Below are positions 1 to 32,000 of a stretch of 32,000 nucleotides of DNA, one piece after another. The first letter of the stretch is position 1, and each line of letters starts with the position of its first letter. Origin of the DNA: Promethearchaeota archaeon (GTDB taxonomy: Archaea > Asgardarchaeota > Hermodarchaeia > Hermodarchaeales > Hermodarchaeaceae). The translations under genes and the position numbers were made by a program. The notes under the pieces were generated by a model. That model did not search any database, was not told where the DNA came from, and saw only the letters and a list, made by a program, of their open reading frames with translations. The DNA lies in NCBI GenBank assembly GCA_048938295.1, contig JBHLMI010000013.1, positions 27,804 through 59,803 of the forward strand, in the 5' to 3' direction.

Positions 1-200
1 AAGATTTCGGACTTTTCCTTTCCGTTACGCTCGTCGCCGAGGCGCGTTTTGACCGAAACTTAACCAGGTTCCGACGCTTCTCCGCCCCGCACCTGCCCCT
101 TGTTCAGGGGAATTTCTTGATACGCTGGAAGGGGGCTTCATGTACGTGGATGTAGCCCTGCCGCATAATGACTGGTACGATACAATCCCAGTCGGGCATA
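1..200 (-). ncRNA. Candidate structured RNA or leader, truncated by the window edge; family unknown
   Basis: Dense hairpins: GACTGG/CCAGTC 170-193, GGGCT/AGCCC 133-158, CCCCT/AGGGG 96-110, TTTCGG/CCGAAA 5-58. A minus-strand TTTAAT box lies about 25 nt upstream of 200. No convincing ORF. Shares motifs with 1815-1975. Confidence 0.4.
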
Positions 201-338
201 ACTATGTATTCGATATCAAATGCATTAAACACCACAAGTAATTCTCAGCAAGAATGAGAGACTTCGTAAGAATTCCTCTTCGAATGATGTTCATTCTTCC
301 CACAATTGAAAAGCCAATCACTTCTTTTCGGAAAACCC

Positions 339-344
339 TTAAAG
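339..344 (+). promoter_or_regulatory. Probable TATA box (TTAAAG) with purine-rich BRE for ahcY
   Basis: GAAAACCCTTAAAG lies about 37 nt before the ahcY ATG; similar CCTTAAAG/CCTATAAA motifs precede other genes in the window. Confidence 0.5.
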
Positions 345-380
345 CAAAGATATAGCCCAAAACTGCCATAGGTGTATACT

Positions 381-1637
381 ATGGTAGACCACAAAGTGCG
401 CGATCTCAGCCTAGCCGACCAAGGCCGAAAGAAAATCGATTGGGCCGAATCGCAAATGCCCGTGTTGATGGGCATCCGAAAACAATTCGCTAAAACCAAG
501 CCTCTCGAAGGTTTTCGGATTTCTGGCTGTTTACACGTGACCAAAGAAACTGCGGTGCTAGTTGAAACCTTTGTAGCAGCAGGGGCTGAAGTTGCTTGGT
601 GTGGCTGTAATCCACTCTCGACACAGGACGATGTGGCTGCAGCACTTGTTGCGAATGATGTGTCGGTGTTTGCCTGGCACAACCTGAATACGGAAGAATA
701 CTACTGGTGTATCGACCAAGCCCTCAAGATTAATCCTCAACTAACCCTCGACGATGGAGCAGATCTCATTTTTACGGTGCACACAAAACAACCAAATCTT
801 GCCAAGAAAATCCTTGGCGCTTCAGAAGAAACCACCACCGGCGTCCACCGTCTGCGAGCAATGGCTGCTGATGGAAAACTCCAATACCCCGTTATTGCGG
901 CGAACGATTCGGTGACGAAACATGATATGGATAATGTCTTCGGCACAGGACAGTCGGCACTTGATGGGGTCCTTCGGGCAACCAACATCTTGTTTGCTGG
1001 AAGCACCGTTGTGATCGGCGGATACGGTCACTGCGGGCGTGGACTTGCTTTGCGTGCACGCGGGATGGGTGCTGATGTCATCGTCACTGAAGTTGACTAC
1101 CTTCAAGCTTTGAAAGCGCGGATGGAAGGTTATCGGGTCATGCCCATGATTGAAGCCGCTCCACTGGGAGACGTCTTTATTACCTCAACGGGAATGCGCG
1201 ATGTCATTAGAAAGGAGCATTTCGCGGTCATGAAGGACCGAGCTATCCTAGCTAATGCGGGTCATTTCAACGTCGAAGTGAATGCTGAAGAATTGACCAA
1301 GATGGCGAAAAAAGAACGGGTGATTCGCGAAAATAACCGTGAATATACATTGAAAGATGGGCGTCGGATCTACCTTCTCGCTGAAGGACGCCTAGTGAAT
1401 CTGGCTGCGGCTGAAGGCCATCCTTCGTCGGTAATGGATTTGTCCTTCTCCAACCAGGTTTATGCCATGATTTACCTAAAGGACCATCACAAAGAACTCT
1501 CCAATGAAGTCTACGTGCTCCCACGAGAAATCGATGAAACCATTGCTCGATTAAAACTGGAATCCATGGGCATCAGCATCGACCAGCTGACTCCCGAACA
1601 ACAACGGTATCATCAGGATTATGCCGAAGGCACTTAA
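381..1637 (+). CDS. ahcY: Adenosylhomocysteinase (SAH hydrolase)
   Basis: Motifs GCLHVTKETAVL, CNPLSTQD, EETTTGV, GYGHCGRG (NAD-binding), NAGHF, GRLVNL, GHPS. ATG at 381 follows an AGGTG SD; the ORF track starts at GTG 372. Confidence 0.96.
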   Translation: MVDHKVRDLSLADQGRKKIDWAESQMPVLMGIRKQFAKTKPLEGFRISGCLHVTKETAVLVETFVAAGAEVAWCGCNPLSTQDDVAAALVANDVSVFAWHNLNTEEYYWCIDQALKINPQLTLDDGADLIFTVHTKQPNLAKKILGASEETTTGVHRLRAMAADGKLQYPVIAANDSVTKHDMDNVFGTGQSALDGVLRATNILFAGSTVVIGGYGHCGRGLALRARGMGADVIVTEVDYLQALKARMEGYRVMPMIEAAPLGDVFITSTGMRDVIRKEHFAVMKDRAILANAGHFNVEVNAEELTKMAKKERVIRENNREYTLKDGRRIYLLAEGRLVNLAAAEGHPSSVMDLSFSNQVYAMIYLKDHHKELSNEVYVLPREIDETIARLKLESMGISIDQLTPEQQRYHQDYAEGT

Positions 1638-1791
1638 CCAACGGATATCTGCTCAACACGAGGACTTTTCAACCAGTGCCAGGGTTAATAGCAGCTAATC
1701 CTTTTTAGCCAGTTCGGACCACTGAAGGTCAAGAACTTTTACTTCGGAGGCTAGTCAAACCGGGTTCACTTCACAGGTAGGGTGGGACACC

Positions 1792-1798
1792 TATAAAA
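1792..1798 (+). promoter_or_regulatory. TATA box (TATAAAA) ahead of a ~190-nt structured leader
   Basis: Canonical archaeal TATA sequence about 210 nt upstream of the creatininase-family start. Confidence 0.55.
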
Positions 1799-1814
1799 GC
1801 CGCAAACGCGCTAG

Positions 1815-1975
1815 GTGTGGCTGGTCGCCGCGAGTTGCGTGGAGACCCTAAACGCCTGGTCCGCGAGGCGGGAGGTGACAGCCCCTTTGGGGCAGTGCCC
1901 GTCGATGACGCAGGAACCGAACACCACCTTTGGCGTGTCCGAGGTGGGTAAGTTTCGGACAACGGTACTGTAATC
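1815..1975 (+). ncRNA. Candidate cis-regulatory RNA or riboswitch-like leader with an H-type pseudoknot
   Basis: GC-rich hairpins CGCCT/AGGCG 1853-1870, GCCCC/GGGGC 1881-1893 and CGTC/GACG 1900-1910. Pseudoknot S1 1924-1929/1942-1947 and S2 1936-1941/1956-1961. Confidence 0.5.
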
Positions 1976-2004
1976 CTTCACAACTAGTTGCTGGTGGATT
2001 CGGA

Positions 2005-2784
2005 TTGGCAGATGTTAAACCGTTCATGCTCGGGAAGCTGACCTGGGAGGAAGCTAAAGCGCTCTTCGAAGAAACGGAGATTGCTATCATACCTGTTGGC
2101 TCCCAAGAACAACATGGCCCAGCTCTCCCTCTCGATAATGATGCATTTCAAGCCCAGGAATTTGCCATTCGTGTCGCGGAGGCGCTGTGGCCAAAAATCA
2201 AAACCGCTGTTACTCCCCTGATTTCTTATGGGGTGTCTCCGCATCACATGCCCTTCGCAGGAACTATTACGTTGAGTGGCGACACTTTCATTAATCTCAT
2301 CGTGGATGTGGGAAAAAGCCTAGCTAAACATGGTGTGAAAAAAATCATTGTCATGAACAGCCATGGAGGAAATACTGCTGCCCTTTCCCTCGCTTTACGG
2401 AGACTACACGATGAAGAGGGCTTATGGTGCGTAGGACTCGAGTGGTGGAAAATCACTGGCGATTTGGTTCAAGAAATCTTTGAACCACCGCATTTCCATG
2501 CTGATGAAATGGAAACATCAGCAGCTTGGGCATTGGGGCAACGCGTATTAGAAGACAAGCGGGTCGACGAGCCGGGACGTGAACCTGTTCCAGGATTTTC
2601 GAAAGCAACCATGTTTCCTCCACAACCGCATATCATGCCTGTCTGGGATACCACAGATCTCACTGATTCAGGAACCATCGGATATGCGACTCGAGCTAGC
2701 CCGGAGAAGGGACAAAAAGTCGTGGATGAAGCAGTGAAACGGATGGTCGCCTTTATAGAGAAAGCAGTGACCTACGTGAAGTAA
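2005..2784 (+). CDS. Creatininase/creatinine amidohydrolase family protein (family also includes MftE and ArfB)
   Basis: Metal-ligand motifs PVGSQEQHGPALPLDND, GVSPHHMPFAGTI, NSHGGN, HADEMETS. TTG start at 2005 after GGTGGA is inferred; ATG 2026 is an alternative. Confidence 0.88.
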   Translation: MADVKPFMLGKLTWEEAKALFEETEIAIIPVGSQEQHGPALPLDNDAFQAQEFAIRVAEALWPKIKTAVTPLISYGVSPHHMPFAGTITLSGDTFINLIVDVGKSLAKHGVKKIIVMNSHGGNTAALSLALRRLHDEEGLWCVGLEWWKITGDLVQEIFEPPHFHADEMETSAAWALGQRVLEDKRVDEPGREPVPGFSKATMFPPQPHIMPVWDTTDLTDSGTIGYATRASPEKGQKVVDEAVKRMVAFIEKAVTYVK

Positions 2785-2791
2785 TTGGGTT

Positions 2792-3298
2792 TTAGATGAT
2801 TTCTTGTGCTGTGGCGGGAGCACCAAGGTCTTTGCTTCGAATTCCCCAAATACCGGCGATAAGTCCAAAAATGGGAGCCAGAAATCCTAGGAATAGTGTA
2901 GCAAAATTTCGTGTAAACACGAAGGCAATAGTAACGCCCACAAAGCTTGTAAGGAGACCGATGATGGAGATAACTAAAATTATAGCGCTACCGATCCGTC
3001 GATTAAGGAAGTACACGATACTGGCCCCGATTAGCAGGATAACCGAAAACACAATGTACCATCCGACTAACCCCGATACCATCTGCAGCATGTAAATGTT
3101 CATGAAAGAGAAAGGATTGTAAGGGTCATAAGGGACCGAGACCTGTGGCAGTACGGTAAGCAGTTGATAGACTTGGAAGACATTGAACAGGCACGCCAGC
3201 AAAACCATTGCCGGTTCACGAAGCGGGCGATCTGGATTACCCTTTACTAGTTCGCTAATCGGGGTCGTTTTTTCTGAAAACAGACTTTCCACCTCCAT
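2792..3298 (-). CDS. Hypothetical membrane protein (~4 TM)
   Basis: 168-aa ORF with four hydrophobic segments; fills the gap between convergent and divergent genes. Confidence 0.7.
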   Translation of the reverse strand: MEVESLFSEKTTPISELVKGNPDRPLREPAMVLLACLFNVFQVYQLLTVLPQVSVPYDPYNPFSFMNIYMLQMVSGLVGWYIVFSVILLIGASIVYFLNRRIGSAIILVISIIGLLTSFVGVTIAFVFTRNFATLFLGFLAPIFGLIAGIWGIRSKDLGAPATAQEII

Positions 3299-3299
3299 T

Positions 3300-3315
3300 A
3301 GAGCTAAAAAGCTCT
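3300..3315. promoter_or_regulatory. Palindrome AGAGCT-AAAA-AGCTCT in a divergent promoter region; possible operator
   Basis: Perfect 6-bp inverted repeat directly upstream of the 3298 start. Confidence 0.3.
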
Positions 3316-3391
3316 ACGAGGTTTCTGGGCGTACCAGACCTTAAAGCTTTTATGTGTTTACTTAGAAGAATGCATTGAGTAGGGACTTGGT

Positions 3392-6196
3392 GTGTATCGG
3401 TACGCAATACGTCGAACAACCCGGAATAAAAAGCTGTTTCTGGCAATATTAATCGGGGTCACAATAGCCACATCCCTTTTTGCAGCTGCCAACATCGGCG
3501 CTAACTCTTTAGTAGGCGCGATGCTTGACGAAATTTTGGGTAGCGTAACCGTGGATATGCATTGGCGGACTTGGAGTTGGGGAACAATTCCGTCAGCCTC
3601 CTCTTTCGCCAATATTCGGCAGCAAGTTGAAAGCATCGAAAATGTGCAATTTACAGAAACCATGATACGGAACACGAATGCCACGTATGTTGCCCCCGAT
3701 ATGGAATTTATTATGACATGTGGAGTACAAGGTAACTCCAGTATTTATGATGGTGTTACTCTGATTTCTGGAACTTTAGCCCTTGGTGCCAATGAAACCC
3801 TCATCACCACAAGTTCATCACGCATAAGCGAGTATCCAATCGGAAGCAACTATTCGACGAGTATCCATGTCTGGACTGACTCTCCAGAAGATATTACAGT
3901 CAACCTTACTCTCAAGGTTGTAGGCCATGTTGAACTCAGCACATCCGCCCGAGACACCCTTATGGTTGATCCACCTTTCTACTATTGGGGGTATGAATAC
4001 GAAAGCTGGCTAGAACAGCATGCTACCTTCTTTATAACCGACGTTGAAGCAACTTTCTTACCACTCTATGACTGGGCTTCAGTCCAACCGGACGCCCAAG
4101 AACTTGAGCTTGATCCATTCACGCTAATCTTTGTCAACCGGGCAGCCCTCATCAATCCCTATAACGTCCAAGTCTCCATGCAAAATCTACAACAAATGAG
4201 CTTTGAAATTCAAAACCGTCTATATCTAACACATGATGGGTATCTTATTAATAATCTCTATAATGCCCTGCAATACTTTTCAAGCATTTCAGAGGCATTT
4301 CGGGCGACCTTCCTGCAGGTATCGATTCCCGTGTTCTTCATCGCTTTGTACATGGGCGTTACATTGAATGATGTATCCTATTCTATCCGTCGCCGCGAAG
4401 CAGGTCTGTTACTCACAAAGGGTGTGACAAGAAGCACTATAACCAGTTTATTCGTATGGGAGGCAATTATCACTGGAATCATTGCTAGCATCTTCGGTAT
4501 CCTCATTGCTATTGGGATCATTCCCTTTTTCATCCCGGCAATCACATGGACAACTATCTTCATTACAGGAATCGGCGTCGATACAATCTTCCTGACGTTC
4601 CTTATTGGGGTTCTAATTGCTGTATTTGCCTCCTATCTCCCTGCCAGAAAGGCAGCAAAAATACCGACAACTGAAGCGATCCGAGAGTACACTCTGACTG
4701 GAGAGCCCACGGGATATCCCCGAATGCTTGCTTGGACTGCCTTAATTTTGGGGAGCTACAAACTCATTATCTGGCTCTTGGGAATCAATGTCGCTGAACT
4801 CGCTATTAACTTGATTTTTACCAATCCAATTCTCGGTTCAATAGCGATGTATTGGGTCGTCTTTGATACCGTTATCGCCTTCTGGGCACCCCTACTCTTT
4901 CTCTGGGGATTTGTCACCATTATCGTCAAGGGATGGAAAGGTTTCTACCATTATTCGGAGCGCTTCATCGGAAAAATCATGGGCGAGTTAGGAGGATTAG
5001 CGTCACATAACATCTCTCGGCGCCCTGGACGAACGGTGGCGATTATCTTCATCACCGCGTTAATAGTCGGTTATTCCGTGCAGACAATCGGCATCCTTGG
5101 CAGTAGCCAAGATCTTGCTATCAGAAATGCCTACACATCTGTGGGTGCGGATATCAAAGTCCTCGTGAGTTATCCCGAAAACGTCACCGATTTACTACCT
5201 ACTATTCGCAATATCGATGGCGTTCGAGCAGCAGCAGGCCAGTACACCTTCACGATGTCCACCGTTGCATCTGACGGATTGGTCGTAAGAGCGATTAATG
5301 TCAGTGAGTGGTTAGGAGTCGCTTACCTCGAACCCGAATGGATATTGGGCGTTCCCTATCCAATAGCATTTGACGCCATTTCAGGGAATAATGAAACAAT
5401 TATCCTTGAGAAACTAGCCGCTATCAATGTACAGGCAGCTCTAGGTGATGCCATATCCGTTCAATTCCCTGCATCAAGTGTATACCATCCACTAACTATC
5501 GTTGGATTCATGGGCCCAGAACCTGAATTTGTTCAACTTGGCTATTCCCCAACAGGAGGTTATTGGATGGCAGAACCATCTTGGTCCTACGTTTCCATCG
5601 AGTTGATGGAGAGTTATTCTGCCGAGATATCCCCCACAGGATATGTATTAGTGTCCTTGGATTCGTCTGCTTATAATGCAGAAGTAATCCAAGCCTTAGA
5701 AGCATTAGATAATGTCCTTCAGGTCGATTCAGCGATTTCTCTTATAGAAAATTACAATGCTGATGTCCTTCGAAACGCAACAACCAATATGATGCAATTG
5801 GGAGTCGCGTTCGCTATCATCCTTGCATCTGTAGGCACATTGGTTATCATTTATTTGACGCTTCGAGAGCGCCGGACGACCACAGCTCTGATGAGTGCAC
5901 GGGGATTAACCTATACCCAAACGGTCACCATGCTTTCCGCTGAAATCCTAACGATCATGATATTTGCCATCCTCTTGGGATTATCCGTAGGACTCATCAT
6001 CTATTACGGGCTGATCAGCGGTGGAGTGGCAACATTAGTTCCACCTCTCGTCCAAGCCCGATTTTTACCACCTGAGTTTAATGTCATGTTTGCAGCTTAC
6101 ATAGGAGCCATCGCGGGACTCCTTGTATTGAACACTTTAGTTCCCATTTTAATTGAAGCACGTACCGCACGGTACGATCTCTCCGTGTTGAGGTGA
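3392..6196 (+). CDS. ABC transporter permease, FtsX/MacB-like with two permease repeats
   Basis: N-terminal TM, two large extracytoplasmic domains, two FtsX-like segments (RRREAGLLLTKG, RRTTTALMSARG); adjacent to a LolD-like ATPase. Confidence 0.88.
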   Translation: MYRYAIRRTTRNKKLFLAILIGVTIATSLFAAANIGANSLVGAMLDEILGSVTVDMHWRTWSWGTIPSASSFANIRQQVESIENVQFTETMIRNTNATYVAPDMEFIMTCGVQGNSSIYDGVTLISGTLALGANETLITTSSSRISEYPIGSNYSTSIHVWTDSPEDITVNLTLKVVGHVELSTSARDTLMVDPPFYYWGYEYESWLEQHATFFITDVEATFLPLYDWASVQPDAQELELDPFTLIFVNRAALINPYNVQVSMQNLQQMSFEIQNRLYLTHDGYLINNLYNALQYFSSISEAFRATFLQVSIPVFFIALYMGVTLNDVSYSIRRREAGLLLTKGVTRSTITSLFVWEAIITGIIASIFGILIAIGIIPFFIPAITWTTIFITGIGVDTIFLTFLIGVLIAVFASYLPARKAAKIPTTEAIREYTLTGEPTGYPRMLAWTALILGSYKLIIWLLGINVAELAINLIFTNPILGSIAMYWVVFDTVIAFWAPLLFLWGFVTIIVKGWKGFYHYSERFIGKIMGELGGLASHNISRRPGRTVAIIFITALIVGYSVQTIGILGSSQDLAIRNAYTSVGADIKVLVSYPENVTDLLPTIRNIDGVRAAAGQYTFTMSTVASDGLVVRAINVSEWLGVAYLEPEWILGVPYPIAFDAISGNNETIILEKLAAINVQAALGDAISVQFPASSVYHPLTIVGFMGPEPEFVQLGYSPTGGYWMAEPSWSYVSIELMESYSAEISPTGYVLVSLDSSAYNAEVIQALEALDNVLQVDSAISLIENYNADVLRNATTNMMQLGVAFAIILASVGTLVIIYLTLRERRTTTALMSARGLTYTQTVTMLSAEILTIMIFAILLGLSVGLIIYYGLISGGVATLVPPLVQARFLPPEFNVMFAAYIGAIAGLLVLNTLVPILIEARTARYDLSVLR

Positions 6197-6203
6197 AAAG
6201 AGA

Positions 6204-7094
6204 ATGTCCTATATTTCAGTCAAAGATTTGGTTCGGGTCTACCGCATGGGGGCAGTCGAGGTTCGTGCCCTTCGAGGATTGTCCATGGAAGTTCGGGAAG
6301 GAGAACTCATTTCAGTTATGGGGCCTTCCGGTTCGGGAAAAACCACCTTACTTAATATCATTGGGGGACTTGACCGAGCCACGGCAGGAGAAGCCAAGGT
6401 AGGTGATGTAGATGTCACATTCTTGGACCGTAGACAACTCGTCATGTACCGGCGACGCGTAGTTGGGCACATCTTCCAGACACTGAACCTTGTTCCAACA
6501 CTCACTGCGGCAGAAAATGTCGCATTACCCATGATTGTCAATCAACTCCCACGAAGCGAACGCCGAAACCGAGTAGACGAACTACTCTCTATTGTTCAAC
6601 TCTCAGATCGGGCGAAGCACAAACCCGATGAAATGAGTGGAGGCGAACAACAACGAGTTGCTATTGCTGCAGCGCTGGCTAATGATCCTCCCATTGTCTT
6701 GGCTGATGAGCCCACCGGTGAGTTAGATTCTGAAACCTCCCAGATCATTGTTGACTTTTTGGTGCAAATCAATGAGAAGTATAAGAAGACCATTATCCTC
6801 GTGACCCACAACCCGCTAGTTGCAGCTTCCACGGAACGTATTCTCCGAATCGATGATGGCGTAATTAAAGCCGCTTATACCCCTGCAGAACTTGAAGCTG
6901 GTGCTGAAGGCCGTACAGTGAGCTATGTTGACCAGATGCGGCAACGAATCAAGAAACTGCAAGCAGAACTTAGTGACTTAGACAAGAAGTTCAAAGCTGG
7001 CGATGTAACCGGTGATGAATACGTCGAAGAACGGTTACGCCTTAAAGCCGCGATTCGAGGCCTTGAAGACGAAGTCCACCGTCACGGCGGGTGA
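6204..7094 (+). CDS. ABC transporter ATP-binding protein (LolD/MacB-type) with C-terminal helical extension
   Basis: Walker A GPSGSGKT, signature MSGGEQQR, Walker B VLADEPTG, H-loop VTHN. A GAGGTGA SD overlaps the permease stop. Confidence 0.95.
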   Translation: MSYISVKDLVRVYRMGAVEVRALRGLSMEVREGELISVMGPSGSGKTTLLNIIGGLDRATAGEAKVGDVDVTFLDRRQLVMYRRRVVGHIFQTLNLVPTLTAAENVALPMIVNQLPRSERRNRVDELLSIVQLSDRAKHKPDEMSGGEQQRVAIAAALANDPPIVLADEPTGELDSETSQIIVDFLVQINEKYKKTIILVTHNPLVAASTERILRIDDGVIKAAYTPAELEAGAEGRTVSYVDQMRQRIKKLQAELSDLDKKFKAGDVTGDEYVEERLRLKAAIRGLEDEVHRHGG

Positions 7095-7153
7095 GCAATT
7101 AATTATCCGGATCACGGTGGAAACGGAAGTATTAATTGCCCTTTTCTCTTCTT
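7095..7153 (+). terminator. Stem-loop plus pyrimidine tract after the ABC operon
   Basis: GCAATTAAT/ATTAATTGC inverted repeat 7095-7139 with an inner TCCG/CGGA stem, followed by CCTTTTCTCTTCTT. Confidence 0.5.
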
Positions 7154-7198
7154 GTTGCATAATGAGTTCAGCTAGCTTGAATAGGAGTCGATAGAACC

Positions 7199-7702
7199 GT
7201 GCCCTTCCGAGATTACATTGCAGCCCCGCATAAACTTGCATACATCGAGGGGCGGGAACGTCGTGAAATTCCCTGTATCTTCTGTGCGATAATCGAAGGT
7301 AACCCCAAGGTGAAAACCAAAATCGTTTACCGTGATGATCAGTTCTTGGTCCTTCTCAACATGTTCCCTTTTAATCCAGGTCATGTGATGGTTGTTCCCA
7401 TTCGCCATGTGGTGAAGCTTTCGGAGCTAACCCAGGAGGAGACAAACGCCTTCTTCTGGATGGGCGCTAAAACAGTAAAACTCGTCCAAAAGGCTTTCAA
7501 CCCAACGGGTGTGAACATGGGACTGAATCTTGGTTCAGCTGCAGGAGCCAGTATTTCGCATCTCCATTTGCATATCGTGCCCCGTTACCCCCGAGAACTA
7601 GGCTTCATGGAAACTACCGCGGATACACGGACTTTGGTCATGAATGCAGAAACTACCTATCAACGGCTAGCTCCCCATTTGGATATTCTCACATCAGAGT
7701 GA
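7199..7702 (+). CDS. HIT family nucleotide hydrolase (Ap4A hydrolase/phosphorylase-like)
   Basis: CIFC zinc motif, NMFPFNPGHVMVVP, histidine triad HLHLHIVPR. Confidence 0.92.
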   Translation: MPFRDYIAAPHKLAYIEGRERREIPCIFCAIIEGNPKVKTKIVYRDDQFLVLLNMFPFNPGHVMVVPIRHVVKLSELTQEETNAFFWMGAKTVKLVQKAFNPTGVNMGLNLGSAAGASISHLHLHIVPRYPRELGFMETTADTRTLVMNAETTYQRLAPHLDILTSE

Positions 7703-7707
7703 AAAGA

Positions 7708-8250
7708 ATGAAGAAAGGAAAAGAATCCAGCCACAAGGGTATGGTGCAGGTCTATACTGGTTCCGGAAAGGGAAAAACCACAGCGGCATTGGGGCTAGGC
7801 TTACGTGCGGCAGGCCATGGCTTTGAAGTATACATGATTCAATTCATGAAAGGAAAGATTAACTATGGAGAATTGAACGCCGTTAAATATATTCCCAACT
7901 TCACGATTCGGCAGTTTGGTCGTCCAGATTTTGTAGATAAATCGAAACCAGACGCCGAAGATGTCAAGTTGGCAAAAGCAGCGCTTGCTCATGCCCGTGA
8001 GATAATCGAAAGAGGAACCATTGACTTTCTGATTCTTGATGAAGTGAATGTGGCAATGGATTTCGGATTGGTTACCGAACAGGAAGTCATTGCGTTGATT
8101 GAATCCCGTCCTGCTCATATGGAACTAGTTCTGACGGGTCGGTATGCTCCCGCTTCGATTATTGAACTCGCAGATCTTGTCAGTGAGGTGAGGGAAGTTA
8201 AGCATCCCTATCAGAAGGGAGTCGCGGCGCGTAAAGGTGTGGAGATGTAG
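7708..8250 (+). CDS. cobO: Cob(I)alamin adenosyltransferase, CobA/CobO/BtuR type
   Basis: VYTGSGKGKTTAALG, IQFMKG, LILDEV, LVLTGRYAP, KHPYQKG. Start is ATG 7708 or GTG 7699 overlapping the HIT stop. Confidence 0.93.
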   Translation: MKKGKESSHKGMVQVYTGSGKGKTTAALGLGLRAAGHGFEVYMIQFMKGKINYGELNAVKYIPNFTIRQFGRPDFVDKSKPDAEDVKLAKAALAHAREIIERGTIDFLILDEVNVAMDFGLVTEQEVIALIESRPAHMELVLTGRYAPASIIELADLVSEVREVKHPYQKGVAARKGVEM

Positions 8251-8271
8251 CTGGCTCAGAGGTGATATGAA

Positions 8272-9945
8272 GTGCCTAAAAAGAAGCGGGTAAAGAACGC
8301 CTATGATGACTGGGAGGTGAATGTTCTCAAACCCTATCTAAAAACAGCTCCAGAACGGACTGACCAGTTAATGACCACCTCCAGTAAACCCGTGAAACGG
8401 CTTTATTCACCAGCAGACCTCCCTGAATTTGATTATCAGCAGGACCTAGGATTTCCTGGGGAACCACCCTATACTCGTGGCGTCTACCCCACGATGTACC
8501 GGGGACGCCTATGGACCATGCGCATGTACTCAGGATTCGGTAATGCTGAACAGACCAACGAACGCTACCAATACCTCCTCAAACAAGGACAAACCGGACT
8601 CAGTGTAGCGTTTGATTTACCAACTCAGATCGGTTATGACTCAGACCATCCCATGGCTGCAGGTGAGGTGGGTAAATGTGGAGTCTCCATCCCATCTGTT
8701 GAAGACATGGGCATTCTATTTCAGGATATTCCCCTCGACAGGGTCAGCACCAGCATGACCATCAATGCCCCTGCAGCAGTCTTACTAGCGATGTATATTG
8801 TAATCGCCAAACGACAGGGTGTTGATCCCAAAGTTTTGCGAGGTACAATTCAAAACGATATTCTCAAAGAATACGTTGCCCGTGGAACTTACATTTACCC
8901 ACCCGAACCTTCCATGCGATTAATCACCGATACCTTCGCTTATTGTCGTAAAGAGCTGCCCTCGTGGAATACTATCAGTATTAGCGGCTACCATATCCGC
9001 GAAGCGGGCAGTACCGCCACCCAAGAAGTAGCGTTCACATTCGCCAATGGCATAGCTTACGTGCAAGCGGCCATTGAGGCGGGGCTGCAGATCGATGAGT
9101 TTGCCCCACGGCTCTCCTTCTTCTTTGGTGCCCATAATGATTTGTTCGAAGAAATTGCGAAATTTCGAGCTGCCCGTCGATTGTGGTATAAGATTATGCG
9201 AGAGCGATTTTACGCAGAGGATCCGCGTTCATGGCTTTTGCGTTTTCATACACAGACTGCTGGCTGTAGTCTTACTGCTCAACAACCCGAAAATAACATT
9301 GTTCGAGTCACAATGCAGGCGCTAGCTGCCGTATTGGGAGGAACCCAATCCCTTCACACCAACTCCATGGATGAAGCCCTTGCCCTCCCCACTGAAAAAG
9401 CCGCGACTATCGCACTCCGCACTCAACAAATCCTTGCCCATGAAACCGGTGCTGCTAACACTATTGATCCGTTTGCTGGATCCTATTTCTTAGAGAGCCT
9501 CACCAATGAAATTGAAGAGGGAGTTGAGGAATACCTTCAAAAAATCGATAAAATGGGTGGCGTCCTACGAGCCATCGAATCAGGTTATATTCAACGTGAA
9601 ATTCATGACAGTGCCTATCGTTATCAACGCGAAATCGAGACTGGTGAAAGGGTAGTAGTTGGTGTAAATCAATTCGAAATTCCTGAAGAGGAACGCACTA
9701 TTGATTACCTAAGAGTTGACCCAGCTGTCGAAGAACTGCAAGCCAAGAAACTGGCAGCCCTAAGACAATCCCGTGATGCTAAAACTGTAGAATCAGCGCT
9801 AAACAATCTCCAAGTAGCTGCAGAGGACATGGACAATCTCTTCACCCCCATCCTTCTAGCAGTTGAAGCCCATGCAACCTTGGGCGAGATATGCGATAAT
9901 CTACGCTTAGTCTTTGGTGAATACAAAGCACCGCAAATCTTCTAG
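8272..9945 (+). CDS. Acyl-CoA mutase large (substrate-binding) subunit, methylmalonyl-CoA mutase signature
   Basis: [24 protein letters not shown] (Tyr), [14 protein letters not shown] (Arg), [21 protein letters not shown]. No B12-binding domain, so it is a split mutase. Confidence 0.93.
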
Positions 9946-11186
9946 CGTTCTATCAGAGAACGGTCCAGGGATGGTACTGTTAGAAAGACTATGGGGAGGA
10001 GTGCCAGTGCAATCAGGGCGCCTATGAAATAGACTCCAGGAAGTGCCAAGACACCAAGTACAACTGCCATAATAAGAGGGCCTAATGTTTGCCCAAGTCG
10101 AAGAACAAGTCCGTTTAGTGACATGACCGCTGCACGGTTCTCCATTGGGGCTAGATTCACAAGGAGGTTTTGGGTCGTGGGTGTAGCCAAGCCCATGCCA
10201 ACACCAAATAGTCCAATTGGAATGAGAATTATCAGTAGATGGGGTGCGAAGGGAATAAGGAACAGACCCAAGGTCTGAAAGGGAAACGCTGCCATTAGCA
10301 AGCCCTTCATGGAGTACCTTCGAATCAGAACTCCAACTAAGAAGGCTGTAAAAGCTGAAGTAACAGATATGAACGACACAACAAGCCCAGCAATGAATGA
10401 GTCGACAGAAAACATAGTAATTAGGAGAAAGGGTAAGTAGGTGATAATAGCTCCATAAAGCATGATGAAAATTGCTGTACTTACAATCAACAAACCAGCG
10501 ATCTGTCGATCTTGGAGGATATGCCAGATTTGCCCGAAATATTCACGTCGGTTTAGGAGTTGTTTAGATTTAGGCACATTAAGCCAGATGAGTACTGCCA
10601 AACCAATAGGGAGAGCTAGAAGCGGGAGATAGAAAGGGAAATACCAGGCGAAAAGCGCCAAGAACCCACCGACTGTGGGATAAATGGCTGTGGCAATGCT
10701 TTGGACGCTTACATTGTACCCCATCACTTGTGTGCGTTGCCGGTGGTGATACAAATCACCAATGATTGTGATATTGAGTGAACCAAGAGCGGCTGCACCA
10801 GCTCCTTGAAAGACCCGAAGAATCAGCAGCATGAAAAAGGGCGAGGTCCCCAAAAGAAGCCCTAAGGGTTCAGAAAACGCACAGCCAAATCCAGCGACCC
10901 CGAACAATAACAGAGAGGGAACCAATACTTGTTTACGACCATACCGATCTGCAGCTACCCCCAAAAAGGGAGTAAGGATGACTCCCGGAAGTGTGAATAC
11001 GATGACAAGAAGGCTGATCATGCTGGGCGGAACACTGAGAGCAATACTCATCGAAGGAAATGCCGGAGTTATACTTGCAACACCCATGACTGCAATGAGG
11101 GTTGTGCCAAAAATGGCTAAAAGATTAGCATTTAATGGAGGCCTTTCACCCCCATTTTCCTGCTCACGTACCCCAGCGGGTTGCAT
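9942..11186 (-). CDS. MFS transporter (multidrug/DHA1-like)
   Basis: Motif [11 protein letters not shown], second repeat RRYSMK, about 12 TMs. The stop overlaps the mutase stop; ATG 11186 is preferred over TTG 11201. Confidence 0.88.
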
Positions 11187-11297
11187 AATGCGCCTCAACA
11201 CCTGACCTTCAATAAAAACGTTTGTAGAATACTAGTTCAGTGGAACAGAAGTCTTTTCAAGGTGCTACAGCTCAAAGAAGATGGAGATGAGTGTTTT

Positions 11298-11696
11298 TTG
11301 CGCATTGCTCACATCGGAATTGCAGTTAGAGATGCTGATATGGCTTTGAAATTATATCGAGAGGTTCTAGGATTGAAGCCTTCGTGTATCGAGACTGTCG
11401 AAAGCCAGAAGGTCAAAACAATTCACATTCCAGTTGGCGATTCCAGTATTGAGTTATTAGAATCGACGAGTCCTGATGGTGTCGTGGCACAGTTCATCGA
11501 AAAGCGCGGAGAAGGCATCCACCATATCGCTATTGAAGTGGATGACATCGAGGCCACACTAGCTAATATGAAAGCTCAGGGAATTCAGTTAATCGATGAA
11601 ACACCCCGCATGGGTGCAGGAAATATGCGTATCGCTTTCATTCATCCACGAAGCACCAACGGTGTGCTGCTAGAATTGTGCCAACCGACCAAATAG
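11298..11696 (+). CDS. mce: Methylmalonyl-CoA epimerase (VOC family)
   Basis: IAHIGIAV, IELLE, GEGIHHIAIEV, AFIHPRSTNGVLLEL. TTG start after GGAGATGA. Confidence 0.92.
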   Translation: MRIAHIGIAVRDADMALKLYREVLGLKPSCIETVESQKVKTIHIPVGDSSIELLESTSPDGVVAQFIEKRGEGIHHIAIEVDDIEATLANMKAQGIQLIDETPRMGAGNMRIAFIHPRSTNGVLLELCQPTK

Positions 11697-11711
11697 CTTG
11701 CTGTGAATTGT

Positions 11712-12548
11712 ATGGCTAAACCCCCTATCCCCCTTGAACCCCGAAACGACCCTTTCCAACACGCGCTGAGCAACACTTCAAAACTGGTATTTAGGCGATT
11801 ACTCCATTTTTCATCGCTTCCCTCAACCAACGCATACCTGAAACCGCTAGCTAAGGTAGGTGAACTCGAAGGATTAATTGTGCTAGCGGATGAACAATCA
11901 GAAGGGATTGGACGGTTAGATCATACGTGGTATTCACCACCTGGTGGATTGTATTTTTCCCTACTCGTTCGACCAATGAGCATTAGAGCTGATGAAACCC
12001 CGTTGATTACGTTGACAGTGGGTATAGCGGTCGCTAAGGTTCTTCAGACTGCATTAGGGCTAGAAGCCGTGTTGAAATGGCCAAATGATGTATTGTTAAC
12101 TAATCAGAAGGTGGCAGGGATTCTCGTCGAGTCAGCCTTTATTGGCAACGATATCGAATACGCTGTGATTGGTATCGGAATCAATGCCAATTCCACAATT
12201 GGAGATTTCCCGGATTTGCTCCAATCTAAGGTTACAACCCTTCAGGAGCAGCTTAATCGCGCTGTGAATTTGCCCAGACTATTCGGGTATTTAGTAGGTC
12301 AACTGGAATTTTGGTATGTCAAGCTGCGAGATAAAGGTTTCAAAGCTATCAAACCACATTATCAACGCCTCTGTAGAACCCTTGGGAAGACTGTGACTAT
12401 TGATGTGGGGGACAGGCAAGTCACTGGAAAGACAGAGAAAATAGATTCGGATGGAAGCCTCATCCTTCAGACGGCACAAGGACGCATGAGTATTCGGAGT
12501 GGGAACGTGGTTTCCTCAATCTCTGAAGCCACTAGTGAAGAACCTTAA
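11712..12548 (+). CDS. birA: Biotin-protein ligase (class I, no HTH)
   Basis: STN, QSEGIGRLDHTWYSP, KWPND, KVAGILVE, GIGIN, C-terminal SH3-like DSDGSLILQ. Confidence 0.92.
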   Translation: MAKPPIPLEPRNDPFQHALSNTSKLVFRRLLHFSSLPSTNAYLKPLAKVGELEGLIVLADEQSEGIGRLDHTWYSPPGGLYFSLLVRPMSIRADETPLITLTVGIAVAKVLQTALGLEAVLKWPNDVLLTNQKVAGILVESAFIGNDIEYAVIGIGINANSTIGDFPDLLQSKVTTLQEQLNRAVNLPRLFGYLVGQLEFWYVKLRDKGFKAIKPHYQRLCRTLGKTVTIDVGDRQVTGKTEKIDSDGSLILQTAQGRMSIRSGNVVSSISEATSEEP

Positions 12549-12591
12549 CAAGCCTTTTAGGCGTAGACTTCTCAAACCCAATTAGTGAACA

Positions 12592-12987
12592 ATGATGTCA
12601 TACTATGGTTTCCAGCCAGTTTTACCAGTAATGGCCGCACAATTCGAATTTGTCGATATGCTGTTAAACCTCATTTTTGGTGCCTTTGGATTGATTTTTA
12701 TCCTGTTCATTGCGATTTTTGTGGGTATCTTCATTTTTGCGTTCTACATGATCTGCAAAAGTATGCGTGCTGCAACCAAAGAGATGGACATACCCGAAAC
12801 CGTTCACCTTAGTAGTCAACAGAAACAGGACCGCCAACTCATCCGAGAAAGTCTACCAGCCGAATGCCCCCGATGTGATGCACCCCTCAAATACAATGAG
12901 GTTCAATGGACCGGTCCACGACAAGCCGAATGTCCTTACTGCGGCGAGGTCGTTGAACTAGAAGAGACAATTGTTGACAGCGATTAA
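12592..12987 (+). CDS. Membrane-anchored zinc-ribbon protein, hypothetical
   Basis: Long hydrophobic segment followed by CPRC...CPYC. Confidence 0.75.
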   Translation: MMSYYGFQPVLPVMAAQFEFVDMLLNLIFGAFGLIFILFIAIFVGIFIFAFYMICKSMRAATKEMDIPETVHLSSQQKQDRQLIRESLPAECPRCDAPLKYNEVQWTGPRQAECPYCGEVVELEETIVDSD

Positions 12988-13000
12988 AAAAAGAAGTTTT

Positions 13001-13026
13001 GGTGACAAGCTTTAGAGCTAGTCACC
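13001..13026. terminator. Hairpin between convergent genes; possible bidirectional terminator
   Basis: GGTGAC-A-AGCT-TTAG-AGCT-A-GTCACC flanked by A and T tracts. Confidence 0.5.
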
Positions 13027-13058
13027 TAAAATGTTTTTATTCAGATTGAGATGTAGAT

Positions 13059-13436
13059 TTAACTCGTCTTCCAGAGCATGTGAATATTGCAATATTCACG
13101 TGCCACGTCAGGCTTGCCTTTCATCGGGAAATCAGCTTCTGGTTTCATGCCAGGTTCCAAGAATTGGCGCATAATCGTGCCATCCTTGACCACCTGGATC
13201 CATTCAATCCAGTGGGCATCGACCATTGGGTGGGGGGTGGAACCAACAACGACATGAAGGCCGTCTTTGGTTTCTTCCACAACTGGGACATGTTTCTCGG
13301 TCTTGAAGTCGGCTGTTCGTTCCTCCATAAGTGTCATGGGTGCACCACAGCAGACTAGCGTTCCAGTACCAGTGTGCAGTACTTCGACGATGTTTCCACA
13401 CGTTTCACATTTATAGATTTGGAGTAGTTCAGTCAT
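13059..13436 (-). CDS. dfx: Desulfoferrodoxin (two-iron superoxide reductase)
   Basis: Desulforedoxin domain YKCETCG...LVCCG, EKHVP, HPMVDAHWIEWI, CNIHMLW. Confidence 0.95.
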   Translation of the reverse strand: MTELLQIYKCETCGNIVEVLHTGTGTLVCCGAPMTLMEERTADFKTEKHVPVVEETKDGLHVVVGSTPHPMVDAHWIEWIQVVKDGTIMRQFLEPGMKPEADFPMKGKPDVAREYCNIHMLWKTS

Positions 13437-13482
13437 TTTACAGTTTCACCATTCGATTACATTGATTATAGTAAGTTGATGC

Positions 13483-13758
13483 CTACCCCGCTTTTCTGAT
13501 AGCCTCTTGTTCTTTCTTCTTTTTGATCATTTCCTGTACGTCGTTGTAAATCTCTTCGCCTACGCATTCTTTGGCGTATTCACAATACTCCACGCAGGAC
13601 ATCGTATCGTTGTAAATGATAAATCCGCAACTCTCGCAGACCATCTTCACATCACTTGTAAAGAGTTCTACTTCTTCGCCACAACGTGGGCAGGTTTTGA
13701 AGATGATGGTGGGTCGTTTGAGGGGAGCAGCGCCAGGGCAGTCATCGATGATCTTCAT
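13483..13758 (-). CDS. Small Cys-rich metal-binding protein, hypothetical
   Basis: CPG, CPRC, CESC and SCVEYCEYAKEC motifs; protein-like composition. Confidence 0.8.
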   Translation of the reverse strand: MKIIDDCPGAAPLKRPTIIFKTCPRCGEEVELFTSDVKMVCESCGFIIYNDTMSCVEYCEYAKECVGEEIYNDVQEMIKKKKEQEAIRKAG

Positions 13759-13809
13759 GGTTACCAGTTAGAGGTTAATATTGTTGAACTTAAAACCGGT
13801 TTGGATTTT

Positions 13810-14112
13810 CTACTCGTCGGCTTCCTCGTCCTCATCTACTTCTTCGGACTTCGTAAGAGGCTTCGGCCTACCCTTAGATTCACCCATTGCATCACCAGCA
13901 TACCCCGCCACCTTCTCGATAGCCGCAATCAGCTGATCCTTCAACTCCAAGGAAATGCGGACGCCTTTCTTCGTTGGACGCCAACTCGCTTCCCCAGCCT
14001 GATAATAAACCCGAATATCTATCCCTAAGAAGCCCTGCCATTCAGAAAGGGATACCCAGATTTTTTCAGTTTCACTCCGTGGCAACGCCACTGGTTCACC
14101 TACAGTCGTCAT
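13810..14112 (-). CDS. PC4/Sub1 (p15)-like ssDNA-binding protein with acidic tail
   Basis: VSLSEWQG-x2-GIDIRVYY...WRPTKKGVRIS is the PC4 signature; GAGGT SD; TTTATA box near 14150. Confidence 0.88.
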   Translation of the reverse strand: MTTVGEPVALPRSETEKIWVSLSEWQGFLGIDIRVYYQAGEASWRPTKKGVRISLELKDQLIAAIEKVAGYAGDAMGESKGRPKPLTKSEEVDEDEEADE

Positions 14113-14282
14113 GAAATCGCCTTACCTCTCAATATCAGAATACACCCTATAAAGAATCGCTTTCACAAAAAAACGGTCATCCACCACTATAGGTCTACTC
14201 ACATTCAGAGGACCTAGCAATGCTCCCTAAAGGCGAAACCAGAAAATTAGAAAAAAGGAGGTAAAAAGAACACGTGAGGTTC

Positions 14283-14441
14283 TTAGATACCTCCCCTTCC
14301 CAGATTACCTTTCTGGGTCCACATATACTTGTACTTCCTCGATTTCTGTTCCTTTTCTTCAACGACGCGAGTTTCGTCAGTGTTTTTTCGCTGGTCAAAG
14401 TCTTTTTCATTAATCAAACGGTCATATCGTTGAGTTTTCAA
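14283..14441 (-). CDS. Putative small charged protein, 52 aa, not in the ORF track
   Basis: TTG start with a GAGGTG SD 5 nt upstream; MKTQRYDRLINEKDFDQRKNTDETRVVEEKEQKSRKYKYMWTQKGNLGRGGI. Confidence 0.45.
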   Translation of the reverse strand: MKTQRYDRLINEKDFDQRKNTDETRVVEEKEQKSRKYKYMWTQKGNLGRGGI

Positions 14442-14744
14442 GCAGACACCTCTTGAGCAGGAGAATTAACACACCAGCTAATAAACCCAGAACTCGCCTA
14501 GAAGGGTGTAAAACCACTTCCAGACTGAGTCCTGTAGAGAAGAATGCAAATCAACCCTAGAAATAACAGGAAGAAAATATGCTAAGCTCCCCTTTTCCAA
14601 TCCACTCAAACCACAAATCATAGGAGAACACCAAATTCGAAGAATATGGGAACAGAATGAGAAGCCAATTAACCGAAAAACAAGGAAACGGCGGTTTCGG
14701 CACTCCACATACGGGGCCTACCCCCGCCACATTCATTCAACGAG

Positions 14745-14909
14745 CTAATCCATCGGCTCGAACATATCCTTGCCAACGCCGCATACTGGACAAACCCAGT
14801 CTTCGGGAATGTCTTCGAATGCCGTGCCTGGTTTGACGCCGCCATCAGGGTCTCCGACAGCAGGATCATAAATATATCCACATGCCGTGCATTGCCATTT
14901 TTGTGCCAT
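14745..14909 (-). CDS. Rubredoxin, 54 aa, missed by the ORF track
   Basis: [54 protein letters not shown] is a classic CxxCG...CPxCG rubredoxin; GGTGA SD. Confidence 0.96.
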
Positions 14910-15069
14910 GGTAGGTCACCAGATTTGTTGGCTGAGTCGGTGGTTATTACTGTTTGGGTATTATGAAGACCCTTAGTTTTTTCATGTTCCAGATTCTGAT
15001 AGGCTGTATTACCTCAAAAATCGATGACCATGCGAATTTTTTAACTGAAACGTAGGTATATGGTAATTT

Positions 15070-16467
15070 ATGTCATATCGTGAGTATGAGGAAACAGGCG
15101 GTGGACGTGGCCCTATTTTGGGCCTTGTGATTGGCATTGTTCTGTTGTATGCTTTTAGTTTCTACAATCTCTTCTACATCGCGTCACCATTTCTTCCGAT
15201 TATTATTTCGATTATTCTCGTTGCATTTCCATGGTTTGTCACCTTTTTGCCGGCGATTTCAGGATTTTTCTTATTTTTAATCTTACTGGGAATGGGTCTT
15301 GCATATCTGGTTCTCCAGTTGATGAAACGCGCAGCGGCAGGAACATTGCGAGTACTTTGGCTCTTGCAGGCTGTGTTCATGTTCGTAATTGGAATAGCGA
15401 TGGTCCTCTTCTTGGGGCCTTTTGGTTTGCTTGGGCTCATCTTTCCGGTCTTTGGGCTGATTCAACTATGGGTCTGGTTTCGGCGACGACAGAAGATTGA
15501 ACGCGCAGGTAAACTGGCGGAATTTACCGCGCAGTTATTACTTGAGGAAAAGCAGATGTTCATTGTACCCCTGGTTACCGCGGTGTTCAGTCTACTCACG
15601 GGCATTCTCATGATGGCAACCTTTGGAGCCATGTACACCTGGCTCCCCCTCATTGGCATCCCCCCAGAGTCTCTCATCTTTTGGGCGTTATCCATCCTTG
15701 TTCAAATTCCCTATTTGTTCGTCTACTTCTCCATTTTCTACATCTTTGATGGAATCAATGTGTCAATCGCTCATACTTGGTATCGAAATCAGGATCCGAA
15801 CCTTGCAGGGGCCTCTCGCGAGGTTCGTGGGGTTATGGGCACAATTATACGATTCGCTGCAGTTCGTACAGCGGTTTCGGTGGCGCAAAGCACGGCTCAA
15901 AGTGGAGGGCGACGCCAAGGAGGGGTATTTGCAATCCTCGGAGCCATTGCTAGTCGGATTATTGGAGCAGTTTTTTACTTTTTGACTTATTTCACTTTAC
16001 CAGCGATTATCATTGAGAAACGGGGTCTGGTGGCCTCAGTTAAACGTTCCGCCCGGTTGACCTGGCAGTGGCTTGTGGATGTTTACATTGCTGAGACCGG
16101 CGTCTCATCGGTGTTCAGTTTATTTGGTGCTCTATTGACGCTGGGTTTCATTGCGATTGGATTTCTCTTCGGTTACCTCATGGGCATCTTCATTACTAGT
16201 GACATCATCTTGTCTCTGATTATTGGAATCATCTTCACCATAGTGTTTCTTATCTTCTCGGCGATTCCCAGCTATTTCATCTTCCGCCCCTTGAACACGG
16301 CATACCGTACTTTCATGTTCTCCTATGCCCTCGATGAAGAGAGCGGATTCTCACTTCCAAGTAGGCTACCGAAAGCCTATCGGGACACAATTGAAGAAGC
16401 TCAGGCTGAATGGGAAGCCTCTGGCAAGAAACGCCAAATAAAAGAGCCACCTCTCGAATGGGACTAG
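15070..16467 (+). CDS. Multi-pass membrane protein (DUF6159-like; resembles the choline-transporter-like SLC44/Pns1 family)
   Basis: About 10 TMs; RQKIERAGKLAEFTAQLLLEEKQMFIVP and YFTLPAIIIEKRGLVASVKRSARL segments. The family call is from memory of motifs. Confidence 0.6.
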   Translation: MSYREYEETGGGRGPILGLVIGIVLLYAFSFYNLFYIASPFLPIIISIILVAFPWFVTFLPAISGFFLFLILLGMGLAYLVLQLMKRAAAGTLRVLWLLQAVFMFVIGIAMVLFLGPFGLLGLIFPVFGLIQLWVWFRRRQKIERAGKLAEFTAQLLLEEKQMFIVPLVTAVFSLLTGILMMATFGAMYTWLPLIGIPPESLIFWALSILVQIPYLFVYFSIFYIFDGINVSIAHTWYRNQDPNLAGASREVRGVMGTIIRFAAVRTAVSVAQSTAQSGGRRQGGVFAILGAIASRIIGAVFYFLTYFTLPAIIIEKRGLVASVKRSARLTWQWLVDVYIAETGVSSVFSLFGALLTLGFIAIGFLFGYLMGIFITSDIILSLIIGIIFTIVFLIFSAIPSYFIFRPLNTAYRTFMFSYALDEESGFSLPSRLPKAYRDTIEEAQAEWEASGKKRQIKEPPLEWD

Positions 16468-16512
16468 CGAGACTAGCCCCACTGAAGTATACGTTCCTTC
16501 TAGAAAGATAGC

Positions 16513-17097
16513 CTAGTAGGTTTCACAGAGGACTTGGAAGAATTTACGTGCATGGAAACAGGAAGGACATTGTTCTGGGGGTTCGTCACCCGTGTGCAAA
16601 TATCCACACTCGCGACATATCCAAATGGTGGGTTTCTTTTTCTTGAAGACGGTGTTAGCTTCGACTTCTTTGAGGAGGGCGGTATAGCGGTCAGCGTGAT
16701 GGGCTTCTACTTGGGCAATGGCGCGTACTTGTTTTGCGATGGCTTTGTAGCCTTCCTTTTCAGCGGTATTAGCAATCTCGGGGTACATTTGGGTGTGCTC
16801 GTAGGTTTCACCTTCGATAGCAGCTTTGAGGTTATCAGCGGTTGTACCGACTTTGAGGGGAGCAAGAGCGTCGACGGTGATTTCGGGCAGGGGTTTGCCA
16901 GTTTGTTTCATGACGGATTGGGCGGCGCGCCAAAAATTCTTGGCATGGACCCGTTCATTTTCAGCAGTAACATTGAAGATTTCAGAGATCTGTTCATAAC
17001 CTTCGTTTCGCGCGATGTTGGCGTAGATATTGTATCTATTACGGGCTTGGCTTTCGCCGATGAAAGCTTGGACCAGTCCGGTTAACGTTTTAGACAT
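16513..17097 (-). CDS. rbr: Rubrerythrin
   Basis: Diiron motifs GESQARNRY, ENERVHA, ETYEHTQMYP, EAHHADRY, plus C-terminal CRECG...CPSC. Confidence 0.95.
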   Translation of the reverse strand: MSKTLTGLVQAFIGESQARNRYNIYANIARNEGYEQISEIFNVTAENERVHAKNFWRAAQSVMKQTGKPLPEITVDALAPLKVGTTADNLKAAIEGETYEHTQMYPEIANTAEKEGYKAIAKQVRAIAQVEAHHADRYTALLKEVEANTVFKKKKPTIWICRECGYLHTGDEPPEQCPSCFHARKFFQVLCETY

Positions 17098-17243
17098 GGG
17101 GTTCTAACCTCGCGCTGTATCAGCCAGATTCAGGTTAAGAATCTTTGTGATTTCTAAGGATAGGGATTTTAGGCAACCGGTTGGGTTTAAGAGGAGTGGC
17201 TGCTGTAGAGGAACCATCCTGTCTGAAATGGAGAGTAACTGGT

Positions 17244-18803
17244 ATGCCATCTGATTTGATGAACAAGAAGATGAAAGAACTCCAAAAACACCTGAAAAAA
17301 GCTAAGCTTGGTGGCGGAAAGGAGCGAATTGAAAAGCAACACAAAGCTGGGAAAATGACGGCACGGGAAAGAATTGACCGGCTTTTAGACCCAGGCAGTT
17401 TCATGGAGTTTGATGCGCTGGTAGAGCACCGGTGCACGGATTTCAAAATGGATAAACAAAAGATTCCCGGCGATGGGGTGGTAACTGGGTATGGTACCAT
17501 TGACGGTCGGTTGGTGTTTGTGTTTAGTCAGGATTTCACGGTTTTTGGTGGAGCCCTAGGTGAGATGTTTGGGGAAAAAGTAACTAAAATCATGGACCTA
17601 GCCCTGGAAGCAGGAGCACCAGTAATTGGATTGAATGATTCCGGAGGGGCACGGATTCAGGAAGGTGTGGCTAGCCTTGGAGCGTATGGAGAGATCTTTT
17701 ATCGCAACGTAATTGCATCGGGTGTGATTCCCCAAATCAGCGCCATTATGGGCCCCTGTGCTGGAGGGGCGGTGTATAGCCCAGCAGTCACCGATTTTAC
17801 GTTCATGGTGAAGAATACGAGCCGCATGTTTATTACCGGTCCCAACGTGATCAAGTCGGTCACTGGAGAAGTCATCTCGCTTGAAGAACTCGGAGGTGCT
17901 ATGGCACATAACATGAAAAGTGGTGTCGCGCAGTTTGCAGCGGAGAATGAGGAACACTGCCTGCAACTCATCCAAGAACTCCTATCTTATTTACCCTCGA
18001 ATAATGTCGAAGACCCCCCATCAGTTGAGCCCACTGATGATGCACGAAGGACGGATCCTACATTGAACGAGTTGCTCCCTGATGATACAACGACACCGTA
18101 TAATATGAAACAAGCGATTTTGAGCGTAGCTGACAATCATCAGTTTCTAGAAGTGCATGAACTTTTTGCTCAGAACATGGTGGTAGGATTTATCCGATTG
18201 AATGGCCACCCAGTGGGCGTCGTCGCCAACCAGCCCAATTATCTCGCAGGAACCCTGGACATTAACGCGTCAGATAAATGTGCCCGGTTCGTCCGGTTTT
18301 GTGACGCGTTCAATATTCCGGTACTCACCTTCATGGATGTCCCTGGGTTCCTCCCAGGAGTCGACCAGGAACATCGTGGTATCATTCGCCACGGTGCAAA
18401 AATCCTCTTTGCATACGCTGAAGCCACTGTGCCAAAAGTCACGGTTATCACTCGAAAAGCCATTGGTGGAGCCTATGTGGTGTTAGGATCAAAGCATTTA
18501 CGCGCGGACGTGGTATATGCCTGGCCAACGACGGAAATGGCAGTCATGGGACCGGAAGGTGCTGCAAACATTATCTTCCGACGAGAAATCGACAAGGCAA
18601 AGGATCCAGAGGTTACTCGGGCGGAACGCATCACAGCATACCGAGAAAGGTTTGCGAATCCCTATTCTGGGGCAGTTCGTGGTTTCATTGATGAAGTTAT
18701 AGAACCTGCGATCACTCGGCCTCGCGTGATTGCAGCATTCGAAATGTTGCGTACCAAGCGACAAGCATTACCGAAAAAGAAACATGGTAATTGCCCGCTT
18801 TAG
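17244..18803 (+). CDS. Acyl-CoA carboxyltransferase subunit (PccB/MmdA/transcarboxylase 12S family)
   Basis: GKMTARERI, PGDGVVTG, NDSGGARIQEG, GPCAGGAVYSP, DVPGFLPG, GGAYVVLGSK, KKHGNCPL. ATG 17244 follows GGAGAG. Confidence 0.94.
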   Translation: MPSDLMNKKMKELQKHLKKAKLGGGKERIEKQHKAGKMTARERIDRLLDPGSFMEFDALVEHRCTDFKMDKQKIPGDGVVTGYGTIDGRLVFVFSQDFTVFGGALGEMFGEKVTKIMDLALEAGAPVIGLNDSGGARIQEGVASLGAYGEIFYRNVIASGVIPQISAIMGPCAGGAVYSPAVTDFTFMVKNTSRMFITGPNVIKSVTGEVISLEELGGAMAHNMKSGVAQFAAENEEHCLQLIQELLSYLPSNNVEDPPSVEPTDDARRTDPTLNELLPDDTTTPYNMKQAILSVADNHQFLEVHELFAQNMVVGFIRLNGHPVGVVANQPNYLAGTLDINASDKCARFVRFCDAFNIPVLTFMDVPGFLPGVDQEHRGIIRHGAKILFAYAEATVPKVTVITRKAIGGAYVVLGSKHLRADVVYAWPTTEMAVMGPEGAANIIFRREIDKAKDPEVTRAERITAYRERFANPYSGAVRGFIDEVIEPAITRPRVIAAFEMLRTKRQALPKKKHGNCPL

Positions 18804-18831
18804 GAAGGGTGGACAGACAGAAAACTAAAAA

Positions 18832-18859
18832 CGAGGAGGAGTAAATACCTCCTACCTCG
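18832..18859 (+). promoter_or_regulatory. Strong intergenic hairpin between the 12S-like and 5S-like genes
   Basis: CGAGG-AGGAG-taaatac-CTCCT-a-CCTCG. Confidence 0.45.
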
Positions 18860-18889
18860 CCATGACGTTGTTAATGAGGTGTATTGTGC

Positions 18890-20401
18890 GTGTCGTCCAC
18901 TTCTAGCAAGCCGATTAAATTTACAGACACCACGTTCCGTGATGCACATCAATCCTTGTTGGCTACACGAATGCGAACCGATGATATGCTGCCTATCGCT
19001 GAGAAAATGGACCAGGTCGGGTTTAACTCGATGGAAGTCTGGGGTGGAGCCACCTTTGATGCGCCTCTCCGATTTCTGAAGGAGAATCCGTGGGAACGGC
19101 TTCGACAACTCCGAGCCACGATTAAGAAGACAAAGCTTCAGATGCTTCTACGGGGTCAAAACATCGTGGGATACCGCCATTATCCTGACGATACGGTCCG
19201 CAAATTCGTCGAACTCGCAGCCACAAATGGAATCGATATCTTCCGGGTCTTCGACGCACTAAATGATCCCAGGAACATGCAAACCGCCTTAAAAGCCATC
19301 CATAAGGCAGGAGCTCATGCACAGTTGAGTTTTAGCTACACAATCAGTCCGGTTCATAATGTTGAAACCTTCGTTGAGCAGGCTAAGCATCTGGAAGAAA
19401 TGGGCGCTGATTCAATATGCATTAAAGACATGGCTGGTCTCCTTAGCCCCTTTATCGCCCGAGAACTGGTTATCCGCCTGAAAGAGGACATTAGTGTCCC
19501 CATTCAATTGCACTCACATTACACTTCTGGGATGGCAAGTATGACCTATCTTGAGGCCATTAAAGCTGGTGTCGATATTGTTGATACAGCAATCTCATCA
19601 TTAGCACAATCAACATCTCAGCCACCGCTAGAAACTATGGTAGCGGTCCTTGAAGGTACTCCGTGGGATTCGAAACTCGATCTAGAACTCTTATCGGAAA
19701 TCGCCGCATACATACATGATGTGCGAGAGAAATATGAAGCCTATGAATGCGGTATGGTGGGAGTGGATACAAACGTCTTGCAATTCCAAGTTCCTGGCGG
19801 AATGATGTCGAATCTGGTCAACCAATTACGTGAACAAAACGCCTTAGACCGCCTTCAAGATGTATTGGACGAAGTACCCATCGTCCGCAAAGAAATGGGA
19901 TACCCTCCACTCGTGACCCCCTCCAGTCAGATTGTCGGCACACAGGCAACACTCAACGTGTTACTTGGAGAACGTTATAAGACAATTCCTGAGGAGGTCA
20001 AACAATACGTCCGTGGGTATTATGGTCGCCCCCCGGCACCCATTGATCCAACAACCCAGAAGCGTGTCATCGGTGACGAAGAGCCAATTACCTGCCGCCC
20101 AGCTGATCTATTAGAACCGGCTATTCCCCAGGCACGAGCCGAACTCAAGGGCATCACTTCAAATATCGAAGACATCATCACTTACATTCTTTTTCCACAA
20201 CCTGCTCTGGAATTCTTCGAGTATCGCAAAGACCAAGAAGTCTTGAATAATCTTACTCCTGAATTGCAGGCCGCGATCACTGCCGCACTACTTGAAATGC
20301 AGCCTGAACCCTTGAAAATGCCGGCAATCCGTCGTTCCAACACAAATGGATCGAATCCCTGGGTGCTTGCTGGACGCCGAGAAGCCATGGGTTATGATTA
20401 A
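18890..20401 (+). CDS. Pyruvate/oxaloacetate carboxyltransferase (transcarboxylase 5S/OadA/PycB family) with no biotinyl domain and an epsilon/PccX-like C-terminal tail
   Basis: RDAHQSLLATR, WGGATFD, MLLRGQN, IKDMAG, HSH, PGGM, LVTPSSQIVG; tail LQAAITAALLEM...NPWVLAGRREAMG. GTG 18890 follows GAGGTG. Confidence 0.92.
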   Translation: MSSTSSKPIKFTDTTFRDAHQSLLATRMRTDDMLPIAEKMDQVGFNSMEVWGGATFDAPLRFLKENPWERLRQLRATIKKTKLQMLLRGQNIVGYRHYPDDTVRKFVELAATNGIDIFRVFDALNDPRNMQTALKAIHKAGAHAQLSFSYTISPVHNVETFVEQAKHLEEMGADSICIKDMAGLLSPFIARELVIRLKEDISVPIQLHSHYTSGMASMTYLEAIKAGVDIVDTAISSLAQSTSQPPLETMVAVLEGTPWDSKLDLELLSEIAAYIHDVREKYEAYECGMVGVDTNVLQFQVPGGMMSNLVNQLREQNALDRLQDVLDEVPIVRKEMGYPPLVTPSSQIVGTQATLNVLLGERYKTIPEEVKQYVRGYYGRPPAPIDPTTQKRVIGDEEPITCRPADLLEPAIPQARAELKGITSNIEDIITYILFPQPALEFFEYRKDQEVLNNLTPELQAAITAALLEMQPEPLKMPAIRRSNTNGSNPWVLAGRREAMGYD

Positions 20402-20426
20402 AGAAAATGCCATGGAGAAGCCCTAA

Positions 20427-21008
20427 GTGACTCGAAAATATAAACTCACAATCAACAACAAAACGATCAACATTGAAGTTGATGGACCTACCAACGGGAT
20501 CCTCTCCATCACCATCGGCGAATCCACCTTCCCTGTCCAAGTGACGGACACCGATTCAGATTCAGGAAAGTATAAGGTCACTGTCGGCGACAGCAAGCAT
20601 ACGCTCCAATTGACACCTCAGTCTAATGCTCGCGGATATTCCGTAAAAGTGGATAAAGACACCTACACCGCTCAACTAATACCGCTTACCCATACCACGA
20701 CTCGCCCAATCTTGTCTCCAGCCGTTTCCGCTGCACCTGCAGTTACTATGTCCTCTGCAAGAGTACTGAGTGCTGTGGCCCAAGAACCGACCGAGCCTGG
20801 CACAGTAACCGCCCCGTTGCCAGGACGTGTTCTGGAAGTTCGCGTAATAAAAGGCGCATCTATCAAGGCCGGTGATGTTCTATTAGTCCTAGAAGCCATG
20901 AAGATGGCCAACGAAATACGGGCCCCACAGGATGGTACGGTGAAAGCAATTCACGTCAAAGCTGGAACCACAGTGGAAAAAGGGCAACCCATGCTGAGTA
21001 TCACCTAG
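20427..21008 (+). CDS. Biotin carboxyl carrier protein (1.3S/MmdC-like) with extended N-terminus
   Basis: VTAPLPG, LEAMKM biotinylation motif, Ala/Pro-rich linker, four N-terminal hairpin-like repeats. Confidence 0.93.
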   Translation: MTRKYKLTINNKTINIEVDGPTNGILSITIGESTFPVQVTDTDSDSGKYKVTVGDSKHTLQLTPQSNARGYSVKVDKDTYTAQLIPLTHTTTRPILSPAVSAAPAVTMSSARVLSAVAQEPTEPGTVTAPLPGRVLEVRVIKGASIKAGDVLLVLEAMKMANEIRAPQDGTVKAIHVKAGTTVEKGQPMLSIT

Positions 21009-21108
21009 GGGGTATTGCGGTTAAATCAAAACCGACAAAACCATTTCCGAGTGCGGAGAAGTATTTAATAGCGAAATCTGGACACCTTTTTTCGGGGTAT
21101 CGATAGTC

Positions 21109-21243
21109 ATGGCTTGTCCAATGCATGATGCCGAAAATAATGTGTGCCAACAACTCCAGCGAAAATTCCCAGAAGGCGCCCGAACTCCATGTGAGTTCGT
21201 CAACGATCCTACTCAGTGTCCCATCTGTATGATGTCTTCCTAA
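21109..21243 (+). CDS. Putative small Cys/His-rich protein, 44 aa, not in the ORF track
   Basis: MACPMHDAENNVCQQLQRKFPEGARTPCEFVNDPTQCPICMMSS; TATTTAAT box at 21062-21069. Confidence 0.55.
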   Translation: MACPMHDAENNVCQQLQRKFPEGARTPCEFVNDPTQCPICMMSS

Positions 21244-21389
21244 GCCGCAGGTGGGGCCCTTTTCCTTTTCACTCAACAACCTTCCACGAGCTACCGAATA
21301 ATAGCTATTAGGCAAGATTGTAAAGTGCCAAAACCATTAAAGCAACTGCACCCTAACTGAACAAGCGAATCATGGGATGGCGAAGCCTA

Positions 21390-23066
21390 ATGGTTACGAA
21401 AGAGAAACAATCAGTATCGCAAACAAAACGTGACTGGGAAAACAATACCTTAAAAGAGACTCTTGATAAATCTCCCGAACGGCGTGAACGGTTTATCACT
21501 ACATCGAGTAGACCAATCGCTCGAATATACACTCCAATGGACATTGCAGGCTTCAATTATGATGAGCACCTAGGATTCCCTGGTCAATACCCGTATACCC
21601 GTGGCGTCTATCCCACGATGTACCGTGGTCGATTATGGACAATGCGGATGTTTTCGGGGTTCGGTACTGCTGAACAGACAAACACCCGGTTCCGATATCT
21701 TTTGGAACAGGGACAAACCGGACTCAGTGTCGCATTTCACCTCCCAACTATCCAGGGATACGACTCTGATGACCCCATGTCCAAAGGAGAAATCGGTGTT
21801 TGTGGTGTTGCTGTCGATTCGCTAGCCGATATGGAGATTCTCTTCTCACATATTCCTCTGGACAAAGTAACAACCTCGATGACCATCAATGCCCCTGCAG
21901 CAGTTCTCCTTTGTTTATACATCGCGGCAGCAGAAAAACAAGGCATTTCTTCGACCCAAATAGGCGGTACCATCCAAAATGACATCCTGAAAGAGTACCA
22001 AGCTCAAAAGACCTGGATATTTCCCCCAGACCCATCCATGCGCATTATCACAGATATTCTCCAGTTTTGTACGAAAAAAGTGCCACGCTGGAACACCATC
22101 AGCATCAGCGGGTATCATATTCGCGAAGCAGGGGCAACTGCTGTGCAAGAAGTCGCCTTTACCCTCGCGAATGGTCTCGCGTACGTCCAGGCAGGGGTTG
22201 ATGCAGGTTTGAAAGTGGATGATTTTGCCCCTCGACTTTCCTTCTTCTTTGATAGTCATCTTGATTTGTTCGAAGAAATCGCGAAATTCCGAGTTGCCCG
22301 ACGGATCTGGGCCCGAGAAATGCGAGACCGATTTAGGGCTAAGAATCCACGGTCCTATTTGCTACGATTTCATACACAGACGGCAGGCGTCAGCCTTACG
22401 GCACAACAGCCAGAAAATAACATTGTCCGAACCACCATTGAAGCCTTAGCAGCGATTCTAGGGGGCACTCAATCACTTCACACCAATTCCATGGATGAAG
22501 CGTGGGCACTCCCAACGGAGAAGGCAGCAACCATTGCCCTGCGCACGCAACAGATACTTGCGCATGAAAGTGGTGTTGCGAATACCATCGATCCCCTCGG
22601 TGGTTCATATTTCATTGAAGCTTTAACCAACGAAATGGAAGAGGAGACCTACAAGTACTTCGATCGGATTGAAAAGCTTGGAGGTGTGGTAGAAGCCATC
22701 AAGAAGGGATTTTTCCAACGCGAAATCTCTGACTCCGCTTTTCGATACCAACGTGAATTTGAAGAAAAGGAGCGGATCATCGTCGGCGTCAATGAGTACA
22801 TTACCGATGATCAGTTGGAAATTCCCGTCCTCAAGATTGACCCCGAAGTGGAACGAGCCCAGCTAGCAAGGCTGCAGAAGACACGGAAATCGCGGAACAA
22901 CCAGAAAGTCAAGCAACTCCTAATCCAATTACAGCGTGCGGCAGAGGGAACTGACAATCTTCTGCCCCATATCCTTGCGGCCGTTCGCGAATACGCCACT
23001 GTGGGGGAAATATGTAACGCACTGCGAGACGTTTATGGTGAATATCAAGAACCTATCATATTCTAA
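21390..23066 (+). CDS. Acyl-CoA mutase large subunit, isobutyryl-CoA mutase signature
   Basis: WTMRMFSGF (Phe) and [14 protein letters not shown] (Gln); otherwise the same motifs as 8272-9945. Confidence 0.9.
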
Positions 23067-23095
23067 CCATGCAAATCGTGAAGAGTTGAAAGTTA

Positions 23096-23494
23096 TTGAC
23101 AGAAACTGAAAAAATTCGGGTGTTGATTGCTAAACCAGGATTAGACGGACATGACCGTGGTGCTAAGGTTGTGGCACGAGCCTTACGTGATGCCGGTTTT
23201 GAGGTCATCTACACGGGGTTACGCCAAACACCAGAACAAATTGCAGAAACCGCTCTGCAAGAGGATGTCGATGTTGTCGGCCTAAGCATTCTTTCAGGAG
23301 CCCATATGCGGCTATTTCCAGAAATAATGCAGCTCCTCAAAGAGCGAGAGATGGCCGATGTACTTGTTATTGCTGGTGGTATCATTCCTGAAGATGATTT
23401 CGAACCCTTGAGGAAACTCGGTGTTAAAGCGATTTTCGGGCCAGGGACACCAACTGGTGAAATCGTCGAATTCATTCGAAAACACACCAAATAA
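23096..23494 (+). CDS. Acyl-CoA mutase small subunit (cobalamin-binding domain)
   Basis: [11 protein letters not shown] (DxHxxG), [21 protein letters not shown]. Confidence 0.95.
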
Positions 23495-23511
23495 TCAGCG
23501 GAGTGGTCTGT

Positions 23512-24477
23512 ATGACTCCGGATACGACAGAATTGGTCAAACAGCTGCTAAAGGGTAATCGTCGAGCAGCAGCACGACTCATGACTCTCACCGAATCGTT
23601 GTCGCCGGAAGCCCATGCAGCAATCAAGCAGCTTTACCCGCACACTGGGAAAGCTCATATCATTGGAATTACCGGTCCGCCTGGTTCAGGGAAAAGCACC
23701 CTTGTGGACAAGCTCATTGAGCAGTATCGCTCCCAAAACTTAACAGTGGGAGTGGTTGCCGTTGATCCCAGTAGCCCATTTACAGGTGGCGCTCTGCTTG
23801 GTGACCGCATCCGAATGAACCGTTTTGCTAACGACCATGATGTCTTCATCCGGAGCATGGGATCCCGAGGTCATCTTGGCGGTTTAGCCTGGGCTACCAT
23901 AGATGTGGTCCACATTTTGGATGCCTTGGGCAAAGATATCATTATAGTTGAGACAGTTGGTGCCGGTCAAGCGGAAGTTGATATCGTTCAGCTAGCGGAA
24001 ACTGTTGTCTTACTCTCCGTACCTGGTTTAGGCGATGATATCCAAACCATCAAAGCGGGAATAATGGAAATCGGCAATATTTTCGCCATTAATAAAGCAG
24101 ACCTCGATGGAGCTGATCGCCGTTATGTCGAACTCCAATCTGCCCTCAATTTAGGGCAAGAAGCTGACGGGTGGGAACCACCCATCCTTAAAGTCATTGC
24201 AACAACCGGTGAAGGCATCGAAAGCCTTGTGAAAGCCATCAAAGATCATCATGAATACCTTGTCGAAAGTGGGGAGATTGCTAAAAACCGAGAAAAGCGA
24301 TGCTGCGCCCAACTTGAAACAATATTAGAACACAGTTTTATCAGAAAATTACTGATGGAGCCTGATGAACGAGACCTCTTTGAAAAACTGGTCGCGGAAG
24401 TAAATCAACGAAAAACCGACCCATACACCGCTGCGGAACGACTTATTCTTCACCTAATAAAATCGCCGAAAAAATGA
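23512..24477 (+). CDS. meaB: MeaB/ArgK GTPase chaperone of B12 mutases
   Basis: ITGPPGSGKST, DPSSPFTGGALLGDRIRM, VETVGAGQAE, GDDIQTIKAGIME, NKAD. Confidence 0.95.
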   Translation: MTPDTTELVKQLLKGNRRAAARLMTLTESLSPEAHAAIKQLYPHTGKAHIIGITGPPGSGKSTLVDKLIEQYRSQNLTVGVVAVDPSSPFTGGALLGDRIRMNRFANDHDVFIRSMGSRGHLGGLAWATIDVVHILDALGKDIIIVETVGAGQAEVDIVQLAETVVLLSVPGLGDDIQTIKAGIMEIGNIFAINKADLDGADRRYVELQSALNLGQEADGWEPPILKVIATTGEGIESLVKAIKDHHEYLVESGEIAKNREKRCCAQLETILEHSFIRKLLMEPDERDLFEKLVAEVNQRKTDPYTAAERLILHLIKSPKK

Positions 24478-24488
24478 AAGGGCGAACC

Positions 24489-25376
24489 TTATGGTTTCCG
24501 ACTATGTCCCGTCTCAAGAGGTGTTCCCAACCCAACGGTTGGGGTTCCACCACGAATTTGATAAGGGACCTTCAAATAGGTCGTAACTTCATCCGGTGCG
24601 GTCGTTTTTAGAATCTGCACGAATTTAGATGGCTGCTTCAACCCGGGCACATCACCGTAGCCCCATCGTAAGACTTGGTCCACCATGCGTTCACAAGCTG
24701 TATGGACTTCAGGAACTGTTCCTCGCCATCCCATGAAGAGAATCAGTGTATGTCCGAACTTACGCATGAGGTTAATCAGACGTCGTAAATAATCTAGCGC
24801 GGATTGGGGGCCCACGCCATCAATAAAATCATCCACATACGCCATTACCATACGGATAGTACCCTTCCCATGTAGAGAAGAGGTGATTTTACTGATCGCG
24901 GCAGGTAAACCATCGATAGAATGGATTTCATCCGGTTTACGGGGTGAAACCAGCAGATTTGGGTTTCCACCCATGCTCTTTATTCGTTCTTGGTATGACG
25001 TTCTAACTAATTCCCGTTCCGGGTCGCCAAAACCACGATAAGTGAACATATCCACCAAATGGAACCGATTTACATTACTCGTCTCTAGAAACACCTTGAA
25101 GGCGTTAGGCAATTTCCGTTCACACCATAACGCGATAGCCACTGGGTCCGCATAAGTGGTCACTAAAAGAAGTGTTTCCATATCCCGAACCTCGTTGGTT
25201 AACCACTCGATGGTCAAGCTGGTGGGATCGGTAAAGGTCTGGTTCTGTACGTACATAATGGTTGAGGTTCCAGACATTACGCCAAAATATTGGTCAAAGC
25301 TCTTGTTCCCCGTATATATACGGTGTCGGTCTTCTATGCCATCCAAGACAATTCTTGAAGCAGGCCGTTCATTCAT
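24489..25376 (-). CDS. KaiC/RecA-fold protein with a degenerate Walker A (probably an inactive ATPase)
   Basis: IYTGNKSFDQYFG-VMSGTSTIMYV matches the KaiC/RadA N-terminus, but the P-loop is replaced by QNQTFTDPT; Walker-B-like MVMAYVDD; ends with VDQVLRW...VQILK. Confidence 0.65.
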   Translation of the reverse strand: MNERPASRIVLDGIEDRHRIYTGNKSFDQYFGVMSGTSTIMYVQNQTFTDPTSLTIEWLTNEVRDMETLLLVTTYADPVAIALWCERKLPNAFKVFLETSNVNRFHLVDMFTYRGFGDPERELVRTSYQERIKSMGGNPNLLVSPRKPDEIHSIDGLPAAISKITSSLHGKGTIRMVMAYVDDFIDGVGPQSALDYLRRLINLMRKFGHTLILFMGWRGTVPEVHTACERMVDQVLRWGYGDVPGLKQPSKFVQILKTTAPDEVTTYLKVPYQIRGGTPTVGLGTPLETGHSRKP

Positions 25377-25570
25377 CGAAACACATCTCCCACCATGAAT
25401 ATACAATAGCTAGTAGGAGGCAGGCATTTAATGGGTTTCCCTCCGGTTTGGCGCCCTGTTTTTTTCATCGCGATTTCTGTAATCTTTACGGAGAAGAACT
25501 TTTAAGCAGAGCAGTTTCGTTTAAACGCCACTCAAGACGCCTAATACACTGAACTATGGGAGCAATCCAT

Positions 25571-26368
25571 ATGAAAATCATCGTCCCAATCAAACAGGTT
25601 CCCGAAATCGCTGAGGTTAAAATAGACCCGGAAACGAAAACCCTTGTTCGTGCTGGAGTTCCCTCGATTCTCAACCCCTTTGATGAATTCGCCGTTGAAG
25701 AAGCAGTTCGCATCAAAGAACAACTCGGTGAAGGTGAAGTCGTTATCATTACCATGGGTCCTCCGCAAGCAGAAGAAGCTCTGAAAAAGTGCCTCGCGAT
25801 GGGCGGAGACCGTGCCATCCACCTCTCGGATCGTGCTTTTGCAGGCGCAGATACTTGGGCCACGGCTTTTACCATTGCCCAAGCCATCAAAGCCGAAGCC
25901 CCTTATGATCTCATTATCTGTGGCAAACAAGCCATTGATGGTGATACGGCCCAAGTTGGTCCAGAAATCGCTGAAATTCTGGGTATTCCTCAAGTCACTT
26001 ATGCTGTGAACGTTGAACTCGCAGAGAGTAAAAAGCGCATCAAAGTGAAACGAGAAACGGATGAAGGATTTGAAGTGGTGGAATGCCGCTTACCTGCACT
26101 CCTCACAGCGACTAAAGGGCTTAACGAACCCCGCCTACCAAGCCTAATGGCCATCATGAGAGCCAGCAAGAAGGAAATCAGACTCGTTACAGCTGAAGTC
26201 CTTGGTGGAGATCAAAACCAGTATGGGCTCCCAGGTTCGCCCACCCAAGTGGTGGAGGTATTCACACCTGAGCAACGCACCGGCGGTATCAAAATCGATG
26301 GCACCGAAGATCCTGAAGGTGCTGCAAAACAACTTGTTGAGTGGTTACTGAAAAAGGGGATAATTTAG
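25571..26368 (+). CDS. etfB: Electron transfer flavoprotein beta subunit
   Basis: IKQVP, ILNPFDEFAVEEA, TMGPPQA, FAGADTWAT, GKQAIDGDTAQVGP, GLPGSPTQV. Confidence 0.95.
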   Translation: MKIIVPIKQVPEIAEVKIDPETKTLVRAGVPSILNPFDEFAVEEAVRIKEQLGEGEVVIITMGPPQAEEALKKCLAMGGDRAIHLSDRAFAGADTWATAFTIAQAIKAEAPYDLIICGKQAIDGDTAQVGPEIAEILGIPQVTYAVNVELAESKKRIKVKRETDEGFEVVECRLPALLTATKGLNEPRLPSLMAIMRASKKEIRLVTAEVLGGDQNQYGLPGSPTQVVEVFTPEQRTGGIKIDGTEDPEGAAKQLVEWLLKKGII

Positions 26369-26384
26369 GGTAGGTTGGTTTATC

Positions 26385-27578
26385 ATGCTAAACGTTAACA
26401 AAGAGGAATGCACGGGCTGTGGTTTGTGTGTGAAAGTCTGTCCCTTTGATGCCATGCACCTTGTCAACGAGAAAGCGGAGGCTGATGAAAAATGCACCCT
26501 CTGCGGTGCCTGCGTCAAAGTCTGCCCTGTTGACGCAATCTCCATTGAACGCAAACGAGTAGATCCCTCCAAGTTCACCGATTACAAAGGGGTGTGGGTG
26601 TGGGCTGAACAAATCAACGGTGAACTTCGTAATGTCGTTTTGGAACTGTTGGGGAAAGGACGAGAACTTGCTGACAAACTCGGTGAACCGCTCAGCGCAG
26701 TTCTCTTGGGACATAACGTCGGAAAACTTCCAGAAATCCTCATTCAACATGGTGCTGATGTTGTCTATGTAAACGATCAGGAGATCCTCGCCCAATACAC
26801 CACCGAAGCCTATGCAGATGTTATCGCCGCCCTTATCGTCACCGAAAAACCCAACATCATCTTATACGGAGCTACTGCCAACGGACGAGACCTCGGACCC
26901 CGAATCGCCGCACGCTTAATCCTCGGACTAACCGCTGACTGCACCGGGCTGGACATCGACGACCGACGGCAACTCGTCCAAACCCGTCCTGCCTTCGGTG
27001 GCAACATCATGGCCTCCATTCTAAGCCCTTATACTCGACCCCAAATGGCGACGGTCCGACCTAACGTCTTCAAAGTCCCTGAACCTGACGCCTCCCAGAC
27101 AGGTGGAACCAAGAATGTAGATATCAAAGTGAACAAGGCGGCGGTGCGCACCAAAATCGTGGACACCATTGTCGAAATTGAGGAAGGCGAGCTCAAAGTT
27201 GACGAAGCCGAAAGGGTGGTCTCCTGCGGACGTGGTATCAAAGACCCCCAAAATATCGAAGTTGTCGCTGAACTAGCGGACCAACTCAACGCTGCTCTTG
27301 GCGGCTCCCGTCCCATTGTCGACCAAGGATGGATGAAACACCATCAACAGGTTGGCCAATCTGGCCGAACCATCGCACCAAAGCTCTACATTGCCTGTGG
27401 GATCAGTGGCGCAATCCAACATCTCGTCGGCATGCGAACCAGCGACACCATCGTCGCCGTCAACAGCGACCCCGACGCCCCCATCTTCACTGTTGCTGAC
27501 TACGGAATTGTTGGCGATCTATTCAAAATCGTTCCTGCCCTTGTGAAGGAAATCAAACGGGTAAAGGCACAGAAGTGA
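26385..27578 (+). CDS. etfA: Electron transfer flavoprotein alpha subunit with N-terminal 2x[4Fe-4S] ferredoxin domain (CarE-like)
   Basis: CTGCGLCVKVCP and CTLCGACVKVCP; GLTADCT, TRPAFGG, QVGQSG, GISGAIQH. Confidence 0.95.
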   Translation: MLNVNKEECTGCGLCVKVCPFDAMHLVNEKAEADEKCTLCGACVKVCPVDAISIERKRVDPSKFTDYKGVWVWAEQINGELRNVVLELLGKGRELADKLGEPLSAVLLGHNVGKLPEILIQHGADVVYVNDQEILAQYTTEAYADVIAALIVTEKPNIILYGATANGRDLGPRIAARLILGLTADCTGLDIDDRRQLVQTRPAFGGNIMASILSPYTRPQMATVRPNVFKVPEPDASQTGGTKNVDIKVNKAAVRTKIVDTIVEIEEGELKVDEAERVVSCGRGIKDPQNIEVVAELADQLNAALGGSRPIVDQGWMKHHQQVGQSGRTIAPKLYIACGISGAIQHLVGMRTSDTIVAVNSDPDAPIFTVADYGIVGDLFKIVPALVKEIKRVKAQK

Positions 27579-27777
27579 TTTATTTTATACCCCTACATCC
27601 GATACCCATGCAAATGACATTATCCTCAGAGAGCTATACAACATAGCAGCGGGGATAACACTCTTCGTTGTTAACAGCCCTTGGTTCCTGTTTCTGGTCG
27701 GTGAGGAACTTTGGGACCATCGGAAACGTTGTAAGAGCCAATGATTTTGATCACGATTAGCTTCTATGATTCGAACA

Positions 27778-28215
27778 TTAAGCTTCAAGTGGTTTTTGAG
27801 CAATGAATCCCGCTATCAGAGCGAAGAGTCCTGGGAGCCAGCTGGTCATGACGAGGCCTAACCATATGGGGGGCCAGGTTAAGCCGAATAGGGAATAAGC
27901 GAGGAAAGTTGGAATAATGCCTCCGATGATGAGAGCGAATATGCCGATGATGATAAGCCATATCCTGAATCGGCCAGGACTACTGGCAAAGACAAAGAAT
28001 AGAATCATGAAGATGAAACCGGTAATGGAGCTAGCAAACATTGAAGCCATCGTCATGACGGCAAGATTTCGAAGAGGGTCTCCGGGGGCAAAAATCGCTG
28101 CGAGAATGACAAGGATGAAGATGATAAAACCAAAGAAGCCATTGGTCACCAAGTAGATGAGTTGGAGGACAGCGCCTAGAATGACAAGAAGTCTGGCTAT
28201 GGAGTTTCTTTCCAC
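27778..28215 (-). CDS. Hypothetical membrane protein (~4 TM)
   Basis: Hydrophobic ORF; GTG 28215 follows GGAGGTGA. Confidence 0.7.
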   Translation of the reverse strand: MERNSIARLLVILGAVLQLIYLVTNGFFGFIIFILVILAAIFAPGDPLRNLAVMTMASMFASSITGFIFMILFFVFASSPGRFRIWLIIIGIFALIIGGIIPTFLAYSLFGLTWPPIWLGLVMTSWLPGLFALIAGFIAQKPLEA

Positions 28216-28307
28216 ACGAATCACCTCCCAACGCCTTGAATTACAATTGGATATCGGGTTTAGGCAGTATTAAAATTACAGGGGAAGAGCCCTAGACAGC
28301 ATCTACC

Positions 28308-29078
28308 TCATCGTTGAGCCAACGTGATGAGGTTACGACTCTCTAACGCTGAAAACGGCTGCCTCGAATAGGAACTAAACAGCTCAACACGAGTGAAATT
28401 AAGGCTGAGGAATTGCTCTTCCATGATATGCTGTGAGAGTTGAAGCACCTGCTGCGAATGAGTCTGAGTTTCCCAGGTGTTTCCATGTTTGATTAATCCT
28501 GTGAAAACAAGGTGTGCAATCGAGGAACTGGTGAGTGGTTCAAAGAAGCGAACGAAAATCACTTCATCTCCACCTGGAGTTCTGCCATATTTCAGGGGAA
28601 AGAAGCGGAACTGGGAATGTCGGATTTCCTCAAAATTGAGGATTTGTGAAACAAAGTACCCATCCTGTGAGAGCATCTGTTGGACGCCTTTGAGAGTCTG
28701 TTGCAGAGATTCAAGAGAGGGAAGCAGCGCCAATGAATTGCCAAGACACAAAATCACATCAAACGGATCCTTCACTATGGTATTTGCATTTTCCATGTTG
28801 GCAACATGGAATTGGACCTGGACGTCATTTTCTTGGGCATAGGTTTGGGCCGCAGATATCATTTGAGAACTAAGGTCGAGTCCGATAACCTCGTGACCAT
28901 CTTTTGCCAAGGCCACCGCGTGGCGTCCGCTTCCACAGGCTAGGTCAAGAATACGTGCTATTTTCTTCTCTTGAATCAGGCCTCTGAGTAATGGAAGCTC
29001 TCGTTGGAGGCGTTGTGCCCAGTTTATAGATTGGTCATAGATTAACGCTAACTCTTCAAAGACGTTCATAGGTATCAT
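28308..29078 (-). CDS. Class I SAM-dependent methyltransferase (glycine/sarcosine N-methyltransferase-like)
   Basis: RILDLACGSGRHA, GLDLSSQMI, FDVILCLGNSL; ATGA overlap with the dehalogenase stop. Confidence 0.88.
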   Translation of the reverse strand: MIPMNVFEELALIYDQSINWAQRLQRELPLLRGLIQEKKIARILDLACGSGRHAVALAKDGHEVIGLDLSSQMISAAQTYAQENDVQVQFHVANMENANTIVKDPFDVILCLGNSLALLPSLESLQQTLKGVQQMLSQDGYFVSQILNFEEIRHSQFRFFPLKYGRTPGGDEVIFVRFFEPLTSSSIAHLVFTGLIKHGNTWETQTHSQQVLQLSQHIMEEQFLSLNFTRVELFSSYSRQPFSALESRNLITLAQR

Positions 29079-30148
29079 CTAAACACTTGATGGTCAGGAT
29101 TACTCCAAAACGCTTCGAGGCCGTAGGGGACTTTATTGAACGTGCGTTTGGTGAACGGGCATACAGCAATGCAAGTTGAGCAATCGCCTCCATTATCACA
29201 CCAGAACTCATAGCATCGTTCAGAATTCACAGGCCATTTTAGGACACCGGGATTATTTGATTTGCAGGTTGGTGTAAAGGTGGGCTCATCTGTTTTGGAG
29301 ATGGCGTCAACCTCGCAGGCTTCAGCACACCGTTTGCAGTGGCAACAGTACTCCGTGACACCAAAGTCGATGGGCTTGTCGACTTGGAGGGGCATATCGG
29401 TAAAGATTTTACATAAGCGAACCCGGGAGCCATATTCTGGAGTGATAAGAAGCCCATGTCGACCTAATTGTCCGAGTCCAGCATCGATGGCTAGTGGAAC
29501 ACTGAGACCCGTGTCATTAGCACATTGGATCGCATCATAACCTAAGTTTCGAATAAACTCGCCAAGGAGCGCAAGTACAAAGCCCATGCGCGAATACCCC
29601 ACACCCGTCGCAGCGGCGGCAGGGATGGCAGGGGAGGTGGCAATCCCTTCAGGCTCCATTTCGATAGCCATTACAACAGCTGTATTGCAGTGTTCGGGGA
29701 TATCGACTTCCGAATAGATCCAATTAAGGTTAAGCGGGCATATGCCAGTCGCTGAAGCGCCAAAGAGTTTAGCCGCTCGTTTAATGTAGGCACTCATTTT
29801 GGGAGGAGCTTCAGCTTCGAAGGGGATTTGAGCAAGGTCATAGTCAAGTTCAGCAGCTGGTTTACGAAATTTTGGTATTCGGGAATGGGCAAAGGTGCCT
29901 TCATAGGTGTCATGGAGAGTCCAGGCTGCTTCTTCGAGAGCAAAATCAATGTGTGTATATCCAGGTTTCGGATTCCGAATATATGCGGGAATCCGTTCAT
30001 CAATCATTCGTTGATGACCTGGCCAGTGGGGGTCTGAATGGACACGATTGAAAATTAAATAGTCTAAGTTATATCTTCGTAGTTGGCTTGGATCGATCGT
30101 GTAGGGGGGTTGGTCGAGTCGGCGTATTTGTAGTCGATTGAGTCCCAT
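29075..30148 (-). CDS. Reductive dehalogenase-like cobalamin/2x[4Fe-4S] protein with no TAT signal
   Basis: GYSRM, SVPLAIDAGLGQLGRHGLLITPEYGSRVRLCKIFTDMPL, CxxCxxCxxxC and C..W...CxxCxxxCP. Lacks QueG-type RDYH/GSW motifs. Confidence 0.88.
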   Translation of the reverse strand: MGLNRLQIRRLDQPPYTIDPSQLRRYNLDYLIFNRVHSDPHWPGHQRMIDERIPAYIRNPKPGYTHIDFALEEAAWTLHDTYEGTFAHSRIPKFRKPAAELDYDLAQIPFEAEAPPKMSAYIKRAAKLFGASATGICPLNLNWIYSEVDIPEHCNTAVVMAIEMEPEGIATSPAIPAAAATGVGYSRMGFVLALLGEFIRNLGYDAIQCANDTGLSVPLAIDAGLGQLGRHGLLITPEYGSRVRLCKIFTDMPLQVDKPIDFGVTEYCCHCKRCAEACEVDAISKTDEPTFTPTCKSNNPGVLKWPVNSERCYEFWCDNGGDCSTCIAVCPFTKRTFNKVPYGLEAFWSNPDHQVFR

Positions 30149-30198
30149 ATCTTTGCCACCTTAAGTGTAATTTACCTGTTGAGCTTTTTGAAGGTTCA

Positions 30199-31467
30199 CT
30201 AATAACCACAAGCGGCTCTAAGGACTTCTGCGAATTCAAAGACTTCCGTGAAGGTATTATAGAATGGAACTGGTGCGACCCGAATCACATCGGGTTCTCG
30301 CCAATCACAATAGATTCCTGCTTTTGTGAGGTGTTCAAAGAGGACTTTCCCATTATGATGTGTTTGGATTGAGAGTTGACAGCCACGTTGATTGGGATCA
30401 CGGGGTGTAAGAATGGAGAATTGGTTAGCACCGATCTGGTCGAGGAGAAATTCTAAGTAACCAGTAAGCTGCAGAGATTTTTTACGGAGTCGTTGCAGGG
30501 ATACTTCATCAAACATTTTCAAGGAAGCATCAAGTGGGGCAAGCAGAAGAGGAGAGAAACTGCTGATTTGCCAACCCGCTGCTCCGATGCTTGCATCGAT
30601 ATCAGATTCCATCAGGAAACGACTTTCGAGTTTATTCCCCCACCAACCCTCAAATCGCGGACGGACCTGTTCAGAAAAATGGCTTTCGTGAACAAAGCAA
30701 CCCCCAGGACCTCCAGGACCCCCATTCAAATACTTGTAAGTACACCAGACCGCAAAATCCACTTTCCAATCATGCAACTTCAAAGGAATATTTCCCACAG
30801 CGTGAGCCAAGTCATACCCAATCATGGCACCATGTTCATGGCCCAGATTAGCAATTTCTCTCAACTCGAAGGCCTGTCCAGAGTAATAGTTAACACCACC
30901 TAAGAGAATGAGCGCCACTGAATCCCCTGTTTCCTCAAAGAGGGCTTTGAAATCATCAAGGGTAATAGTGGCTCCCCTTTCAGGAGTTGCCTTTAACAAT
31001 GCATCAGCCGGATCAATGTGATGAAAACGTAGTTGGGATTTGATGGCATACTCATCACTAGGGAAAGCTTTCTCTTCGATGATGACCTTAAAGCGATGTT
31101 TTGTCGGTCGATAAAAAGATACAAGCATTAAATGAAGATTGACAGAGAGCGCATTCATCAAAACAACTTCGGGGTTTTTTGCTCCTACGATTTTGGCCAT
31201 GCTTAAATGAAGAGAATCCCCATAGGTAATCCAGGGAGTAGCAGCTTTGGTGTAGGCTTCAACACCCCAGGTCTCCCAATCCCTCAGGATTTTTTCAAGG
31301 TGCACTCGTGTTGTTTTTGGTTGTAATCCCAAGGAGTTTCCTAAGAAATAGGTGGCAGGTTTACCTTCAACATCCTTGGGGAGATGAAACTCATTACGGT
31401 ATTTGGAAAGGGGATCCTTGGAATCCATCTCCGAAGCAAAGGCTTTACTCACTTCGAATTGCTTCAT
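30199..31467 (-). CDS. kynU: Kynureninase (PLP-dependent)
   Basis: YFLGNSLGLQP, MNALSVNLHLMLVSFYRP, DLAHAVGN, WCTYKYLNGGPG, GWWG, RGCQLS, DWREPDVIRVAPVPFYN. Confidence 0.93.
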   Translation of the reverse strand: MKQFEVSKAFASEMDSKDPLSKYRNEFHLPKDVEGKPATYFLGNSLGLQPKTTRVHLEKILRDWETWGVEAYTKAATPWITYGDSLHLSMAKIVGAKNPEVVLMNALSVNLHLMLVSFYRPTKHRFKVIIEEKAFPSDEYAIKSQLRFHHIDPADALLKATPERGATITLDDFKALFEETGDSVALILLGGVNYYSGQAFELREIANLGHEHGAMIGYDLAHAVGNIPLKLHDWKVDFAVWCTYKYLNGGPGGPGGCFVHESHFSEQVRPRFEGWWGNKLESRFLMESDIDASIGAAGWQISSFSPLLLAPLDASLKMFDEVSLQRLRKKSLQLTGYLEFLLDQIGANQFSILTPRDPNQRGCQLSIQTHHNGKVLFEHLTKAGIYCDWREPDVIRVAPVPFYNTFTEVFEFAEVLRAACGY

Positions 31468-31607
31468 ATTCAGTCCTCACTCCGCTTTTATTGAGAAATC
31501 AGTACATTCTTGCAGATTGAAGAAGTTGGTAGACTTAAAGAATATCACCTTGAAGGGAGTATGAACCACAATCCCTTGTTATAGGATTCTTTTTTGTTGA
31601 TAATCGT

Positions 31608-32000
31608 TTAGAAAAAGAAAGCGTCTTGGTCCTCGTCTTCGGGTTCTTTTGATTCTTCTGGTTCTTCTTCCTGTTCCGGTGTTGTTTCTAGTGGTTCTTT
31701 AGAAGAAGCTGGTTCCTCAAAGATTATCGGTTCTGATGGCGTTCTAGATTCGTCTTCGGAAATGTCTGGTTCGGGTTCGGAAACTGGCTCATGTTCAGGG
31801 GCTTCTTCGGGTTCAGGAACTGGTGGAACAGGCGGGGGTGTTGTTTCGAGTTCAGCAGATTCTTCTTCTGCTTCGATTGAAATCTCCTCTTCCTCTTCTT
31901 CCTCTTCTTCCTCTTCTTCCTCTTCTTCCTCTTCTTCCTCTTCTTCCTCTTCTTCCTCTTCTTCCTCTTTCTCCTCTTCGTATTCGAGCTCAGAAAAAGG
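31608..32000 (-). CDS. C-terminal fragment of an acidic low-complexity protein
   Basis: The frame is open to the window edge: PFSELEY-EEEK-E28-ISIEAEEE..., then a Pro/Glu-rich tail ending DQDAFFF-stop. Confidence 0.8.
   Translation of the reverse strand, partial: PFSELEYEEEKEEEEEEEEEEEEEEEEEEEEEEEEEEEEISIEAEEESAELETTPPPVPPVPEPEEAPEHEPVSEPEPDISEDESRTPSEPIIFEEPASSKEPLETTPEQEEEPEESKEPEDEDQDAFFF
31884..31979 (-). repeat. Coding microsatellite: 8 perfect 9-bp units (TCCTCTTCT, 31891-31962) within a poly-Glu tract
   Basis: Read directly from the sequence; encodes 28 consecutive Glu, then K and EEE. Confidence 0.9.

Follow-up and report, generated by a model that had tools for sequence, protein, structure and literature searches.

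Three consecutive co-oriented genes of an Asgard archaeon raise the question of whether they form a transcarboxylase comparable to that of Propionibacterium freudenreichii subsp. shermanii (hereafter P. shermanii) or rather belong to biotin-dependent decarboxylases or ATP-dependent carboxylases. They lie in a stretch of 32,000 nucleotides (the window) from a 2.5-Mb MAG with 91.6% completeness and 4.3% contamination. A preliminary description of this DNA had proposed a 12S-5S-1.3S triad and a Wood-Werkman-like pathway, and we followed up both proposals across Asgard genomes.

The three-gene cluster and its neighborhood

The triad and its accessory genes are encoded on the forward strand. The first gene of the triad (17244–18803) encodes a 12S-type acyl-CoA carboxyltransferase (Pfam Carboxyl_trans, 662 bits); its open frame begins at 17181, but translation probably starts from the ATG at 17244, which gives 519 aa as in relatives. 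It is followed after 80 bases by a 5S-type pyruvate/oxaloacetate carboxyltransferase (18884–20401; likely start GTG at 18890, 503 aa) and after another 25 bases by a biotin carrier of 193 aa (20427–21008; Biotin_lipoyl, 70 bits) with the biotinyl lysine of its EAMKM motif at residue 159 (codon 20901–20903). Profile searches find HMGL-like and PYC_OADA domains but no biotinyl domain in the 5S-type protein, which bears out the preliminary description of a carboxyltransferase without a biotin domain next to a stand-alone carrier. The 5S-type subunit retains its metal ligands, i.e., the Asp in RDAHQS, the Lys in KDMAG and the HxH pair. Carboxyl_trans, PYC_OADA and biotinyl domains each have a single match in the MAG, namely these three genes, so that the two carboxyltransferases have to share one carrier.

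The accessory genes named in the preliminary description were each located by a profile match. Upstream of the triad, the window encodes an ATP:corrinoid adenosyltransferase CobO/BtuR (7699–8250; CobA_CobO_BtuR, 222 bits) that is syntenic in the related contig L001, a methylmalonyl-CoA-mutase-type large subunit (8272–9945; MM_CoA_mutase, 774 bits), a methylmalonyl-CoA epimerase (11181–11696; TIGR03081 equivalog, 154.3 bits against a cut-off of 115, with the family match starting at open-frame residue 41) and the biotin-protein ligase BirA (11703–12548; BPL_LplA_LipB and BPL_C; TIGR00121, 191.6 against a cut-off of 83), the latter two each with one match in the whole genome. Downstream follow a second acyl-CoA mutase large subunit (21372–23066; MM_CoA_mutase, 753 bits), a B12-binding small mutase subunit (23096–23494; TIGR00640, 189.6 bits against a cut-off of 57) that is the only one in the assembly (single tblastn match), and the G-protein chaperone of the mutase, MeaB (23503–24477; TIGR00750, 364.6 bits against a cut-off of 241). 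The two mutase large subunits are 65% identical to each other. The upstream one (motifs MRMYSGF and YVARGTY) has Tyr and Arg at what we take, from the MCM/ICM literature, to be the positions of P. shermanii Tyr89 and Arg207, and the downstream one (motifs MRMFSGF and YQAQKTW) has Phe and Gln there and is presumably isobutyryl-CoA-mutase-like. The window also holds a gene for a 465-aa membrane protein upstream of the triad (15070–16467) that is without a match in related loci, and contig L001 carries an RDD-family membrane protein gene, absent from the window, between its 12S and 5S genes.

Missing partners and distribution among Asgard archaea

The lack of a biotin carboxylase and of an OadB/MmdB subunit that had been pointed out for the window extends to the entire assembly, since profile searches of the 91.6%-complete MAG found neither PF02785 nor PF03977 (OAD_beta). 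A tblastn search of this genome with an archaeal biotin carboxylase gave nothing below E = 2, and one with an Asgard-binned OadB found no match. Neither partner was detected in 18 genomes of the same family (f1). Across a sample of 151 Asgard genomes from 27 families, the 5S gene is limited to 4 families (f1, 16/18 genomes; f6, 25/26; f12, 3/3; f17, 1/1), to the exclusion of biotin carboxylase: the latter is absent from all genomes of f1 (0/18), f6 (0/26) and f12 (0/3) but was found in 12/14, 4/4, 4/5 and 6/7 genomes of families without a 5S gene. The 12S-type genes of other Asgard families pair with an adjoining biotin carboxylase and without 5S. OadB was detected only in genome G041 of the sample, and the 47 genomes of f1, f6 and f12 have no PF03977 homologue. 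Two of the three f12 genomes are closed single contigs, so the absence of biotin carboxylase and OadB is not an assembly gap.

The linkage of the triad to BirA, an epimerase and a mutase is conserved in four Asgard families, and the cluster is likewise retained within the genus of our MAG. The order epimerase-BirA-12S-5S-carrier with a nearby mutase is kept in f12 and f17 at only about 60% protein identity (with the epimerase syntenic in both), and BirA adjoins or sits near the 12S gene in f12, f6 and f17. Given this linkage and the lineage-wide absence of alternative partners, the triad is best read as a soluble, ATP-independent biotin-dependent transcarboxylase that probably works like methylmalonyl-CoA:pyruvate carboxytransferase (EC 2.1.3.1). 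The candidate put forward in the preliminary description thus gains support from absent partners, conserved synteny and a single shared carrier.

Subunit affinities and alternative functions

Judged from their sequences, the subunit types are by themselves not diagnostic, because 5S and 12S homologues elsewhere adjoin biotin carboxylase. Also against the transcarboxylase reading, both subunits appear closer to parts of other enzymes than to their Propionibacterium counterparts. The 12S-type protein matches the PCC beta subunits of T. maritima (1VRG, 716 bits) and S. coelicolor (PccB, 695 bits) better than P. shermanii 12S (1ON3, 595 bits), and the 5S-type protein matches PycB (5KS8, 538 bits) and OadA (2NX9, 530 bits) better than P. 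shermanii 5S (1RQB, 453 bits) and is missed by the NCBIfam 5S equivalog (563.6 against a cut-off of 827). The earlier notion of a Propionibacterium-type triad therefore holds for the same three components and not for the subunits as specific orthologues.

At the position of PccB Asp422, the 12S-type subunit carries Val412 (motif GGAYVVL in f1), while Asp is kept in the transcarboxylase-type families f6, f12 and f17 and in 103 of 120 homologues among the matches listed. This Asp-to-Val change, a new detail that by sequence comparison seems specific to the f1 lineage, suggests that acyl-CoA specificity may differ there; changes at Asp422 of S. coelicolor PccB reportedly relax specificity towards acetyl-CoA. 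It is conceivable, though rather unlikely, that the transcarboxylase of f1 has a different or broader acyl-CoA partner (e.g., malonyl-CoA/acetyl-CoA or ethylmalonyl-CoA/butyryl-CoA) so that propionate formation would not be its dedicated role, a reading that the isobutyryl-CoA-mutase-like gene directly downstream of the triad would suit. However, the same conserved cluster contains the Tyr/Arg mutase and an epimerase above its equivalog cut-off, the gene order is identical in families that keep the Asp, and we know of no established archaeal requirement for malonyl-CoA.

The top NCBIfam names of the two carboxyltransferases, mmdA and oadA, would be in line with a pair of decarboxylases, with the 12S-type subunit and carrier acting on methylmalonyl-CoA and the 5S-type subunit and carrier on oxaloacetate. 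These would either use a membrane partner unrelated to OadB, for which the 465-aa protein and the RDD-family protein of contig L001 could be considered, or be soluble and without energy conservation. We regard this arrangement as improbable: both names score under their curated cut-offs (871 against 998.8 for TIGR01117 mmdA), neither membrane gene is conserved beside the triad, PF03977 was found in 0/47 genomes of f1, f6 and f12, and CO2 release from the carrier requires a carboxybiotin decarboxylase, of which we know none besides the beta subunit.

The 5S-type protein ends in a tail (20240–20401) in which a linker joins an AAIxAA helix to a PWxLAGR motif. This tail is common to the 5S genes of four Asgard families and is also found in Chloroflexi homologues and in one homologue from Methanofastidiosia, the latter 67% identical and adjoining a biotin carboxylase and a carrier as a split pyruvate carboxylase. 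Ordinary ATP-dependent enzymes (propionyl-CoA carboxylase plus split pyruvate carboxylase) with a biotin carboxylase outside the bin or too diverged are very improbable for our incomplete MAG, even though these 5S and 12S types are found together with biotin carboxylase in Methanofastidiosia and in other Asgard families. That enzyme was found in none of 47 genomes of three families including the two single-contig ones, whereas the same search detected it in 13/14 control genomes and 39 other Asgard genomes, and it did not emerge from tblastn of our MAG either.

Carrier architecture, proposed reaction and metabolic context

The carrier consists of an N-terminal eight-strand BT-like domain (residues 1–88; 20427–20690), a low-confidence linker and the biotinyl domain. 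Its AlphaFold2 model places the eight strands within residues 2–86 (pLDDT of about 80–88) as a barrel without central helix, and the full-length model resembles the BT+BCCP part of PCC/MCC alpha subunits (Foldseek E 2.7e-13, 192 aligned columns). This predicted PCC-like BT barrel is a new detail of the carrier; P. shermanii 1.3S has a short N-terminal segment instead. In propionyl-CoA carboxylase, the alpha subunit attaches to the beta hexamer through its BT domain, and the carrier barrel, probably together with the helical 5S tail, may likewise dock a 5S/carrier module on the 12S core. A complex prediction for 12S with the 5S tail and carrier N-domain weakly favors such an assembly with a score of 0.38 (best control 0.15), in a range (up to 0.60) that holds only 5 of the passing solved complexes yet all 4 passing mismatches. 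The mark used was passed by 51/78 solved complexes and 2/108 mismatched pairs, and the runs share at least 37% of contacts at a partner pLDDT of at least 91. Compared to PCC/MCC holoenzymes (3N6R, 7YBU, 6YBP, 8J78), whose beta subunit in PCC is a close homologue of the 12S-type subunit, the Asgard set has no biotin carboxylase domain or gene, and the 5S-type carboxyltransferase would replace the ATP-dependent half-reaction.

We infer the activity, substrate, direction and assembly of the transcarboxylase as follows. BirA would biotinylate the single carrier at Lys159. The 12S-type hexamer would move the carboxyl group from (S)-methylmalonyl-CoA to biotin with release of propionyl-CoA, and the swinging biotinyl domain would carry this group to the 5S-type subunit, at whose metal site pyruvate would be carboxylated to oxaloacetate in a reversible reaction. 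The most likely cellular role of the enzyme is to close a reductive route from succinate to propionate. Class I fumarase would turn malate into fumarate, which the TfrAB-type reductase would reduce to succinate. Succinyl-CoA synthetase would then form succinyl-CoA, and the Tyr/Arg mutase with MeaB would rearrange it to (R)-methylmalonyl-CoA. Epimerization to the (S)-form would be followed by conversion to propionyl-CoA, from which an ADP-forming acyl-CoA synthetase would yield propionate and ATP.

The genome encodes a TfrAB-type fumarate reductase, fumarase, succinyl-CoA synthetase, malic enzyme and seven ACD-like (ADP-forming acyl-CoA synthetase) genes. Full-length TfrB is found in 40/46 5S-bearing genomes versus 14/105 others, counts that are not independent given that the genomes are related. 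Of the proposed Wood-Werkman-like pathway, genes for fumarase, TfrAB, succinyl-CoA synthetase, mutase and epimerase are present, but the malate dehydrogenase and succinate CoA-transferase of the Propionibacterium cycle were not found: Ldh_1-type malate dehydrogenase was detected in none of 48 transcarboxylase-type genomes, and neither an Ldh_2-type enzyme nor an AcetylCoA_hydro CoA-transferase was detected in our MAG. The cycle is thus only partly canonical here, and the lack of a malate dehydrogenase to use oxaloacetate counts against the transcarboxylase reading. Malic enzyme, succinyl-CoA synthetase and the ADP-forming acyl-CoA synthetases are likely substitutes for the missing enzymes.

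Among known systems, the Na+-translocating oxaloacetate and methylmalonyl-CoA decarboxylases (OadABG, MmdABCD) and the split archaeal pyruvate carboxylase (PycA/PycB) use carboxyltransferases and carriers homologous to those of the triad, whose top NCBIfam names belong to these families, but their defining partners (beta pump subunit PF03977 and biotin carboxylase PF02785) were not found here. P. shermanii transcarboxylase (1ON3, 1RQB and 1DCZ; PMC2909200, PMC10604320) has the same three parts, including a TIM-barrel carboxyltransferase with carbamyl-Lys, Asp and two His as metal ligands, similarly goes without biotin carboxylase and membrane subunit, and shares the context of methylmalonyl-CoA mutase and epimerase. 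The transcarboxylase reading for Asgard archaea was already published independently by Imachi et al. in 2020 (PMC7015854), who, in the parts of their paper available to us, inferred a transcarboxylase and propionate fermentation from the same genes and named a transcarboxylase-associated biotin ligase and a transcarboxylase carrier. These parts are silent on the missing malate dehydrogenase, on the BT-like domain of the carrier and on the Asp-to-Val change. They treat the gene set for propionate fermentation as ancestral to Asgard archaea (PMC7015854), whereas the 5S gene in our 151-genome sample is confined to 4 of the 27 families.

The gene triad and the alternative partners not found

The triad consists of three adjacent and co-oriented genes on the plus strand that are separated by gaps of 80 and 25 bases. 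The first (17244-18803) encodes a 12S-type acyl-CoA carboxyltransferase with a Carboxyl_trans domain, 519 amino acids long when counted from an ATG as are its relatives, and the second (18884-20401) a 5S-type pyruvate carboxyltransferase composed of HMGL-like and PYC_OADA domains without a biotinyl domain. The third (20427-21008) encodes a stand-alone biotin carrier of 193 amino acids whose C-terminal 70 residues form a biotinyl domain with an EAMKM motif, the biotinyl lysine being residue 159 (codon 20901-20903). This domain make-up in Pfam and NCBIfam agrees with what the preliminary description had read from the sequence, and the accessory genes that it had listed were all found in the window, i.e., CobO, two mutase large subunits, an epimerase exceeding its equivalog cut-off, MeaB, and a BirA that sits in the cluster and exceeds the TIGR00121 cut-off, together with a B12-binding small subunit. 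The metal site of 5S subunits is formed by a carbamylated lysine, one aspartate, and two histidines (PMC10604320), and alignment to the Propionibacterium 5S structure 1RQB shows that these ligands are kept as the aspartate of RDAHQS, the lysine of KDMAG, and an HxH pair.

The window spans 27804-59803 of contig C3 in a metagenome-assembled genome (MAG) of 2.52 Mb in 66 contigs (91.6% complete, 4.3% contamination), and the nearest public proteins carry the labels Promethearchaeota, Thorarchaeota, or Hodarchaeota, which identifies the source as an Asgard archaeon. Scans of the window for tRNAs and Rfam families detected nothing, and a scan for promoters and terminators in the surroundings of the triad, which does not cover archaeal promoters, gave no more sites than shuffled sequence. 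No match to the triad or to the 5S gene alone was listed in RNA datasets; the DNA datasets with matches were metagenomes from sediments, possibly including the source sample in two cases.

The assembly contains exactly one Carboxyl_trans, one PYC_OADA, and one biotinyl-domain match, which are the triad itself, so that both carboxyltransferases must depend on the same carrier. Neither a biotin carboxylase (PF02785) nor the OadB/MmdB pump subunit (PF03977), both noted before as lacking from the window, has a match in the genome as a whole, in 18 genomes of the same family (f1), or in the Asgard families f6 and f12. The same searches were positive in control genomes expected to have these genes (13 of 14 for PF02785), and tblastn of the source genome with a Methanofastidiosia biotin carboxylase and an Asgard-binned OadB gave nothing better than E = 2. 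The absence of these genes is not provable in MAGs; in f12, however, two genomes consist of a single contig each, and a gap in the assembly does not account for the missing biotin carboxylase there.

Kinship and distribution of the subunits across Asgard archaea

We judged the kinship of the subunits from PDB bit scores and named database matches. The 12S-type protein scores higher with the PCC beta subunit of T. maritima (716 bits) than with Propionibacterium 12S (1ON3, 595 bits), and the 5S-type protein ranks PycB (5KS8, 538 bits) and OadA (2NX9, 530 bits) before Propionibacterium 5S (1RQB, 453 bits) and stays below the cut-off of the NCBIfam 5S equivalog NF008984 (563.6; cut-off 827). The nearest relatives of the 12S-type protein outside of Asgard archaea are found in Bathyarchaeia and Thermoplasmata at 67-70% identity, some of them named “methylmalonyl-CoA carboxyltransferase” by NCBI. 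A Bathyarchaeia homologue of the 12S-type protein (P0231) adjoins BirA with no 5S gene nearby and is uninformative for the transcarboxylase question. A 67% identical 5S homologue of Methanofastidiosia adjoins a biotin carboxylase and a carrier and is thus part of a split pyruvate carboxylase. Judging from these comparisons, the subunit types by themselves do not decide what kind of enzyme they form.

Three kinds of biotin-dependent enzymes come into question. With the transcarboxylase of Propionibacterium (EC 2.1.3.1), the triad shares the division into three separate parts, the 5S metal site, the biotinyl-lysine motif with its ligase, and that no biotin carboxylase or membrane decarboxylase subunit was found to work with it; unlike in a simple ortholog, the 12S and 5S subunits fall outside of this enzyme by the 5S equivalog cut-off and the PDB ranking. 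ATP-dependent biotin carboxylases (PCC/ACC and two-subunit PYC) include the PCC beta and PycB proteins that score highest with our subunits, but their PF02785 subunit or domain was not found here. Among the Na+-translocating decarboxylases (OAD, MMD, and GCD), OadA ranks high with the 5S-type protein, but the defining beta subunit (PF03977), which sits in the membrane, decarboxylates carboxybiotin, and acts as the pump, was not found, and the scores for both mmdA (871; cut-off 998.8) and oadA (717.6; cut-off 756.5) are below their cut-offs.

For comparison, one draw of 151 Asgard genomes was searched with four families, and the resulting counts describe three or four lineages of related genomes rather than 47 independent events. 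The 5S-type domain is confined to f1 (16/18 plus the source genome), f6 (25/26), f12 (3/3), and f17 (1/1). Biotin carboxylase is absent from the sampled genomes of f1 (0/18), f6 (0/26), and f12 (0/3) and common in families without 5S, such as f4 (12/14), f13 (4/4), f15 (4/5), and f21 (6/7). The 12S-type gene occurs in both groups and, in the latter, adjoins biotin carboxylase in what is the ordinary arrangement of an acyl-CoA carboxylase. Across Asgard families, we therefore add here that the 5S gene and biotin carboxylase are mutually exclusive. OadB was found only in G041, the f17 genome, a bin with 9% contamination that holds a copy of everything: its 12S-5S cluster, a biotin carboxylase accompanied by a carrier, and OadB each lie on a contig of their own (L021, L022, and L023), and this organism either has mixed systems or the bin is contaminated.

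Conservation of the triad in relatives, proposed earlier as a check, was observed at two depths. A related contig with proteins labelled Hodarchaeota by NCBI (L001; 5S 85% identical) has all genes of the cluster in unchanged order, i.e., HIT, CobO, the mutase with Tyr/Arg signature, an MFS gene, epimerase, BirA, desulfoferrodoxin, rubrerythrin, 12S, 5S, carrier, the mutase with Phe/Gln signature, small subunit, MeaB, and EtfBA. It differs from the window by a gene for an RDD-family membrane protein inserted between 12S and 5S (L001 9231-9821). At ca. 60% identity, f12 retains small subunit, mutase, epimerase, BirA, 12S, 5S, and carrier, f17 retains epimerase, BirA, 12S, and 5S, and f6 retains BirA, 12S, 5S, and carrier, showing that the link between the triad and enzymes of methylmalonyl-CoA metabolism is old and conserved. 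With the triad conserved and biotin carboxylase and OadB not found, the tests that we ran support the candidate archaeal transcarboxylase put forward in the preliminary description; this reading follows from the genes present and their neighbourhood rather than from orthology, and predicts ATP-independent carboxyl transfer from methylmalonyl-CoA to pyruvate.

Several further features of these loci were noted. On the related contig L015, a gap between 12S and 5S (6943-7829) has a size matching the RDD gene in the same place. Long open frames had suggested a fusion of 5S and carrier in some genomes of the same genus, which was rejected since tblastn shows separate genes with the spacing seen here. 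The genes for desulfoferrodoxin (13059-13436, minus strand) and rubrerythrin (16513-17097, minus strand) sit between BirA and 12S in the window, and their position is preserved in L001, L014, and L015, so that oxygen-stress genes are embedded in a B12/biotin cluster.

A transcarboxylase has already been proposed for the phylum by Imachi et al. 2020 (PMC7015854), whose Supplementary Figure 18 announces an Asgard transcarboxylase carrier tree in its title, and a paper on Hermodarchaeota lists methylmalonyl-CoA carboxyltransferase in every genome. Our analysis is thus confirmation and not discovery; beyond this, its value lies in a clearer view of the distribution across lineages and in some details of structure. 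No biochemical study or characterisation of an archaeal transcarboxylase was found in the searchable literature.

Substrate specificity and putative assembly of the complex

The acyl-CoA specificity of S. coelicolor PccB is controlled by Asp422, and the PccB structures ranking highest in our PDB search are D422 variants. All 12S sequences of f1 that we examined, from both genera, have valine at the corresponding position (residue 412 of the protein in the window; motif GGAYVVL). Aspartate occupies it in f6, f12, and f17, in most homologues from Bathyarchaeia and Thermoplasmata, and in 103 of the 120 homologues listed. This Asp-to-Val change of the 12S-type subunit, specific to the lineage, is another point that we add here. 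The mutase large subunit encoded directly downstream of the triad (21372-23066) has phenylalanine and glutamine at the positions of Tyr89 and Arg207 of methylmalonyl-CoA mutase, which is a signature of isobutyryl-CoA mutases. A second large subunit with Tyr/Arg (8272-9945) is encoded 7 kb upstream of the triad beside CobO; the two are 65% identical, and the assembly has one small subunit (23096-23494) and one MeaB for both. The context of epimerase and Tyr/Arg mutase favours methylmalonyl-CoA as the substrate of the 12S-type subunit, but the valine and the Phe/Gln mutase next door complicate this simple reading.

The carrier was modelled with AlphaFold2 on an input of 53 Asgard sequences (mean pLDDT 75.5). 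In this model, residues 2-86 contain eight strands, residues 89-122 are a disordered linker, the biotinyl domain follows, and there is no helix. Using Foldseek, the whole model (192 columns) aligns to the alpha subunits of PCC and MCC (7YBU, 6YBP, 3N6R, and 8J78; best E 2.7e-13) in their BT and BCCP part; the loose link between the two domains keeps the TM-score low. The predicted PCC-like BT fold of the carrier is a further point that we add here. In PCC, the BT domain docks the alpha subunit on the beta hexamer. The C-terminus of the 5S-type protein carries a conserved helix (AAIxAA), a linker, and a PWxLAGR motif that are kept in all four Asgard families. The same tail is present in Chloroflexi and in the Methanofastidiosia homologue adjoining biotin carboxylase, and it is therefore no marker of transcarboxylases but presumably a docking tail of wider use. 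We infer that the BT barrel of the carrier, joined in trans by the 5S helix, may dock on the 12S-type subunit. A complex prediction of 12S with the 5S tail and the N-terminal domain of the carrier lends weak support to this docking: its score of 0.38 (best control 0.15) lies in a range, up to 0.60, that contains only 5 of the passing solved complexes and all 4 passing mismatches, for a mark passed by 51/78 solved complexes and 2/108 mismatched pairs. The individual runs share at least 37% of contacts, and the pLDDT of the partner is at least 91.

The proposed succinate/propionate pathway

The preliminary description had further suggested an ATP-neutral succinate/propionate pathway of the Wood-Werkman kind, and the genes found support this for one part of the route. 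The succinate-to-propionate half is complete in gene content, and the Wood-Werkman set present comprises the Tyr/Arg mutase, small subunit, MeaB, CobO, epimerase, fumarate reductase, and fumarase. Contig C7 of the source genome encodes a soluble fumarate reductase of the TfrA/TfrB type (TfrB 501.5, cut-off 385; TfrA 691.7, just under 718) beside the alpha and beta genes of a class I fumarase. Full-length TfrB is found in 40/46 of the 5S-bearing genomes vs 14/105 of the others, counts that again come from related genomes. The thiol type of this reductase argues for the reductive, propionate-forming direction; Imachi et al. 2020 (PMC7015854) likewise remark that the genes for syntrophic degradation of propionate are complete in no Asgard archaeon. 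Two members of the canonical cycle were not detected, malate dehydrogenase and a PF02550 CoA-transferase. The latter (AcetylCoA_hydro type, the sole CoA-transferase family searched and our test for propionyl-CoA:succinate CoA-transferase) was not found in the source genome. Succinyl-CoA synthetase (beta and alpha subunits on contig C46) and seven ACD-like ORFs could substitute for it at no net ATP cost, and this half of the pathway would be ATP-neutral provided that the one ATP consumed by the synthetase is recovered through an ACD.

The step from oxaloacetate to malate has no canonical enzyme. Malate dehydrogenase of the Ldh_1 type (PF02866) was not found in f1 (0/18), f6 (0/26), f12 (0/3), and the source genome, a consistent lack that we add here, and neither an Ldh_2-type dehydrogenase (PF02615) nor aspartase or class II fumarase as another route from oxaloacetate to fumarate was found in the source genome. 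A malic enzyme of 453 amino acids encoded on contig C16 can be a source of malate from pyruvate, and one might speculate that it also handles oxaloacetate. Archaeal PEP carboxylase was not found in 13 f1 genomes, and for PEP carboxykinase there is only a weak PEPCK_ATP match (33 bits) in a 644-aa ORF.

A joint reading of all these observations is possible but in our view rather unlikely. It holds that three Asgard families have an enzyme of PCC-like build in which a 5S-type carboxyltransferase replaces the ATP-dependent biotin carboxylase; the carrier would keep the BT barrel of PCC alpha, the 5S tail would give the missing helix in trans, and the resulting module would dock on a PccB-like hexamer. 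The propionate cycle would run without malate dehydrogenase and with transcarboxylation as the main link of pyruvate and oxaloacetate, while the Asp-to-Val change of f1 would widen the acyl-CoA range and link the transcarboxylase to the isobutyryl-CoA-mutase-like protein encoded next to it.

No known organisms are more closely related to eukaryotes than Asgard archaea, whose energy metabolism has nearly all been deduced from genome sequences. With an ATP-free carboxyl shuttle, these slow-growing sediment fermenters could dump reducing equivalents as propionate with the carboxylation costing no ATP. The occurrence of 5S without biotin carboxylase versus biotin carboxylase without 5S would also be a clean marker to tell propionate-fermenting Asgard lineages from those that carboxylate propionyl-CoA at the expense of ATP.

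Other genes at these loci deserve mention. On contig C7, the adjacent TfrA-TfrB and class I fumarase genes (locus L010, 4943-9724 and neighbours) lie beside two proteins of 196 and 365 amino acids without family match, a Roadblock/LC7 protein, and FtsZ. The EtfB and EtfA genes in the window (25556-27578) are the sole Etf pair of the assembly and syntenic with the mutase genes; EtfA bears an N-terminal ferredoxin domain with two [4Fe-4S] clusters, and the best NCBIfam names for both are acryloyl-CoA reductase Etf subunits, with scores under the cut-offs. Between MeaB and EtfB, a 305-aa protein without Pfam or NCBIfam match (24489-25406, minus strand) is kept in the same position in three related contigs at 75-84% identity. 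Further downstream (28308-31467, minus strand), three co-oriented genes encode a kynureninase-like protein, an Fe-S protein with weak similarity to reductive dehalogenases, and a SAM methyltransferase.

Follow-up and report, generated by a model that had tools for sequence, protein, structure and literature searches.

The window, i.e. the whole stretch of 32,000 nucleotides that was analysed, carries a 12S-5S-carrier gene cluster with a methylmalonyl-CoA mutase set (large subunit, B12-binding subunit and MeaB) directly downstream. The genes concerned are the following.

11703..12548, + strand: biotin protein ligase, BirA-like (PF03099 and PF02237), upstream of the 12S gene
17244..18803, + strand: 12S-type acyl-CoA carboxyltransferase (PF01039, E 5e-199; TIGR01117, mmdA-like, E 3e-262)
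18884..20401, + strand: 5S-type pyruvate/oxaloacetate carboxyltransferase, 505 aa (HMGL-like and PYC_OADA in Pfam)
20427..21008, + strand: biotin carrier, 1.3S-like, 193 aa (PF00364, E 2e-19; weak PCC_BT match)
21372..24477, + strand: methylmalonyl-CoA mutase large subunit, B12-binding subunit and MeaB (PF01642, PF02310, PF03308)

The 12S-type ORF was listed from position 17181, and its probable start is M22 (17244). Elsewhere in the window, a second upstream ORF (8272-9945, 557 aa) has the size of a mutase large subunit (compare 21372-23066), a very hydrophobic multi-pass membrane protein of 465 aa is encoded immediately upstream of the operon (15070-16467), and ETF beta and ETF alpha genes lie at 25556-27578, with an N-terminal 2x[4Fe-4S] ferredoxin domain on the alpha subunit.

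The catalytic part of the 5S protein is covered by the Pfam families HMGL-like (residues 11-276) and PYC_OADA (298-459), and the protein has no biotinyl domain. In the AF2 model of the whole protein (mean pLDDT 86), the catalytic body is confidently predicted. Alignments with the closest solved relatives, 5ks8, 2nx9 and 1rqb, reach only residue ~450. Beyond it the protein continues to the C-terminal sequence ...NNLTPELQAAITAALLEMQPEPLKMPAIRRSNTNGSNPWVLAGRREAMGYD, positions 20240-20401 encoding residues 453-505 and the stop codon of this 505-aa ORF on the + strand. The succession of helix, linker and W motif that a preliminary description had placed there, after the catalytic domain, proved exact. 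An Ala-rich helix comes first, then a linker, and NPWVLAGRRE follows.

20258..20299, + strand: tail helix, residues 459-472, PELQAAITAALLEM, helical in the AF2 model
20300..20356, + strand: linker, residues 473-491, containing PAIRR, with pLDDT below 50 from residue 477 (AF2)
20357..20398, + strand: W motif, residues 492-505, PWVLAGRREAMGYD, with the W493 codon at 20360-20362

The PAIRR of the linker resembles a (V/I)RSI(R/K)R stretch present in free small subunits (L027, P0162, P0208 and P0216). In the W motif, a short helix (492-501) was modelled with low confidence. In the model, helix 459-472, the disordered stretch and the weak helix 492-501 together have the appearance common in segments that fold when they bind.

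Conservation of the tail was assessed on 91 aligned archaeal and bacterial homologues (56-95% identity). A464 does not vary among them, and at least 90% of the sequences keep A463, W493 and R498, so that these tail residues are as conserved as residues of the core. In the 24-row alignment of the module (A3), the W and the R are invariant. The nearest homologues of the 5S protein are 503-aa Asgard proteins (Promethearchaeota, Hodarchaeota and Thorarchaeota according to source names), and the same pattern was found in homologues of about 500 aa from Thermoanaerobaculaceae, Aminicenantes and Chloroflexota: a helix E-x-x-A-A-I-A-A, 20-25 variable residues, then S-P-W-x-x-A-G-R. Among 121 sampled genomes of the phylum, the module was present in 12 of the 13 belonging to the same genus and in 15 of the 17 belonging to the same family; the tail-bearing frames were always open, and measured about 505-530 aa where complete. 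The tail is thus kept in orthologues and, judging from these alignments, its motif is not a chance occurrence. The present genome holds one copy of the module, the 5S tail itself.

In some 5S tails a single helix is followed by two or three W-x-x-(A/G)-G-R repeats. These are found in Thorarchaeota-type proteins of 524-533 aa (P0029, P0040, P0059, P0076, P0104 and P0106). Acidic PccX-like small proteins (P0156, P0238, P0244 and P0250) likewise have two to three such repeats after a single helix. Repeated W motifs may permit contact with more than one 12S protomer.

Family models did not reach the tail directly. No Pfam or NCBIfam model matched residues 440-505 at E≤1, none of 16 tails gave a match to Pfam OAD_gamma at E≤10, and the NCBIfam 5S model NF008984 (500 positions) leaves the tail uncovered. 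The A3 profile, made of 5S tails and a few further copies of the module, was searched against 1.84 billion representatives and retrieved 130 proteins at a library-wide E≤1e-3, nearly all of 50-150 aa. Inspected by eye, the set divided into free soluble proteins, proteins whose N-terminus has a membrane helix, acidic proteins bearing two W motifs, and fragments from the C-termini of 5S proteins and biotin carboxylases. P0146-P0148, at the top of the matches, were repetitive and of low complexity, and were rejected as false positives. When 78 small retrieved proteins were scanned in turn, 30 matched OAD_gamma (best E 1.3e-17) and 8 matched ACC_epsilon (best E 1.6e-5), and no other family recurred. 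P0145 and P0170-like proteins match ACC_epsilon at E 2e-4 and better, and precomputed Pfam PccX labels were present on P0156, P0169 and P0196.

Profiles were also compared with hhalign. The 5S-tail profile aligned with that of the 78 small proteins (A5) over 49 columns, with a probability of 98.6% (E 5.7e-16), a figure that is not fully independent because the A5 set had been retrieved with a tail-containing profile. With six canonical OadG proteins chosen independently, by position and Pfam match, the helix alone aligned (18 columns, probability 40%, E 2.9e-4). The homologous tail of the biotin carboxylase at L013 reached ACC_epsilon at E 0.033, the 5S tail itself giving no match. The kinship with epsilon, PccX and decarboxylase gamma/delta subunits that had been suggested from the sequence is therefore upheld by the profile alignment, by the Pfam matches and by the PccX labels; this similarity runs through the intermediate small proteins, whereas the tail scanned directly against OAD_gamma and ACC_epsilon stays without a match. 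The sequence comparisons support placing the 5S tail with the small accessory subunits of biotin enzymes (OadG/MmdD, ACC epsilon, PccX), of which it would be a divergent fused form, beyond the reach of curated models.

Tail profiles searched against PDB sequences gave chance-level matches only, AccE5 coming eighth at E 0.37. An epsilon-like profile did not find AccE5 in the same sequences, P0145 alone found nothing, and a related-loci search returned no locus related to P0145. Since AccE5 was reached only at E 0.37 and was missed by the epsilon-like profile, the binding mode of the mycobacterial LCC is carried over to the 5S tail by analogy.

The likeness to each family has its own extent. OadG, MmdD and GcdD (OAD_gamma, PF04277) have in common with the tail an E-x-x-(V/A)-A-(A/V)-I-x-A-A helix, which is C-terminal in those subunits. 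Canonical gammaproteobacterial OadG ends right after this helix, whereas the 5S tail goes on to the W motif; the 12S-linked OAD_gamma forms P0162 and P0208 also have, like the 5S tail, the (V/I)RSIRR and S-P-W-x-x-A-G-R elements. Unlike OAD_gamma subunits, the 5S tail is fused to a soluble enzyme, lacks the membrane helix at the N-terminus and has no OadB as partner. With ACC epsilon (PF13822) and haloarchaeal PccX (PF26062), the whole layout of helix and W-x-x-A-G-R is common. Those are free proteins serving enzymes that contain a biotin carboxylase, and the free epsilon/PccX-like forms sit just downstream of the beta (12S-type) gene; here, in contrast, the module ends a keto-acid carboxyltransferase, and the genome has no biotin carboxylase.

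Gene contexts were surveyed in 80 loci with 5S homologues. Where it forms the C-terminus of 5S, the loci are from Asgard archaea, Bathyarchaeia, Chloroflexota and Acidobacteria, and a 12S gene is present in them as well. The module was also found at the C-terminus of biotin carboxylases in one Chloroflexia genome, where the biotin carboxylase is complete, and in two Bathyarchaeia genomes.

L009:3967-5460, L013:2-481 and L024:1-348: module-ended biotin carboxylases, each followed by a carrier with four hairpins

These last genes look like PCC-type alpha subunits split after the BT 'hook'. A free module gene of 59-96 aa stands right after 12S in bacterial operons of the order 12S-small-carrier-5S or 12S-small-5S/BCCP, and between 12S and the 5S or carrier genes at L006, L027, L078, L088 and L092. 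Membrane-anchored forms with a full W motif lie between the 12S-type gene and the carrier in the two loci checked, with an OadB gene further along in one of them. We suggest, tentatively and with less than an even chance, that helix and W-x-x-A-G-R form one portable docking device used across 12S-containing biotin enzymes, whether free, membrane-anchored, fused to biotin carboxylase or fused to 5S, and that, by the same tentative reading, the module and the carrier hairpin domain amount to a split BT domain. If true, the transcarboxylase would be architecturally a propionyl-CoA carboxylase with 5S in place of biotin carboxylase, and a general rule would cover the AccE tether, which was regarded as peculiar to mycobacterial LCC when described in 2026. 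The 5S tail presents a known adaptor in a new, fused form, and does not amount to a new kind of system.

The carrier encoded after 5S consists of two domains joined by a disordered linker (residues 90-118, pLDDT below 50 in AF2).

20433-20684, + strand: carrier N-terminal eight-strand domain, residues 3-86 (AF2, pLDDT 80-91)
20802-21002, + strand: carrier biotinyl domain, residues 126-192, with K159 as the MKM lysine

Four hairpins were found in all 12 carriers adjoining tail-bearing 5S or biotin carboxylase genes, and one hairpin with an Ala/Pro linker in six carriers from loci with free or membrane-anchored small subunits. A fold search with the carrier model was dominated by biotinyl domains; only 5csa and 3u9s (rows 9 and 14) spanned both the N-terminal domain and the BCCP.

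Solved relatives bear on the partner of the tail helix. In the two-subunit pyruvate carboxylase MfPC, the Ala-rich C-terminal helix of the biotin carboxylase is enclosed by two four-stranded sheets made of the CT-BCCP linker hairpins of two beta subunits, and deletion of the helix, or the A465R change, abolishes the holoenzyme (PMC5059739). The C-terminal helix of the OadG gamma subunit of oxaloacetate decarboxylase binds the association domain of OadA, between CT and BCCP, and is a documented docking element for this pre-BCCP region (PMC7274780). In mycobacterial LCC, the AccE helix lies in a barrel of BC-BCCP-linker hairpins contributed by four AccA3 chains (PMC13012033; bioRxiv 10.64898/2026.02.06.704326). 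Given these relatives, the predicted eight strands, the hairpin counts, and the helix-only ends of PycA and OadG, which ranked just below true module members in a local search, the receptor of the helix is expected to be the N-terminal domain of the carrier rather than 12S. The tail helix therefore probably goes to the carrier barrel: the carrier, encoded by its own gene, would take up helix 459-472 in its eight-stranded N-terminal domain, and helix and strands would form in trans a BT-like (helix-in-barrel) domain, with one carrier per 5S chain (1:1). Complex prediction for the tail and the carrier N-terminus, run without controls, scored 0.30 against a mark of 0.32, which speaks neither for nor against this pairing.

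Such a domain has counterparts. The BT and BT-like domains of PCC, MCC, GCC and two-subunit PC follow the same order of Ala-rich helix, Trp hook, eight strands and BCCP, and in MfPC helix and strands also come from different chains (PMC5059739, PMC4673880). Compared to these domains, the one proposed here would be split after the hook, its helix would be donated by 5S and not by a biotin carboxylase, and one carrier would give all eight strands.

An alternative that we hold to be unlikely is that helix and W motif both bind the 12S hexamer directly, as epsilon binds its beta subunit, the tail as a whole then tethering 5S to 12S and the carrier N-terminal domain binding something else. In its favour are the coupling of epsilon to beta genes and the help that epsilon gives to complex assembly (PMC13118682), the free modules found immediately after 12S genes, and LCC, where AccE inserts a C-terminal helical hairpin into the CT ring (PMC13012033); which half of Pfam epsilon matches this hairpin could not be mapped. 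However, helix-only modules bind pre-BCCP hairpins in oxaloacetate decarboxylase and two-subunit PC, which have no 12S (PMC5059739, PMC7274780), the number of carrier hairpins co-varies with the kind of module, and the eight-strand domain of the carrier would be left with no helix to enclose. The preliminary description had suggested that the tail could tether 5S to 12S. For the AAIxAA helix this was not supported by any result, and the solved relatives bury the equivalent helix in pre-BCCP hairpins; for W-x-x-A-G-R it is plausible, from context and by analogy.

Every W-bearing module of readable context is accompanied by a PF01039 gene in its locus or genome, usually just upstream, in a correlation drawn from related genomes that represent few independent lineages. 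At two Thorarchaeota loci this gene was elsewhere in the genome, in one case on the same contig. The helix-only modules, i.e. three OadG and the C-termini of PycA, end after the helix and belong to loci without a 12S gene. As to what the motif could do, the C-terminal region of GcdD has been proposed to link GcdA and the N-terminus of the carrier (PMC7145394), and in GCC and MCC the beta subunit buries a conserved Trp of the hook that lies between the BT helix and the barrel (PMC4673880). The W motif corresponds to this hook by its place in the order helix, hook, barrel. 'SPW' was seen by eye in three of five MCC/GCC BT segments; with hhalign, A3 showed no similarity to these five helix-hook segments (probability 0.4%). 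Because of this lack of similarity to MCC/GCC, and because AccE5 could not be mapped onto the module, it is from context and topology that we infer a contact of the W motif with 12S, and by such analogy we give it slightly less than an even chance. The P-W-x-L-A-G-R motif, past the flexible linker, would then contact the 12S-type carboxyltransferase, acting like the Trp-bearing BT hook or like the beta-binding part of epsilon.

It could also be that the tail docks the carrier to 5S only, the W motif folding back on the barrel or on 5S, and that 12S and 5S meet by other surfaces, for instance through the carrier N-terminus as proposed for the Propionibacterium enzyme. The helix-barrel logic would hold there just as in the reading we prefer, the W-12S contact is drawn from context and analogy, and since AccE adds a ninth strand to the LCC barrel (bioRxiv 10.64898/2026.02.06.704326), residues after the helix can belong to a barrel. 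We nevertheless consider this distinctly unlikely: the W motif is absent from OadG and PycA modules that have no 12S, is present in all 12S-linked modules examined, and is conserved as strongly as the helix. Finally, the tail might be a self-association or regulatory element of 5S, or what is left of a linker to a carrier that was once fused, and have no inter-subunit role, which we hold to be very improbable. In favour of this, many relatives (OadA, PycB) do have a carrier fused after the CT domain, and the tail is predicted to be flexible. Against it, the invariant residues of the tail are kept in archaeal as well as bacterial phyla, the module is also borne by biotin carboxylases and found in free proteins, and in fused OadA/PycB the residues after CT align with the carrier hairpins and not with the tail (positions 456-589 of NF006761, which match the carrier).

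No Biotin_carb_C, OAD_beta or OAD_gamma was found in the genome (91.6% complete), which has a single 12S-type (PF01039) gene and a single 5S-type gene. Two weak PF02786 matches (42 and 37 bits) were not accepted as a biotin carboxylase, Biotin_carb_C being absent. The 12S, 5S and free carrier genes are encoded together without biotin carboxylase or OadB. Because the genome lacks both, one transcarboxylase complex is likely, and a biotin-carboxylase-independent transcarboxylase appears, from gene content, to be the simplest reading of the set. It fits the adjoining mutase genes; these genes were used earlier as propionate-pathway markers in Asgard archaea (PMC7015854). That the three genes serve one complex rather than two separate carboxylases, as first proposed on the strength of the tail, is thus supported independently of it.

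The Propionibacterium transcarboxylase (12S, 5S, 1.3S; 1rqb, 1dcz) has the same three-gene set and the same predicted chemistry. Its 5S catalytic domain aligns with the present one at E 1e-134, and the alignment ends at residue ~450. The Propionibacterium 1.3S has a single N-terminal hairpin, compared to four in the carrier described here.

The homology of the module, its conservation, the genes around it and the folds predicted for each part by itself are what was observed; from them we infer the two binding partners, and propose, with a probability of about 0.55, that the last ~45-47 residues of 5S are a fused adaptor module whose helix goes to the carrier and whose W motif goes to 12S, in one transcarboxylase. 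Judging from the sequences, this module probably holds the biotin carrier and the 12S core together; through helix and W motif, 12S, 5S and carrier would come together as one methylmalonyl-CoA:pyruvate transcarboxylase needing no biotin carboxylase.

The assembly of transcarboxylases and of split archaeal carboxylases is poorly known, and the role of the epsilon, PccX and delta subunits was unclear until the LCC structures of 2026. The 5S tail connects these subunits with a fused form borne by two enzymes, 5S and biotin carboxylase, and gives a concrete model of assembly, in which a single carrier would go with each 5S chain and a Trp would serve as anchor on 12S. The tail further favours the view that the propionate-pathway genes of Asgard archaea encode one ATP-independent transcarboxylase, and the database names 'pyruvate carboxylase subunit B' and 'oxaloacetate decarboxylase alpha' would need correcting.

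Other combinations of the same elements were met among the surveyed proteins and loci. P0196 (L091:993-1319), of 108 aa, has one carrier-type hairpin (RFRIEVNGKVHEVKVEE), an Ala-rich helix and two W motifs; hairpin and helix in a single chain recall AccE, which adds a strand to the LCC barrel. At the Clostridia-type loci L062, L076 and L079, a 12S, a long OadG-like delta, a one-hairpin carrier, an OadB-like membrane subunit and a tail-less 5S are encoded together, the delta having a DUF3887 part in two of the three. One sodium pump may serve two carboxyltransferases at these loci.
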